Positions 1 through 64,000 of a stretch of DNA of 64,000 bases are shown in pieces. Source of the DNA: Hydrotalea sp. Lineage in GTDB: Bacteria; Bacteroidota; Bacteroidia; Chitinophagales; Chitinophagaceae. The stretch spans positions 25,060 to 89,059 of the forward strand of contig JAKRSC010000027.1 in the NCBI GenBank assembly GCA_022402565.1. Direction: 5' to 3'. The first letter of the stretch is position 1; each line of letters starts with the position of its first letter. The notes under the pieces were generated by a model that made no database searches, had not been told where the DNA came from, and worked only from the letters and a program-made list of their open reading frames with translations. The position numbers and the translations under genes are program-made.

Positions 1-306
1 AATGATTCGTTTTGGTATGATTTTATTAATCAGGATAAAATTATACAACGTCATCCATGTTGTGATTTCCAAAGGGCGTGACACAAGTAAAAACGTATGA
101 CTACTTGGTAGATTCTTAATAATTTGATCAACTAAAGAATTATCAAATTGCTTAGAAATACCTCGTGAGTCAAAGAATAAAAGTGTATCAACTTCTCGAA
201 CTGATCCATTACATGCAATCCTAAAGTCATGCCTTTCATTAAGTTGATTGCCATAAAATAATAATATCTCTTTTTCATTAAGATTGTGTTCTAACAGTTT
301 ACACAT
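1..306 (-). CDS. hypothetical protein (N-terminal ~102 codons; continues past window start)
   Basis: The minus-strand frame is open from ATG (306-304) to position 1 (MCKLLEHNLNEKEILLFYGNQLNERHDF...). It lies 43 nt downstream of the methyltransferase stop on the same strand. It is absent from the ORF track because the window edge truncates it. No recognisable motif. Confidence 0.35.
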   Translation of the reverse strand, partial: MCKLLEHNLNEKEILLFYGNQLNERHDFRIACNGSVREVDTLLFFDSRGISKQFDNSLVDQIIKNLPSSHTFLLVSRPLEITTWMTLYNFILINKIIPKRII

Positions 307-349
307 TTCTAGCAGAGAGGACTTTATAGATTTTTTACTGTAAAAACTA

Positions 350-1342
350 TCAAGGCTTAATACATGAGATCATCATATGTGAACTCAAGCCAGATGAGGC
401 AATGAAATCCTGCAATCCAGACAATTCAGATTCATTAAGATAATCAAGAACATTTTTCCAGAATATATCATTTATATATTCTTTATTCTTTTTAAGAATA
501 TCAACATCCAATTTTCCGGGAGTAATAGCCTCCAAGACTTCAAAACCATTCTTCTCTAATATCGCTGTTACAGACTTAGGATTTAGAAAGTTAAGATGGT
601 GAGGGGGTGATAATGCTTTTGCATGCTCACCAAGCAGTTGAATATCAACACCCATCCCACTTAGTGTCGTGAATATAAACATATCTCCTTTGTTCATACA
701 ATTAAAAACTGTTTGCAAAAATCTTGCTGGATCATGTAAGTGTTCAAATAGTTCAAAGCTTACATAGCATTTTCTACCTGCGGGTAATTCATCTGCTAAT
801 ATTTCTTCCATAAACTTTTCCAAAACTTCAAGCCCCTTATCTCTGCATATTTGTGCAAGGTGAACAGAAGGTTCAATTACTATGGCTTTGATATCCATTA
901 TTGCCTTAATTTCTTCATCAAATACTCCATATCCACCTCCAATATCAATTATATATTCAACTGGTACACCTTCTCCGAATTTTAATATCCGTTGCTTTAT
1001 CATTTCTGCTTTAGGCTTCCAGAGCTTTTCACGACGCGCAGCTTCAGTAATTTTGTAGAATGTAGTAGCCCAGAACTTAGTTGATGGCGAATCTGTATAA
1101 TAAGCATTAAATGATTCTATTACCGGTCTCGGACTCACATAAATAGTGTAACACGATGGGCATGATTTATAAGTAAATAAAGATTTCTTTACCCATACTT
1201 TACTATCACTACTACCACATGAAGGACAAGAAATTTCAAAGCTATCAGCATTACTAAAAAAAGTCACAGTATCAATTGCTGTGAGTTCAAGGTATTCATT
1301 AAATACTTTTTCTGGTCTGATCTCTTCTTCTGTAACTTTCAT
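350..1342 (-). CDS. class I SAM-dependent methyltransferase with N-terminal CxxC...CxxC zinc-ribbon
   Basis: 330 aa. Has CPSCGS...CPSC cysteine pairs followed by the SAM-binding motif I IIDIGGGYGVF and an acidic post-I residue. Overlaps the upstream gene by 4 nt. Confidence 0.75.
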   Translation of the reverse strand: MKVTEEEIRPEKVFNEYLELTAIDTVTFFSNADSFEISCPSCGSSDSKVWVKKSLFTYKSCPSCYTIYVSPRPVIESFNAYYTDSPSTKFWATTFYKITEAARREKLWKPKAEMIKQRILKFGEGVPVEYIIDIGGGYGVFDEEIKAIMDIKAIVIEPSVHLAQICRDKGLEVLEKFMEEILADELPAGRKCYVSFELFEHLHDPARFLQTVFNCMNKGDMFIFTTLSGMGVDIQLLGEHAKALSPPHHLNFLNPKSVTAILEKNGFEVLEAITPGKLDVDILKKNKEYINDIFWKNVLDYLNESELSGLQDFIASSGLSSHMMISCIKP

Positions 1343-1974
1343 ATAAATAAATTTAAAACTAAGTCCTCAAAATCTCTTATTATAGTTGTTCCACTTGGGA
1401 ATGCAGTTTCTGGATTTTCAATACCGATAAAGGGTATTTCACAGATTAGTGCCGCATTATAGTCCGTCATTGCATCACCAAAGAAAATACAGTTATCTCT
1501 ATTCACCTTTGTTTGTGTCAAAATAATATTTATAATGTCTGCTTTTGTTTTAGGAGAACCATATAGTTGTTGAAAAAAGGAGGATATTCCTTTACGATTT
1601 GCTATTTCAATAATCTCAGTTTCAGGTGTTCCTGTACAAATGAACTGCTTTTTGTAAGAATTTTTTTTTATGAACTCATATGCGCCTTTAATATACTCGG
1701 AAGCAATGACCTTTTCTTTTACAAGAGCTGCAAATTGATCCGATAGTTCAATAATTTCGTTTTCAGATACTTTTTTACTAAGAAGAACAGATTGAAAGTA
1801 TCTAAATTTTTCAAATCGAGAAATACCGCCATTAAGTAAATGATATTCCTTTACCTGAGTCTGTATCTCAGGTCCATAACTTTTGTACATTTCGACAAAA
1901 GCTTCTGTTTTTACATTAACAGAATCACATATCACACCATCAAAATCGTAAATAACAACCTCAGGATTGATCAT
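1339..1974 (-). CDS. HAD-superfamily hydrolase/phosphatase
   Basis: 211 aa. N-terminal HAD motif I (VIYDFDGVICDS) and C-terminal FFGDAMTDYNAA (motif IV-like). Confidence 0.75.
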   Translation of the reverse strand: MINPEVVIYDFDGVICDSVNVKTEAFVEMYKSYGPEIQTQVKEYHLLNGGISRFEKFRYFQSVLLSKKVSENEIIELSDQFAALVKEKVIASEYIKGAYEFIKKNSYKKQFICTGTPETEIIEIANRKGISSFFQQLYGSPKTKADIINIILTQTKVNRDNCIFFGDAMTDYNAALICEIPFIGIENPETAFPSGTTIIRDFEDLVLNLFI

Positions 1975-1976
1975 AA

Positions 1977-2636
1977 TTATATTGATGCAATTATACTAAC
2001 AGGGGCACCATCAACACCCTTTAAAAGTAAAGGTGCACAAATAATTGATTTAGGCTGACTATTCAATTGCCTTACATCCATATCCTCAATTAGCAAAATT
2101 GGACGTCCCCCACCTAAGAAAGCCCTATGAGCTGTTCTGCCCAATTCACGGTGCTGATAGGCAGTGAGTGAAATAAAGTCCATTCCTATTGCTCTTAAAT
2201 ATGGGAAATTTTTCCGCAGTATATCAGCTACTTCAGGTGCGAAACCAGGATTATTTTTCCAATATGTATTTTCAGAACGATACTTTCCAAATCCTGTCTT
2301 ATATATCAAAATATCAGTATCGAAAGGAATAGAAGCTATTTCATTAGCAGTAAAATGAATGATCTGATCTGCACATACCTCTTTCATAAATAAATAAGGT
2401 CTTGTGAACACCCAAAAAGAAGCATTGTAAAGCTCAGAAGTTAAACCGTCTTGAAAAAAATGATTTGGAAAATCAATATGCGTTCCAGAATGATTATTGA
2501 AAGAGATTTGTTTAGTATTTGCAGTATCGCCAGCTATTATTGATCTTTGAGGCTGAATACTAATACCTTTATCTCCTCCGTATAAGGGAGTTTGATCATC
2601 AAGAAAATAAGACAAATAAATATACTGAGTATTCAT
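1977..2636 (-). CDS. cyclase-family protein (kynurenine-formamidase-fold metal hydrolase)
   Basis: 219 aa. Carries the HSGTHIDFPNHF signature (HxGTHxDxPxH) typical of the putative cyclase / arylformamidase family. Confidence 0.7.
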   Translation of the reverse strand: MNTQYIYLSYFLDDQTPLYGGDKGISIQPQRSIIAGDTANTKQISFNNHSGTHIDFPNHFFQDGLTSELYNASFWVFTRPYLFMKEVCADQIIHFTANEIASIPFDTDILIYKTGFGKYRSENTYWKNNPGFAPEVADILRKNFPYLRAIGMDFISLTAYQHRELGRTAHRAFLGGGRPILLIEDMDVRQLNSQPKSIICAPLLLKGVDGAPVSIIASI

Positions 2637-3559
2637 GTCTTGTTGGTTCCCAGAACTGTTTTAGGCTGAAGACCAGCATCAATCAACTCCTGATAAATCT
2701 CATATATAGAATCCAGTATACCCTGCCCCAAATCGTGATAGTCTTTGGGCGTTATCTTTAATGCAACCTTCGGCTTAAACGAATATGGTGTTATTTTATA
2801 ATGCCCCTCAAAAGATTCATTAGTATAATTTACTTCAATAGTATCATTCATTATTTCCTTGATCATCGACAATAATTCTTTTACTTTCATTGTTTGCGCT
2901 CCAGTTATCATCAGATAACTATTTTTGTAATCATTAGAAAGAGCTTGAACTGTTGACTTAGCTGCATCTAGTATGTTAATATAGTCTCTGACCTCCTCCC
3001 CATCACCTTTTCGATTAATTACCCCCTCCAGCAGTGCCATTTGAATACAATTCCTAATAAAATTAAAATTATTAGCTCTTGGTCCATACAGTGAGCCATA
3101 ACGTAGTATAGTAAAATCAATTTGGTACTCTTGCTGATAATTCTCAATGAATAATTCACATGCCTGTTTAGAACTTCTGTAAAACGATCCATGATCACTA
3201 TATACATAAATTGTACTGGCGTATATAAATCTTTTGATACTGAATTCTCTGCATGCATCTAAAACATACATTGTTCCTAATACATTGAAATTCGCTGCTT
3301 CAACAGGATTATCCCGGGCTTCCTGTATATCAGCAATCGCTGCAAAATGAAAAACTGCCTCTGCTTTACTCACAGCTTCCCTTACACTATTTCTATCAAG
3401 AATATTGCCTACTACCATTCGCTGATCAGGTCTTAGGTACGGAGATTCCTTTATGTCGAAAATGGTTACACAATAACCTTGGTTTGACAATTCATCGGCA
3501 ACATGACTTCCTAGAAAACCAGCCCCCCCAAAAACAATTACATTTTTAATTGCCATCAT
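2633..3559 (-). CDS. NAD-dependent epimerase/dehydratase (extended SDR)
   Basis: 308 aa. Rossmann motif VFGGAGFLGSHV and catalytic YRSSK (YxxxK). Confidence 0.8.
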   Translation of the reverse strand: MMAIKNVIVFGGAGFLGSHVADELSNQGYCVTIFDIKESPYLRPDQRMVVGNILDRNSVREAVSKAEAVFHFAAIADIQEARDNPVEAANFNVLGTMYVLDACREFSIKRFIYASTIYVYSDHGSFYRSSKQACELFIENYQQEYQIDFTILRYGSLYGPRANNFNFIRNCIQMALLEGVINRKGDGEEVRDYINILDAAKSTVQALSNDYKNSYLMITGAQTMKVKELLSMIKEIMNDTIEVNYTNESFEGHYKITPYSFKPKVALKITPKDYHDLGQGILDSIYEIYQELIDAGLQPKTVLGTNKT

Positions 3560-3562
3560 GTA

Positions 3563-4495
3563 TTATGAAATATACTTTACAAGATTTTCCACAGCCATAG
3601 TACCTTGATTCACCACGTTCTCATAGGTTCGAGAACCAATATGGGGGGTAATAATAATTTTATTATTACCAAGGAAAGGATGATTCGGGACTATTGGTTC
3701 TTCTTCAAGTACATCAGTTAAATATCCACCAATGATCCCTTTATCGATTCCTTCAAGGATTACCTGACTATCTACAAGACCTGCACGTGCAGTATTCACA
3801 ATAATCACTCCCTTTTTCAAAATACTGAGCACCTGGTTCCCTATTATATTACTTGACGCTGCATTTAAAGAAAGATTGAGTGAAATAATATCACTGTTTT
3901 TAATAACATCATTTGCATTGTCAAAATAAGTAATTTCATATTTACTTGCGAATGCTTCATCACGAAACTTATCAAACGCTAAAACATTCATCCCAAAAGC
4001 TAGTGCTCGTTTAATAACTTCTTTACCAACATTACCTGTACCAAGAACCCCCAATGTTTTACCGCTTAATTCTTTGCCTATATATCTGATCCATTGTTGA
4101 TTTTGTACAGCCTCATGCTCTGGAATAATATTTTTAATATAGGTCAATAATAAAGCAAATACATGCTCCGCTACTGTAACCTGATTTACACCCGGGCAAT
4201 TAGTTACAGGTATATTGAACTCATTGGCTGCAGTTAGGTCTACTTTATCCAAACCGATACCATATTTAGAGATAATTCTGAGCTTGCCGGATACGCCTTT
4301 AGCAATAACTGCCCTAGTTATTTCATCATCACCACAAATAATTCCATCATATTGATCTATAATATCAAGTAATACATCTTCCTTTAAAGGACCACGTAAA
4401 ATTTGTATGTTATATCCTTGTTTGGCAAGCAATTCCTGATGAGCCCCGGGAGTATCCTGAAATGATGTAGAGGTTAATAAAATATTATAGCTCAT
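3563..4495 (-). CDS. D-isomer-specific 2-hydroxyacid dehydrogenase (PGDH/GhrB-like)
   Basis: 310 aa. NAD motif GVLGTGNVGKEV, and the NTARAGLVD and ITPHIGS catalytic Arg/His regions. Confidence 0.8.
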   Translation of the reverse strand: MSYNILLTSTSFQDTPGAHQELLAKQGYNIQILRGPLKEDVLLDIIDQYDGIICGDDEITRAVIAKGVSGKLRIISKYGIGLDKVDLTAANEFNIPVTNCPGVNQVTVAEHVFALLLTYIKNIIPEHEAVQNQQWIRYIGKELSGKTLGVLGTGNVGKEVIKRALAFGMNVLAFDKFRDEAFASKYEITYFDNANDVIKNSDIISLNLSLNAASSNIIGNQVLSILKKGVIIVNTARAGLVDSQVILEGIDKGIIGGYLTDVLEEEPIVPNHPFLGNNKIIITPHIGSRTYENVVNQGTMAVENLVKYIS

Positions 4496-5265
4496 TGTTT
4501 CAAATATCTTTTGGTCAACTCATCAACACTCATTAACCGATTTACCCTATCCAAATCCGACTGAGTATCTACAGAAAAAGTTTCTTCATCACGCAAAACC
4601 ATTCGAATGGTAATATTATTTTCGATTAATCTGTTCATATCTACCGATTCAATAATCTCAAGAGGTGTTTGCTCCATCCCGTTATACTCAATCAGAAAAT
4701 CCCGTCTAAAAGGTATAATACATACTTGCTTTAACATTGGAACATTACTTACACCTTTTTTTCGGGAGGGAATGGGTTCACGGGAAAAATATATTGCATT
4801 CTGCAGCTTATTAACTACCACTTTAACTTCAGCTGGATCCTCATGCTCTTCAACAGTAGCCATGTACTCCATCAGATTAGTAATATTCAGTTCTGGTTCA
4901 TCTAATAAAGGCGTTACAGCGGCACTAATCATTTCGGGAGTAATCATTGGCTCATCGCCCTGAATCATCACTACTATATCAACTTTATTTCCGGTTTCCT
5001 TTTCAATAGTTAAAAGAGCCTCCGCAGTACGATCTGATGCTCGTTCATGAGTATCAGCCGTCATAATAGCTTTACCTCCAATACTTATTACGTAATCAAA
5101 TATTTCCTTATCACATGTAGCCACGTATACTTCATTTAAGATACTGTTCATCTTAGAACGATAATAAACATGACCAATCATTGGCATTCCTAGTATATCT
5201 GCCATGGGCTTATTAGGCAATCGACTAGATGACATTCTTGCTGGAATGATTCCTATAATATTCAT
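4492..5265 (-). CDS. KdsB-family cytidylyltransferase (CMP-ulosonic acid synthetase-like)
   Basis: 257 aa. N-terminus IIPARMSSSRLPNKPM, plus the HERASDRTAEAL and IQGDEPMI motifs of the CMP-Kdo / acylneuraminate cytidylyltransferase fold. Confidence 0.75.
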   Translation of the reverse strand: MNIIGIIPARMSSSRLPNKPMADILGMPMIGHVYYRSKMNSILNEVYVATCDKEIFDYVISIGGKAIMTADTHERASDRTAEALLTIEKETGNKVDIVVMIQGDEPMITPEMISAAVTPLLDEPELNITNLMEYMATVEEHEDPAEVKVVVNKLQNAIYFSREPIPSRKKGVSNVPMLKQVCIIPFRRDFLIEYNGMEQTPLEIIESVDMNRLIENNITIRMVLRDEETFSVDTQSDLDRVNRLMSVDELTKRYLKQ

Positions 5266-5266
5266 A

Positions 5267-6010
5267 TCAGTTATTTTTTAAAAGTTTCATTTGATTTCTG
5301 ACCAAAGTACCCAAAAACAAAACATCCAAACTGAATGCTATGAAATCATAGCCTTTCTCAATTTTATCCTTTACTAATCCAAATTCGGGCTGTATAACAT
5401 GAAAACCTACATACTTATCATATTTTTTTACGGTTTGTTCATATATCAATAAAGCCTCTTTTACAGCTGGCTCATCCCACTGCCCGGGTTTACCCATGGA
5501 ACCAGACAGATCATATGGACCAATGAACGTTCCATCTACACCATCAGTTGAAATAATTGCATTAAGCTCATTAATAGCATTAATGTGTTCAATTTGAACA
5601 ATTAATTTGATTTCTTTTGACTTATTATCCCTGTAATCCTCAAATCCAAAACCATAAGATTGTGCCCTTGATAATCCTACACCACGCTTACCAAATGGAG
5701 GGTATTTTACCGCATCAACTGCTTTTTTTGCTTCAATAGCAGAGTTTACAGAAGGCACAATAATTCCATCAGCTCCTGCATCAAGTACTCGTTTAATGAT
5801 TCTTGTATTATTTTCACCCACACGTACAAACGCTTTCAGGCCCTTTGACTGTATAGCAAGAATCAACTGTTGTGCTTCTGCATAATCTGTCACAGAATGC
5901 TCCATATCAACACAAAGCCAGTCAAATCCTGCATCAGCTAATATTTCAGCTACAGATGTATGATTTAATGTAATCCATGTACCAATTTGAATTTTTCTGT
6001 CTTTGTGCAT
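5267..6010 (-). CDS. HpcH/HpaI-family class II pyruvate aldolase
   Basis: 247 aa. Has DWLCVDMEHS, RVLDAGADGIIVP and IQIEH...GVDGTFIGPYDLS, typical of 2-keto-3-deoxy-acid aldolases (HpaI/GarL/YfaU type). Confidence 0.8.
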   Translation of the reverse strand: MHKDRKIQIGTWITLNHTSVAEILADAGFDWLCVDMEHSVTDYAEAQQLILAIQSKGLKAFVRVGENNTRIIKRVLDAGADGIIVPSVNSAIEAKKAVDAVKYPPFGKRGVGLSRAQSYGFGFEDYRDNKSKEIKLIVQIEHINAINELNAIISTDGVDGTFIGPYDLSGSMGKPGQWDEPAVKEALLIYEQTVKKYDKYVGFHVIQPEFGLVKDKIEKGYDFIAFSLDVLFLGTLVRNQMKLLKNN

Positions 6011-6084
6011 TGTAATTAAGTTTGTTACTAATTATTTCTAATGCTAATACTTTACAGTGATATTAGAATTTTACTTTTAAGCGT

Positions 6085-7527
6085 CTATTTTTTAACCCAG
6101 ACGAATCTTGTGATTTTTTTTGCCAACCATAGTGTACCAAGATAACCGATTATATATGCAATAATGGTATCTAGTCCAAAACTTTGAAGTAAGTTAAAAA
6201 ATATTAGAAGTATAACTACACGATTCATAACATCAAAGAAGTCATTTCTCTTATGATATAAAATATATAAATACTTCAAAAAATACACAACAAAAAAAAT
6301 GGGGATAATTGCAAACCATCCTCCAAACAATACAAAAAATTCTCCATATAGGGTAAAACAATCGGAATGGTATTCTTCATTTACTTTTATCTTGGATGGC
6401 CTTCCAATATCTTCATAAAAAAATTTTTGTGCATTTGCAGTCTTTGGAATATCGAAAACATCGAATCCAGGAGTAAAGATGTTGTCAACTATGCTCATCG
6501 CATAAAATTTCATACTGAATAATTCTGAATATTTGTCTTTTGAAGAAATTAATTCAGTGGCAAAATCGAGAAAACCAATTCTTTGAAATACTGGACTGAG
6601 TAACACCTCTATCTCTGCTAAATCATATTCATAGTCCTTAATAAGTTTTACATTTTCGATACTAATATTTTGCCTGTCGATATCTCCAATAGTTATCCGC
6701 ATAAAAGTAATTGCAGCAAATATTGGAATAGACAGAATACTAATAAAGGTAAGAATGACAAGAACTTTTTTACTTACTCTTATAAAGGACATATAGGCAA
6801 GAGTAGAAAAAAGGAAACAGTAAAAGACTGTAAGAATCGCGGATCTACTTCCTAAAAAAGTATGCAAAAGCACGTATACGATTATTAGTGCCCAAAAGAA
6901 TATATTGTTTCCTTTTTTAAAAAAGTTATTAGATAAAAAATAGGTCATTATCAATAATGACAATACAATATATAAGTCAAAGAAAATACTATTAAAAAAA
7001 CGAGTTAGAGTAATTAGTCCGTCCGGCCCTATCTTTATAGCAAAAAAAGACATAAAGATTGTTATTCCAAAAAAAAGATGAATTTTTGATTTTTTGTTTT
7101 TTATAAAACTCTTAATTCTGCTATAATCGTCCTTTGTTGCATTATTCTTATGTCGTAAAAAGAATACGGCTAGAAAAATTGCTAGGTTGCAAACAATGAT
7201 AAAAACTAATGCATAATTTATATCTTCATAAGAATAATCATCTCGACTTAAGGCTAGAGAATTTGGGAAAAAAGTAAGTGTCCCAATCCGAAACAAATGA
7301 AAAAGAATATTTTGAATACAAAGTATTGTAATGAAAGGGTCTCGGTTGTTCTTTTCATATATTAGAAATAAATATATTTCAATACCAAGTACGAATGAAA
7401 GTGCTATTGTAGCTTCTGAAACATATTGAGTTTGCTCCTTTACTGTTAAAAAAGAATATAAATTAAAAGCCATTGTCATTATAACAAGCACTCTTAATAC
7501 TGAATTAAAATCTACGTTTTTTGTCAA
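6085..7527 (-). CDS. polytopic membrane protein, Wzy-like O-antigen/polysaccharide polymerase candidate
   Basis: 480 aa, at least 10 hydrophobic segments, very AT-rich. Located next to the flippase in a polysaccharide operon. No diagnostic motif visible. Confidence 0.5.
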   Translation of the reverse strand: MTKNVDFNSVLRVLVIMTMAFNLYSFLTVKEQTQYVSEATIALSFVLGIEIYLFLIYEKNNRDPFITILCIQNILFHLFRIGTLTFFPNSLALSRDDYSYEDINYALVFIIVCNLAIFLAVFFLRHKNNATKDDYSRIKSFIKNKKSKIHLFFGITIFMSFFAIKIGPDGLITLTRFFNSIFFDLYIVLSLLIMTYFLSNNFFKKGNNIFFWALIIVYVLLHTFLGSRSAILTVFYCFLFSTLAYMSFIRVSKKVLVILTFISILSIPIFAAITFMRITIGDIDRQNISIENVKLIKDYEYDLAEIEVLLSPVFQRIGFLDFATELISSKDKYSELFSMKFYAMSIVDNIFTPGFDVFDIPKTANAQKFFYEDIGRPSKIKVNEEYHSDCFTLYGEFFVLFGGWFAIIPIFFVVYFLKYLYILYHKRNDFFDVMNRVVILLIFFNLLQSFGLDTIIAYIIGYLGTLWLAKKITRFVWVKK

Positions 7528-7590
7528 TTCTATTAAACTATACTAAAATTTTAGAAAAGCAATTTTAGCTAAACACTAAACTATATACTA

Positions 7591-9126
7591 CTAACTGAAA
7601 AGACTTTTCACCTTCATTTTAATCATATTCAAATCATTGGGAAAAAGACCAAACATTCTAGGAGCCCAGATTAATAAAATTACCAGCATTAGTATATAGA
7701 GTATACCGCGGCAACTAAGTATTAAAAATTCGTAAGTATTATTTGAAATTATTACATGTGTAAGCATTTTTGAAATACCTGAACAACCCAATAACACAAA
7801 AACGCATATGATTTGTTGCATTAAATATTTCCAAAATTTGAATTTGAGATATTTTGCGTTGAAGTATAACTGTACATTAACAGCTAAAAACTGAATTAAA
7901 AGCATTTTTATTGCCAACCCTTTTGACCCAAGTTCAAATCCATAATCACTTGTTCCTGCAATTGTAAGGTATGTTATAGGAATGCCAAGAAGCATAAAAA
8001 AAATTCCTATTCTACCATATAATTTTGTTCTTCCAGATGCATAAAATAACGCTCCGCTCAACTGTCCATATGTTTGATGAATCGGATAAAATGCCATTAA
8101 GAACATTGTTCCATAAGCAGCTTGATAATTATCACCAGCAAAAATTGAAATTACAATGTCAGAATTTATTGCTATAAAACAAGAGATGAATGATACGAAA
8201 CTATAAAGTACTGGTATATAACGTCGAAACAATCTGATTAACTCTTCATTCTGATTCTCGCCGTGTGCTATTGAAAATTCTCTTGTGATTAAGGATGTCA
8301 TTGCAGACGTGAATAAAAGACAAACTGCTCCTATTTGATAGGAGAGCGTAAATAGACCCTGTTCAAGTCCACCACCATATCGTTGAAGTAACCATTTATC
8401 AAATACCACCACTATAGCACTTATCATGCTATATATAAATAAGGGTTTACTGTAACTATAAAATTCTCTAATATAAAATGTCAAATCAGTCCTTGACATT
8501 CTCCATGAATCCTTATTATAAATCTGTTCTTTCCTAATCTGAAATATCAATATACTAGCTAGGAGAGCTGAAACGAAATACTGATAAACATAAAATGTTG
8601 AGTAATCCAGTGTAAAGAAGAATATTAGTAATATGATTACTAACAAACCAGCTACTTTTACTGAAATTTTAGTTATTTCCGATTTAATTGTAAGCCCATT
8701 TGCGTCCATTACCTGAAAAAGTGCTTCATTTATCCAATTCACTAATGCAATACCTGCCGCAGCTGAAACAAAAAAAATTGATTGATCAAGCCAAATATCT
8801 TTATTGAGATTAAAGAGATAGCTCCCCAATATAAATACACTTATTATTCCACAAGCAAATAATATAACCCTAGAATAGAAACTTATAAGGCCAAAATCAT
8901 TTTGACGTTGGGACAGTTTGGTGTAGAAACCAATCGAAGTGCTAAAAGTAAATAGAGGCAATAGCTGGTAAAAAAAATCATACAAGAAGTAGAACTCTCC
9001 GTATTTTTTGGGGCCCAATGAACGCGTTATCAAAGGAATAGTTACTATAGTTAATGTGAGGCTAAAAAAATTAGCACCAAGTTTAGCCAGATACCTATTC
9101 CTTAATGACTGCTGATTACCTAACAC
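7591..9126 (-). CDS. Wzx-type polysaccharide flippase (MOP/MATE-like)
   Basis: 511 aa with about 12-14 TM segments. The N-terminus (NRYLAKLGANFFSLTLTIVTIPLITRSLGPKKYGEF) is typical of polysaccharide biosynthesis (Wzx) proteins. Confidence 0.65.
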   Translation of the reverse strand: MLGNQQSLRNRYLAKLGANFFSLTLTIVTIPLITRSLGPKKYGEFYFLYDFFYQLLPLFTFSTSIGFYTKLSQRQNDFGLISFYSRVILFACGIISVFILGSYLFNLNKDIWLDQSIFFVSAAAGIALVNWINEALFQVMDANGLTIKSEITKISVKVAGLLVIILLIFFFTLDYSTFYVYQYFVSALLASILIFQIRKEQIYNKDSWRMSRTDLTFYIREFYSYSKPLFIYSMISAIVVVFDKWLLQRYGGGLEQGLFTLSYQIGAVCLLFTSAMTSLITREFSIAHGENQNEELIRLFRRYIPVLYSFVSFISCFIAINSDIVISIFAGDNYQAAYGTMFLMAFYPIHQTYGQLSGALFYASGRTKLYGRIGIFFMLLGIPITYLTIAGTSDYGFELGSKGLAIKMLLIQFLAVNVQLYFNAKYLKFKFWKYLMQQIICVFVLLGCSGISKMLTHVIISNNTYEFLILSCRGILYILMLVILLIWAPRMFGLFPNDLNMIKMKVKSLFS

Positions 9127-9142
9127 TTTTTAAAAAAAGAAT

Positions 9143-10831
9143 TTATATGTTCCTATATACTTGTAGCCATTGCTTGCGCCAGTTTTTATCTGCGAGTGCA
9201 TATTTGGACATCCATTCAGCTCTTAATTTCTGTATATCATGACTACTCCACCATTTAGCAAAAGTGCCATATTTACTTTTAACGAATTCTAGTTGCTGAA
9301 TCATTAGTGATGGATTATCAAAAAAAATTCCAATTTCTCTAAATCGCTCTAAGTACATATCGGCTTCTTGATTGAAAGGGAACCATGGTTTTTCCCAAAT
9401 TAAAAGAAACGGTGTGTTCATAGCGATTGCAATATTCCATGTAGTACCTGGATGATCCAAAATTAAAAGGGCACATTTAGATATTTCTTTGTGAAAGTCA
9501 CCTTTCATAATTTCCAAAGCGGGAATGGCTGATTTAAAATACTCTTCGTCAGACAAACAACAGTTTTTAGCACCCCCATATGGACGATATTGCAAATACT
9601 CTTCAAATTGTGAATTTACTAACTCTTTAAGAAAATGCTCTTTTAATTTCCTATACTTATGAGCAATTGTCCAAAAAAAACTCTCTAACCTAAAGGGTGT
9701 TGCAAACATAGCCGTGCCAACACAAATAATATTCTGATTTACATGCCTATAGGTATTCAAATATTTAGAAAGAAGTGGCGAAGGCAACCTTAAAAAAATA
9801 GCATTCGTTTTATTAACATAACTAGTGTTGCCCCAAGTTATATGATAGTCCACATCATACTCAATGTGTCGATTAAATTCAAAAGTTAAAGCACTTCCAT
9901 AATTATGCCCGCCATGTTGGTTGGTCAAAATCGTATCTCCATTATCATAGGCTAATGCAGCTTCAATTTTTGCATCATAGTAATAGAAAAGCAGATTAGA
10001 GAAATCGAAAAGTCTAGGGGGGCTTATTTTTTTTGTAATAGCTAAATTTTTATACTTTTCTGGTAATAACTTTTCAATAAGGTCTTCAATATTTATCAAC
10101 CAAGTTATTTCAGATTTTAATTTATTTTGACTACTCTTTTTACGTTCAATTCGCTTTTTTTTCCTTAGTAGGGTTAAAAAATTAAAGATTATTACGTCAA
10201 AAAATGAGAATCCATATATATGTTTGATTCTAAACTTATTTATAAGTTTAAACTTCCTTGAATACACATCTTCTTCCAAAATTACACTGCTGTTAATAGT
10301 TGAGACATTCTGTATTTTGGGCAGGCAATGAAATTCCGGGGTAGATTTTTTTTCAAAAAAACGTGAATACATCCATGCAGAGAAATCAGCGCTTCGAAGT
10401 AAATCAATCACTGCATTGTCATCTTTACAGACCCAAACAAATTTATCCGACTCAAGTTCTACCTGAAGTTTCTCAACCTGTTTATTCTCCGAAATAAAAT
10501 TTTCAAAATACAACTGTCGTGCATAAACACTTTGTACAATCAATGCTACTAATGGATAATATATAAACTGCCAGAATCTTTCAGAATGCATTTCATATAT
10601 ATCAAAATTATACTTTTTAGCTATTTCCTGTGTTAGCCAAAGAGACTCTTTTGCTGTTACTTCATCAATAAACGGCAATTGAGAATTAAGCTTTGTCAAA
10701 TCAGGAAAAGTCAGGTCTGCTAATTTCTCGTGCTCTTTTTCGCAACCGATTAAACAATGTAAAGCTATAGGTATATCATTTACAGAATTATATGATTTTC
10801 CTATTTTCCCTAACACCAGCCTCACAAACAA
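9143..10831 (-). CDS. uncharacterised soluble 562-aa polysaccharide-locus protein; possible sugar-acid transferase (LIC12162-type?)
   Basis: Long uninterrupted ORF between Wzx and the NeuB-type synthase. No classical GT-A DxD or GT-B EX7E motif recognised by eye. The family assignment rests on memory of locus context only. Confidence 0.35.
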   Translation of the reverse strand: MFVRLVLGKIGKSYNSVNDIPIALHCLIGCEKEHEKLADLTFPDLTKLNSQLPFIDEVTAKESLWLTQEIAKKYNFDIYEMHSERFWQFIYYPLVALIVQSVYARQLYFENFISENKQVEKLQVELESDKFVWVCKDDNAVIDLLRSADFSAWMYSRFFEKKSTPEFHCLPKIQNVSTINSSVILEEDVYSRKFKLINKFRIKHIYGFSFFDVIIFNFLTLLRKKKRIERKKSSQNKLKSEITWLINIEDLIEKLLPEKYKNLAITKKISPPRLFDFSNLLFYYYDAKIEAALAYDNGDTILTNQHGGHNYGSALTFEFNRHIEYDVDYHITWGNTSYVNKTNAIFLRLPSPLLSKYLNTYRHVNQNIICVGTAMFATPFRLESFFWTIAHKYRKLKEHFLKELVNSQFEEYLQYRPYGGAKNCCLSDEEYFKSAIPALEIMKGDFHKEISKCALLILDHPGTTWNIAIAMNTPFLLIWEKPWFPFNQEADMYLERFREIGIFFDNPSLMIQQLEFVKSKYGTFAKWWSSHDIQKLRAEWMSKYALADKNWRKQWLQVYRNI

Positions 10832-10866
10832 TTAATTGAAAATCCTGAAATCAACATAAAAGCCAC

Positions 10867-11910
10867 TTATAAGTTATCAAGAAATTCTAATGAGAATCTT
10901 GTCCCAGACTCCAGATCTCTATTAACTTTTTTTCCAAGAATGGTTGGATAATATTTAGGGTGAAGCCCATAGCCTGGCCTTACACTCCTAACATTTTTTT
11001 CGTTTATAAGCTCGCCTTTCCTTATATCCATTGATACATACAAAGATCTAGCGAAATTTCGACCTTTTTCCTGATTTTCGGTCAAAGCATAATCAACTAT
11101 TCCTACTGCCTCTTCTGTTTCTCTTACCGCCTTTACCATAGCCGTAAATTCTAATTCATTCATAGAAAAGGAGGCATCAGGACCTCCTATACTTCTATCA
11201 ATTATAAAATGTTTTTCAATAATTTTTGCTCCGAGTACTGTTGCGACAATGGGCACTGTTGATCCGATTGTATGATCAGAAAGTCCAGCTAATACACCAA
11301 ATCGTTCTCTGTACTCCTTTATCATGATCAAATTAGCCTCTTCGATAGGTGCTGGGTAACTTGATGTACACTTCAATAAAACTATGCTATCATTTCCCAT
11401 TCTCCTGCATGCATCTACTGCTAATTTTATATCATCTTCCTTTGCAATGCCTGTGGATATAATAACAGGTTTCTTGCGGGCAGCTACATACTCAATTAAT
11501 GGTATATCTGTGATTTCAAATGAGGCAATTTTATAAGCGGGTACATTAAGTGATTCCAGAAAATCAACGGCTGATTTATCAAAGGGTGAAGAAAAGCAAA
11601 TTAGACCTTCTGCTTTCGCTACAGCAAAGAGCTCCTCATGCCACTCCCATGGTGTATAGGCTTCCTTATACAAGTCGTACAACAATTGTCCATCCCAAAT
11701 TGTACCTTTTATTACAAAATCATCTGCCCTTACATTTAATGTAATTGTATCTGCTGTGTAGGTTTGAAATTTGATAGCGTTAGCACCGGCTCGCTTTGCC
11801 GCTTTAATAGTATCTATCGCATTTTGAAGGCTTCCATTATGATTTGCTGACAACTCAGCAATAATAAAGACCGGATTATTTTGTGTCAAAGAATAATTTC
11901 CAATTCGCAT
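10867..11910 (-). CDS. pseI: NeuB-family nonulosonic acid synthase, most like pseudaminic acid synthase
   Basis: 347 aa. FIIAELSANHNGSL, KFQTYT, YKIASFE, GLSDHT and a C-terminal SAF-like region (VRSVRPGYGLHPKYY). Neighbours are pseC- and pseH-like genes. Confidence 0.75.
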   Translation of the reverse strand: MRIGNYSLTQNNPVFIIAELSANHNGSLQNAIDTIKAAKRAGANAIKFQTYTADTITLNVRADDFVIKGTIWDGQLLYDLYKEAYTPWEWHEELFAVAKAEGLICFSSPFDKSAVDFLESLNVPAYKIASFEITDIPLIEYVAARKKPVIISTGIAKEDDIKLAVDACRRMGNDSIVLLKCTSSYPAPIEEANLIMIKEYRERFGVLAGLSDHTIGSTVPIVATVLGAKIIEKHFIIDRSIGGPDASFSMNELEFTAMVKAVRETEEAVGIVDYALTENQEKGRNFARSLYVSMDIRKGELINEKNVRSVRPGYGLHPKYYPTILGKKVNRDLESGTRFSLEFLDNL

Positions 11911-11920
11911 ATTGTAAATA

Positions 11921-12934
11921 CTAATTTATTATTTTTTCAAAGAGAAGGATGTTTGTTTCTTCACTCAATTGTTGGTACTCATTCTTTAGAAAAAGTTTTA
12001 CAGAAGCCACATTTTCAGACATCACCTTCCCACGAAGTAGATTTACATCTTTTCTGACATTTTTAATGTATTCCTCGGCTTGTTTTAATAAAGCATATCC
12101 GTAACCCATACCGTGAAATTTCGGATCTATTAGATAACTAATAATAGCTGTTCTCCCTTCGATATCAAACCTTATAGATCCAATAGATTCATTCTCCTTT
12201 TCAAAAATCAGATATAGGCAATTACGTTGATTTAGTTTTTCAAAAAACCAAGTAGAATGATCTAACTTTTGAATTTCTGTATTTGAGAAGGAGTACTTTC
12301 TTACCAATGGATCTGTTGCCCATAAGTAGGTTTTTTCCAAATCATTATATGTTGCTGAACGGAGTATTGGTTGTGCTGAAAATTTAGAATGAATTAAAAC
12401 ATCAACATAGCCACTTCCAAAAGAAGTGTGATTCGTCAATCGTGCTTCAAACCTAAAACCATTTTGCAATAAGACAGGGTATAAGTTGGGTCTTACATCA
12501 AACGCCCAGGTGAAGATTTTTTTCAACTGAAGCTCTTCAAAAGCAACAATTGAAACCAATTTTAAAAAAGCAGCCCAATACTTATCAAATCCTGTTGCTT
12601 CCAACTGCGTATCCATAATAAAAGACACTTCCGCATTTTTATCCTTCCAATTTATGTGAACCAAGCCTCCGTAACCTATACACTCATCGTTTTCAAGAAA
12701 AGAAAATAAAACTTGGGAAGGCCTATCCATTTCAAAAAGTGGGGCAACAACATTTTCAAAATACCGATTCTGGTCGGATTCGGTTAGTTCTTGCTGTTGT
12801 CTTAAATGATATAACTGCTCATTTCTCCATTTTCGAATTAGAAATCGATCTGAAGCTCTTAATGGAATAAGTCTAAGATTGTTTAGCGAAAATAATTGCT
12901 TATTTAGTACTTTATATTTTTTAAAAGAAATCAT
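11921..12934 (-). CDS. pseH: tandem (fused) GNAT N-acetyltransferase; C-terminal half PseH-like
   Basis: 337 aa with two GNAT halves. The first carries LIRKWRNEQ...IGYGGLVHI. The second carries LWATDPLVRKYS...HSTWF...IGSIRFD...HGMGYGYALLKQ. Confidence 0.55.
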   Translation of the reverse strand: MISFKKYKVLNKQLFSLNNLRLIPLRASDRFLIRKWRNEQLYHLRQQQELTESDQNRYFENVVAPLFEMDRPSQVLFSFLENDECIGYGGLVHINWKDKNAEVSFIMDTQLEATGFDKYWAAFLKLVSIVAFEELQLKKIFTWAFDVRPNLYPVLLQNGFRFEARLTNHTSFGSGYVDVLIHSKFSAQPILRSATYNDLEKTYLWATDPLVRKYSFSNTEIQKLDHSTWFFEKLNQRNCLYLIFEKENESIGSIRFDIEGRTAIISYLIDPKFHGMGYGYALLKQAEEYIKNVRKDVNLLRGKVMSENVASVKLFLKNEYQQLSEETNILLFEKIIN

Positions 12935-13052
12935 TGAGATTAAAAAGTAAAAGCCTTAATAATATACTTTACTTGTCAGCAATAATATTTAAGATAAATG
13001 ATTGTTTAGGTACCAAAAATCAAATAATGAAACTGAAGTGTTACAATGAAGT

Positions 13053-13793
13053 TTATTCTAAAAACCCTTTATGCAAATGCTTGTTTATTAAACTTATTTT
13101 TCCAGAGTCATATAATTCAATTAATTGATACTGACTATAGGTATGAGCAATATTTCCTTTATCAAAATACTCAATAATCTGTCTTATAACCTCAAAATCT
13201 TCTGGAAAATCAACAGTGAGATATATATCTGGGCGAATCAACCTTTTATCTTTTGGCGAAATTAAAACCTTAGAAAAGTTTCGATAATTCCTAATAAATG
13301 GATTAACATGTTCACGTTCTATCTCACTAAAAGCTTTTTTATGAGCATATTTTAAACAATCAAAAGAAATAAGCTCTGCGGTCGTACCATATATCCATCC
13401 ATTTCTATGGGATGCATTAATATAATCTACAGAATTAGCCTTATGCTCGTTTATTAATGAATAAATACATTCTGGGTCGATCAATGGATCATCTCCGCAA
13501 ACCCTAATTATATTATTAATATTATACCTTTTTGCAGTTTCATAATAACGCTTTAAAACATCATTTTCATCTCCTCTAAAAACTTCAATACCCAAGTCTT
13601 CTGCTATTTGAACAACTTCCAAATCATTACTATTATTTGAAGTTGCGACTACAATATTAACAATTTCATTCTTTAGTAATCTTTGAATTTGATGATTAAG
13701 CATTGCTTTTCCTATAATCTTTCTACCAACTTTACCAGGTGTTCGAGTAGATCCCATTCTAGCCTGAAGTATTACTGCATAATCCATCATCAT
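13053..13793 (-). CDS. SpsF/PseF-like cytidylyltransferase (CTP_transf_3 fold)
   Basis: Core AVILQARMGSTRTPGKV...RVCGDDPLIDP. The ORF-track start (13838) overlaps the upstream gene by 44 nt. I place the start at one of the MMMDY ATGs (13793/13790/13787), just after the upstream stop at 13795. Confidence 0.7.
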   Translation of the reverse strand: MMMDYAVILQARMGSTRTPGKVGRKIIGKAMLNHQIQRLLKNEIVNIVVATSNNSNDLEVVQIAEDLGIEVFRGDENDVLKRYYETAKRYNINNIIRVCGDDPLIDPECIYSLINEHKANSVDYINASHRNGWIYGTTAELISFDCLKYAHKKAFSEIEREHVNPFIRNYRNFSKVLISPKDKRLIRPDIYLTVDFPEDFEVIRQIIEYFDKGNIAHTYSQYQLIELYDSGKISLINKHLHKGFLE

Positions 13794-13794
13794 C

Positions 13795-15171
13795 TTAATT
13801 ATACTTTCTGAAAACTGGTTTAACTGCATTACCAACAAACGAATTCGTTACTTTATTTTCATTAATATTCTGTTTAATTTCATTTAATACATGTTTGAAT
13901 ACATTTAAAGTTTCCTCAACTTCTTTTTCAGTGTGAGAATATGTGATTGATATCCAGGGAATCAGTATATTGTTCTCAATCATATGCTGATGAAATAAAG
14001 TATGCAGCTCAGACCAATAAACGCCTTCAGCAGTTGTAGAAACAATTTGAGGATTACAATCAAAGCCTATTACTCTAAAATATTTTTCTAATCCGCTCTG
14101 TTTGGCTATCTCAATTAATCCTTCCTTTAGTTTTTTGCCTATCGTCCACACATGATTATTAATATCAACCCGTTGACATTCTTTCAATGTTGCTAATGTT
14201 GCCGCTAGCCCTACGGTTTCAGAGCCATGTGTTTGAGATAATAGAAACACTCGTTCCTTATTATGCTGGATGCCCCCGAGTTGCATAATCTCTTTTTTCC
14301 CTGCCAGTAAAGAAAAAGAATAGCCATTACTTATACATTTTCCATAAGTAGCCAGATCTGGGTATACTTGATATAAATGATGCGCCCCTCTTATATCAAA
14401 TCTCACTCCACTTATCATTTCATCAAAAATTAAAACAGTTCCATTCCTTTGACATAGTTCTTTTAACTGCACCAAGAAATTATCTTTACCTTTTGCACAA
14501 ATTCCATTTATACAATCGCGTTTACACAGATCTGTTTCACTTGTTGAACAAGGAGGGTGATTTTTAACTGGCTCTAAGATTAAACAAGCTATCTTTTCTG
14601 GATATTCATCAAACAACTTTTTTACACTATCAATGTCGTTATATCTAAAACCAAGTGAGAATTTTTTCTCTTCATTAACTATTCCAGCATCCATCTCTGT
14701 AGTGCCTATAAACCAATCGTGAATACTAAAAAAAGGATGATCTTTACATATTGCTACATAATCTCTTTTAGTGTGAGCCCTTGATAACTTGATTGCCGCT
14801 GTAGTAACGTCTGATCCATTTTTTCCAAACTTTACCATTTCTGCTACTGGCAGTAGATTTACTAAATACTCCGCCAACTCATATTCTAATATTCCGGGCC
14901 TAGTAAAATTTGTGCTTTTAGAAATTGAATCGATAACTGCATTGTTAACTACAGTATTATTATGGCCAAGTATAAAAACACGATTGCCCATAGCCCAGTC
15001 AATAAACCTATTTCCGTCAATATCCCAACAATATGCTCCATCTGCGTGGGACATTATTTTTGGGGAAATCTCAGGAAACTGATCATCCCCTTTTGAATAA
15101 GTATGACTCCCTCCCGGAATCAATTCATGTAAACGCTTGCTGATCTCTATACTTTTTTCATATTTCTTCAT
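13795..15171 (-). CDS. class III PLP aminotransferase (glutamate-1-semialdehyde aminomutase-like)
   Basis: 458 aa. SHTYSKGDDQFP, GSDVTTAAIKLSR, FDEMISGVRF and the lysine region YGKCISNGYS. Confidence 0.7.
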   Translation of the reverse strand: MKKYEKSIEISKRLHELIPGGSHTYSKGDDQFPEISPKIMSHADGAYCWDIDGNRFIDWAMGNRVFILGHNNTVVNNAVIDSISKSTNFTRPGILEYELAEYLVNLLPVAEMVKFGKNGSDVTTAAIKLSRAHTKRDYVAICKDHPFFSIHDWFIGTTEMDAGIVNEEKKFSLGFRYNDIDSVKKLFDEYPEKIACLILEPVKNHPPCSTSETDLCKRDCINGICAKGKDNFLVQLKELCQRNGTVLIFDEMISGVRFDIRGAHHLYQVYPDLATYGKCISNGYSFSLLAGKKEIMQLGGIQHNKERVFLLSQTHGSETVGLAATLATLKECQRVDINNHVWTIGKKLKEGLIEIAKQSGLEKYFRVIGFDCNPQIVSTTAEGVYWSELHTLFHQHMIENNILIPWISITYSHTEKEVEETLNVFKHVLNEIKQNINENKVTNSFVGNAVKPVFRKYN

Positions 15172-15182
15172 AAAATATGTTT

Positions 15183-16070
15183 TTATATTCCTGCTTCAAT
15201 AATTTGAACAATCTCCATTGTCTCAGCTCTATTAATTAAAATCTTTTTATGAATTATTTGTTTTAAAAATTCTTCTAATGATTTTTTAAAACAAGAAAAA
15301 CTATCAGAGAATTTTTTTTCAATCATTACGCCTCTGCTTTCATATTCAAAGAATATATCTGACTGCATTTTGCCTGTAAAATTCAATTCCGCAGTAAGAT
15401 TATCCCAGTTTATAGTATAAGTATTATAGTTTTCGAATTCAACTTTATTCACTGTCAAAAAATGACCCCGGTTATCGAACTGAGAAATTATCGTTTCTAG
15501 CAAATGAACACTATACGTTTTCCAATATTTGGGTGTTGAGGCTTTTAAATATACATGACCAGAAAGTGATTTTTTTTCATGATCACTCAATAAAAGTTCT
15601 TTTGCATAACGCAAAGAGCTACATGTAAATATTTGGTAATCATATTTCTGTTTCTCCAACATTCTAAATGCATCACTAGAAGATAAGGCGAATGGCTTAT
15701 CAATAAAAATAGGTTTTCCCTGTTCTAAACAATACGATGCCATTTTTACATGATTCTCAGCATCATCTCTTGCAAGAAGAATCACATCGGTATTGTCAAC
15801 AACTTCTTCAATCGAACTACAGACTGTTTCGATTTTTGCAGCTTCAGCGATTGATTTTGAGATTATTCTGTCCTGTGTCCAAATATGACTAACAACCATG
15901 CCCGATAAACGATCTGCTGGCCATTTTCTTTGTCTCAAATAAATTGGAATACCAGGAAAAGGACAGTTACTCATTTCACGTTCACTATACCCATTACAAA
16001 TAGCAGACCATGAATACGGGTGTCCATTCCCGTTACTTAAACCAATAATACCAGCTTTTAATATACTCAC
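15183..16070 (-). CDS. Gfo/Idh/MocA-family oxidoreductase
   Basis: 295 aa. N-terminal KAGIIGLSNGNGHPYSW and the IFIDKPFA motif (EKP-like). Confidence 0.6.
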   Translation of the reverse strand: MSILKAGIIGLSNGNGHPYSWSAICNGYSEREMSNCPFPGIPIYLRQRKWPADRLSGMVVSHIWTQDRIISKSIAEAAKIETVCSSIEEVVDNTDVILLARDDAENHVKMASYCLEQGKPIFIDKPFALSSSDAFRMLEKQKYDYQIFTCSSLRYAKELLLSDHEKKSLSGHVYLKASTPKYWKTYSVHLLETIISQFDNRGHFLTVNKVEFENYNTYTINWDNLTAELNFTGKMQSDIFFEYESRGVMIEKKFSDSFSCFKKSLEEFLKQIIHKKILINRAETMEIVQIIEAGI

Positions 16071-16087
16071 TAAATTAATAAAGTATG

Positions 16088-16966
16088 CTAACTTTTAACC
16101 CAAGATGAAGGATTCAATAATTCAATTTCCTTTACATCAATCTGATCAATGAGTGGCAATATTGATTCTCTTTCTTGTTTTGAACATGCTTCTATGGCTT
16201 GTATATTACTCTCTAAATGTTGGATATTGTCTACACCAACTAAAAACTGATTAATACCAGGTTGTGATATTACGTAAAGAAAGACTAATTCCATAATCGA
16301 CAAGCCTGTTAACTTTGATACTTCAGCTAACATCTTGACGTATGGCTTTAATGGTTGAAGCCAAGAAGGGAGGCTATCTATATTCATGAACAAAGCTCCT
16401 TGTAAGAATATTGACCTCGCTTGAACTTCTTTTCCATTTTCTTTCGCAAGTTCAATCAATTTTCCACGTTTATTCAGATTGTCTAAAACATTGAATGGAA
16501 TTTGAATAACATCAATTCCTGACATTTTAATTGCAATTTCAAACTCGTCATTGCTATAAATTGAGAGTCCTATTTTATCTATAACGCTATCTTTCTTTAG
16601 TTTAACTAATTCAACAAGTGTTTCGGGGAAAGAAATCAAGTCATTACAACTATGATAGAAATACACATGTAAATTTTGCATATTCAAATCACCCAGTGAT
16701 ATATAAAGTTGCTCTTCAATTTTTTTGTTTTTTTGGCATTTGAACTTTGAATTAATTTGAAACCTACCCGGATACATTTTGTTGTAAGCGCCAATTGTAT
16801 TTATAGCGTCTCCATAAGCATCTGCAGTATCAAGGGTATTTATACCTTTCGAAAAAGCATAATCAAGTAAATTAAAAATTTGTTCGCGAGTTGGCTTCTT
16901 ACTCGTATTATTAATACCGTAGTTTAACCCAAACTGTACAGTTCCAAGAATCACTTTACTAAGCAT
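16088..16966 (-). CDS. aldo/keto reductase
   Basis: 292 aa. LGTVQFGLNYGI, LDTADAYGDA, and IQIPFNVLD...ARSIFLQG. Confidence 0.7.
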   Translation of the reverse strand: MLSKVILGTVQFGLNYGINNTSKKPTREQIFNLLDYAFSKGINTLDTADAYGDAINTIGAYNKMYPGRFQINSKFKCQKNKKIEEQLYISLGDLNMQNLHVYFYHSCNDLISFPETLVELVKLKKDSVIDKIGLSIYSNDEFEIAIKMSGIDVIQIPFNVLDNLNKRGKLIELAKENGKEVQARSIFLQGALFMNIDSLPSWLQPLKPYVKMLAEVSKLTGLSIMELVFLYVISQPGINQFLVGVDNIQHLESNIQAIEACSKQERESILPLIDQIDVKEIELLNPSSWVKS

Positions 16967-16987
16967 AAATCAAATACCCAGCATTTA

Positions 16988-18145
16988 TTATAATTTTGAA
17001 TAGAATTCAAAAATTTTATCAATCACAAACTGTTGTTCACTATCTGATAACGTCGGATACATCGGCAGACTAAGGCAATTATCATAGTATTCTTCAGCTA
17101 TAGCAAAATCTCCTTTCTTATTCCCCAAATTCTGGTAATAAGGCATTAAATGAATGGGGATATAATGTATCTGTGTTATAATGTTATTAGTGGCCAAAAA
17201 CTTATACAACTCAGTTCGTCTTCTGAACTCTACAACATACAAATGATAAGCATGCCCTTCAATCACTCCTGATTGTCGTATAATGAATGATTGTCTTTTG
17301 AAAGACTCATAATATTTTTTCGCAATCTCAATTCTACGCTTCATACCCTCCTTTTGTCTTGCCAATTGACTAATTCCAAGTGCCGCTTGAATGTCTGTTA
17401 AACGATAGTTATACCCAAGTTCCTGCATTTCATAATACCATGGACCATGATCATATATCTTGAGTTCAGATCTTTGTTGAATTCCATGGGATCTTAGATT
17501 TCTTAGTTTATGATATAACGTTTCATCGTTTGTAGTTATCATCCCCCCTTCTCCAGCCGCGATATGTTTTACCGGATGAAATGAGAAAATCGCGAGGTTA
17601 GCATACTTTCCTTGACCACATTTTACTACTTTATTATTGCTATCAATGATATATCCACCAGGTGCATGGCATGCATCTTCAATTATCCACAAACCATACT
17701 CATTGGCTATCCTATGCAATTTTTCCATATTAACGGGGAGCCCTGCGAAATCAACCGGAATAATCCCACTATACTCACCCGGCTTTGAGGATTTAAGCAG
17801 ATTTTCTACTTTATCTAAATCCAAGAGGTGTGTTTCTGGGTCAACATCAACAAAAACAACTTCACCACCACAGTATCTGATACAGTTGGCTGTGGCTGAG
17901 AAACTAATTGGCGTAGTGATAACTTTTTGTCCTTCTTTAATACCAAGGGCTAATGCACAGAGGTGAAGTGCTGCAGTTCCGTTAGAAACTGCAACGGCAT
18001 ACTTACATTCTATATACTCAGCAAATTTTTTTTCAAACTCTGCAATTGTGGGACCTTGTGTAAGCCAAGTTGACGTCAACACACTTTTAACTGCATCAAT
18101 ATCTGATTCATCTATGTACTGCTTACTGTATGGTATCTTATTCAT
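16988..18145 (-). CDS. pseC: DegT/DnrJ/EryC1-family aminotransferase, PseC-like (UDP-4-keto-6-deoxy-sugar transaminase)
   Basis: 385 aa. SNGTAALHL, IIEDACHAPG, FSFHPVKHIAAGEGG (PLP lysine) and LGYNYRLTDIQAALG. Confidence 0.75.
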   Translation of the reverse strand: MNKIPYSKQYIDESDIDAVKSVLTSTWLTQGPTIAEFEKKFAEYIECKYAVAVSNGTAALHLCALALGIKEGQKVITTPISFSATANCIRYCGGEVVFVDVDPETHLLDLDKVENLLKSSKPGEYSGIIPVDFAGLPVNMEKLHRIANEYGLWIIEDACHAPGGYIIDSNNKVVKCGQGKYANLAIFSFHPVKHIAAGEGGMITTNDETLYHKLRNLRSHGIQQRSELKIYDHGPWYYEMQELGYNYRLTDIQAALGISQLARQKEGMKRRIEIAKKYYESFKRQSFIIRQSGVIEGHAYHLYVVEFRRRTELYKFLATNNIITQIHYIPIHLMPYYQNLGNKKGDFAIAEEYYDNCLSLPMYPTLSDSEQQFVIDKIFEFYSKL

Positions 18146-18248
18146 TTAAACTCTTTAAATAACTTTTTGATCTAATATAAATATTCTTTCCTAGAAAATT
18201 CTTCAAGAGTAATTAGAAATGATTGTTTATCAAAGCACTTTCGATAAA

Positions 18249-19328
18249 TTACTCTTTTACTTGATTCAAGTACCATTTAAATACACATAGAAGTAATAAC
18301 TGAGTCAACGCCAAGATGCTACCAAAAAGTAGTATAGCTTTGAGTTTCGAGTACTTATACTTTTCCAAAGGATATATTGGGTTATTAACTATTTGAATAA
18401 CCGGGGTTTCCTGGCTTAATGTGAATTTTGCCATCTCAAGGTTCTTGACAACCTCAATGTAAATGGACCCTAACATATTTTTTTCGCGCAAGGCAAGTTC
18501 AGATTTTATTGTTGGAACAGTCCTAAAGATTGGATTCATATCCATCGTAGAATTTTGAGTTTGCAAGGCCGCAGATATTCCGGTCTTTTGATTTAAAAGT
18601 AACGTCAAGCTATCAACACGACTTTGTAAAATATCTACTGTTTTCTTTTGTCTTTGTGTCTTCAAATTAACATATCGATTTATAGCAATGTTCACCAGTT
18701 GTTCGTTAAACCTTTTTGAGAACTGCTCATCACGCATTATTGAAGACAACTCAATAAATCCTGCTTTTTTATCAATTTTCTTAATCTGAAGTTCTGATTT
18801 AATGATTTTTTGTACCAAAATATTAAGGAGACTATCAATTGTTCTCTGATAAACAATTCTACTTTTGTTTTCGCTTATTTTTAACACCTCAAAGTTTAAT
18901 TGCTTACTCCATGCTTTTTTAAAGCCATTAAATTCAATATAAAAATCTCCAAATGTTTTTGTGTTATCCCACGGACTCAATAGAACTTCTCTTACAAGCG
19001 ATTCGCTTTTAAAATAATACAAAATATTTTCCCCAGCTATCAAACCACCTCCACCTCCTCCCATATCTACTCCAAACTGACCGGCCAAGGATGCCAAACC
19101 ACTCAGTCCTCCACTACTTTTCCCGTCCTCTACCACAAAAGTTGTTTTTGCAGTATAGGTTATAGGTTGCATCCAAGCATACACAAATCCAATAAGACCT
19201 CCAAGTATACCTGCAATAGCAATCTTCCACCATTGGGTTTTGAGATAGGCTACCCATTCCTTGATTTTTAGGATGAGGTCTTTTAGACTGATTTCGTCGG
19301 AAGTGGATGGTTGAATGTGTTCTGTCAT
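18249..19328 (-). CDS. Wzz-type chain-length determinant (no kinase domain)
   Basis: 359 aa. N-terminal TM (WWKIAIAGILGGLIGFVYAW) and C-terminal TM (AILLFGSILALTQLLLLCVF) flank a coiled periplasmic region. No Walker motifs. Confidence 0.7.
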   Translation of the reverse strand: MTEHIQPSTSDEISLKDLILKIKEWVAYLKTQWWKIAIAGILGGLIGFVYAWMQPITYTAKTTFVVEDGKSSGGLSGLASLAGQFGVDMGGGGGGLIAGENILYYFKSESLVREVLLSPWDNTKTFGDFYIEFNGFKKAWSKQLNFEVLKISENKSRIVYQRTIDSLLNILVQKIIKSELQIKKIDKKAGFIELSSIMRDEQFSKRFNEQLVNIAINRYVNLKTQRQKKTVDILQSRVDSLTLLLNQKTGISAALQTQNSTMDMNPIFRTVPTIKSELALREKNMLGSIYIEVVKNLEMAKFTLSQETPVIQIVNNPIYPLEKYKYSKLKAILLFGSILALTQLLLLCVFKWYLNQVKE

Positions 19329-19358
19329 GAATAATACAATCTTTTAATAAGATCCTTC

Positions 19359-19832
19359 TTAAATGAAATCATTGAGGTATCCCAGATGTCGATACCAAAA
19401 GGTTTTAACTAGTTTGTTTAAGTCAGACTTCTGAATGCTTACAATTTTTAAAAGTGAAATACATGCCTGCTTTAATGGTTCCAATTCATTTGTTACAATA
19501 TGATATACCAGGTTAGGGTCTATTCCTCTGTAGTCATGCGCTAATCTGTTTCTCAATCCAGCAATCGCATCCCATGAAACAATGGCAATTTCTTCTTTTA
19601 AAGTATCTTCTATCTTTTTTGACTCTTCGCCAATAGCCAATAATAGATGACAAACAGCATTATACGATAGCTGATCGTTTGATTCAAACATTTCTTCAGC
19701 ACTTTTATATGGCTGTGCATAAATATTAATTTTCTCTATACTCTCAAGTATAGTTAATATATACAAGATGTTTTTCTCAGAATATTGCAATTCCCTGCTT
19801 TTGAATCTGTGCGAAAATAATTGGCTCAGCAA
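19359..19832 (-). CDS. hepT: HepT-like (DUF86/HEPN) toxin
   Basis: HEPN Rx4-6H motif in GLRNRLAHDY. The listed ATG overlaps the MNT gene by 56 nt. The real start is probably the TTG at 19790 (14-nt overlap) or the TTG at 19766. Confidence 0.75.
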   Translation of the reverse strand: MLSQLFSHRFKSRELQYSEKNILYILTILESIEKINIYAQPYKSAEEMFESNDQLSYNAVCHLLLAIGEESKKIEDTLKEEIAIVSWDAIAGLRNRLAHDYRGIDPNLVYHIVTNELEPLKQACISLLKIVSIQKSDLNKLVKTFWYRHLGYLNDFI

Positions 19833-20085
19833 ATTTCTTATTCACCATCTCCACCTTTTCAATACCCAATAATGAAGACAGGTATTGCTCTAAATAAACC
19901 AAACGCATATAGGGCATGGTGCCATTTCTAGGTAATTCATACATCAAATCAATATCACTAGATGCACTCTGTTCATTTTTAGCATAACTCCCAAACAACA
20001 CAAGCGATACAATTCCAAACCTTTTTTGCAAATAATCCTTTTGGGCTTGTAGTTTTTCAATAATATGATTTGTTTGTAAAAACAT
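19777..20085 (-). CDS. mntA: MNT-type nucleotidyltransferase antitoxin
   Basis: 102 aa. LFGSYAKNEQSASSDIDL (GSx10-13DxD minimal nucleotidyltransferase motif). Confidence 0.8.
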   Translation of the reverse strand: MFLQTNHIIEKLQAQKDYLQKRFGIVSLVLFGSYAKNEQSASSDIDLMYELPRNGTMPYMRLVYLEQYLSSLLGIEKVEMVNKKFAEPIIFAQIQKQGIAIF

Positions 20086-20093
20086 ATATGATT

Positions 20094-22508
20094 TTACTGT
20101 AATGTTCTTATTAAAAAAATCATACTTACTACGGAAGTCAAAACACCAGAAATACCAACTATTTCCGCTGTTGAAATGCCCTTTCCTTGTTTCCTTACCG
20201 GAACATATACTTCAGAGCCAGGAGTAATAGCTGGATAGTTTCTAAAGAATAGGAAATTCTTAGTGGTTGAAATAGATCCATTGGCATTCACTACATAACT
20301 TTTTCTTTTCTGCCCCAAAGGCAAAGCCCCCCCAGATTCGCGCAATACTTTTCTGAAATTCAACCCTGAACGATACACAATTTTCTTAGGAAAATATACA
20401 CCACTGAAGGTTTGAACGGTTTGTAGTTGCTGGGGTATTTTAATCACATCTCCTTCCATCAAAAAAATATCTTCTGTGGAACCAGGACTGGATAGTACAT
20501 TCAATAAATTTAAACCCAATAATTTCATTTCTCCTGAAAGTAAACTATCGGCTTGTTTGGCTTTAAGGGTATCAGAAAAACTAGACTTTAGTGTGGCTAT
20601 TTTATTTTTTAAAATGATTGAATCATTTGAGGTTAAACCTTCAAAAGTCTTTCGCAGCAAAAAAGCACCTTGAGGATAAGCCCCTTCTCTTAATCCTCCA
20701 GCTCTTTTCACCAAATCAGACAAACGCTCTTTGTTTCCGCTGATGATATAGGTACCCGGAAAATTCACTTCACCCTCAATGCTCACTTTCATTTGCTCTT
20801 TGTAACCAGCATTCCTGCGAACTACAACCACATCGTAAGGCTCTAGAGCGAACGACATGGTTTGCTCCATATTAGAATCCAAATCAACGCTGTACACAAT
20901 GGTAAACTTATCTATCTTCCCCACACTCGTATCTCTGTTGCGCCTAGCTACTTCAATTCTTGTTTTATTGGCACCATCTTTCAAACCACCTGCTAACAAT
21001 ACTGCATCCCATACATGCATTTTTTTTGCATAAGGCAATACGCCAGGACGATTCACTTCCCCTTCAATAGAAATATTGTATTCAGGTAATAAGTCACGGT
21101 AAAAATAAATGTGCACTGAATCTTCTCTTTGTAATGGAAATGCTTGTTGCCCACTTAGAATATCCCTCAAATTAACACCTATCATCTCTGGCTGATAATC
21201 TGTTCTTAGCCTTCTCACTACTGCTCTCTCCATATAGGCGTCTTCTTGTAATCCAGAAATAGATAGCAGGCTTTTTAAATCGTTGGTAGTATTTAATGAA
21301 TAAGTGCCGGGTGTAAGAACCGCCCCAAAGATTTGTACTCTATTTGAGAAACGCATCGATATTTCATCTATCATCAATTGATCCCCTGTTTGAAGCTTGG
21401 TGGAAGACCACTTATCTTGAGGAATGGTTAATGCTAACCTATCTTTCAAACCAAATCTATTAATTTTAACGAAATTCCTGTTTGCTTCATCCGACAAACC
21501 ACCAGCATACTCTATGACGCGACTCACCGATTCTTGGTTAGATAACTCATAGATGGCATTTCTCTTGACAGCGCCTCTTACCTCTACACGCGACACATAG
21601 GGAGACACTTTTATCACATCATCATCCTGCAACAGCTTGTTTTCGGTTAAATCGCCATTGAACAAATAACTATATAAGTCAAATGTAGCAATAGATTTTC
21701 CAGCACGAATCAGCTCAATATTTCTGTAAGACCCAATGGTGGTTGGTCCACCCGCTGCATACAATGCATTGGCAATGGTACTTACAGAAGATAAAGTGTA
21801 GGTGCCAGGTCTTGTTATTTCTCCAATCAAGTTCACTCGAATGCTTCGAATTTGTCCGAGGGTGATTTGCAAACTGGTATTCCCACCTTTTAAACCTGGA
21901 TAAATTTTAGCCAATTGACTTTGCAACTTGGCTTTAGCCTCATTGATGTTTAATCCACCCAACTTAATAGGCCCAATATTCGGATAACGAATGGTTCCAT
22001 CGGGACTAATGGTGAAGGATTGTGTTTTATCGGAGTATCCAAAAATATCCACCTTTATTTGATCCCCTGCTCCCAATACATACTGATTAGGGGTAGGTAA
22101 ATTGAGGTTGGGTTCAAAAGTGAGGTTATCTTTTGTGAAGATATCTGATCCAAAAATGACCAATCCATTGATAGAATCTGGTCGCGGTTTGGGGAGAAGG
22201 TAGCTAACCGGTTTTCTTTGGTCAGAAATTTGTTCTCCAGATTTTTTTTCGCTTCCTGCTCCTTGAGGATTTAAAGTAGACATCCTAGCCTTCAGCTTTT
22301 GGATTTGATCGTTCGATAGTCCACGTTCCCGTGCTTTAGACTCCAGCTCAGCTTCCGACAATCCAGATAGGTTATTGGCTTGAATAAACTGCATAATTTG
22401 TTGATCGGTCAGTTGGTCAATATTCATTCCGCCAACTTGTGCCATAGATTGGATACAAAAAACAGCCATCAATAGCAGCGAAAACAATTTTGTCTTCTGT
22501 AAAAACAT
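20094..22508 (-). CDS. polysaccharide export outer-membrane protein, Wza-like with multiple SLBB domains
   Basis: 804 aa. Signal peptide (LLLMAVFCIQSMAQ), a Poly_export-like YVLGAGDQIKVDIFG, repeated SLBB-type V.I.GEV..PG.Y units and a C-terminal TM helix. Confidence 0.8.
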   Translation of the reverse strand: MFLQKTKLFSLLLMAVFCIQSMAQVGGMNIDQLTDQQIMQFIQANNLSGLSEAELESKARERGLSNDQIQKLKARMSTLNPQGAGSEKKSGEQISDQRKPVSYLLPKPRPDSINGLVIFGSDIFTKDNLTFEPNLNLPTPNQYVLGAGDQIKVDIFGYSDKTQSFTISPDGTIRYPNIGPIKLGGLNINEAKAKLQSQLAKIYPGLKGGNTSLQITLGQIRSIRVNLIGEITRPGTYTLSSVSTIANALYAAGGPTTIGSYRNIELIRAGKSIATFDLYSYLFNGDLTENKLLQDDDVIKVSPYVSRVEVRGAVKRNAIYELSNQESVSRVIEYAGGLSDEANRNFVKINRFGLKDRLALTIPQDKWSSTKLQTGDQLMIDEISMRFSNRVQIFGAVLTPGTYSLNTTNDLKSLLSISGLQEDAYMERAVVRRLRTDYQPEMIGVNLRDILSGQQAFPLQREDSVHIYFYRDLLPEYNISIEGEVNRPGVLPYAKKMHVWDAVLLAGGLKDGANKTRIEVARRNRDTSVGKIDKFTIVYSVDLDSNMEQTMSFALEPYDVVVVRRNAGYKEQMKVSIEGEVNFPGTYIISGNKERLSDLVKRAGGLREGAYPQGAFLLRKTFEGLTSNDSIILKNKIATLKSSFSDTLKAKQADSLLSGEMKLLGLNLLNVLSSPGSTEDIFLMEGDVIKIPQQLQTVQTFSGVYFPKKIVYRSGLNFRKVLRESGGALPLGQKRKSYVVNANGSISTTKNFLFFRNYPAITPGSEVYVPVRKQGKGISTAEIVGISGVLTSVVSMIFLIRTLQ

Positions 22509-22638
22509 AAATTAGTATTTGTTAGAAGGATATGGCTTCGCCTCTCTCAGTCACAGTGCGCTGAGTTAACTGGTAGGCTAAACGATTGATTTTCAACGGG
22601 GGGATAGAAATACGAACACATACTATCCATAACGGGTG

Positions 22639-22669
22639 CAAATATAATGTGAAGGCTCTCGTTAACAAA
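22639..22669 (-). promoter_or_regulatory. candidate Bacteroidota-type promoter (TTTG-N19-TATATTTG) for the Wza-led operon
   Basis: The minus strand reads TTTG-ttaacgagagccttcacat-TATATTTG. This matches the -33 TTTG / -7 TAnnTTTG consensus known for Bacteroides-type promoters. It lies about 125 nt upstream of the ATG at 22508. Confidence 0.35.
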
Positions 22670-22706
22670 TTTTTGTTTTACGGGAATTTCCACATATAGG
22701 GGGGGT

Positions 22707-23141
22707 AGTCTTTGGTTTTTGGTCTTTGGTCTTTGGTCTTTAGTCTTTAGTCTTTGGTCTTTAGTCTTTGGTCTTTAGTCTTTGGTCTTTGGTGTCATAG
22801 CCTTTGTTATTGGAACTCCAAACAAAAATTGGATTGTTTTTTATGTGGGATTAAAAAAATGTATTGCTATAAGAAGTCTATTACATTTTTATTGTTCTTT
22901 TCCCTACTTTCTTTTGCTTTCCGCCCCCAAAAAATTTTGGGGCGGATCACTAAAGGCCTACAGTGCAAACGGTCCCTGAGGCTTCCCGAAAAATCGGGAC
23001 AGGTCCCGAATGCTTACCCTGAGCTTCCCGAATAGTCGGGACAGGTGTCGAAGGGGATCGGTCAGGCTTCGAAGGGCCGTGCATTTTGCCTTGCCCACGC
23101 GCCAACTCCAGTCCGCCCAAAAGATTTTCATTTGGGCGGAC
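22707..23141 (+). repeat. mosaic intergenic repeat, copy R1 (heptamer array + body B + palindrome P + module C + 2x module D + hairpin)
   Basis: 22707-22790 is 12 tandem heptamers (GGTCTTT/AGTCTTT). 22791-22920 is the AT-rich body GGTGTCATAGCC...CCCTACTTTCTTTTGCTTT. 22921-22945 is CCGCCCCCAAAAAATTTTGGGGCGG, followed by ATCACTAAAGGCCTACAGTGCAAACGGTCCCTGAGG. Two TTCCCGAAnAnTCGGGACAGGT units follow. 23111-23141 is the hairpin GTCCGCCCAAA-N9-TTTGGGCGGAC. Near-identical blocks recur at eight or more other sites. Confidence 0.9.
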
Positions 23142-23470
23142 AGCGACGGTTATTTTATTTTTAACCTTTGCCGCTGTGCAACAAGGGTTGGCACTTCGAT
23201 TATAGAAATGTTTCTTTAGTTGCAGATCTCTAAGTAGAATGATTTTTTTGAAATTAATTTACAATTAATGCGGACTTTGAGTCACGACATTTACAGTAGC
23301 ATCGTCTTGTATAGGTAATTAAGCTATTCAATTTTACCCATATCTCGACTTTGTTTTGCTAGCCTATACTGCAACAGCGGTTCTGTTCTTCACCAACAAC
23401 CATAATAAGCTTATTCGTGGTATATTAATTGTTAAATAGCTATTCTCTATTGCATTCCTTTTAGAGCAGT

Positions 23471-23630
23471 CTCTGAAGTTCCCGAATACTTGCCCTGAGG
23501 TTCCCGAATAATCGGGACAGGTCTCGAAGGGGTGTTGTTTGGTTTTTATATTGAATGATCTACATTCGATTTAAAATAGAGCAATAGTTCAACTCCTATT
23601 TACTTGCCCCTACTTTCTTTTGCTTTCCGT
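23471..23630 (+). repeat. repeat fragments (module D, then B-tail)
   Basis: 23471-23532 is CTGAAGTTCCCGAATACTTGCCCTGAGGTTCCCGAATAATCGGGACAGGTCTCGAAGGGG. 23591-23629 is AACTCCTATTTACTTGCCCCTACTTTCTTTTGCTTTCCG (compare 39051-39090). Confidence 0.8.
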
Positions 23631-23711
23631 CTCAAGAAATATTTCATACCATTTATAATTGCAACCATTTTTTAATAGATTATTTAGCATTCCATCGGCT
23701 TTTTCGCATCG

Positions 23712-23719
23712 TACATTTG
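23712..23719 (+). promoter_or_regulatory. candidate -7 box TACATTTG upstream of the zeta-like gene
   Basis: Matches TAnnTTTG, 29 nt upstream of the ATG at 23748. No good TTTG at the -33 position. Confidence 0.25.
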
Positions 23720-23747
23720 CACTAACTAATCATGTAGATTTGCTGAT

Positions 23748-24332
23748 ATGGCGGATAAAAATCTTTACATAATTGCTGGTTGTAATGGTGCGGGCAAGAC
23801 GACAGCGTCATTCACTATTTTACCCGAAATTATTGACTGTAAAGAGTTTATAAATGCCGATGAAATTGCCAAAGGGCTATCACCGTTTCAACCCGAAAAG
23901 GTATCTTTTGAAGCTGGACGAATTATGCTGAATAGAATAGCAGAACTGTTAGAGAGTAATGAAAGTTTTGCTTTTGAAACAACTTTATCGACAGTAAGTT
24001 ATAAGCAGAAAGTTTATGAAGCGAGACAAAAAGGATTTAACATAACACTACTTTTCTTCTGGCTTCAGAGTGTAGAGTTAGCAAAGGAACGAGTCAAAAT
24101 TAGGGTTACAGAAGGCGGACATAATATTGAGCCAGATGTTATTGAAAGACGATATCTTAGAGGAATAAAAAACTTGTTCAACATTTACCTTCCTATTGTA
24201 GATGGCGCATTAATTTTCGACAACTCGTTTGGCAAACATATCTTAATTGCAAAACAAATGATAGGCAATGATTTAGAAATTATTGACAGTTCAAAATTCA
24301 CCCTTCTAAAAAAGTATCATGACAACGACTGA
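23748..24332 (+). CDS. zeta-toxin-like / COG4185-type P-loop kinase-fold ATPase
   Basis: 194 aa. Walker A at the extreme N-terminus (IIAGCNGAGKTT), a FETTLS segment, and size and architecture typical of zeta-toxin family proteins. Confidence 0.65.
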   Translation: MADKNLYIIAGCNGAGKTTASFTILPEIIDCKEFINADEIAKGLSPFQPEKVSFEAGRIMLNRIAELLESNESFAFETTLSTVSYKQKVYEARQKGFNITLLFFWLQSVELAKERVKIRVTEGGHNIEPDVIERRYLRGIKNLFNIYLPIVDGALIFDNSFGKHILIAKQMIGNDLEIIDSSKFTLLKKYHDND

Positions 24333-24468
24333 AAAACAGGCTGAACTCTACAATAAAATACTTTTAGGACTTGAAAAGGTTTATGAAAAACTAATTGAGT
24401 TTAAAAAGCAAAAGAAGTCCGAACTTGTTGTTATGAAGGGCAACAAGATTGTAAAAGTAAAACCTTAA
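24319..24468 (+). CDS. 49-aa micro-ORF overlapping the zeta-like gene by 14 nt (possible partner/antitoxin)
   Basis: ATG at 24319, TAA at 24466-24468. Product: MTTTEKQAELYNKILLGLEKVYEKLIEFKKQKKSELVVMKGNKIVKVKP. Below the 60-aa ORF-track cutoff. Predicted helix plus a short beta tail, lysine-rich. Confidence 0.35.
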   Translation: MTTTEKQAELYNKILLGLEKVYEKLIEFKKQKKSELVVMKGNKIVKVKP

Positions 24469-24567
24469 TAAAATGCCTATCGCGAAAATTTTTTTAGGTG
24501 GTATGAACAAACTTGATGTATTAAGGTTTTCCTGAAATCTAGAAACCGTGGTTTGTGACTTTTGAAT

Positions 24568-25031
24568 AGTCTTTAGTCTTTGGCCTTTAGTCTTTGGTCT
24601 TTGGTGTCATGGCCTTTTTTTGGAATTCCGAACAAAAATTGGATTGTTTTTTATGTGGGATTTAAAAAATGTATTGCTATAAGAAGTCTATTACATTTTT
24701 ATTGTTCTTTTCCCTACTTTCTTTTGCTTGAACAAAAGAAAGTAGCAAAGAAAATTCAAGTGTTTACACCCTGACCGAAAGCGTCAGGAGCAAACCCAAT
24801 TCCGCCCCATTAAAAATTATGGGGCGGACGTTTTGGCTGGCCAACGCCACCATCGCTGAAAGCCTGCTGTCCACGCGGACCTCAGCGAGCCGCTGTGTCC
24901 AGCTAGGCTAGCAATGCGTTTCTATAATCGCATTTTTAAAAAGCATAAAAAAGGTACATAAGGTAAGAAAATGCTGCACTTCAGCTAGTATTTTAAATGA
25001 ACCAAAGACCAATACCCAAAGACTAAAGACC
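24568..25031. repeat. mosaic repeat copy R3, bounded by inverted heptamer arrays (MITE-like architecture)
   Basis: Left end 24568-24602 is 5 heptamers (AGTCTTT...GGTCTTT). Body B runs from 24603. Hairpin 24714-24745 is CTACTTTCTTTTG-cttgaa-CAAAAGAAAGTAG. GC-clamp hairpin 24802-24827 is CCGCCCCAT-N8-ATGGGGCGG followed by ACGTTTT. The module C tail ends ...CCGCTGTGTCCAGCTAGGCT at about 24910. Right end 25004-25031 is 4 inverted heptamers (AAAGACC AATACCC AAAGACT AAAGACC). Confidence 0.85.
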
Positions 25032-25079
25032 TTCCTTTAAGGCCTAAGATAGCGGGCGATAGAAACCAGAAACAACCCT

Positions 25080-26375
25080 TTACAACCTACAATCCACTTC
25101 ATTCCTCGGCAAAACCGACTTGGTATCAAACACCACGGCAGAGGGTGATTTCTTGAGAGATGCTATGTTGAGTTCTAAGAATTCTTTGTGCGCAACTGCT
25201 AAAATAATTCCATCAAATTGGCCTTGAATACTAGACGACAGCTCAATATCATATTCCTTTTTTACTTCATCGGCATGAGCATGCGGGTCATAAACATCTG
25301 GTCGAATTCCATAATCTATTAATTCATTGTAAATATCAACCACACGCGAATTGCGGATATCTGGACAGTTTTCTTTAAAAGTGATCCCTAGTATGAGAAT
25401 TTTAGCGTTTGCAATAAGCATCCCGCTTTTTATCATCATCTTAATCAACTTGGAAGCTACGAAACTTCCCATGTAATCATTCACCCTTCTACCACTTAAA
25501 ATGACTTGTGGATGATAACCGAGGCTTTCAGCTTTATGAGCTAAATAGTATGGATCTACACCAATACAATGACCACCTACTAATCCAGGTTTGAATTTTA
25601 GAAAATTCCATTTAGATCCAGCAGCTTCCAGCACATCGTGTGTATCGATATTCATTTTGTCGAAAATCAAAGCCAACTCATTCACAAAAGAAATATTAAT
25701 ATCACGTTGTGCATTTTCAATGGCCTTAGATGCTTCTGCAACGCGAATGCTGGGTGCCAGATGTGTACCGGCTGTAATAATACTTCCATACAGCGCATCC
25801 ACAAATTGAGCGATTTCAGGGGTTGATCCAGATGTTACTTTTTTAATTTTTGTGAGTGTATTCACCTTATCGCCAGGATTGATTCTTTCTGGAGAATATC
25901 CGCAATAAAAATCGCGCTGGAATTTCAATTTTGAAGCCCTCTCTAGAACAGGCACACAATCCTCTTCAGTACAACCAGGGTACACTGTGGATTCATAAAT
26001 AACCACATCCCCTTTTTTCAATACTTGTCCTACCATTTCAGAAGCCGACAATAAAAAACGAAGATTAGGAGCTTTGAATTGATCAATAGGAGTTGGGACA
26101 GTTATAATAAAGACATCGCAGCGGTTGATATCTTTTAATTGATTGGTAAATTGAAGTCCAATATAACTTGTTGAATCAGCAACTATTGCAGTTTTTAGCT
26201 CTTCGAGATTAGCCTCATTTGTTCTATCTATACCATTTAGAAGTTCTTGAACTCGATTTGCATCAGTATCAAAGCCAATAACAGGGTATTTTTTTGAGAA
26301 AGCAAGTGCCAGTGGTAATCCAACATAACCTAACCCAATCACAGCAATCTTAGTTTGAGATAATTTTTGTTCCAT
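25080..26375 (-). CDS. nucleotide-sugar 6-dehydrogenase (UDP-GlcNAc/ManNAc dehydrogenase type; TviB/WecC/Cap5O-like)
   Basis: Rossmann KIAVIGLGYVGLPLALAF and catalytic-Cys motif GGHCIGVDPYY. The start is taken at MEQKL (26375); an alternative ATG lies two codons upstream (26381). Confidence 0.8.
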   Translation of the reverse strand: MEQKLSQTKIAVIGLGYVGLPLALAFSKKYPVIGFDTDANRVQELLNGIDRTNEANLEELKTAIVADSTSYIGLQFTNQLKDINRCDVFIITVPTPIDQFKAPNLRFLLSASEMVGQVLKKGDVVIYESTVYPGCTEEDCVPVLERASKLKFQRDFYCGYSPERINPGDKVNTLTKIKKVTSGSTPEIAQFVDALYGSIITAGTHLAPSIRVAEASKAIENAQRDINISFVNELALIFDKMNIDTHDVLEAAGSKWNFLKFKPGLVGGHCIGVDPYYLAHKAESLGYHPQVILSGRRVNDYMGSFVASKLIKMMIKSGMLIANAKILILGITFKENCPDIRNSRVVDIYNELIDYGIRPDVYDPHAHADEVKKEYDIELSSSIQGQFDGIILAVAHKEFLELNIASLKKSPSAVVFDTKSVLPRNEVDCRL

Positions 26376-26454
26376 GCACATATTGAAAGGTTATATATCG
26401 AGGATTTACAGAGACCAAATGTACTGGTTGGTGAGGGATATTTCATGTTGATTT

Positions 26455-26590
26455 TTGTCCCCTTTACCGAAATCATCCCGCACGGCCCCTGAGGTTCCCG
26501 AATGGTTAACCGGGGGTTCGAGAGCCTCACCCACCGGCTGAAATTATAGGTCCCTGAAGTTCCCGAATAATAGGGACAGGTCTCGAAGAG
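26455..26590 (+). repeat. repeat modules G + D
   Basis: TTTTTGTCCCCTTTACCGAAATCATCCCGCACGG (compare 31545-31575), then CCCTGAGGTTCCCGAATGG...GGTTCGAGAGCCTCACCCACCGG (found inverted at 31930-31975), then GTCCCTGAAGTTCCCGAATAATAGGGACAGGTCTCGAAG. Confidence 0.8.
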
Positions 26591-26878
26591 TTGTTTTTTG
26601 CCTTTAGTCTTTGGTCTTTGGTGTCATGGCCTTTTTTTGGGAATTCCGAACAAAAATTAGATTGTTTTTTATGTGGGATTAAAAAAATGTATTGCTATAA
26701 GATGTCTATTACATTTTTATTGTTCTTTTCCCTACTTTCTTTTGCTTTCCGCCCCCAAAAAATTTCGGGGGCGGATCACTAAAGGCCTACAGTGCAAGCG
26801 GTCCCTGAGACTTTCCGAAGGACCGGGCTGTTATCAACTAAAGACCAATTCCCAAAGACCAAAGACAGAAAAAACAAC
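26590..26878. repeat. mosaic repeat copy R4: compact 289-bp unit with ~30-bp imperfect terminal inverted repeats (MITE-like)
   Basis: Left end is GTTGTTTTTTGCCTTTAGTCTTTGGTCTTTGG. The reverse complement of the right end is GTTGTTTTTTCTGTCTTTGGTCTTTGGG. Internally it has body B, palindrome 26749-26774 CCGCCCCCAAAAAATTTCGGGGGCGG and a truncated module C. The right end touches the AbiEii stop codon (26878-26880). Confidence 0.85.
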
Positions 26879-27732
26879 TACTCCTTCACCTTCAAATGGT
26901 TCATCAAATCGAGGAAATACTGAGGTGACCAAATCTGTAAGTCTAAGGGTTTTTGAATGAACGGGAGCACATCGACCTTAACCTGCTCCATATTGACAGA
27001 GGTAATTTTTTCAGCCAACATATCCCTTAATTCTGATACAGTAACTGTATCTTTTGACCAGTCGCCGCTTTCTTTTGCACGTTGGGTAAAATGCTGCAGG
27101 TTTAATGGAACACCTTTTCTGATATACCACTCCATATCGTACCAATCTCTTCCTTTTACCCTGTTTTTCCATTTTCTGAATAAGAGCGCATGCATTTTGC
27201 CAGCAAATAAATCGGGTAGCGTAAAGCAATTCACATAAAATGAAAATGGCTTAAGCAACAACAATTGCTCTGTTTCGAATGGTAAAGCGGGATGGGTATC
27301 TACTTCCAGTTTTATTTTGATAGAGGGTTTTACTTTGAGATTCAGTTGAGGGATGGTGTTTTCTAATACCAATTCACTCCACAAAGTTTCTGACTTTAAA
27401 AATGCCGAATCAACGGCTGTTTTAAATGATTTTTGTTTCTGCGCAATGCTTACTTTCAAACCCACTGAATCAAATTCTTGCTCTACGTGTTGTAAGAAAG
27501 GATGCATCTTAAACTCGGGATTCTTTGCTAATAATGAAAAGTCAAGGTCTTCAGAAAATCTATTCAAACCATGAAATATTCTCAAAGCAGTGCCTCCGTA
27601 AAAAGCAGCATACTTAAAAAAATGAGCTCTGTATAACCCTGCTAAAGCCACTTCCTGCATAATTTCTCGCAGTGCGTTCTCTGCACTATACTGGTTTTGG
27701 GGCTGATAACTATCTAACCATTCTTTGATCAT
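26878..27732 (-). CDS. AbiEii/AbiGii-family nucleotidyltransferase toxin
   Basis: 284 aa. FYGGTALRIFHGLNRFSEDLDFSL is the hallmark N-terminal NTase motif of AbiEii. Overlaps the AbiEi gene by 4 nt. Confidence 0.8.
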   Translation of the reverse strand: MIKEWLDSYQPQNQYSAENALREIMQEVALAGLYRAHFFKYAAFYGGTALRIFHGLNRFSEDLDFSLLAKNPEFKMHPFLQHVEQEFDSVGLKVSIAQKQKSFKTAVDSAFLKSETLWSELVLENTIPQLNLKVKPSIKIKLEVDTHPALPFETEQLLLLKPFSFYVNCFTLPDLFAGKMHALLFRKWKNRVKGRDWYDMEWYIRKGVPLNLQHFTQRAKESGDWSKDTVTVSELRDMLAEKITSVNMEQVKVDVLPFIQKPLDLQIWSPQYFLDLMNHLKVKE

Positions 27733-28367
27733 ATTTTACTTAAGTATTGAACGAGTTTTTGAATACTGTTTCTCTTGGGACAAGCATCCAGCCAGGAGTT
27801 GATGAGGCGGCTATTCAATTTTTTCAGTTGATCTTGCTCTATTCGCAAATCTTCTAACAGATACTCCTGCACCTGTTGAACACTTCTCAGTTGCAGCCCC
27901 GCAGTGGTGATCACTTTATCTGTCAAACTTTTTTCAGGACTTGCAATGAGTATGTTCTGTTGTTCTGTTAGATGGATGGATTGCACCCCAACAGGATAAT
28001 ATTCCGTTTGAACATGCTTGAATGAAAAATGGCCTATACTTGTTTGAAAGTTTTTGGAAGACCTCATGGTTATACTAGAAACTTCATACACCCTTTCGGG
28101 TATTAAGCCCCAATAATGCAGTGCTGAATCAGTAGAAATATAACTGGGTCCATACAGATGGTTGGCCACCAAAAATGGCTCCGGGGCAGCAATACCGGCT
28201 AAGGCAGTAGGAATGTATAGTCCCCGCCTGATTTGCTTTAAATAGCCTTGCGCTACCATTTCCATGATTTTATCATAGGGTCGATGGTAATCCTTGAGTA
28301 TGCCAAGTAGTACAGACGTGCTCAAAGGCTGTTGGGAATACTGTCTGAGTTGTTGCCGCCAGTCCAT
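27729..28367 (-). CDS. AbiEi-family antitoxin/transcriptional regulator
   Basis: 212 aa. An N-terminal winged-helix-like region (..MVAQGYLKQIRRGLYIP) is followed by a C-terminal AbiEi_4-like domain. Sits immediately upstream of AbiEii and is translationally coupled to it. Confidence 0.7.
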   Translation of the reverse strand: MDWRQQLRQYSQQPLSTSVLLGILKDYHRPYDKIMEMVAQGYLKQIRRGLYIPTALAGIAAPEPFLVANHLYGPSYISTDSALHYWGLIPERVYEVSSITMRSSKNFQTSIGHFSFKHVQTEYYPVGVQSIHLTEQQNILIASPEKSLTDKVITTAGLQLRSVQQVQEYLLEDLRIEQDQLKKLNSRLINSWLDACPKRNSIQKLVQYLSKI

Positions 28368-28386
28368 TTGCCAAATTTAACTATAT

Positions 28387-28407
28387 AATTCGGAAAATTT
28401 CCGAATT
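28387..28407. promoter_or_regulatory. perfect 10-1-10 palindrome AATTCGGAAAATTTCCGAATT; candidate AbiEi operator
   Basis: Lies 20-40 nt upstream of the AbiEi ATG (28367), 8 nt upstream of a -7-like box (minus strand TAAATTTG, 28372-28379). AbiEi proteins are known to autoregulate through inverted repeats in their promoter. Confidence 0.45.
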
Positions 28408-28433
28408 AAAGTGCATTTTTTAGCAATAATTCT

Positions 28434-28644
28434 AGTTTTCGGTCTTTTGTCTTTAGTATTTGGTCTTTGGTGTATGGAACTCCAAACAAAAATTAGACTG
28501 TTTTTTATGTTTGATTACAACAATGTATTCCAAGCCTAGCTGGGCACAGCGGTCCATCGGCATGCTAAGAGACCGCTTGCACTTTAGGCCTTTAGTGATC
28601 CGCCCACAAAATTTTTTGGGGGCGGAAAGCAAAAGAATGTAGGA
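28434..28644. repeat. mosaic repeat copy R5 with internally inverted C/P/B-tail modules
   Basis: Heptamers at 28434-28468. The B head is GGTGTATGGAACTCCAAACAAAAATTAGACTG.... Then comes AGCCTAGCTGGGCACAGCGG...ACCGCTTGCACTTTAGGCCTTTAGTGATCCGCCCACAAAATTTTTTGGGGGCGGAAAGCAAAAGAATGTAGG, which is the reverse complement of the P+C order seen in R1, R4, R7 and R8, with an internal deletion. Confidence 0.85.
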
Positions 28645-28740
28645 AGAAGAAGAAAAGGAATAAGTTGATCATATTATATCCAAGCAGTTACCAAGGAGTC
28701 TTCAAGCAAAAAAGAAAGAAAAACAGGCATTGAAGGATCA

Positions 28741-28860
28741 CGTTCCCACGATGGGAGGCCCCGAATCGCACTTCGAGAGCCTCAGGGACCGTGCGGGGTG
28801 ACGATAAAAAAGAGGGTTTCCCTACGATGAATGTCGGGACTGCAAGCCCGCTTTTGAAGC
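28741..28860 (+). repeat. repeat module F/D fragments
   Basis: CGTTCCCACGATGGGAGG...CTTCGAGAGCCTCAGGGACCG...ACGATGAATGTCGGGACTGCAAGCCCGC. Compare 31811-31866 (CGTTCCCACGACGGGAGATCCCCAACGATGAATGTCGGGACTCAAAGCCCGC). Confidence 0.8.
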
Positions 28861-28896
28861 AAGAATGATACTTAAAAGTAGCAAGTAACCCTTTAT

Positions 28897-31329
28897 CTAC
28901 CTCGTTATTTGCCAAATTAAAAAACCAGTGGTTGTGAGTGTAGATAAGGCTGAAATAAAAATACCAGCTCTAGCGAGATCAAAACCTTTAGATGGTTGCT
29001 TTTGAGGTACCACTACTAATGACCCAGGTAATACTTTGGGATTTTTAGGAATGAACCCAAGAACATACTTTTTGGTTTTGGATTTGCCATTTGCGTAGGT
29101 TACATAAATACTCTTCTTTTTTGCTGTTTCATTTAAACCACCAGCCATTTGAATAAAATATTGAAGCTTGGTGCTTTTTTCAAATACATAGGTACCAGGA
29201 TTATACACTTCACCACTTACAACCACATAATCATTCTTTTTAAGGAAAACCAGCTCATCTCCTTCTTCCAAAATTAAGTCGTTTACAGAGCCTGGTGCTG
29301 CCAATGCTTTTCCTAATTCAACATACAGATCTTTATTAATAGCTAATTGTACTTTTTTAATGAGCGTTCCAGAGGAATCCTTTGACTCAGATTGAGCAAG
29401 TTGTTCAATGGATGTTGAGTCAATTTTTTCTGAAACTCTTCTCTTAATTAGAGCTACTTGCTCGTTAGCTGTATATTTCAATCCACCTGCTCGTTTCAAA
29501 AATGAACTAACCCTTTCTGAACCAGTTTTTAGAACATACGAACCTGGATTTATAACCTCACCAGAAACATTCACAACTTTTGGCTGAGATAAGTAAGGAT
29601 CTTTTCTAACTGTTACCCTGTCATAGGGCTCTAAGAGAAATTCAGAAGATTGTTTTGAAAGTGTACCTTCATTTAATTCAATTACAAACAACTTGCTAAG
29701 CTCACCACCTAGTTGCTGTGTACTGCTATCTCTTACAACCCGGGCAACTTCAATTCTATCTATAACTGCATCATAAACAAACCCATTTGCCAATACCAGC
29801 AGGGCTTCTAAAGTCATTCCTTTTTGAAAGACCATTTGACCAGGCTTTTTTACAGCGCCATCAATTTGTACGGTCATTTCCAAAGCTAAGTCTCGCTTTG
29901 AAGGAACAGTTATTTCATCATCCTTTATTAAAACCCAATTATATAAACTAGGATTCAGCATAATGCTATCATAAGAGAAAGAATAGAACTCCTTATTCTT
30001 CCGATCATCGGACAGTCTAGCTAATTGAATTCTACCTCGAAATGCATCTTCCTTTAATCCTTCCGCTTTTTCTATCAAATCCTTTATATTCATTTTAGGT
30101 TGCAATGAATAAGCTCCGGGTCTATAAACAGCACCAGAAATTTGTACTCGGTTTTCAAAACGGTCTAATACAGATCCTACTGTTATAACATCTCCATCCA
30201 CCAATTCGGTTTTTGATAATGAGTCTGATAATACATCTATCATTTTTTGCTCTTTGCCAGTAATTCTTGTAATGGAAAGCAGGTTTTTAAAAGCCCTTGC
30301 CGAGAATCCACCTGCGTATTCTAGAAGTGTGTTGACTTTCTCATGAGCCAACATTTCAAATTGAGCAGGTTTATTCACTTCACCTTGTAAGGTTACTTGA
30401 ATCTTTGCATAAGGAATACGAATCACATCATCATCATGCAATAACACATTATCACTTACTTGACCATATACCAAGAATTTATACAAATCAGCCTTTAAAA
30501 CCACTTTCCCATTTCTAATGAGTTCTACTTCCCTTAATGAACCATTGGCTAATGGTCCCCCACTTTGATAAAGCGCATTAAATAAGGTTGTTAAACTAGG
30601 AACATTATAAGACCCAGGGGCAACAACCGCTCCTAAAATGGTTATTCTTATTGAACGAATGTTTCCTAGAGATAACATCAGTTTTGACTTGCCATTAGCT
30701 AATCCCGGATAAATTTTTGAGAGGGCTTTAGAAAGTTTAATTTTTGCTTCTTCGATACTTAGTCCATTTAATAAAACTGGGGGAATGTATTTATAACGAA
30801 CCATACCCTCAGAATTGATTAGTAAATTGAATTGAATGTCTGTACTTCCATGAATATCTACTCTGAGCTCATCTTCAGGTCCAAGACGATATTGAGTGGG
30901 CGTGGACATACGTAAATTGGGGGTAAAACTTAACTTATCGTTTGAAAACCATTCCAACCCAAAGATGGATGTCTCTTTAGGCTTTGGATTGGTACTAGTT
31001 AATTCAGTTCTCTGGATTTGACGTGCTTTTTGTTGGGGCAAGCTGGATGGACTTGATGGACTTGATGGCAATGAATTTCTAAGATCATTCACCCTCATCA
31101 TAATTTTCCCCATTTCATCCGATGATAATCCTCTTTTTAAAAGTTCATTTTGAATAAATTCGTCAGAATAACCTTCCGCATTTGCTTTGGCAATTAATTG
31201 CTTCAATTGATCATCACTAATGTTTTCTGATTTAATAGTAGGTAACATAGTGATTACCTCTTGGCATAAACCTTGTTGGAGAAAGGTAGAAACCAAAATC
31301 CCGGCTAGAATAAAAATTCTAAGAAACAT
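28897..31329 (-). CDS. second Wza-like multi-SLBB polysaccharide export protein (paralogue of 20094..22508)
   Basis: 810 aa with the same architecture as the first Wza: signal peptide, N-terminal helical module (SDDQLKQLIAKANAEGYSDEFIQNELLKRGLSSDEM), YRLGPEDELRVDIHG, repeated SLBB units and a C-terminal TM helix. Monocistronic, with repeats on both sides. Confidence 0.8.
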   Translation of the reverse strand: MFLRIFILAGILVSTFLQQGLCQEVITMLPTIKSENISDDQLKQLIAKANAEGYSDEFIQNELLKRGLSSDEMGKIMMRVNDLRNSLPSSPSSPSSLPQQKARQIQRTELTSTNPKPKETSIFGLEWFSNDKLSFTPNLRMSTPTQYRLGPEDELRVDIHGSTDIQFNLLINSEGMVRYKYIPPVLLNGLSIEEAKIKLSKALSKIYPGLANGKSKLMLSLGNIRSIRITILGAVVAPGSYNVPSLTTLFNALYQSGGPLANGSLREVELIRNGKVVLKADLYKFLVYGQVSDNVLLHDDDVIRIPYAKIQVTLQGEVNKPAQFEMLAHEKVNTLLEYAGGFSARAFKNLLSITRITGKEQKMIDVLSDSLSKTELVDGDVITVGSVLDRFENRVQISGAVYRPGAYSLQPKMNIKDLIEKAEGLKEDAFRGRIQLARLSDDRKNKEFYSFSYDSIMLNPSLYNWVLIKDDEITVPSKRDLALEMTVQIDGAVKKPGQMVFQKGMTLEALLVLANGFVYDAVIDRIEVARVVRDSSTQQLGGELSKLFVIELNEGTLSKQSSEFLLEPYDRVTVRKDPYLSQPKVVNVSGEVINPGSYVLKTGSERVSSFLKRAGGLKYTANEQVALIKRRVSEKIDSTSIEQLAQSESKDSSGTLIKKVQLAINKDLYVELGKALAAPGSVNDLILEEGDELVFLKKNDYVVVSGEVYNPGTYVFEKSTKLQYFIQMAGGLNETAKKKSIYVTYANGKSKTKKYVLGFIPKNPKVLPGSLVVVPQKQPSKGFDLARAGIFISALSTLTTTGFLIWQITR

Positions 31330-31368
31330 ACAATAGATGAATTGAAAATGTTATGGGGGGACAAGTGG

Positions 31369-31376
31369 CAAATATA
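31369..31376 (-). promoter_or_regulatory. candidate -7 box TATATTTG upstream of the second Wza gene
   Basis: The octamer is identical to the one at 22639-22646 (minus strand TATATTTGC). It lies about 40 nt upstream of the ATG at 31329. The -33 element is poor (TTTC). Confidence 0.25.
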
Positions 31377-31508
31377 TGAATCCTAGTTGATTCTAACAGA
31401 AATAGTAAACTCATCAAAAAGCCAGGCAATTACTAGTAGACATATATTTTCACTGATAATTAGTGTGATGTTAACCAACCAAGGACGAGAAAAAAATTAC
31501 CAGCGGCT

Positions 31509-32010
31509 GGTCTTTAGTTTTTAGTCTTTAGTCGTTGGCTGTTGGTTTTTGTCCCCTTTTCCGAAGTCATCCCTAACTTGATCAGGGATCTGTTGTTAAT
31601 GAACGCAGTAACCCAGAAGCTAATAATGCTTTTATTGAGTGAAGAGGGTTGGTGGAGTTACGTTTCTACTACAGGAGATCCCGCATTAAATGCAGGATGA
31701 CGTTATGGGGAGGGGCTGGATGACGTTCTTGGAGCGTGCGGAATCTGTTTTTTTGAATGCGGTAACCGAAAGGCCTATTATTCTTATTATGAAAGGGGAT
31801 GGTTTGGTTACGTTCCCACGACGGGAGATCCCCAACGATGAATGTCGGGACTCAAAGCCCGCATTGCCCCTTCGAAGCCTGTCCCGGCCCTTCGAGAACC
31901 TCAGGGACTGGGCATTCGGGAAACCTCAGGTAACTGCTCTCGAACCCCAAATCATAATTCCATACCGGTGGGTGGCCTTCCGGAAACCTGAGGAACCAAT
32001 CATTTCAGCC
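31509..32010 (+). repeat. mosaic repeat region R6 (heptamers + G + 2xE + F + D-type modules)
   Basis: 31509-31550 holds 6 degenerate heptamers. Then come TTTTTGTCCCCTTTTCCGAAGTCATCCCT and the E units (GGGATCTGTTGTTAATGAACGCAGTAACCCAGAAG; GCGGAATCTG..GAATGCGGTAACCGAAAGG). F is at 31811-31866. D-like CCCCTTCGAAGCCTGTCCCGG...CATTCGGGAAACCTCAGG follows. The 116-aa ORF at 31690..32040 lies wholly inside this region. Confidence 0.8.
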
Positions 32011-32023
32011 GGTAGCTGGCCTA

Positions 32024-32311
32024 TTATCTTGTACCAATAGGGGCAACTTGAATTTGTCCGCCCAATGCTTTTAGAACTTTTAGAATTGTAGTAAATTGTG
32101 GTTTAGATCCTTGTGCCAGCGATTTATATAAACTGGGTCTGCTTAAGCCAGTATGTTCAGCAATTTTCGTCATTCCAATAGCTTTTGCAACATGTCCAAT
32201 TGCTGCAATTATTTCATCATTATTGCCCTCTTCCAACACTGTATTTAAATATTCAGCAATCATTTCATTGCTTTCTAAATAATCTGCTATTTCAAATTTT
32301 GAGGTTTCCAT
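32024..32311 (-). CDS. addiction-module antidote protein, HigA family (HTH)
   Basis: 95 aa. YLESNEMIAEYLNTVLEEGNNDEIIAAIGHVAKAIGMTKIAEHTGLSRPSLYKSL..KPQFTTILKVLKALG is the typical layout of this antidote family. Confidence 0.75.
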   Translation of the reverse strand: METSKFEIADYLESNEMIAEYLNTVLEEGNNDEIIAAIGHVAKAIGMTKIAEHTGLSRPSLYKSLAQGSKPQFTTILKVLKALGGQIQVAPIGTR

Positions 32312-32314
32312 TGC

Positions 32315-32618
32315 CTACTTTTTAATCTTGTTCCAAATTTCTTTTGCTTTTTCAATATCCTTTTGCTGGGTAGACTTATCACCTCCAACTAAAAGAATAA
32401 TAATTCTACCATCTGTTTCCTTAAAATAAACTCGATAGCCCTTTGAATAGTTTATCCTCAACTCTTTAATTCCACCACCCACTGGTTTACAATCGCCAAA
32501 ATACTCTTCCTTTTCTAATCGTTGATTGAATTCGAAATAAAATCTTAGCCTTTGCGGTTATGTCATTTAATTTCCTCAGCCATTTATCGAATTCAGTAGT
32601 CCTTTCTATGAGAAACAT
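32315..32618 (-). pseudogene. frameshifted addiction-module killer gene (RelE/ParE superfamily, HigB-like partner of the antidote)
   Basis: The ATG at 32618 gives MFLIERTTEFDKWLRKLNDITAKAKILFRIQ, then a stop 15 codons later. The +1 frame continues QRLEKEEYFGDCKPVGGGIKELRINYSKGYRVYFKETDGRIIILLVGGDKSTQQKDIEKAKEIWNKIKK* with its stop at 32315-32317. The frames are reconciled by removing one copy of a tandem TCAA-TCAA (plus strand TTGATTGA, 32522-32529). Confidence 0.75.
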
Positions 32619-32728
32619 GGCAAATAACGTATTCACTTGGATACAAAATTATGTCAAAAAAGTAATCCAAGAAATTAATTTTAGAGACTTCTACTAACGA
32701 ACATTTGAGAACCACTTTTTTAACCTTT

Positions 32729-33076
32729 GGTTGTTGGTCATTTTTTGGTCTTTTGTCTTTGGTCTTTGGTGTCATGGCATTTGTTATTGGAACTCCAAAT
32801 AAAAGTTAGATTGTTTTTTATGTGTGATTACAAAAACGTTTTGGTATAAGAAGCCTATTGCATTTTTATTGTTCTTTTCCCTACTTTCTTTTGCTTTCCG
32901 CCCCCAAAAAATTTTGGGGTCGGATGGTTCGAATTGCCAAAACATCACTAAAGGCCTACAGTGCAAGCGGTCCCTGAGGCTCTCGAAGGGCCGCGCGTTT
33001 TGGCTGGCCAACGCCACCATCGCTGAGTGCCTGCTGTCCACGTGCTGCTCAGCGAGCCGCTGTGTCCAGCTAGGCT
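32729..33076 (+). repeat. mosaic repeat copy R7 (heptamers + B + P + C)
   Basis: Heptamers at about 32729-32767. Body GGTGTCATGGCATTTGTTATTGGAACTCC.... Palindrome at 32899-32923, with an extra segment (about 20 nt) containing GGTTCGAATTGCCAAAAC. Full module C ends ...GCTCAGCGAGCCGCTGTGTCCAGCTAGGCT. Confidence 0.9.
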
Positions 33077-33177
33077 TGGCCATACGTATTTATTAAAAGT
33101 GGAAAGTAACCATTCAACAGATTTTTTTCTACCATCTCTTTTGCTTGAAGCCCCTTTCAAGTGCAACGTTACATGTG

Positions 33178-33255
33178 GGGACTAAAAGCCCGCATCGCCC
33201 CTTCGGCACCTGTCCCGACTATTCGGGAGGTTCAGGGCAAGCATTCGGGAACCGC
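33178..33255 (-). repeat. module F-tail/D, inverted orientation
   Basis: GGGGACTAAAAGCCCGCATCGCCCCTTCGGCACCTGTCCCGACTATTCGGGAGGTTCAGGGCAAGCATTCGGGAACC is the reverse complement of the D units at 22981-23055. Confidence 0.8.
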
Positions 33256-33276
33256 AGTGACTAGGCAAGAAAATCC

Positions 33277-33520
33277 AAAGACCAACAACTAAAGACCAAC
33301 AACTAAAGACCAAAGACCTACTTCCAACCAAAGACCAACAACTAAAGACCAAAGACCTACTTCCAACCAAAGACCAACAGCTAAAGACCAAAGACCTACT
33401 TCCAACTAAAGACCAACAGCTAAAGACTAAAGACCTACTTCCAACTAAAGACCAACAGCTAAAGACCAAAGACCTACTTCCAACTAAAGACCAACAGCTA
33501 AAGACTAACAAACAAAGACT
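33277..33520 (-). repeat. higher-order tandem repeat: 5 full 39-bp units (plus partial ends) built from AAAGACC-type heptamers
   Basis: Units start at 33291, 33330, 33369, 33408 and 33447. The unit is AAAGACC-AACA(A/G)CT-AAAGAC(C/T)-AAAGACC-TACTTCC-AAC(C/T), i.e. 5x7+4 nt. The period was verified from CCTAC positions 33317, 33356, 33395, 33434 and 33473. 39 nt equals 13 codons, which explains the artefactual 114-aa ORF at 33182..33526. Confidence 0.95.
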
Positions 33521-33533
33521 TATCATTTCCCCC

Positions 33534-33541
33534 TATTTTTG
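33534..33541 (+). promoter_or_regulatory. candidate -7 box TATTTTTG for the GT2-led operon
   Basis: Matches TAnnTTTG, 17 nt upstream of the TTG start at 33558 and 14 nt after the tandem array. The -33 position falls inside the array and has no TTTG. Confidence 0.25.
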
Positions 33542-33557
33542 ATAAAAACCATATCTC

Positions 33558-34454
33558 TTGCTCGTATCCATCATTATTGTACATTATCAATGCTTACCCG
33601 ATTTGGAACAATGCCTTCAATCCATTCAACAGCATGTTCCTCTGTACAATAAAGAGGTATTGGTGGTTGATAATGCCAGCATAGAACCTGAAAAATGGAC
33701 CTCCTTTGCTTCAAAATTTTCGTTTGCTTCTTTTTTTCAGCTTCCTGAAAACATTGGCTTTGGCAGGGCTAATCAGTTTGCTATCGATCGAGCTAAAGGC
33801 CAATATCTTTTTCTCTTGAATCCCGATACAGTGCTGGAATCTGATGTATCTGTTCCTTTTCTTGCATTCATGGAAAACCCTCTTAATGCTGCGGTTGGCT
33901 GCTGTGGAGGCGAATTGTATGCAACATCGGGCAGACCAGTTACTTCTTATGGCAATTTTCCCTCACTTTTTCAAAGCTTTGCTTCACTTGGATTTTATTT
34001 GTTTTTTAAATCGTTTTACTACCGAAAATTATCGCTGGGCTCTGCTAATACTTATACCCAACCTACTCGAGTAGACTATATAGCCGGTGCCGATTGGTTT
34101 GTTAGAAAGGAAGTATTGGTTTCTGTAGGGGGCTTTGACCCAGATTTCTTCCTGTATTTTGAAGAAACAGAACTTGCCTGGAGATTGCAAAAGGCAGGAT
34201 ACCAAAGCTGGATTTTACCTCATGTTCGTATTCGACATGAAGAAGGGGGCGCAAGCGGACATAACCAAGAACGATTCAACGCCTTTGCATATAGGCATTA
34301 CCTGAGAAGCGAACGCCTGTTTTATCAAAAAACGAAAGGGCCTTTATACGGATTCATCGCCATTCCTCTCCATCTCACTTCCATGACGCTTCATTTGCTG
34401 GCAAAAGGGAAGTTGGGTGAATGGATTGCACGACTCAAAGTTTGGTTCTCATAA
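33558..34454 (+). CDS. family 2 glycosyltransferase (GT-A)
   Basis: 298 aa, TTG start. VSIIIVHYQC...VVDNAS...NIGFGRANQ...LLNPD (DxD-equivalent) and a rhamnosyltransferase-like C-terminal half. Confidence 0.8.
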   Translation: MLVSIIIVHYQCLPDLEQCLQSIQQHVPLYNKEVLVVDNASIEPEKWTSFASKFSFASFFQLPENIGFGRANQFAIDRAKGQYLFLLNPDTVLESDVSVPFLAFMENPLNAAVGCCGGELYATSGRPVTSYGNFPSLFQSFASLGFYLFFKSFYYRKLSLGSANTYTQPTRVDYIAGADWFVRKEVLVSVGGFDPDFFLYFEETELAWRLQKAGYQSWILPHVRIRHEEGGASGHNQERFNAFAYRHYLRSERLFYQKTKGPLYGFIAIPLHLTSMTLHLLAKGKLGEWIARLKVWFS

Positions 34455-34481
34455 TATCTAGGAAGGCTGTATTTTGGCAGC

Positions 34482-35651
34482 ATGATTGAATCGCTTCGCA
34501 TTTTGCTCATCCACCAACCCTATCGCTTGTATGGCGGTGAGGACCGGGTATTTGAGCAAGAACGAGATGCACTCATCCAAGCTTTGGGAAAGAACCAGGT
34601 ATGGATCTATGGAGCAGATACAGTTTATAGCCCTACCTGGCAACTGCCTTTCCATTTGTTACATTCAAAGGAGCATTATAACAAAGTATTTCAGCTGGTC
34701 CAGGAGCATCGTATTCAGGTTGTACATGTTCATAATTTTTTCCCATGGCTTTCACCTTCCGTTTTTAGAGCAGCTAAAGATGCTGGGGCTGCTGTAGTGC
34801 ATACGCTGCACAATTATAGGCGCTGGTGTGTAAAGGGTGAACTCTACCTCGAAAAAAAGGGGATTTGTGAACAATGCATCGAATCGAAAAGTCGCTGGCC
34901 TGCTGTGCAACAGGCTTGTTATCGTAGTTCCACCTTACAGAGCCTGGCAGCATCTGTGGCTTTTAGCCAATTTGAAAGCAAAGGCGATTGGGAAGCTGTA
35001 GACCGATTTATAGTATTATCTAAGTTCCAAGAAAAATGGGTACTTGAAAGAGGTATTCCACCTGAAAAACTGGTGTATAAACCTAATTGGATTGGCCATC
35101 ATCCTTCTGTTCCCATTGAACGCAGAAATGGACTGGTTTGGGCAGGTCGATTAGAACCTTCTAAAGGAATTGACCTGTTATTAAATGCCTTTCAACAAGT
35201 GAGTCTCAACATTCCGCTTACTATTGTTGGAAGTGGTTCGCTTGAAGCAGCTCTTAGAAAGGAATATGCGCTTGATGAGCGCATTGAATGGAAAGGATTG
35301 CAATCGCCTGAAATGACCCGACAAATCATAGGTTCGGCTCGATACTTACTGCAAACATCTCTTTGGTATGAAACGTTTGGTTTAACCATTTTAGAAGCCA
35401 TGCAAATGGGTGTGCCGGTCATTGGATTTCCTATTGGAACGAGAACCGAGTTCATTGAACATGGCAATAATGGCTTTTTAACCGAACCTGGTGCTTTAGC
35501 CGAAACCATTCAGCTTGTGTACGATTCAGCCAACTATCCTTCGCTTTCCAAAAATGCTTTTACTTTTGCATCCACCTTCGGTCAGGATCAAATATTGTCT
35601 TCTCAGTTGCAATTGTATCGATCACTTATCACAAATTATGAGTCAACATAA
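34482..35651 (+). CDS. family 4 glycosyltransferase (GT-B)
   Basis: 389 aa. GRLEPSKGIDLLL and ETFGLTILEAMQMGVPVI..........E (EX7E region). Confidence 0.8.
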   Translation: MIESLRILLIHQPYRLYGGEDRVFEQERDALIQALGKNQVWIYGADTVYSPTWQLPFHLLHSKEHYNKVFQLVQEHRIQVVHVHNFFPWLSPSVFRAAKDAGAAVVHTLHNYRRWCVKGELYLEKKGICEQCIESKSRWPAVQQACYRSSTLQSLAASVAFSQFESKGDWEAVDRFIVLSKFQEKWVLERGIPPEKLVYKPNWIGHHPSVPIERRNGLVWAGRLEPSKGIDLLLNAFQQVSLNIPLTIVGSGSLEAALRKEYALDERIEWKGLQSPEMTRQIIGSARYLLQTSLWYETFGLTILEAMQMGVPVIGFPIGTRTEFIEHGNNGFLTEPGALAETIQLVYDSANYPSLSKNAFTFASTFGQDQILSSQLQLYRSLITNYEST

Positions 35652-36369
35652 GTTTAAAAAGGTTTTCATCATAGCTTCCCCCAATGAACCGGAGGATAGA
35701 AAAAAGAATGTAGCCGCTCTCCTTGAACTCATTCCTGAAGCAACAATACAACCAGCCATTTATCCTTCTATTACAAAAGTGCCCTTTCTTGAACGTTTAA
35801 AAGACCTCAGTGCAGCAAGAACTGGAACACGACTTAATAACGGGGAGATTGGAATTTTACTTACCAATCGTTCTATTTGGAGGTCTATTTTACAGATGGA
35901 AGGCAATTCAACCGATAAGTTTCTGATTTTAGAATCAGATAGCACCATCAACAATCTTCCTTTTTTTCTGGATAAAGGAAAAGAAATAACTGATGGGTAT
36001 GATATGTTTTTTTTAGGCGCATGGTCGGGGAATATGAAGTTGAAGAGAAGTACTATTCAAACTGTTTCATTGCCTTTTAAAATTGGTGTGCCTTATATGA
36101 AAAGTGTTTGCTGTGGGTATGGCTATGTGGTGAATACGCATGCGGCTTCTCAATTGCTCCAATTCACCAAAAAAATTGGCCATCCTGTTGATGAGTTTAA
36201 AAAATATTTACCCAAGAATATTTTTAGGATTGGAGGAATTATGCCCGAACTGATTTCGGAACTACCCTATTCCACTACCATTGGTCACCCGAATTATGGC
36301 AATCCTTTGTTTCGCGCTAAGATGTTTTTAGTGCATCTTCGCAATTCCCTAGTATCTTACTTTTCATGA
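35638..36369 (+). CDS. family 25-like glycosyltransferase (LPS/LOS beta-1,4-galactosyltransferase type)
   Basis: Start placed at the ATG at 35638 (MSQHKFKKVFIIASPNEPEDRKKNV...). The N-terminal 41 codons of the track ORF overlap the GT4 gene. LNNGEIGILLTNRSIW resembles the GT25 GEIGC motif region. Confidence 0.55.
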   Translation: MSQHKFKKVFIIASPNEPEDRKKNVAALLELIPEATIQPAIYPSITKVPFLERLKDLSAARTGTRLNNGEIGILLTNRSIWRSILQMEGNSTDKFLILESDSTINNLPFFLDKGKEITDGYDMFFLGAWSGNMKLKRSTIQTVSLPFKIGVPYMKSVCCGYGYVVNTHAASQLLQFTKKIGHPVDEFKKYLPKNIFRIGGIMPELISELPYSTTIGHPNYGNPLFRAKMFLVHLRNSLVSYFS

Positions 36370-37625
36370 GTGTACTTCTTCAACTATATGTTCGGCTGTT
36401 TGTGTTTGTATATGGTCTCTACACATTTTTTAATCGTGGTGTAGCCTATACTTACTTAGCTGAAGCGGTTTGGTTAATTGGAATGGTATTGGTGGTGCGT
36501 TATAGAAAGCAACTCTCCTTATCACGCGATAGAAGTATGCTTGTTTTACTCTTGTTGCTTTTCATTAACCTAATTTACATGGCTCGAGGCTTTGCAGCCT
36601 ATCCTTTCATGGAAGTTGTACGAGATAGTTTCATGCTACAATATGCAGGATTCGTAGTCATCATTGCTTTGCTTAGACCCTATCACCAACAAATTCTTGC
36701 TGGCTTTGCTGTGGTGTATACATGGTTTCCTTGGGTTGTTTGCACAACTTTTTTGTTGCGAGCTTGGGATCCTTATTGGAACCAACTGTCCTTGTTTGGT
36801 GGCATTCCTTTGTTCGTTTATAAAAACGGCGATATGGCAGTTCATTTGCTGATTGGAACTTTATTGCTGCTAACTGGGAAATTGGAGTTGAAGCCTCGGA
36901 TGTACCTTTTACAATTGGTGGTAACCGCGTATTTGTTTTTGTTAACTGCCACCTTTAACAGAGGAGGCATGTTGTCTTTTGTAGTAGGTATATCAGTTTA
37001 TTTTTATTACATCAGAAAAACTGCTTTTGCACGTCAAATATTCCGCTACATGCGTCTGGCGCCGCTCCTGCTTTTAATTGCTATTCCATTGTATACAGCC
37101 ATTAAAATTGAAGATAAGTCGCAAGGAAGGAATACCGGTTTGAAACAGTTGGAACAAAATGTTACGAGTATAGTTAGTAGAAAGGTGGAAGGCGGATTGA
37201 ATGATAATGTGCTATGGCGATTAGCTTGGTGGGGGAAAATTATTGATTACACCATATTGGGACCGTATATCTTACATGGAAAAGGATTGGGTGTGAATTT
37301 ATCGGTTGATGATGATATACCTATGGAAGACGATTCATTGCGTTCGCCTCATAATTTTCATATGAATATTTTGGCTCGCTTTGGATTACCTATTGCTATG
37401 TTGTGGCTGTATTGGATGTACTTGATCTTTCAACCTTTATTCCGAAAAGGACTACCCCTGCAACAATTGTTTTACATTTCAGCAATCATTGCATTTTTAG
37501 TGAATGCTACTTTTGATGTGGCTTTGGAAGGCCCAATGGCTGCTATGCCTTTTTGGATTATTGTAGGATTATATATTGATACAGGTGCGCAAGAAAAACT
37601 TACTGAACCTTTAGCTTACATTTAA
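36366..37625 (+). CDS. O-antigen ligase/polymerase-family membrane protein (Wzy-like)
   Basis: 419 aa, at least 10 TM segments. Has the Wzy_C-type loop TFNRGGMLSFVVG. ATGA overlap with the upstream gene. Confidence 0.6.
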   Translation: MSVLLQLYVRLFVFVYGLYTFFNRGVAYTYLAEAVWLIGMVLVVRYRKQLSLSRDRSMLVLLLLLFINLIYMARGFAAYPFMEVVRDSFMLQYAGFVVIIALLRPYHQQILAGFAVVYTWFPWVVCTTFLLRAWDPYWNQLSLFGGIPLFVYKNGDMAVHLLIGTLLLLTGKLELKPRMYLLQLVVTAYLFLLTATFNRGGMLSFVVGISVYFYYIRKTAFARQIFRYMRLAPLLLLIAIPLYTAIKIEDKSQGRNTGLKQLEQNVTSIVSRKVEGGLNDNVLWRLAWWGKIIDYTILGPYILHGKGLGVNLSVDDDIPMEDDSLRSPHNFHMNILARFGLPIAMLWLYWMYLIFQPLFRKGLPLQQLFYISAIIAFLVNATFDVALEGPMAAMPFWIIVGLYIDTGAQEKLTEPLAYI

Positions 37626-37628
37626 TTT

Positions 37629-38924
37629 TTGAATTCTTTTATACAACATATCAAACAAAAAATTGAGCCCCACTTCAGGTACATTTCAAATTTGGGATTC
37701 ACATTTGCTTCACAAGCAGTGAGTGCGCTATCAATCATTTTAGTGACTCCATTGCTTTTACAAGCATTAGGAAAGGAAGATTTTGGTTGGTATGGAAGTT
37801 TATTGAATTTAATTACGATATCTGCGGTTGTTGATTTGGGTATGAACTTAGGACTTTTGCGACGCATCATTCATGAACCTAATCGTTCTGCTGCCTTAAT
37901 CAACACGTTGTTTTTCTTTTTTATAGGAATGATTGTAGTAGCTGTTCCATTATTTGGTTGGCTATTCGAATGGGGCGTGGTTCAAACAAAAAACTCTCCT
38001 TGGCTATCAGCATTGTGTGTGAGTGTATTGACTGGACAATTTATTTTAGCCTATTTATTCGATACGGTTATTCAATCTGTCAATAAAATTTATCTGGGTA
38101 AGCTAATCAGAATCTTCAAACTGATTGCTGAAGTGTTGGTTTGGATGTGGTTGGCTTCTTACAAGAATGTGTTTTTGCTATTGATGGGAAGTGCTGTTAT
38201 TAACACATGCTATATTATTGGATTATACTTGGCTTCTATGAAGCAGGTAAGCTTCAATATTTCATCAAAACTGTTTTCTTGGTCGCTATTAAAAGACCAT
38301 TTTTTTTACAGCCAATGGTATTTCTGGGGAATAGTGGCTACCATGCTTAATTTTAATGGTCAGATTTTTTTATTATCTCAGGTTTCTGGTAATGCAGCTG
38401 TAGCCAATTATTTGTTGGTGATTCGATTTTATGAAGTAATTAGAATTGGAATGACCAATTTCACTGCCATTTTGTTTCCTAGATTGGCAGGCATACAATA
38501 TGAGGGTAATTGGAAGCAGCTGAAGAAAATATTTATCTCTACTTGGCTACGTGTAGCAGGATTAAGTGTACTATTTATTGCACTTTTACTTTGGAAAGGG
38601 CCTTGGCTGTTTCAACTTTGGGCAAATGTGGCAGATGAGGAAGTGCTTGAATTGTTTTTCTACTTTGGAATTTTCATTTGGCTAATAATTTTGGATAGTG
38701 TTTCTGCAATTTTCTTACCAGCTTTGGGTATTCATAAGATACAAACTTTGGTTGCGATAGCACAAGGAATTCTATCGCTTACACTGGCATATTTCCTCTT
38801 GCCGAGTATGGGTTTAAAAGGGATTGCAATGGGTTCTATTATTGCACTGCTTTTAACCAATTTCTTTTTCAATCCATGGTATTTGTGGAGGCACTTGGTG
38901 CGTCAGGAAAAAGGATTGGGTTAG
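37629..38924 (+). CDS. Wzx-like polysaccharide flippase (MOP superfamily)
   Basis: 431 aa with about 12 TM segments. TTG start 3 nt after the upstream stop; no in-frame ATG for 71 codons. Confidence 0.55.
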   Translation: MNSFIQHIKQKIEPHFRYISNLGFTFASQAVSALSIILVTPLLLQALGKEDFGWYGSLLNLITISAVVDLGMNLGLLRRIIHEPNRSAALINTLFFFFIGMIVVAVPLFGWLFEWGVVQTKNSPWLSALCVSVLTGQFILAYLFDTVIQSVNKIYLGKLIRIFKLIAEVLVWMWLASYKNVFLLLMGSAVINTCYIIGLYLASMKQVSFNISSKLFSWSLLKDHFFYSQWYFWGIVATMLNFNGQIFLLSQVSGNAAVANYLLVIRFYEVIRIGMTNFTAILFPRLAGIQYEGNWKQLKKIFISTWLRVAGLSVLFIALLLWKGPWLFQLWANVADEEVLELFFYFGIFIWLIILDSVSAIFLPALGIHKIQTLVAIAQGILSLTLAYFLLPSMGLKGIAMGSIIALLLTNFFFNPWYLWRHLVRQEKGLG

Positions 38925-38932
38925 TTGGGGTT

Positions 38933-39270
38933 GGTCTGTGGTCTTTGGTCTTTGGTCTTTAGTCTTTGGTCTTTAGTCTTTGGTTGGAAATGTTTTTTAC
39001 CCTACCTACACCCTCGAGTAGGAATCTCCCGTCGTGGGAACTCAATCATTTAACTCCTATTCTTTATATCCCTACTTTCTTTTGCTTTCCGCCCCCAAAA
39101 AATTTTGGGGGCGGATCACTAAAGGCCTACAGTGCAAGCGGTCCCTGAGGCTCCCGAAGGGCCGCGCATTTTGCCTTGCCCACGCCACCATCGCTGAATG
39201 CCTGCTGTCCACGTGGTCCCTGAGTATGCCGAAGGGTGCTGCTCAGCGAGCCGCGGTGTCCAGCTAGGCT
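38933..39270 (+). repeat. mosaic repeat copy R8 (heptamers + inverted F + B-tail + P + C)
   Basis: About 8 heptamers at 38933-38988, starting 9 nt after the flippase stop. GAATCTCCCGTCGTGGGAAC is inverted F. CCCTACTTTCTTTTGCTTTCC follows. Perfect palindrome 39089-39124 CCGCCCCCAAAAAATTTTGGGGGCGG. Full module C runs to 39270. Decayed pieces continue to the next gene: a hairpin remnant at about 39385-39415 and AATGACC-AAACACC at 39516-39529. Confidence 0.9.
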
Positions 39271-39538
39271 AAACAATTCGTTCTTAATTTAATTTCTTAA
39301 AGTCCAAAGCACCGTTTTTTGTCTTCACAAACCACTATGACAGATTCATTCGTAGCTGAGTAATCAATTCCAATTCTTCTTATCCCTACAGTTTTTCAAG
39401 AAAAAGAAAGTAACAGATTGTTTAAAAGAAATTCATGTATTTCATCAGGATATCTGCTACCGTGAAAAGGTTATAGCAATACTTCAACACCTTAAGTGAA
39501 AGGGTTTGGCAACCCAATGACCAAACACCACCATCCCT

Positions 39539-39970
39539 CTACCCTACATTCCTTTCAAAATTTTCCAAAGGATGATTGCGCCAATTGGGATCGTATTTTA
39601 CAAACCAACTGATCCATAAACTTCTTGATAAACGCATAAAAAGAGGCTGCAAAACAATTAACAAAACTGCGTTGGTAGCTAACCAATAAAACAAACTATT
39701 GTCCATGATAGAGATGCCCAATAAAACCCACCAAGCTATAAAAGTGGCAACCGAAAACGCAACAGTCAAAGCATAGCTTACATATCCCGTTCCATAGTAA
39801 AATCCAACTTCAATTTCAGTTGGCTGACCACAAACTGGACAGGTTGCATGCATGGTTGTTATCTTATTGAGGATATATGGATTTTTATGTACAAATAAAT
39901 TTCCCTCACGACAGCGAGGACATTTACATTGAAGCGTAGCACCTAAATATGTAGAACTCTTCTTACCCAT
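39539..39970 (-). CDS. DUF983 domain-containing membrane protein
   Basis: 143 aa. CPRCREGNLF...CPVCGQPTEIEVGFYYGTGYVSYALTV followed by two TM helices. Confidence 0.7.
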   Translation of the reverse strand: MGKKSSTYLGATLQCKCPRCREGNLFVHKNPYILNKITTMHATCPVCGQPTEIEVGFYYGTGYVSYALTVAFSVATFIAWWVLLGISIMDNSLFYWLATNAVLLIVLQPLFMRLSRSLWISWFVKYDPNWRNHPLENFERNVG

Positions 39971-40087
39971 CTTACATCACTTAATTTAGTTTCAAAGGTA
40001 ATAAGGATCACAAATGCTTCATGTGATAAATGTTACTGAAAAACAAGCTGTTCAACAGATGTATTATCTTTATCCGCAAAACAGCAC

Positions 40088-40219
40088 ATGAATCTATTAC
40101 AAGTTGCTGCCGATTCAACATCTTTCGGCTACAGAATTGGGTATCAAATTGGCTCTTGGGTGCCCTTTGTATTCATTGCAGTGCTGGTATTTGCTATTCT
40201 CCGTAAACAAAGACGTTGA
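40088..40219 (+). CDS. 43-aa micro-ORF encoding a single-TM peptide, coupled to pnuC
   Basis: MNLLQVAADSTSFGYRIGYQIGSWVPFVFIAVLVFAILRKQRR. Its TGA (40217-40219) overlaps the pnuC TTG start (40216-40218) as TTGA. Below the ORF-track cutoff. No homology evidence available. Confidence 0.3.
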   Translation: MNLLQVAADSTSFGYRIGYQIGSWVPFVFIAVLVFAILRKQRR

Positions 40220-40851
40220 ACCAGTTCATTACTTCATTTTGGGAAGGACTCACACAAACCAGCTTGTTAGAATATATAGCTGTCATTGCTGGCATTGTGA
40301 GTGTTTGGTTCAGTCAACGTGAACAAGTTTGGGTATATCCAACTGGTCTCATCAATACTTCATTATTCATTTATATCTGCTGGGAAGGTCAGCTTTTTGG
40401 AGAAGCTAGCGTGAACCTTTATTATACCATCATGAGCTTATACGGATGGTGGCTGTGGACTAGAAAAAATGAACAAGCAGAAACTGTTTGGAAGATTCAA
40501 TTTTCGACCCAGAAAGAATGGGTTATGCAACTCTTGTTCTTTGGCGTAACCTATGGCTTGCTGTTTTCAGCAATCAGCTGGTTGCAAAGTTCATTCGCTC
40601 CAGATGCTATACCATGGGCTGATGCCTTAGCAAGTGCAAGTGCATACACAGGCATGTGGCTCATGGCAAGAAAAAAAGTGGAAAGCTGGTATTGGTGGAT
40701 ACTTACAAACATTACTTCCATTCCTTTGTTCTACATAAAAGGTTATGTATTTACAACTGTACAGTTCATGGTTTTATTACTGATGGCATTGTATGGTTGG
40801 AAAGCATGGCAAAAAAAAGCATTGATTCAAGAGGAAAGTAAAACTGAATGA
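40216..40851 (+). CDS. pnuC: nicotinamide riboside transporter PnuC
   Basis: 211 aa with about 7 TM segments. SLLEYIAVIAGIVSVWFSQREQVWVYPTG... and WYWWILTNITSIPLFYIKG are typical of PnuC. Confidence 0.8.
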   Translation: MNQFITSFWEGLTQTSLLEYIAVIAGIVSVWFSQREQVWVYPTGLINTSLFIYICWEGQLFGEASVNLYYTIMSLYGWWLWTRKNEQAETVWKIQFSTQKEWVMQLLFFGVTYGLLFSAISWLQSSFAPDAIPWADALASASAYTGMWLMARKKVESWYWWILTNITSIPLFYIKGYVFTTVQFMVLLLMALYGWKAWQKKALIQEESKTE

Positions 40852-41390
40852 GTTTAAAAAAAGTAGTAATACTAGGACCTGAGAGCACTGGAAAAAGTAC
40901 TTTGTCGGCCGCTTTGGCCGATCATTTTCAGACATATTGGTGCCAAGAATATGCAAGGGAGTACCTTCTAAAGCATGGCAATAAATATAGCTTGGAACAA
41001 CTCACTGAAATTGCAAAAGGGCAATTAGCATTAGAAGATGCATACACACAAAAAGCAATAGATGATGGGAAGTCATTGTTGTTTATTGATACCGATATGC
41101 AGGTAATGAAAGTGTGGAGTGAATATGTTTTTGGCACCTGTGACCCTTTTATTCTTGAAGCTCATGCTCAACGGTCGTATGATTTGTATTTATTATGCGC
41201 ACCCGATTTACCTTGGGTTGCAGATGAATTGAGGGAATATCCCGATGAAGGCCCACGTAAAGAACTATTTGCAATATACCAATCGCATTTAGCGATGCAA
41301 TCTACACCTTGGGTGGTCATTAGTGGTTTGCAAGAAGAGCGAACAAAAATGGGTATTCAAGCAGTTGAACATCATTTAATGAGCTGTTGA
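40848..41390 (+). CDS. NadR-C-terminal-like P-loop kinase (ribosylnicotinamide kinase type)
   Basis: 180 aa. VVILGPESTGKSTL Walker A. ATGA overlap with pnuC. The pnuC plus AAA-ATPase pairing is the classical NR salvage arrangement. Confidence 0.65.
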   Translation: MSLKKVVILGPESTGKSTLSAALADHFQTYWCQEYAREYLLKHGNKYSLEQLTEIAKGQLALEDAYTQKAIDDGKSLLFIDTDMQVMKVWSEYVFGTCDPFILEAHAQRSYDLYLLCAPDLPWVADELREYPDEGPRKELFAIYQSHLAMQSTPWVVISGLQEERTKMGIQAVEHHLMSC

Positions 41391-42082
41391 ATATCTGAAT
41401 CATCTTCCAAATTATTCATTTGACGAATGATCCAGTTTTTCTTCCAACCAACAAACCGACTCATTGGTACAACTGTATATTTTTTAGGATTAGGTAAACA
41501 GGCTATAATCTGCGCAGCTTCTTGTCGGTTTAATTTTGATGCTGATTTTTTGAAGTAGTGTTGCGCTGCAGCTTCTATACCAAATATACCCGGACCCATT
41601 TCAATGCAGTTCAAATACACTTCTAAAATTCGCTTTTTACCCCAAACCAATTCAATCCATGCAGTGAACCAAAACTCTGGAATCTTACGTAGGTATTTTG
41701 TAAATCCAGAACCCTGCCACAAGAAAACATTTTTTGCTACTTGTTGAGAAATTGTGCTCGCACCTGCTCCTCTAGGTAATTTCTTTTTTCTCTTGCTTGG
41801 CTTTTCTGGGTCAAGACTTTTTCGGAGAGCTTCCCAGTCAAAGCCATGGTGATCAGTAAATGCTTGGTCTTCACTGGCAATAGCTGCGAGCTTTACATGT
41901 TTACTAATTTCATTGTAAGCCACATAATCGCGTTTAAGTCCATATTGTACACCCTGTACCATTTGGGTAATTGTAACGGGTGGCATCATCCATTTACAGA
42001 TCAAGAGATAAATACTGGAACTGATAAGCATCCAATAAAATATGCGTACAATTTTCCGAAATACTCCTTGCTTAATTTTCAT
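41372..42082 (-). CDS. mtgA: monofunctional peptidoglycan glycosyltransferase (GT51)
   Basis: 236 aa. N-terminal TM, SEDQAFTDHHGFDW, GASTISQQVAKN and RKIPEFWFT motifs. Its 3' end overlaps the convergent kinase gene by 19 nt. Confidence 0.85.
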   Translation of the reverse strand: MKIKQGVFRKIVRIFYWMLISSSIYLLICKWMMPPVTITQMVQGVQYGLKRDYVAYNEISKHVKLAAIASEDQAFTDHHGFDWEALRKSLDPEKPSKRKKKLPRGAGASTISQQVAKNVFLWQGSGFTKYLRKIPEFWFTAWIELVWGKKRILEVYLNCIEMGPGIFGIEAAAQHYFKKSASKLNRQEAAQIIACLPNPKKYTVVPMSRFVGWKKNWIIRQMNNLEDDSDIQQLIK

Positions 42083-42097
42083 GAAAAGATATTTATA

Positions 42098-43102
42098 TCA
42101 CTGCTTTATTCTCAAAAAAAACCCACAACAATCGCCTTGTTTGGATGCATTTAATTCTTGAGCTTGCTGATTGAATGATACAATTTGTTTTTTAGAGAAG
42201 ATACTATTATGGGGATCAATAGCATAAGAATGTTGATCATGTAAAGAAATATTTTGAAGATATTGTTCACTGCCCCAAAATTGAAATGCTGTACTATCAA
42301 ACACACAATGATACAATTCCATATTACAACGATTGGCTAATGTAGCTATGGCCTTTTGTGTAAATACATAATAATGTCTTGGCGCATCAATCTGCACCCA
42401 GTTTTCCGCATATTGCAACCATGCTTTTGAATCACTTACCGGTACTCTTATCAAAATGGTACCATTGGGCGCAAGTAGTTCTTTTATTTGTTGTAAAACT
42501 TTCTCTGGATCAGACATATGCTCAAAGGCATGATGCATCATAATCACATCCCATTTACCTTGAATTTCGTCAACCTCTTTTTTTTGAATTTGTAATCCAT
42601 TATCATACAGTATATCACTCTCAATAAAAGCATCTACACCTAAAAGGTGCTCACAGCCCCAATCTTTTAAATCAAACAACAAATGGCCAGCTCCACAACC
42701 AATATCTAAAACCCTGGTCGATTTTTTAATTTTTAGTGTTGCAAGCATTTGCATGGTAGAATTGGGGCGCAGTTGAAATAAGATTTTTCCAATCAGATTA
42801 TTATAACCAAGCGCATAGCTATTCTTGAGATTCTTCAACCATTTTTTTAAAAAATTACCTGATGATTTTTGAGAGAAACTGTAATAATCGGATGGATAAT
42901 AAAGCGACATGTTTTGCGGTGGGTCGAGAAGTTGGAGGCATCCACAATTAGCACATTGTTGATAATGAAAATCATCTCTTAAGCCCAACATCATTTCTTT
43001 CACTTTGAAAACCTTATGATGACCCTCCTGCTTACAAATACCGCAAGGTTGTGAACATTTTAATTCATTTGATAGAACGTCATGGTCGATTGATGTGAGC
43101 AT
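42098..43102 (-). CDS. class I SAM-dependent methyltransferase with N-terminal zinc-ribbon
   Basis: 334 aa. CGICKQ...CANCGC followed by VLDIGCGAGHLL. Same architecture as 350..1342. Confidence 0.7.
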   Translation of the reverse strand: MLTSIDHDVLSNELKCSQPCGICKQEGHHKVFKVKEMMLGLRDDFHYQQCANCGCLQLLDPPQNMSLYYPSDYYSFSQKSSGNFLKKWLKNLKNSYALGYNNLIGKILFQLRPNSTMQMLATLKIKKSTRVLDIGCGAGHLLFDLKDWGCEHLLGVDAFIESDILYDNGLQIQKKEVDEIQGKWDVIMMHHAFEHMSDPEKVLQQIKELLAPNGTILIRVPVSDSKAWLQYAENWVQIDAPRHYYVFTQKAIATLANRCNMELYHCVFDSTAFQFWGSEQYLQNISLHDQHSYAIDPHNSIFSKKQIVSFNQQAQELNASKQGDCCGFFLRIKQ

Positions 43103-43261
43103 ATTATGGCGAAAATAAAAATAAAGCGTTTAGCAGAACTTTTTAGTTGTGTTTCATTGTTAAATTTCTTCTATGCAGTATGGTTCTCGAAGTATTGAGG
43201 CAAAATAAAAAGTATGGATGATTAGACTGGTTTCGTATGATTGCGTTCTACGATAATAATT

Positions 43262-43472
43262 CTCCACATCTCTCTCAGCGCCCTTACCCAGCACCCCGAT
43301 GCGGGATCTGCCGTTCATGAACGTGGTAACCGAGAAAACTAGAATGCTTTTTTTGAATAATTAATCAGCTATAAATAAATCTATCATAATGGTTCCTGAA
43401 GACACAAACCAAGGCCAAAAGCCAAAGACTAAAGACCAAAGACTAAAGACCAAAGACTAAAGACCAAAGACT
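43262..43472 (-). repeat. repeat copy R9 (module E + inverted heptamer array)
   Basis: CCCCGATGCGGGATCTGCCGTTCATGAACGTGGTAACCGAGAAAACTAGAATGCTTTTTTTGAAT (compare 31580-31640). 43410-43472 holds about 9 heptamers (AAAGACT/AAAGACC alternating), ending 5 nt from the S10 peptidase stop codon. Confidence 0.85.
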
Positions 43473-43477
43473 AACTA

Positions 43478-44965
43478 TCAATACTTCGCCGCATTCTTCC
43501 CTGGAAGTGTCTGCAAAATAAAATTACGCAGATCTTCATTCGACTTCTTCAAATCTTCGGCACGCAAATACATCATGTGCCCACTTGGATATCCCTTGAA
43601 ATGAAAACGCTCTTTAAAACGTCCCCCTGGATCGGCCTGCCAGGCTGTGAATTTGCCTGAAAAATAAGTGGTGCCACCATCAAAATAACCCGACTGTACC
43701 AAGACTTGTAAATATGGATTTTGCGCCATTGCAAGCCTTAACTGATCACGAGTATTATCATTTTCAAAATCCCAAGGCTGCACTGGACCAAACACATTGT
43801 ACTTCAAATCGGTTTTGAACTGTAACTGATCACGGAGAAATACTTGTAAAGCTGGTGTGAAAGAATGTAGCCAAGAACTCAACTCCGAATTATAATCGGG
43901 CTGAATGCCAGCATCATACTTATCTATTCCTTTATAACGAGAATCTAATCGACCTACAGTATATCCTTCTGTGCGCAACAATTCCTTCCAAAAAAAACGA
44001 TCTGGCACATCTAAATGATGTTGCAAAATGACTTCCTTACTCAAGCCAGTATACTTAGACATTTGTGCTGCAATTGCATCTTTTTCTTTTGGAGGTAAAC
44101 TGCTTCCTTTTGCGAGTGCAGGCAACAATGTATTAATTGCAAACTGTTCTGCCTCTGGCAATAATTGCTCCAACGACTTTGCCTGCATATCGGCAGATAG
44201 CTTTTTATGATACCAAGCAGTAGCATGATAATAAGGCAAGTACAAAGCAGATGACACGGGTCCACCTTGACGTAAAACTTTATAATCGGCTGGAGATACC
44301 AAGATTACACCATTCAAATACATCCACTGCTGATTTTGCAATTCATGCGCCAAGCCCATTACCCTGGTGCCTCCATAGCTCTCCCCAATTATATACTTTG
44401 GTGAAGCCCAACGCTGTGTTCTACCAACAAACGTGTTCATCCATCCAGCTAAATATTTCACATCGGCATTAATTCCAAAGAATGTTTTGTTGTCTGGCAT
44501 TTTTCCATCCTTCCCAGGAACCATTCTACTGTATCCTGTGTTCACTGGATCAACATAAACTATATCTGCCACATCTAAAATAGAATGTGGATTATCCTTC
44601 ACCCCATAAGGTTGAATAGGATATCCTTCACTATCAACCTGTAAAACCTTTGGCCCGGTATAAGCAATATGCATCCAAATAGAGGCAGAACCAGGTCCAC
44701 CGTTGAATGAAAATACCAATGGTCGAGCTGCACGATCTTTCACCTGTGTTCTTTCATAATAGGTGTAAAACAAATATGCTATCATTTCACCCTGCTCATT
44801 CCAAACAGGCTGTGTACCGGTTTTCACTGAATAGGTAACAGGCTGCCCTTGAATAGTAACTTGTCCGCTTGTTACCACCGCAGTATCTGGATGCAAACGC
44901 AAGTTTTGCGCATAGGCTGAAAAGCAAGTAGAGGCTACTAAAATTGCAACAAGTATCAATCGCAT
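43478..44965 (-). CDS. S10-family serine carboxypeptidase, secreted
   Basis: Catalytic GESYGG. Start placed at MRLILVAILVASTCFSAYAQ (signal peptide) rather than the upstream ATG at 45034. Confidence 0.75.
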   Translation of the reverse strand: MRLILVAILVASTCFSAYAQNLRLHPDTAVVTSGQVTIQGQPVTYSVKTGTQPVWNEQGEMIAYLFYTYYERTQVKDRAARPLVFSFNGGPGSASIWMHIAYTGPKVLQVDSEGYPIQPYGVKDNPHSILDVADIVYVDPVNTGYSRMVPGKDGKMPDNKTFFGINADVKYLAGWMNTFVGRTQRWASPKYIIGESYGGTRVMGLAHELQNQQWMYLNGVILVSPADYKVLRQGGPVSSALYLPYYHATAWYHKKLSADMQAKSLEQLLPEAEQFAINTLLPALAKGSSLPPKEKDAIAAQMSKYTGLSKEVILQHHLDVPDRFFWKELLRTEGYTVGRLDSRYKGIDKYDAGIQPDYNSELSSWLHSFTPALQVFLRDQLQFKTDLKYNVFGPVQPWDFENDNTRDQLRLAMAQNPYLQVLVQSGYFDGGTTYFSGKFTAWQADPGGRFKERFHFKGYPSGHMMYLRAEDLKKSNEDLRNFILQTLPGKNAAKY

Positions 44966-45095
44966 AAAAATTCTTTTTGAGGAACAGCAAGATAAGGAAG
45001 AAATAGAAGCCGTCAAGGGTGTTTGCATAACCATTGCAGGACACGACCTATCAATTCCGCCAAATGAACTATTTTGCAGGCCTCAAAACAATTGC

Positions 45096-46328
45096 ATGGC
45101 CAAAATTCGTCCTTTCGCTGCCCTTCGCCCGCAACCTGCTCAAGCAGCAGTTGTTGCGAGCAGACCTTATGATGTGTTAAATAGCAATGAAGCCAGAGAA
45201 GTGGTTGCTCATAATCCACTTTCATTTTTGCAGGTTACTAAAAGTGAAGTGAGTCTATCGGCTGATATAGATATACATAGCGATCTTGTTTATCAACAAG
45301 CCAAAAAGAATTTAGAGGCTATGATTGAGCAAGGGATTTTAATTCGCGAGTCCAAACCTTGTTACTATATATATGCACTCACCATGAATGGGCGTACACA
45401 AACTGGATTGGTTGCAGGTAGCAGTGTAGATGATTACAACAATGATATCATTAAAAAGCATGAATTTACACGTCCACAAAAAGAGCAGGACCGTATTAAT
45501 CATATAGCCACTACAAAAGCACAAACAGGTAATGTTTTTTTAGCTTATAGAGCAGTATCCGAATTAGATGCACTGATTGAAGATTGGAAAAATAAACATG
45601 CAGCTCTATACGACTTTACAGCTGAAGATGGTATTCGACATGCTATTTGGTGTGTAGATGATGATGCAGTACAGGCTCAAATCACTCAAATTTTTGAAGA
45701 AAAAATTCCATACACCTATATCGCTGATGGACACCACCGTGCTGCTTCGGCTGCAAAAGTAAGAGCTGCTTTGGGTAATGAGGCAGGCGCCAGCGCAGAT
45801 ATTTTCTTAACAACATTATTCCCTTCAAATCAGCTCAGCATCATTGACTACAACAGAGTTGCGATTGATTTGAATGGCTTATCGAATGAAGCTTTTTTGA
45901 ACAAACTTGCAGTAAACTTTGATTACAGCTTAGTTGGTAAAACGCAAGTAAAACCATCTCAACCACATGAGTTTGGTATGTATTTAGAAGGTAACTGGTA
46001 CCGATTGCATGCAAAAGAAGGTTCGTTCACCAATGATCCTATTGGCGTGCTAGATGTAACTATACTTCAAAACTTAGTGTTGGATCAAATATTGGGTATA
46101 CAAGATCCAAGAACAGATCAACGAGTTGATTTTGTAGGTGGGATTCGTGGTTTGGGGGAACTGGAACAACGTGTAGATAGTGGCGATGTGAAAATTGCAT
46201 TCAGTCTTTACCCTGTCACTATGGATCAATTATTTGACATTGCTGATAGCGGTCAAGTGATGCCGCCAAAGAGCACTTGGTTTGAACCAAAATTAAGAGA
46301 TGGTGTTTTAACGCACTTGATAGATTAA
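45096..46328 (+). CDS. DUF1015 domain-containing protein
   Basis: 410 aa. MAKIRPFAALRP N-terminus and the ADGHHR motif characteristic of DUF1015. Confidence 0.7.
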   Translation: MAKIRPFAALRPQPAQAAVVASRPYDVLNSNEAREVVAHNPLSFLQVTKSEVSLSADIDIHSDLVYQQAKKNLEAMIEQGILIRESKPCYYIYALTMNGRTQTGLVAGSSVDDYNNDIIKKHEFTRPQKEQDRINHIATTKAQTGNVFLAYRAVSELDALIEDWKNKHAALYDFTAEDGIRHAIWCVDDDAVQAQITQIFEEKIPYTYIADGHHRAASAAKVRAALGNEAGASADIFLTTLFPSNQLSIIDYNRVAIDLNGLSNEAFLNKLAVNFDYSLVGKTQVKPSQPHEFGMYLEGNWYRLHAKEGSFTNDPIGVLDVTILQNLVLDQILGIQDPRTDQRVDFVGGIRGLGELEQRVDSGDVKIAFSLYPVTMDQLFDIADSGQVMPPKSTWFEPKLRDGVLTHLID

Positions 46329-46330
46329 GT

Positions 46331-47356
46331 ATGAAGCATTGGATCATAATACTTTTGGTGATATTGGGAACAGAGCCTTTGTATGCACAAACAGAGGCTG
46401 CCAAAGAGTTTTTTCAAACTGCCAAGACCCTTTTGCGCGAAGGCGATTATGACAATGCAGCGGCCGCTCTGGAGCGTGCACTTCGACTAGCACCTGACAA
46501 TATTGAAATGCAACAAGAATATGTTTGGGTACATTATTTACGTCGCGATTATGCACGAAGTTTAAGTCGTGGTATTGCGCTTACAGATAGACCAGATGCA
46601 GATATTAGAAGTTTTCAACTACTTGGACTTACCTATCGCGCATTAGAACAATGGGAAGCTGGTAAGGCCATGTACAGAAGGGCTTTGGCCAAGTTTCCTC
46701 AAAGTGGTTTATTGCACCACGATATGGGTGAATTGTTATTAGCAGAAAAGAAATTACAAGAAGCTATTGTTTATTGGGAGCAGGGTATCGAAAAAGACCC
46801 TAACTATCCAGGTAATTATTACCAAGCTATTCGATTTTATACCAGAGAAAACAATGTTTTTTGGGTAATGATCTACAGTGAAATCTTTCTATCATTAGAA
46901 AGCTTCACATCTAGATCTGCGGAAGTAAAATCAGTTTTATTAGAGGCTTATAAAAGAATGTTTTTGAAAGGTCCTGTTGGATCTGCAGCAGGCATCAAGA
47001 AGCCGAATGGTTTTACTGAGGCGACCATGCAATTATTTTCTCAGTTCAGCGGCTATGTAACTTCTCCTCTTGGGCTAACTCCAGAAACTTTAATGGCACT
47101 CAGAACCCGATTTATACTAGAATGGTTTCAGCAAAACAACAACCTATTTCCATTTTATTTATTTGAATATCAACGTTTGCTGATTCGCGAAGGTTTATTT
47201 GAAGCCTATCACCAGTGGTTGTTTGGTATGGTTATGAATGCCGGACAATACCAACAATGGACTGCAGCCAATGCTGAAAAAGTAGCTGCATTCAATGCCT
47301 TTCAACAAAGCAGGGTTACTAAATATCCGATCGGGCAGTTTTATAATCCTCGTTAA
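46331..47356 (+). CDS. TPR-repeat protein with signal peptide
   Basis: 341 aa. Signal peptide ILLVILGTEPLYAQ and TPR-like helices (AAAALERALRLAPDNIEM.., AIVYWEQGIEKDPNY). Confidence 0.6.
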   Translation: MKHWIIILLVILGTEPLYAQTEAAKEFFQTAKTLLREGDYDNAAAALERALRLAPDNIEMQQEYVWVHYLRRDYARSLSRGIALTDRPDADIRSFQLLGLTYRALEQWEAGKAMYRRALAKFPQSGLLHHDMGELLLAEKKLQEAIVYWEQGIEKDPNYPGNYYQAIRFYTRENNVFWVMIYSEIFLSLESFTSRSAEVKSVLLEAYKRMFLKGPVGSAAGIKKPNGFTEATMQLFSQFSGYVTSPLGLTPETLMALRTRFILEWFQQNNNLFPFYLFEYQRLLIREGLFEAYHQWLFGMVMNAGQYQQWTAANAEKVAAFNAFQQSRVTKYPIGQFYNPR

Positions 47357-47483
47357 ATATCTCACCAGATTCGCAATCGGACAGTTTTACAATCCACGTT
47401 AATCCGTTTAATTTTCCGCTACTCCCATTTTTAACCATTTTTTGATTTCTATTGCATTTACTTGCAATGCAAAATTTGGAACT

Positions 47484-48281
47484 ATGAGCAGGAGTAACCA
47501 TGAAATTGATTATCGCATTTTTGGCGAAGAAATGCAATATGTAGAAATAGAACTCGACCCACAAGAAACGGCCATGGCTGAACCTGGTGCGTTTATGATG
47601 ATGGATGATGGCATTCAAATGCAAACCGTATTTGGAGATGGCAGTCAACAACAAGGCGGCTTATTAGGAAAACTCTTCAATGCAGGTAAAAGATTACTGG
47701 TAGGTGAGAATCTATTCATGACAGCATTCACCAACACATTTCCAGGAAAGAGGCGAGTAAGCTTTGCATCTCCCTATCCAGGCAAAATTATTCCGATTGA
47801 TTTATTACACCAAGGCGGAAGAGTGATTTGCCAAAAGGACGCATTCCTCTGCGCAGCAAAGGGTGTGAGTATAGGAATTGAATTTCAGAGAAAGTTGGGC
47901 ACAGGTTTATTTGGAGGCGAGGGATTTATCATGGAAAAACTGGAAGGTGATGGTATGGCATTTTTACATGCGGGCGGACATGTTACTGAACGCGTTTTAC
48001 AAGCAGGTGAATTGTTGAAAATAGATACTGGCTGTATTGTTGGATTTACTGCCGGAGTTCAATATGATATTCAATTTGTAGGAGGTATTAAAAACACATT
48101 ATTTGGGGGAGAAGGATTGTTCTTTGCAACACTACGCGGACCAGGAACTGTTTGGATACAAACTTTACCCATCAGCAGACTGGCAGGAAGAATACTAGCC
48201 TACGGCACTTATCAACGTAAAGAAGAAGGCAGCGTATTAGGTGGACTTGGCAATATGCTTGATGGCGACGGATGGCGTTAA
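47484..48281 (+). CDS. AIM24/TIGR00266-family protein
   Basis: Begins MSRSNHEIDYRIFGEEMQYVEIELDPQETAMAEPGAFMMMD. Also has GGEGFIMEKLEGDGMAFLHAGG and GEGLFFATLRGPGTVWIQTLP. The track start (47442) is 14 codons upstream. Confidence 0.7.
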   Translation: MSRSNHEIDYRIFGEEMQYVEIELDPQETAMAEPGAFMMMDDGIQMQTVFGDGSQQQGGLLGKLFNAGKRLLVGENLFMTAFTNTFPGKRRVSFASPYPGKIIPIDLLHQGGRVICQKDAFLCAAKGVSIGIEFQRKLGTGLFGGEGFIMEKLEGDGMAFLHAGGHVTERVLQAGELLKIDTGCIVGFTAGVQYDIQFVGGIKNTLFGGEGLFFATLRGPGTVWIQTLPISRLAGRILAYGTYQRKEEGSVLGGLGNMLDGDGWR

Positions 48282-49429
48282 GATGTTTTCCGACTCCAAT
48301 GAACCAAACGCTCGATAGCTGCATCGAGCGTTTCTACTTTTTTAGCAAAGCATAACCGAATAATGCCAAAGTCATCACCTTTATTGTAAAATGCTGATAC
48401 TGGAATGCTTGCTACCCCCGCTTCTTTGACCAGCTTTTCAGCAAAAAGCTTATCAGACATTGCACTACCTACAGAAAAGCATTGAAAATAGCTTCCATGA
48501 GAAGAAATAGGTGTCCAGGGTAGCCCCGCTAATCCTTTAGCCAAATAGTCTCTCCTTTTCTGCATGTCTTTACCCAACTCTGTGTAAGGCTCAGTTTGGA
48601 GAATATAATCAGCCAATGCAACCTGTTTAGGTGTATCACAACAAAACGCATTGAACTGATGCACTTTCTTGAACTCTTTCATGAGGTGAGAAGGTGCAAT
48701 ACAATATCCCAATTTCCAACCTGTGCAGTGGTATGTTTTTCCAAATGAAAAAACAACAAAAGATTTTTTAGCAAGCTCTGGAAATTTGAGCACAGATTGG
48801 TGTGCATATCCATCAAAAATCAAATGTTCATAAACTTCATCACTAATGATGTGTACTTGAGGAAAAGGTTCTAAAATTTCTTGAATTGCTAGCCAATCTG
48901 CTTCCTGCACAATACTCCCCGTTGGATTATGTGGAGAATTTATAATAATAGCTTTTGTCTTTGTATTTAAAGCAGCTTGAATAGCCTGAATAGGTATTGC
49001 ATAATTAGGCGGCTCCATACGAATACAGACTGGAGTTGCTCCATTAATGACAATATTTGGAATATAACTATCGTAAGCAGGTTCTAATACAATGACTTCA
49101 TCGCCAGGTTGGAGAATGCTTGTCAACGCAGTGTAAATGCCATAAGTAGCTCCTGGTGTAATTGTAATATGTTCATCTGGATGCAATTCATAATTATAAA
49201 GTGTATGAACTTTTGCAGCTATATTTTTTCGAAGCAAAGGGTGACCAAACATGTGCGTATATTGATTCATACCATCACGCATTGCTTTTGAGACACCCTC
49301 TACCAAAGCTTCATCCATAGCAAAATCTGGAAAACCCTGACCAAGATTAATGGCATTATACTCATTTGCCAACTGACTCATAGTTGTGAAAATAGTTGTG
49401 CCTACACCAGGAAGTTTGCTATGAATCAT
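48278..49429 (-). CDS. class I/II PLP aminotransferase (methionine aminotransferase YbdL-like)
   Basis: 383 aa. NLGQGFPDF, NSPHNPTG and SFGKTYHCTGWKLGY (PLP lysine). Confidence 0.75.
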   Translation of the reverse strand: MIHSKLPGVGTTIFTTMSQLANEYNAINLGQGFPDFAMDEALVEGVSKAMRDGMNQYTHMFGHPLLRKNIAAKVHTLYNYELHPDEHITITPGATYGIYTALTSILQPGDEVIVLEPAYDSYIPNIVINGATPVCIRMEPPNYAIPIQAIQAALNTKTKAIIINSPHNPTGSIVQEADWLAIQEILEPFPQVHIISDEVYEHLIFDGYAHQSVLKFPELAKKSFVVFSFGKTYHCTGWKLGYCIAPSHLMKEFKKVHQFNAFCCDTPKQVALADYILQTEPYTELGKDMQKRRDYLAKGLAGLPWTPISSHGSYFQCFSVGSAMSDKLFAEKLVKEAGVASIPVSAFYNKGDDFGIIRLCFAKKVETLDAAIERLVHWSRKTS

Positions 49430-51831
49430 TTTGTTACAATTTTTTCAAGTCGAACCAACTTACCTTCTTTATTAAATCCTTCAGCAATCACTCTAAAACG
49501 AGTAGTTACATCATTGTTATTAAATCGAAATCTATAAGCTCCTACTTCACCATCCAATTGTATACCTGGATTCCAATACAATGTTTTTCGAATATCTTTA
49601 TTCGGCTTTTTTCTATCATCGTTAGGATTTAGTGTACTTTCCCAGCTTGTGGGCTTTGTATACCCTTCTAGTTTTACCCTACGCAAATTAGCAAAATCAT
49701 AATTCCGTGGTTCATCGCCTCTTTTGGTGTATACTGCAATAGCACCACCTGAACCGCCTAGATACGCTCCATAAAAAGGCGGTCTGAATACTTTTATGTA
49801 AGCTACATCTGCCATGGGAATATTATTCAACACACTTGCATCTTGTAATTGTACTTCATTTAAAAATACTGCTGTATTATCGCCTCGCCATGTAATAATT
49901 GGAGCTCCAAATTCATTCAAACGTATTTGTAATCCTGCTACCCTACCCTGAAGAAAGGCAAATACGGATGGCATCATCATTGCAAAATTATCACCAGCAA
50001 TATCAAATCTAATACCATCAGAAGTAAACATGCCTGTGGTATACTTCTCATCCATTTCTTCAATTCTAGACTTCACTCGAGTGGTTACAACCACATCATC
50101 CAAAGTTCTAGTAGCAGCTAAAGAATCTAAGAATCTTTTTTCAGCAGCATACTTTTTCTGTAGTGCTAATATAGAGTCGCTTGAAGGATCTACTTGTAGA
50201 GTAGGTACACGCATCAATCGATTGGGATTTGCAACTAACAAATTGGTTTGCATACTAACCGAATTTTTTTCGGTAATTACAACCTTGTTTGGTTGCAAGT
50301 AAACAGTCACACTATCATAATAAAACAAATCATCTTGTTTAAAACTTCCATCATTAGCCAACTCTAACATCATCATTTGTTTTTCCTCATCACGAGTACT
50401 CAAAATGAGGTTCATGGTCTCTGCCTTTTTGGTTCTTCTTTCACCCAGATTCGTAATTTGTCCACTTATACTGATAAAAGATTGCTCACGCTCTGCTTTA
50501 AGAGGAATAAGATTACCAGCCAGCGCATCATTCACATTGGGATACCAAATATCCTGTGCTTGCAACCACTGGTCAATTGCTCTATAGTTTTGTTGATCGG
50601 CCCATCTAGCAGCAAGATGACTATTAGTAGGCGTTGACTTAAAAATATCTGCACCCATGAGCTGATAGATGTTGTTACTTGGATGTGATTCATCAAAGTC
50701 AGCATCAGTCACTGACACAGACAAACTGGTTAATAATGTATCTAACGAAACAAGCGTAAACACATTTTCACCCTTCTTATCAACGCTTAGTGTATCAATG
50801 TCTAGTGTAAGGGAAACGGGCTGTGGTTTATGTAAAAAAAACACTCTTTGCCCCAACACATTTTTCTCATCATCGAACCAAATCAACCTATGAAAGCCAC
50901 TTGGAAAACTGTCGGTGCGTATTCTTCCACGAACCCTCAATCTTTGTTGTAAAGACACATTTGTTTCAACAAATAAATCATCTTTATGCATTAATGCAAC
51001 AAGAATATTTTGCTCTGCCATTCTAGCGTCGGCAGTTCTTTGTACAACAAAAGACTGATCAACTGGATCGAATCTCAATGTAACTCCCCGATCCAATACT
51101 TTAGGTAATGCTTGCTGTGCCCATGTTCCATTAGGCAATTCGGCCTGTATATAGTAATTATCGGAGGTTTCGGGTGTAATTTCAACTTGTCCATAGCCAT
51201 GAGGCGCTGTTGAAACCAAACTTACTACTTGACCATTTGCATCCACAATCCTACAATTCATTGACAAGGGCAAATTGTTTTCATTGCGAGTAGAAATTGT
51301 AAGTATAGATGGAATTCCTTTCACCCATGCCCCCCCTTCTGGTTGTGCTTGTATTTGCAAACCCGTGGGACTATTATCTGGAGACAGCACAGGTTGATTT
51401 GCTTGCAACACCCTGAAAGAGCTGACTAAAAAAGGGGTTGGATTTTGCTCTTGCATCCAATGGGTGTATAACTTCATGTAAATCCATTGCCCCGCATATT
51501 TTTCAGGAATCAAAAAGTCGCCTGCGGATAAACCCATTAAGGCTGGAATAACTTGTCTTGAAATATATTTCCCCTCTTGGTCATACCATTCTATATACAC
51601 ATTTTTGGTAAAAGAACTTGGACCATCCTTACTCATTAAATAAATTTTGTAAAACAGCCTTTCGCCAGGCGAGTATTGATATTGATTGGTATGAACATGT
51701 GCTTTTTCTGGCTGAAAAGAAGCTAAATAATTTTGAAGTGGCTCTTTTAAAATTGGCTGCGCGTATAGTTGTGAAAGGCCAGTAAGCAAAAAAGCAATAA
51801 CTAACGAAAAACAGGTGTTCAATTTGGTCAT
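49426..51831 (-). CDS. secreted 801-aa protein with C-terminal TonB-dependent-receptor Plug-like segment but no beta-barrel
   Basis: Signal peptide LVIAFLLTGLSQLYAQ. The C-terminal FLQGRVAGLQIR...ITWRG...VFLNEVQL...IPMADVAYIKVFRPP..GAYLGGSGGAIAVYTKRG resembles the Plug domain. Only about 95 residues follow, too few for a 22-strand barrel. Confidence 0.45.
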   Translation of the reverse strand: MTKLNTCFSLVIAFLLTGLSQLYAQPILKEPLQNYLASFQPEKAHVHTNQYQYSPGERLFYKIYLMSKDGPSSFTKNVYIEWYDQEGKYISRQVIPALMGLSAGDFLIPEKYAGQWIYMKLYTHWMQEQNPTPFLVSSFRVLQANQPVLSPDNSPTGLQIQAQPEGGAWVKGIPSILTISTRNENNLPLSMNCRIVDANGQVVSLVSTAPHGYGQVEITPETSDNYYIQAELPNGTWAQQALPKVLDRGVTLRFDPVDQSFVVQRTADARMAEQNILVALMHKDDLFVETNVSLQQRLRVRGRIRTDSFPSGFHRLIWFDDEKNVLGQRVFFLHKPQPVSLTLDIDTLSVDKKGENVFTLVSLDTLLTSLSVSVTDADFDESHPSNNIYQLMGADIFKSTPTNSHLAARWADQQNYRAIDQWLQAQDIWYPNVNDALAGNLIPLKAEREQSFISISGQITNLGERRTKKAETMNLILSTRDEEKQMMMLELANDGSFKQDDLFYYDSVTVYLQPNKVVITEKNSVSMQTNLLVANPNRLMRVPTLQVDPSSDSILALQKKYAAEKRFLDSLAATRTLDDVVVTTRVKSRIEEMDEKYTTGMFTSDGIRFDIAGDNFAMMMPSVFAFLQGRVAGLQIRLNEFGAPIITWRGDNTAVFLNEVQLQDASVLNNIPMADVAYIKVFRPPFYGAYLGGSGGAIAVYTKRGDEPRNYDFANLRRVKLEGYTKPTSWESTLNPNDDRKKPNKDIRKTLYWNPGIQLDGEVGAYRFRFNNNDVTTRFRVIAEGFNKEGKLVRLEKIVTK

Positions 51832-51985
51832 AGACGATTATTTATTTTTAATAGAAGTACACGGTTTTACACGGATATGGAGCGAAATCTATGCCAAATA
51901 TATTTGTATTAGACCTGAAAAAATATAGGTTGTTTAATGGCTTAAGTTTAGAGTTGACTATTAAAGTAGTTCCAGTAATGAATTC

Positions 51986-52633
51986 ATGTATATTGCAACC
52001 ATGTTGGAGGCACTAATTAAAGGAATAGCACTAGGATTTATGCTGAGTATTTCCGTTGGCCCTGTTATATTTTCCATCATTAAACAAAGTATTTCCAATG
52101 GCTATAAAGGAGGTATTGCATTTATCTTAGGTGTAAGTGTAAGTGATATTTCTTTGGTAGTTGTAAGCCAGTTATTCACAGAACTTTTTAGAACAATTTT
52201 AACATATAGAACGCCAATAGGTGTAGGTGGCAGTGTGATGCTGATTGTTATGGGGATTTATGTGCTCTTTTTCAAGAAATCGACTGCAAATGAAGAGGGC
52301 CAATTAGCTATTGTTTCAATGAGAAAACGCGATTATGCAAAGATTTTTGCAACTGGATTTTTCATGAACATTTTAAACCCTGCCGTATTTGCATTTTGGC
52401 TCATCATTGCTACTTCTGTTGTAAGCTATGATTTTTCATACAGGGTTTCTATGTTTACTGCAGCGCTTATTGTTGTGTTTTTTATGGACCTTTTAAAAGT
52501 TTGGGGAGCTGCTATTATCAGAAAAAAACTAACTCCCACAGCTATTCACAGAATCAATCAGTTATCTGGACTTATTTTAATTGGATTTGGAATAGCCCTA
52601 TTATGGGGTACCATTTGGAAGATGGAGGGGTGA
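51986..52633 (+). CDS. LysE-family amino-acid exporter
   Basis: 215 aa with 5-6 TM segments. N-terminal GIALGFMLSISVGPVIFSIIKQS (LysE/RhtB signature region). Confidence 0.7.
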   Translation: MYIATMLEALIKGIALGFMLSISVGPVIFSIIKQSISNGYKGGIAFILGVSVSDISLVVVSQLFTELFRTILTYRTPIGVGGSVMLIVMGIYVLFFKKSTANEEGQLAIVSMRKRDYAKIFATGFFMNILNPAVFAFWLIIATSVVSYDFSYRVSMFTAALIVVFFMDLLKVWGAAIIRKKLTPTAIHRINQLSGLILIGFGIALLWGTIWKMEG

Positions 52634-52642
52634 TAGTGATGT

Positions 52643-52940
52643 AGTTTTTGGTCTTTCGTCTTTGGGGTCATATTCCAAGTCCTGATATAGGTTGACGATT
52701 TTCAACTACCGCCTTCTCGCACAGTTTATGAGCCTACCGAAGATGCCATAATTTCTGATAAAACCAATTCATTTTTAGCATCTCTCTGTTACTTTCTTTT
52801 TCTTGAAAAAAAGAAAGTAACCAAAGAAAATTCAAGGCAAACATGAACGCTCCGCGCATTTTGCCTTACCACGCCGCCATCGCTGAAAGCCTGCTGTCCA
52901 CGTGCTGCTCAGCGAGCCGCTGTGTCCAGCAAGGCAAGCT
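52643..52940 (+). repeat. mosaic repeat copy R10 (heptamers + unique spacer + hairpin variant + C tail)
   Basis: 3 heptamers at 52643-52663, 10 nt after the LysE stop. Hairpin 52788-52821 is GTTACTTTCTTTTT-cttgaa-AAAAAGAAAGTAAC followed by CAAAGAAAATTCAAG (same as R3). The C tail is GCGCATTTTGCCTTACCACGCCGCCATCGCTGAAAGCCTGCTGTCCACGTGCTGCTCAGCGAGCCGCTGTGTCCAGCAAGGC. Confidence 0.85.
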
Positions 52941-53119
52941 TTACATTTTTCACAAAGTCACATGGCTCATCTTACCAAGTCCTTCTTTAGCTTTTCATTA
53001 ATCAAATTGGATTAAAAAAACTTATTACTGTTACATTTTGTTTTTGATTCTTTTTTCTTTGTGGTTAGTCCCTAATTTGTTAGTAAACTAATCAGATGTA
53101 AAAAGCGCATTAACACATC

Positions 53120-53290
53120 ATCAGGTTAAAACCTGTAGGTTGAGGATGATATAGAGTAGTTCCCACGACAACAGATTCCGAATTACACTTCAAAAACCTG
53201 AGGAATAATACGAAATGATATTGCCAAAAGAAAAGCGGCTCCTGAGGTACTTGAGGGTTGTGCAATAAGCCTGTCGAATCGCGAACTATT
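53120..53290 (+). repeat. degenerate repeat fragments (F/D-like)
   Basis: Contains AGTTCCCACGACAACAGATTCCGAATT and two CCTGAGG cores. Overlapped by a spurious 66-aa ORF (53110..53310). Confidence 0.4.
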
Positions 53291-53356
53291 TCAAGATAAT
53301 CATCCCCCATTGCAAAATTCCCTATTCACTCCTATCTTTACTAATTCACACCAGCT

Positions 53357-54652
53357 ATGAATACAGAAACCCTTTATCATATTTTTCTACAATATCCTCG
53401 GGTATATACCGACACAAGACAGGCGCTGCCAGATTCTATTTTTTTTGCACTAAAAGGGCCTAGCTTCGATGGAAATCAGTACGCCCTCGAAGCACTTGAA
53501 AAAGGAGCAGCCTTTGCGGTAGTAGACGATGCAACAATTGCATCTAAAAATCCTGAAAAAATTTTATTAGTAAATGATGTATTAAAGAGCCTTCAAGCAC
53601 TTGCAAAACATCATCGCGAACAATTCAATATTCCTTTTATAGCCATCACAGGAAGCAATGGAAAAACGACCACAAAAGAGTTGGTTGCAGCAGTTTTAAG
53701 CAGTCATTTTCGTACTTCCACAACTGCTGGGAATTTGAATAACCATATTGGCATTCCACTTACACTGTTACGTATACCAAAGGATACTGAAATTGCTGTG
53801 ATTGAAATGGGAGCCAATCACCAAAAAGAAATTGAAGGTTATTGTGCATATGTGCAACCAACACATGGCATTATTACCAACTGTGGTAAAGCACACTTAG
53901 AAGGGTTTGGTGGTATTGAAGGCGTTCGAAAAGGAAAAGGAGAGCTATATGACTTTTTAAAGAAGCATAGAGGCAGCATTTTCATGTACAACGATTATGA
54001 CTATCTGCAAAGCATGTCTAATGGAGTGCATGAAATCATTGGTTACGGTACTAAGAATGGTGCCATAGTTGGACAAAGTTTAAGCAGTAATCCTTTTTTG
54101 AAAATAGCTATCGAAACGGGACTAAACATTACTGAAATTTCAACTCATCTGGTGGGTGATTATAATTTACCCAATGTACTATGCGCTATTGCAGTTGGAA
54201 AATACTTCAATGTACCTGAGGAGAAAATTGCAAATGCCATTTCGTCTTATAACCCAACCAACAATCGTTCTCAATGGATGGAATTAGGCGGACATCAAAT
54301 TATATTAGACGCATACAATGCTAATCCAACCAGCATGCAAGCTGCAATAGCAAATTTCGCAGAACTACCAGCAGAAAATAAAATTGTTTGTCTTGGTGGA
54401 ATGATGGAAATGGGGGATGCTTCCTTAGAAGAACATGACTCACTTATAAAAACATTAGAGCAATATAAGTGGTCAGAAGTAATTTTAGTTGGCGGCGACT
54501 TCAATAAAGTTCAACACAGATACCACTTTTTTGAAAATGCCAATGAAGCTGTTGCTTGGATGAAACAACAGCAATTGAAAAGAAGCACTTTGTTAATAAA
54601 GGGTTCACGCAGTATGCGTATGGAAAAAATACTTGAGACATGGAAAGACTAG
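53357..54652 (+). CDS. murF: UDP-N-acetylmuramoyl-tripeptide--D-alanyl-D-alanine ligase
   Basis: 431 aa. ITGSNGKTTTKE P-loop, VIEMGANH, and DAYNANPTSM. Confidence 0.85.
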   Translation: MNTETLYHIFLQYPRVYTDTRQALPDSIFFALKGPSFDGNQYALEALEKGAAFAVVDDATIASKNPEKILLVNDVLKSLQALAKHHREQFNIPFIAITGSNGKTTTKELVAAVLSSHFRTSTTAGNLNNHIGIPLTLLRIPKDTEIAVIEMGANHQKEIEGYCAYVQPTHGIITNCGKAHLEGFGGIEGVRKGKGELYDFLKKHRGSIFMYNDYDYLQSMSNGVHEIIGYGTKNGAIVGQSLSSNPFLKIAIETGLNITEISTHLVGDYNLPNVLCAIAVGKYFNVPEEKIANAISSYNPTNNRSQWMELGGHQIILDAYNANPTSMQAAIANFAELPAENKIVCLGGMMEMGDASLEEHDSLIKTLEQYKWSEVILVGGDFNKVQHRYHFFENANEAVAWMKQQQLKRSTLLIKGSRSMRMEKILETWKD

Positions 54653-55269
54653 GTAAAATATTTCCCCAGTTTGATGCTACCTTATTGGAGGCATTAGAAG
54701 AATTTGGAACAATTAAAACCATTCCTGCCGGAGAAGTACTGATGCGTACAGGACAGTATGTTAGAAATACAATGTTGGTTTTAGATGGTACCATTAAAGT
54801 ATATCGTGAAAGCGAAGAAGATGGCACAGAGTTTTTGATGTATTATCTGAAACCTGGAGAAGCTTGCGCTTTGTCAATTATATGTGCTGCTAAAATGGAA
54901 GCTAGTAGAATTATGGCTCAAGCAATGGAAGACACTACCATTTTAATGCTTCCGCTCCACTTTTTAGATGAATGGATGACCAAATACAAAAGCTGGTATT
55001 ATTTTGTATTAGAAACATATCGTAACAGATTTGATGAATTACTGAATTTAGTAGATCAAGTTGCATTTCGCAATATGGATGAGCGCTTGCAATTTTACTT
55101 AGAGAGATATATGCAGGTAAACAAAACCCATATTATCCCCCTTTCTCACCAAGAGATTGCAACTGATCTTAACTCCTCGAGAGAAGTTATTTCAAGATTA
55201 CTCAAAAAAATGGAGCAGAGAGAATTACTTATCCTACACAGGAATCAGATTGAGATGAGAAATATTTAG
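54640..55269 (+). CDS. Crp/Fnr-family transcriptional regulator
   Basis: 209 aa. N-terminal cNMP-binding-like barrel and a C-terminal HTH (SHQEIATDLNSSREVISRLLKKME). Confidence 0.75.
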   Translation: MERLGKIFPQFDATLLEALEEFGTIKTIPAGEVLMRTGQYVRNTMLVLDGTIKVYRESEEDGTEFLMYYLKPGEACALSIICAAKMEASRIMAQAMEDTTILMLPLHFLDEWMTKYKSWYYFVLETYRNRFDELLNLVDQVAFRNMDERLQFYLERYMQVNKTHIIPLSHQEIATDLNSSREVISRLLKKMEQRELLILHRNQIEMRNI

Positions 55270-55417
55270 ATATTTTTTAAGTAGTATTGGTGAACTTAAA
55301 TTGACAAAAATCAACAGTGCTATATTCAACATAAAGTATAAAAACACTATGACTAATAGAATTTGAAGCACATCAAGATGTCATAAAGAGTCCTAAATAG
55401 GAGATTAATTTGCTCAA

Positions 55418-58400
55418 TCATTTAATTAAAACAAAAGCACCCCAATCACTCACCGGCATTTTTTTACTTAATAATTTTTGGGTTGTTGTCAATGCTTCTT
55501 GTGGATCTTTTTGTTCCATTAAATTTTTATAAAATTGCTCCATAAAAATGGCTGTAGCAGCATCTGGAATTTTCCAAAGCGTAGCTAAGATGAACTGCAC
55601 ACCCGCTAATTTTAGCATACGCTGAATACCAGCAACCCCCAAGTGACTCTCTATATCTCCTAAAGCAGTTTCACAGGCACTTAATACCATCAACTGACAA
55701 TTAGTTAAATCTTCTGATGCTAATTCATACCCCATTAAATAACCAGGCTTTACTACTGTTCCACAATTAGCCCCCGAAACTGCTAATCCTGTTCTAAGTA
55801 GTGGTGAAGGCTGAATAAACCTCATTGGATACATAGAGTTATAATATTTTGTAACAGATGATGAGTCAAAATAAAATCCATGTGTAGCTAAATGAATATG
55901 CGTATACCCTTGTAGCTGACTAATTTTATTAAAATCTCCTTTTGTCAAAAACGAATGTTGAATTTTAGATGCATTTAAAATTCTTCCAATTTCTTGAGAC
56001 TCTTTTTGCGTTCCTTGTAGATAAATCCACTGATGTTCTTTTTTTAAAAGTCCACTAACGCAAGAATCTATATTGTAATCAATTCCACCAGCAATGAGCC
56101 ATCGCTGTAACGAATCGGGCTGTACTGTTTTGGAAATACTATTCACTGAAGAAGCATATTGAATATTCACTTTTTCCATCAAAAAACCATCTTCAAATTC
56201 CATTGCATGCAACGGTAAACGAGTTAGCCAACCATCGGTTGCAATGAACCACTTTGTAGTCTTATTAGAAATAGACTTAAAAAAAGGTTGAAGAATATTC
56301 ATAGCTGATATCCTTCGCTGTTGCAAGGTTGAACTTTTTACCGAAGATGTTTTGGTAATAGTTGACCTTGTTAACTGATTTGTTTGAACACCCCATAGCT
56401 TGATCCAACTCTCAAGATTCACTTCTGAATATAAAGGAATAACATGACTACTATCAGCTTTAGAAATTGCTAAAGCATAGTAGAACAAACTATCCTTATG
56501 CATAAAGTTTTTATATCGAAAAGTCTCAATATATGTAGATTGTACTGGAAGACGCAAACGCAAACTATCTAAATCAGTCAATTTTAAATTTGGCCACAAA
56601 ATATCATCTGGCAATCCTTGCTCAGTCCAACGCAACGTTTCTAGATGTAGTGTAGTTATTTCTGAAAGTTCAATTGCCATTTCATAGTCTTTTGGGCTTC
56701 CTAACATCAATGCTTTACCTTCTATAACTTGGTTTTTTCTTTTAAGTTCTAGAATCTGCTTTCCCATCTCCTTTTGATCAATAGATTCGATAATTTGATT
56801 CGGGTTGTATAGCATAGCCACCCGAACTGTCAAAATCTGTTCAATGAGCTGCTTACGCATACTTGGCAGCTTGTCAATATCATGTAATTGTAATAAAGTA
56901 TGATAGGTATTAAAAATGGGTTCCAATTGATGTTTATAAAACATAACACGCTGATCAGGAGCCAAACTATGCAAATGTGTAATCAAATCCTTTTTGGTAT
57001 AATTCAATAAATCTCGCAGATCAACTACATTTTTAATTTGCTTTTCTTTTATTGTATGTAGCTCTAATCTTAATCGCTTCATTTGAATCAACAAATGATT
57101 GTCTAAATAATCAAGATTACGATACTCATCGAAGGCCCTTTGCAAAAATATGAGCGCAGTTTCAATACTTTTATTATTTGCGTACAAGGACTTCGCTATT
57201 AAATAAAGAAAGGCAGATGACATTTGTTTAGTAGGCAACTCATCTGTATGATTTCCTTCCATCATTTCATTCAAATACAAACTTGCAGAGTCAAGAGCAG
57301 TTTTAGATTTTCCTACACTTAAATAATATTCCAACTCTTTACAACGTACTTGAAGATATCCTTCCCTTGTAAGTCGAGGTGCAGAGCGAGATGGCTTAAC
57401 ATGATAGAACTTAGACAGCTTTATAGTTAAATCAACCAAAGAGTCTTCCTGCTGTATACCCGTATAATATTCAGCAATTCCCAAAGCGCGCTGTAATGAC
57501 CAATACTCACGGAAGATGGTAGCACTAATGGTGTTTCCTTGTTGAGTCATCCAATCAAGTAAAAACCATGCACGTTGATATTGACCTGAGTGATAGTATA
57601 ATGTTTTTAAGGTAGTACCTAACTTAGCAAATTGTTGTAGCCAAACCTTTTTTGTAGAGTCATTGGTTGCATGTATTTGCATAAATGGTATCAGCATTTC
57701 TTTCAAACATTGATTGACTCTTACTGTAACTAAAGTTGTTTGCTGCTCTTCAATAGCCATTTCTGCCCATGCATGTAAATACGATGTATACATTTCCAAA
57801 AAAAAGGACTTGTATAATAAAGGTAAGTTTGACTTTAAAATTGAATCTGCACAACGTTTATATAATGATGTAGTAAAAAAGTGCCAGTCCGAAAACAAGG
57901 CTGATGACTTAATCTTTAGTTTGTTGTTAATCCATTCCTTTCTATTGCCCATCAAAATCATATATATATTGGCATAATAGGGCAGTTGATCATCAATTCC
58001 ACGCTCTCTCCCAACATTTTTAAAAAACAAACGATCATAATTGGCTAATAAACCACTTTGAGCTTGATTTGCCTTATCATACCTATACCAAGCAAACATT
58101 GTAATGGAATAGTCATTCAGCGTTTCCCATTTCAACATAAAGTTTTTCCGAAATACACGATCGAAATGTAAGAACAGGTGATCAGCCTTTCGATTAACAT
58201 ATAAACTAGCAACTTCATATAAGTCTTCTGCTAATGAATCTAAAAATAGGTGAGCATCCTTACCAATCAAAATGTTTGCCCGATCCAAATAGGATTTCAA
58301 AATGCTTTCATTAACACTATCTCCCTTCTTATTAGATAAAAAATATACCGATTGCCATAACCTACATCTTGCAGCAAATAAAGGATAGTCTTTATCTTGA

Positions 58401-58588
58401 CTAAATAGAAATGTATCTAATTGAAATAATCTACTTCTTGCTGCAACTGTATCTCTTTGTTGCATCAACTGTTTTGCATCATTGAAATAACTCAAATAGT
58501 TTTCAATATTTGGTGGCATAACCCTTTGTGCAAAGGATACGCTGAAGCTGACTATTGATATGAATAGAATAATCCACTTTAAGGGCAT
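55418..58588 (-). CDS. TPR-rich CHAT-domain protein (caspase-fold protease family) with signal peptide
   Basis: 1056 aa. N-terminal LFISIVSFSVSFAQ and a long helical-repeat region. The C-terminal CHAT dyad context is THIHLATHGFY (His) and LMVLSACETALG (Cys). Confidence 0.75.
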   Translation of the reverse strand: MPLKWIILFISIVSFSVSFAQRVMPPNIENYLSYFNDAKQLMQQRDTVAARSRLFQLDTFLFSQDKDYPLFAARCRLWQSVYFLSNKKGDSVNESILKSYLDRANILIGKDAHLFLDSLAEDLYEVASLYVNRKADHLFLHFDRVFRKNFMLKWETLNDYSITMFAWYRYDKANQAQSGLLANYDRLFFKNVGRERGIDDQLPYYANIYMILMGNRKEWINNKLKIKSSALFSDWHFFTTSLYKRCADSILKSNLPLLYKSFFLEMYTSYLHAWAEMAIEEQQTTLVTVRVNQCLKEMLIPFMQIHATNDSTKKVWLQQFAKLGTTLKTLYYHSGQYQRAWFLLDWMTQQGNTISATIFREYWSLQRALGIAEYYTGIQQEDSLVDLTIKLSKFYHVKPSRSAPRLTREGYLQVRCKELEYYLSVGKSKTALDSASLYLNEMMEGNHTDELPTKQMSSAFLYLIAKSLYANNKSIETALIFLQRAFDEYRNLDYLDNHLLIQMKRLRLELHTIKEKQIKNVVDLRDLLNYTKKDLITHLHSLAPDQRVMFYKHQLEPIFNTYHTLLQLHDIDKLPSMRKQLIEQILTVRVAMLYNPNQIIESIDQKEMGKQILELKRKNQVIEGKALMLGSPKDYEMAIELSEITTLHLETLRWTEQGLPDDILWPNLKLTDLDSLRLRLPVQSTYIETFRYKNFMHKDSLFYYALAISKADSSHVIPLYSEVNLESWIKLWGVQTNQLTRSTITKTSSVKSSTLQQRRISAMNILQPFFKSISNKTTKWFIATDGWLTRLPLHAMEFEDGFLMEKVNIQYASSVNSISKTVQPDSLQRWLIAGGIDYNIDSCVSGLLKKEHQWIYLQGTQKESQEIGRILNASKIQHSFLTKGDFNKISQLQGYTHIHLATHGFYFDSSSVTKYYNSMYPMRFIQPSPLLRTGLAVSGANCGTVVKPGYLMGYELASEDLTNCQLMVLSACETALGDIESHLGVAGIQRMLKLAGVQFILATLWKIPDAATAIFMEQFYKNLMEQKDPQEALTTTQKLLSKKMPVSDWGAFVLIK

Positions 58589-58622
58589 CCTTAAAGATAC
58601 TAGAATCTTCTAACTAAGTAAA

Positions 58623-59336
58623 TCAAGCTGTTATTTGCATATAAACAAGTGCTGCTACAACTGCCCCAATTATTGGACCCAATACTGGTACCCATGCATA
58701 GTCCCATCGGGCTGTTCCTTTATGCTGAAATGGGAAAAAAGTGTACAACAAACGCGGCCCTAAATCTCTGGCAGGATTAATTGCATAACCTGTAGGACCA
58801 CCCAAACTTAATCCTATTGCCAGCACTAAAAAGGCAACAGGGAGAGCATCTAAAGCACCCAATGATTCCTGAGGTGATTTAATAAACAAGACTCCCAAAA
58901 TTAAAATAACAGTCGCCATTGCTTCAGTAAATAAATTTTGAATCTTTCCTTCAATGGCCGGAGTTGTAGAAAAAACTGCCAATTGCAATCCAGCATCCTT
59001 ACAAGCATTAAAATGACTTTTATACACCAACGCAACTACAGCAGCGCCTGTAAATGCACCTAATAATTGAGCACCAATGTACATAGGTACATCTGACCAA
59101 GCAAATTGACCCAGCGTAGCTAGGGCAATACTCACTGCGGGATTTAAATGTGCACCACTATGTGGAGCACTCACATAAACTCCAACGAATACTGCCATGG
59201 CCCAACCAAAAGCAATAACAATCCATCCCCCTCCATTTCCTTTCGATTGTGGTAGAACAACATTCGCTACTACGCCATTTCCTAGTATAATGAGCAGGGC
59301 TGTTCCCAGCCATTCGGCAAGCATTGGATGTATCAT
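58623..59336 (-). CDS. glpF: MIP-family glycerol uptake facilitator / aquaglyceroporin
   Basis: 237 aa with two NPA boxes (HLNPAVS, INPARD). Sits downstream of glpK-glpD. Confidence 0.85.
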   Translation of the reverse strand: MIHPMLAEWLGTALLIILGNGVVANVVLPQSKGNGGGWIVIAFGWAMAVFVGVYVSAPHSGAHLNPAVSIALATLGQFAWSDVPMYIGAQLLGAFTGAAVVALVYKSHFNACKDAGLQLAVFSTTPAIEGKIQNLFTEAMATVILILGVLFIKSPQESLGALDALPVAFLVLAIGLSLGGPTGYAINPARDLGPRLLYTFFPFQHKGTARWDYAWVPVLGPIIGAVVAALVYMQITA

Positions 59337-59342
59337 AAATGT

Positions 59343-60866
59343 TTATTGTATGGAGTAACAAGATACCAATTCTTTCATATGATTGATTTCCTCTTCTAGT
59401 TTTTCTTCTGACCACTCTAATAATAGCTGCATCTTTTTAGCAACGGGCTCTATTAGCTGATTTGTAACCACAGCATCCAAAAATAGAAACCTTGTTCTCC
59501 TAGCTAACACGTCTTCTATTGTTCTTGCCTGCTCATATAATACAGCATAGGCTACATCGGCCCACAAATAAGGATAATCTTCATGAAGTTTTTGAGATCC
59601 GTTATCACTTTCTAATAGCAAATGATAGGCTTGATCTTGATACTTATTATGAATTGCTAAATCTTCAGTTACACAAGGCTTCTTACCCAACTTTGCAACA
59701 AACAAAACATTCTCAACAGCATCTTTTGCCATCTTGCGATAGGTTGTCCACTTACCGCCTGTAATTGTTATTAATCCAGATGGATTCACCATAATAGTAT
59801 GATCCCTGCTTAACAATGAAGTTGGCCCTCCTGCATTGGAAGATTTTACCAATGGCCTTAGTCCTGCGAAAACACTTAAAACATCAGCCTTACCTATTGG
59901 CGATTTGCTATACCTGCTCACATGCTGAAGCACAAAATCAATTTCTTGTTGAAATGCAATGGGCTCCGCTTGAGCCGATTGAACAGGCGTATCTGTTGTT
60001 CCAATAACTGCTTTATCTAACCACGGTACGACAAATAATACGCGACCATCATCGGTTTTAGGAATCATAAGAGCATGGATTCCAGGAAAATATTTTTTAT
60101 CTACCACAATGTGTATTCCCTGCGATGGCGCAACCATAGGTGCTTGATCAACCGTATCTTGCTGCAACAAATGATCTACAAATACTCCAGCTGCATTTAC
60201 AACCACTTTTGCTAAACAAGAAAATGTTTGTTTTAATTGAACATCATACACTTCTACGCCCACTACTTTTTGATTTTTCTTGATGAGCTTTTCAACTCTT
60301 GCATAATTGAGTAGAAAAGCGCCGTGTAATTCAGCTGTTTTCATTAAATCGATACACAATCGACTATCATCAAACTGTCCATCAAAGTATTGAATACCAC
60401 CAACCAATCCTTTTGTATTGATCCAGGGAAGCGCATCGATAGTTTCATTGTATGACAACAACTTAGTTACTCCAATTCGCCATTGGCCCGACATTAAATC
60501 GTATATCTTCAATCCAGTTCCATAAAAAAATTTTTGCCACAATGAATATACTGGAACTACAAAAGATTGTATTTTGGTTACATGAGGTGCATTCTTTAAA
60601 AGTATAGAACGTTCTTTTAATGCCTCACGAACCAACTTAATATTTCCTTGTGCTAAATATCGTACGCCACCGTGCACCAGTTTGGTAGACCTACTAGATG
60701 TGCCTTTTGCATAATCATTCGATTCTAGTAATAATACCTGTAGACCACGTGATGCTGCATCAACCGCAATACCAAGTCCTGTTGCACCACCACCAACAAC
60801 CAATAAATCATACTCAGTTGATGTAGCTTTTTTAATCTGTTCTTTTCTAATATCTATCCAATTCAT
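59343..60866 (-). CDS. glpD: FAD-dependent glycerol-3-phosphate dehydrogenase
   Basis: [16 protein letters not shown] motif. Start placed at [10 protein letters not shown] (ATG at 60866), giving an ATGA overlap with the glpK stop. The track start at 60917 would overlap glpK by 55 nt. Confidence 0.85.
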
Positions 60867-62365
60867 GAATGTTGCGAACCTGCTTGAAACAATGTTGTGG
60901 AAACTGCTTTTTGCCATCCTGCATACATCTCGTGAAAACGACTTTCATCTTCATGCGGATCAAAAACTCTATCCGACTTCCACAAATCTTGTATTGAAGA
61001 AGGATTTGACCAAAAGCCAACTGCTAAGCCAGCCAAAAAAGCTGCGCCAAGTGCTGTTGTCTCGGTAATAGTTGGCCGTACAACTGCTGTTCTTAAAATA
61101 TCACTCTGCATTTGCATTAAAAGATTATTTACTGTAGCACCGCCGTCTACCCTCAATTCTGCTATTGGGAATCCAGCATCTGCTTCCATCGCTTTTAATA
61201 CATCGGTGGTTTGATAGCAAATACTTTCTAAAGCAGCTCTTGCTATATGTGCTGCTTTCGTTCCTCTACTCATACCTACTAAAGTTCCTCGTGCATGTGG
61301 ATTCCAGTAAGGAGCCCCCAAACCTGCAAATGCAGGCACCAAATAAACATCACCATGGTCTTCTACCTGCAACGCAAGCTCCTCAATTTCAGCAGCCGTT
61401 CTAATCAGTCCTAACCCATCGCGCAGCCATTGCACAACGGCACCTCCCATAAATACACTTCCTTCTAAAGCATAATGGGTTTCTCCTTTAATTTGCCAAG
61501 CTACAGTTGTAAGCAGTTTATGCTTAGATAAAACAGGTTTTTGTCCTGTATTCATTAACATAAAACATCCAGTGCCGTAAGTATTTTTTACCATGCCTGG
61601 TTTTGTACACAACTGACCAAATAATGCAGCTTGCTGGTCACCTGCAATCCCTGCAATGGGTACTGGCTTTGCTGTTAAAATATGCTCTGTAAATCCATAC
61701 ACCTCACTACTGCTGCACACTTTGGGTAGCACTGCTCTTGGAATTTCAAAAAGTTCCAACAACTCTTCATCCCAATCTAATGTATGGATATTAAACAACA
61801 TAGTTCTCGATGCATTGCTCACATCTGTTGCATGAACTTTTCCTCTTGTCAGGTTCCATAACAACCATGAATCAATTGTACCAAAATACAAATCACCCGC
61901 TTGTGCTTGTTCCATGGCGCCAGCAACATTTTTTAAAATCCATCTAAGCTTAGTAGCCGAGAAGTATGCATCAGGAATTAATCCGGTTTTTTCTTGAATA
62001 CGCTCTGCCCACCCCATAGAATGAAGGGAATCACAATAATCTCCTGTTCTTCGATCTTGCCAAACAATGGCCTTATACACAGGTTGTCCTGTATGCCTAT
62101 TCCAAACAACTGTGGTTTCTCTCTGATTAGTAATTCCTATGGCAGCAATATGCTGAATGGTTAAGCCAGTTTGTGTGATTGCTTCAGCCGCAACACCTAA
62201 CTGAGTACTCCAAATTTCCATTGGATCATGTTCTACCCATCCTGGTTGAGGGAAGTATTGTGTGAACTCTTTCTGTGCAGTGGCTACTGGTTGACCATTA
62301 TGATTAAAAATGATGGCCCTGCTACTAGTTGTACCTTGATCAAGTGCTAAGATGTAAGATTCCAT
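60863..62365 (-). CDS. glpK: glycerol kinase
   Basis: 500 aa. [29 protein letters not shown] and [13 protein letters not shown], classic FGGY kinase/GlpK motifs. Confidence 0.9.
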
Positions 62366-62409
62366 GGGGGTAAATTACCCAATTTCAGGAGAATAATTTC
62401 ATAGAAATT

Positions 62410-63753
62410 TTATCGCCTAGGTCGCAACCATGTTTCTGGATCGAGATAACTCTTTTTATCGTTCATGATAATTAAATCAATTTCTCCATCACCTTCAAAG
62501 TTAGCCGCAACTTTGCCCAATAATGCACCAGCTTTTACATTTTGTCCGCGAGACACATTTGCAGACGCTAGTTTATTATAAGTAGTAAAATATTTACCAT
62601 GTTTTATAATGACTGCCTGGTATTCATCCAAATTCATAACAGCAACTACTTCACCATCTGCAATGGCTTTTACTGAAGATCCTATTTTGGTAGTAATTGT
62701 AATACCCGGATTTTCTTGTACCAACTTTGTTTCAGGAATAACATACTTTCCAAATGGAATTGTTACTAAGCCTTGATCAAGTGGCCAAGGAAGACGACCA
62801 CGATTGTTTTCAAATTGAATAGATTGGTTTTTGGTTTCTTCAGTAGATTCTAATGGACTATACACACGACCAGCAGAACCACTGCCCATACCTGTTACAG
62901 GTTCATTATTGAGTCGAGGGGCTGTTGTTGTGCCCGCTGATGTATTACCAGATGAAGCAGTATTGGTATTATTTGCAGCAGCTGCCTTTTTCGCATCTTC
63001 TGCAGCTTTTTGCTTCGCCCTTTTCTCAGCCTCTGCTATCTCTCTTCTAATGGCAGCATCAATTGCCCTCCTAATTTCTACTCTTTGCTGTTCTCTTCTC
63101 TTTATTTGAGCAACAATGTCCTTTTCTTGGTCTTTGATTTGTTTAACAACTTTCGACTGCTCTCGTTTATCTTCTTCCAACACTTTCAACTGCTTACTTT
63201 GCTCAGTTAGAGTTTGGGTTTTGACTTGCTTATTTTGGCTGAGCTGACCAATTCTTTCCTTTAATAATTCCTGGGTCTTTTCAATAGCTTCAACTTGAGT
63301 TTCCCTGAGCCGTCTATAACTCTTTAAATATTCTACACGCTTAACAGCATCATTAAAACTTGATGCGGAAAAGAGAAAATTGAGATAAGCATAACTACTT
63401 CTATTTCTGTAAGCAAATTCTATACTTTTTGCATACTGTTGTCGCAATGTATCTAACTCCTTACGCATACGATAAATCTCAATTTCGTTATTATAAATAA
63501 CGTCTTCGATTTGACGAATATCGCGGTTAATGCTATTGATTAAAGATTCACGAGCCTTCAGTTTTTGTTGAATTAAGGCAAGTTGTTGCAATGACTTTTT
63601 CTTGTCGCCACCAATTTTAGATAGTTCTTTATTCAGGGCATCAATTTCCTTTTGAATTTCTTGTTGGCGCTTTTGAAGCTCTTCTTTATTCTGTGCCTGC
63701 GACTGAACTAAACAGCCAAATGCCAATAATATGATGCAAATGATTTTCTTCAT
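62410..63753 (-). CDS. EnvC-like murein hydrolase activator / M23 (LytM) domain protein with coiled coil
   Basis: 447 aa. Signal peptide, about 250 aa of heptad-rich coiled coil (QKEIDALNKEL...), a low-complexity linker, and a C-terminal LytM-type beta domain (GEVVAVMNLDEYQAVIIKHGKYFTTYNKLASANVSRGQNVKAGALLGKV). Confidence 0.75.
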   Translation of the reverse strand: MKKIICIILLAFGCLVQSQAQNKEELQKRQQEIQKEIDALNKELSKIGGDKKKSLQQLALIQQKLKARESLINSINRDIRQIEDVIYNNEIEIYRMRKELDTLRQQYAKSIEFAYRNRSSYAYLNFLFSASSFNDAVKRVEYLKSYRRLRETQVEAIEKTQELLKERIGQLSQNKQVKTQTLTEQSKQLKVLEEDKREQSKVVKQIKDQEKDIVAQIKRREQQRVEIRRAIDAAIRREIAEAEKRAKQKAAEDAKKAAAANNTNTASSGNTSAGTTTAPRLNNEPVTGMGSGSAGRVYSPLESTEETKNQSIQFENNRGRLPWPLDQGLVTIPFGKYVIPETKLVQENPGITITTKIGSSVKAIADGEVVAVMNLDEYQAVIIKHGKYFTTYNKLASANVSRGQNVKAGALLGKVAANFEGDGEIDLIIMNDKKSYLDPETWLRPRR

Positions 63754-63849
63754 AATAAGCCTTTTCCGTAAAATTTCTTAAGTATTGATGCAGCATAGGC
63801 GTTTATTACACAGGTCTGCCTCAAACTTAACGGCTTTTTTGCTTAGATA

Positions 63850-64000
63850 TTACCTTCTTTTGAAATTTTTAGGAATTGAAAAGGGAAAAGTTAAGGGCTG
63901 GTTAAAATTGTATTGCTTGAATTCAACTTCTACATCGAGCTTAGCCTTTTCAGAAACCGACACTTTTCTGAAGGTTGAAAAGTCAAAGCCCAGGACATTT
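63850..64000 (-). CDS. C-terminal fragment of an upstream gene (DUF4292-like?)
   Basis: The minus-strand frame is open from the window end to TAA (63852-63850): ...NVLGFDFSTFRKVSVSEKAKLDVEVEFKQYNFNQPLTFPFSIPKNFKRR*. The family guess rests on the usual DUF4292/M23 pairing in Bacteroidota and is weak. Confidence 0.3.
   Translation of the reverse strand, partial: NVLGFDFSTFRKVSVSEKAKLDVEVEFKQYNFNQPLTFPFSIPKNFKRR

Follow-up and report, generated by a model that had tools for sequence, protein, structure and literature searches.

The intergenic regions of enterobacteria contain REP/BIME elements, which are mosaics of a few short modules, GC-rich hairpins included, that recur at many gene boundaries. 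Another kind of intergenic repeat consists of heptamers in direct repetition, among them TAACTGA, which is abundant in marine Beggiatoaceae, in Cyanobacteria and in some Bacteroidetes (MacGregor 2015, PMC4679880). Sets of TAACTGA stand in forward orientation before start codons and in reverse orientation just after a stop codon, differences between strains are "mostly indels in 7 nt increments", and contigs of relatives end in repeats (PMC4679880). Moreover, a role in gene rearrangement has been suggested for the long TAACTGA arrays, and binding proteins have been proposed for the repeats (PMC4679880). Dispersed heptamers of variable copy number and over-represented in non-coding DNA also comprise the cyanobacterial STRR repeats and the GGGNATC repeats of Xanthomonas and Nostoc, and the G-rich strand of GGGNATC is reported to be sense within 50 bp after stop codons and antisense within 50 bp upstream of ORFs (Rehm et al. 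2015, PMC4692102). A gene-specific heptamer, (ATCTTTC)n, is found upstream of hmw1A and hmw2A of Haemophilus influenzae, where expression is graded with repeat number and this number varies among isolates (PMC12721329, PMC8262952). The hmw1A repeat is transcribed as part of the 5' UTR and acts via a hairpin processed by RNase III (PMC12721329).

The window, i.e. the whole 64-kb stretch of Hydrotalea DNA analysed here, contains a 39-nt tandem array directly upstream of a surface-glycan operon (Table 1). We favour, with moderate confidence, the view that this array forms the terminal module, on the gene side, of a mosaic repeat (32736-33520) and belongs to a lineage-wide (AAAGACY)n family of Hydrotalea-like Chitinophagaceae. 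Since such arrays stand beside many unrelated genes, instability at a boundary is a more probable explanation than a dedicated on/off switch. Arrays of this family face outward at the ends of mosaics, change their number of heptamers between strains and coincide with the points at which flanking sequences diverge.

Table 1. Coordinates of the array, its surroundings and the downstream operon in the window
Feature	Position	Strand	Basis
Four-heptamer array, left end of mosaic 32736-33520	32736..32767	-	census
GC-rich dispersed mosaic module cactaaaggcctacagtgcaagc...ccagctaggcttgg	32940..33080	.	module comparison
Distal partial unit, 14 nt: AAAGACC AACAACT	33277..33290	+	parsing in register
Five full 39-nt units	33291..33485	+	TRF, parsing, exact-match unitigs of run X1 at fitting depths
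Degenerate promoter-proximal unit: AAAGACC AACAGCT AAAGACT AACAAAC AAAGACT	33486..33520	+	parsing
Unique 13-nt spacer TATCATTTCCCCC between array and -7 box	33521..33533	+	sequence
Predicted Bacteroidota-type -7 box TATTTTTG	33534..33541	+	motif, conservation
GT2 glycosyltransferase, TTG start conserved in relatives	33558..34454	+	Pfam
GT4 glycosyltransferase	34482..35651	+	Pfam
GT25-like glycosyltransferase	35638..36369	+	Pfam; start from 243-aa gene call, contig L081
Wzy_C-domain polymerase/ligase-like membrane protein	36366..37625	+	Pfam
Polytopic membrane protein, possibly flippase, 431 aa	37629..38924	+	hydrophobicity
Seven-heptamer array, 8 nt past the operon's last stop codon	38933..38981	-	census

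TRF detects a 39-nt period at 33286-33505 (5.6 copies, 97% matches, score 405), and together with our own parsing this yields the same structure that an earlier note on this DNA had described, namely five full units plus partial ends within 33277-33520. Each full unit follows the formula AAAGACC AACA[A/G]CT AAAGAC[C/T] AAAGACC TACTTCC AAC[C/T], i.e. five heptamers followed by 4 nt, so that the array contains heptamer variants such as AACAGCT, TACTTCC and, in its last unit, AACAAAC. The unit subtypes distinguished in the earlier note are exact, as unit 1 equals unit 2, unit 3 equals unit 5 and unit 4 departs from unit 3 by a single base (AAAGACT), and the near-identity of the units points to the recent stepwise duplication that had been proposed. 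The plus strand of the array consists to 79% of A and C and folds with only -0.7 kcal/mol over 244 nt. Three other interpretations of this segment were rejected. A CRISPR-like array is at odds with units devoid of unique spacers and with the lack of cas genes nearby, and iterons are at odds with the lack of rep genes nearby. An ORF on the minus strand (33182-33526, 114 aa), which crosses the array and has only a sub-threshold match to DUF7011, was dismissed as a gene; it is probably spurious and raises the question of DUF families that contain translated heptamer repeats. Rfam and tRNA scans of the 64-kb window gave no matches.

An origin of the array in misassembly was rejected on the basis of run X1, probably the sample from which the window derives, whose contigs are identical to the window, with zero differences, and in which the single-copy flanking contig has a depth of about 19.6. 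Exact-match unitigs over the unique unit junctions show depths of 17.6-25, compared with 19.6 for a single copy, two-copy segments of the array show about 39-40 and the three-copy segment shows about 56. A 33-nt piece (33293-33325), which occurs twice in the window and has a depth of 56.7 (about 2.8 times single copy), constitutes the exception, and the depths of all other pieces agree with the assembled structure. They fit a single five-unit allele, and variant junction unitigs are absent from these contigs, which drop rare variants; at unitig resolution, this one-allele picture is still compatible with phase variation at its usual rates.

Between the array and the operon, TATTTTTG is the only perfect TAnnTTTG on the plus strand of 32041-33557, and it ends 16 nt ahead of the TTG start. 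The pattern occurs in the window at a frequency of 0.48 per kb per strand, and seven transcription units of the window, the glycan operon among them, have it 4-40 nt ahead of their first gene. In the related loci L001, L083 and L084, the box has the form TACTTTTG, and both the sequence CATTTCCCCC ahead of it and the TTG start codon are conserved among these Hydrotalea loci. The -33 position would fall inside the degenerate last unit, and a TTG at this position is absent in the window as well as in the relatives. A sigma-70 and terminator scan of 32300-33700 returned matches no more numerous than in shuffled sequences, sigma-70 not being the relevant type for Bacteroidota. Judged by motif and conservation, the operon is thus presumably transcribed from the predicted -7 box that follows the array at a distance of 13 nt, while read-through from an upstream operon is unlikely because the upstream genes sit on the opposite strand. 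These observations bear out the promoter arrangement given in the earlier note (a -7-like box at 33534-33541, TTG at 33558 and the -33 position inside the array), and its use of a -7/-33 model is apt for Bacteroidota. The further claim that a change in unit number would shift or replace upstream promoter elements finds no support, since the predicted -7 box is not part of the array and its fixed last unit contains the -33 position, so that internal 39-nt changes would leave both the spacing and the sequence of the core promoter intact. Internal changes could act only via whatever lies farther upstream.

For the contingency (phase-variation) locus proposed in the earlier note, with expression dependent on copy number, the array argues weakly. 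In such a scenario, the gain or loss of 39- or 7-nt steps would shift promoter elements or factor-binding sites in a heritable and reversible manner and thereby tune the operon like a volume knob, which we consider unlikely. It is true that a slippage-prone repeat of near-identical units adjoins the promoter of a surface-structure gene, ending 13 nt upstream of the -7 box, that the target is a surface-glycan operon, and that a heptamer precedent exists in the (ATCTTTC)n repeat of H. influenzae hmw1A (PMC12721329). However, the proximal junction of the array is a fixed degenerate unit, the unitig depths of X1 agree with one allele, the unique junctions having roughly single-copy depth, and the hmw repeat is transcribed (PMC12721329), whereas here the only -7 box lies downstream of the array. 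On the motif-based promoter call, a repeat number that alters promoter spacing or a repeat that is itself transcribed, which would be expected of a contingency locus, is not found.

The array is one member of a family. With up to one mismatch, the pattern AAAGACCAAAGAC occurs 40 times in the window compared with 0.15 occurrences expected, so the array is not a product of chance. A census revealed 12 arrays of (AAAGACY)n with 3 to 19 recognisable heptamers each, starting at 22707, 24568, 25004, 26606, 26818, 28441, 31509, 32736, 33277, 38933, 43424 and 52643. All 12 lie between genes, overlapping at most briefly with small ORFs from a mechanical listing, and a 7-nt period is reported by TRF at 12 sites. 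A higher-order period is also present elsewhere, namely 14 nt at 43418-43474 (TRF). The neighbours of the arrays are functionally unrelated and comprise two Wza-like exporters, a zeta-like ATPase, ugd (UDP-glucose dehydrogenase), AbiEii/AbiE, a HigA-type antitoxin, a methyltransferase/S10 peptidase pair and a LysE transporter. Nevertheless, the AAAGACC strand points to the nearest gene in 12/12 arrays of the window and in 5/5 arrays of L084; in the window, the repeats are forward upstream of six gene starts and reverse after six stop codons, at distances of 5-10 nt or, at most, 235 nt. The earlier note had treated the array as a feature of the glycan operon, a notion that finds no support, as it is one of 12 arrays that adjoin unrelated genes and obey a general polarity rule, and the presence of the same, likewise varying arrays beside such genes also speaks against dedicated tuning of this operon. 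Yet the 33277 array is the longest in the window and lies 13 nt from its promoter, compared with about 60-183 nt for the other arrays, which leaves room for an effect on transcription.

A strict polarity, held by 17 of 17 arrays, is also what might be expected if the arrays served as multi-site platforms for a putative protein that binds AAAGACC/GGTCTTT and has a global role at gene boundaries. Such a protein would recognise either double-stranded DNA or single-stranded DNA or RNA, for example by an OB-fold of the CSP/S1 type, and its occupancy would be high on the long array beside the operon promoter. The retention of the same heptamer in two species, the unstructured A/C-rich strand and the binding proteins proposed for TAACTGA repeats (PMC4679880) are consistent with this idea. 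On the other hand, the polarity is equally expected if the arrays are the inverted ends of one mosaic element, no size is preferred among their lengths, which span 3 to about 35 heptamer-equivalents, the heptamers degenerate freely (AACAGCT, TACTTCC, AACAAAC), and no candidate protein was found. Taken together, a protein platform appears improbable.

The mosaic organisation, to which we return as the preferred reading, is apparent from the sequences that accompany the arrays. The same AT-rich module of about 130 nt occurs on the inner side of five arrays, GC-rich hairpin modules are likewise found more than once, and a GC-rich dispersed module, of which the part at 32970-33077 has a word depth of 10-20 times single copy in four metagenomes, lies within the mosaic upstream of the operon; short modules thus recur and are combined in intergenic regions, as in other mosaic repeats. 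At the left end of the same mosaic, the 32736 array faces a divergent HigA-type antitoxin unit with a -7 box at 32644-32651 on the minus strand. Each long intergenic region is most simply described as a mosaic repeat with inverted heptamer arrays at both ends. Annotation of ORFs at 20-55 kb showed no transposase gene.

Some further features of these regions were recorded. The GC-rich module at 32970-33077 carries cactaaaggcctacagtgcaagcggtccctgagg...ccgctgtgtccagctaggcttgg, has additional copies at about 24880-24940, 26760-26830 and 28530-28600, and has no Rfam match. A palindrome, gcccccaaaaaattttggggg, marks the inner edge of several mosaics (32900-32921 and about 26740, 38990 and 22940) and resembles the stem of a bidirectional terminator; a simple terminator scan of 32300-33700, which covers the copy at 32900 only, called none. 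Positions 1-22000 of the window hold a second glycan cluster on the minus strand with a GC content of 0.28-0.36 and zero AAAGACY arrays, compared with twelve at 22-53 kb; this low-GC cluster may be a recent acquisition.

The operon downstream of the array had been described as GT2-GT4-GT25-Wzy-Wzx. The first four assignments stand by Pfam (GT2, GT4, GT25 and Wzy_C), whereas the Wzx has no HMM match: the fifth gene gave zero matches in Pfam and NCBIfam even at E = 10, and its product is a predicted membrane protein with 12 overlapping hydrophobic stretches, which correspond to roughly 10 separate helices. The label Wzx is a plausible guess for this protein, which may represent a divergent flippase family. 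The longest ORF for the GT25-like gene begins at 35515. The nearest relative of the GT2 protein, with 72% amino-acid identity, is encoded by an uncultured Hydrotalea MAG (L001), and more distant relatives occur in Chitinophagaceae and Sphingobacteriia. In addition, a 2.5-kb block of housekeeping genes of the window shares 85.7% DNA identity with the metagenome contig L084, and the runs that hold sequence of the window derive from freshwater, drinking-water, bioreactor and aquifer metagenomes. The relationships of the GT2 protein and of the housekeeping block mark the window as DNA of a Hydrotalea-like member of the Bacteroidota.

Among 80 loci with GT2 relatives, the repeat is present in L001 only, with eight matches; an unrelated Bacteroidales locus (L023) has a single match at chance level, and the Sediminibacterium loci have zero. 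The orthologous Hydrotalea site features a plain heptamer array, followed by the same -7 box and TTG. A metagenome scan with the conserved promoter string retrieved one locus only, L084. Exact-protein look-ups of the GT2 and its 98% and 70% relatives led exclusively to short-read Logan contigs ending inside the array, and all strain comparisons given below use short-read metagenome contigs, which break in repeats. In a strain with a GT2 of 98% identity, represented by contig L082 and runs X3 and X5, an extra heptamer, CTAAAGA, follows position 33497 and adds 7 nt at a distance of 36 nt upstream of the -7 box. L001 and L084 share 99.07% identity over the 5561-bp operon and 100% over a stretch of about 190 nt reaching from the promoter into GT2. 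Nevertheless, they carry about 8.6 and about 3 heptamers, respectively, and their upstream flanks are unrelated, with the break lying within the array. Repeat length at the operon site thus differs between strains as well as between species, in agreement with copy-number tuning. Other arrays, however, vary alike in 7-nt steps, for instance that at 38933-38981, which is 28 nt shorter in X5 (at 38934) and has a counterpart at the same place in L001 and L084, and that at 31509-31550, which is 7 nt longer in X5 (at 31525). Hence, the variability at the operon site is no evidence of a selected switch. Positions 1-180 of L001 contain two near-identical heptamer blocks of about 52 nt that are 122 nt apart, with an opposite AAAGACC AACAGCT AAAGAC block between them. 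This duplication is a further case of higher-order periodicity, as at 43418-43474; by its AACAGCT, the opposite block shows that a variant heptamer of the 39-nt unit recurs at another locus of another species.

The abrupt change of flanks exactly at the array between 99%-identical operons (L001 and L084) also suggests that the arrays might be recombination junctions of a cassette system, in which exchange from array to array adds, removes or swaps units beside glycan loci. A variable island at 22.5-33.5 kb would then have the long array as its right border. The gene content of relatives is in keeping with this. In X3 and X5, depth is zero over the zeta-like ATPase (23.7-24.4 kb) and over AbiEii/AbiEi (26.9-28.3 kb), X3 also lacks ugd and the second wza-like gene, and a 26.9-kb contig of X5 joins 22704 straight to 28447, both ends coinciding with arrays of the same orientation. 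Moreover, a block at 39520-42055 (8624-11158 in L084) has the opposite orientation to the glycan operon in L084 when compared with the window, and it has repeats on both sides there; it carries a 143-aa ORF, an NMN transporter, an AAA_28 kinase-like gene and a transglycosylase. What looks like a 5.7-kb deletion in X5 is only suggestive, because shared modules beside the arrays make the placement of short contigs ambiguous. Contigs of short-read metagenomes break or are mis-joined in repeats, homology could come from the shared modules beside the arrays instead of from the arrays, and no recombinase was found. A cassette system, which is compatible with the mosaic-boundary explanation and not exclusive of it, is possible though doubtful. 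A more specific version dispenses with a recombinase: all intergenic mosaics of Hydrotalea-like bacteria would end in (GGTCTTT)n...(AAAGACC)n, and exchange between such arrays would add, remove or invert cassettes of one or two genes, such as defence or toxin-antitoxin units, sugar-nucleotide genes and exporters, around surface-glycan loci, and the 39-nt array, as a hyper-expanded right border next to the operon promoter, would couple rearrangement to glycan expression. This version, the kinds of cassette included, strikes us as quite unlikely. As an observation in its own right, the region 22500-33560 of the window looks like a variable cassette island bounded by repeats.

Returning to the array as the terminal module of a mosaic, its structure can be accounted for by a simple sequence of events. 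A 39-nt block of five already diverged heptamers would recently have been amplified by slippage or unequal recombination, and the higher-order periodicity would have arisen in the manner known from satellites. The array would probably be neutral and at most act as a passive spacer between the promoter and the hairpin-rich upstream mosaic, and its length polymorphism would reflect the general instability of the repeat family as opposed to a switch evolved for the operon. The persistence of an array at this site in two species with GT2 proteins of 72% identity could nevertheless be due to selection and not to self-renewal by slippage.

If copy number did tune the operon, the locus would be one of the rare examples in which a repeat drives variation of a surface glycan in a free-living freshwater member of the Bacteroidota, and the variable step would be a higher-order unit in place of the usual unit of 1-7 nt. 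The better-supported reading adds a Chitinophagaceae lineage and the new heptamer AAAGACY to the poorly understood polar intergenic heptamer repeats. What is new here is the occurrence of heptamer repeats as inverted ends of mosaic intergenic elements, together with a higher-order period, and heptamer arrays mark points at which near-identical strains differ in gene content or flanks. Since the arrays break short-read assemblies, such loci are systematically cut in MAGs.

With respect to the systems described before, the AAAGAC[C/T] unit differs from TAACTGA, CCCCAGT, TTGGTCA, CAACAGT and GGGNATC, and we take it to be one base off the complement of STRR2. The arrays share with the known heptamer families a head-to-tail 7-nt unit, dispersed non-coding locations, a fixed polarity and strain differences of 7 nt; judged by these features, the AAAGACY repeats are of the same kind as the described intergenic heptamer repeats but form a separate family. 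Their likeness to TAACTGA extends to the tandem 7-nt unit, the many intergenic sets, the polarity, the 7-nt steps, the mixed heptamers and the assembly breaks, whereas the heptamer itself is another one, larger mosaics carry the arrays in inverted orientation at their two ends, and the 33277 array has a 39-nt higher-order period and lies upstream of a predicted promoter, not directly before a start codon (PMC4679880). AAAGACY arrays obey the same strand rule at starts and stops as GGGNATC, but GGTCTTT lacks a G-tract and shows no preferred copy number, unlike the G-tracts, quadruplexes and favoured four units of GGGNATC (PMC4692102). The present locus and hmw have in common that tandem heptamers closely precede a gene for a surface structure and that their number differs between isolates, although the hmw repeat is specific to its genes and the AAAGACY repeat is generic (PMC12721329, PMC8262952), and, in contrast to the transcribed hairpin of hmw1A, the array strand is unstructured and the only -7 box lies downstream of it (PMC12721329). 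Finally, in contrast to REP/BIME elements, the ends of the mosaics described here consist of heptamer tandem arrays and not of REP palindromes.
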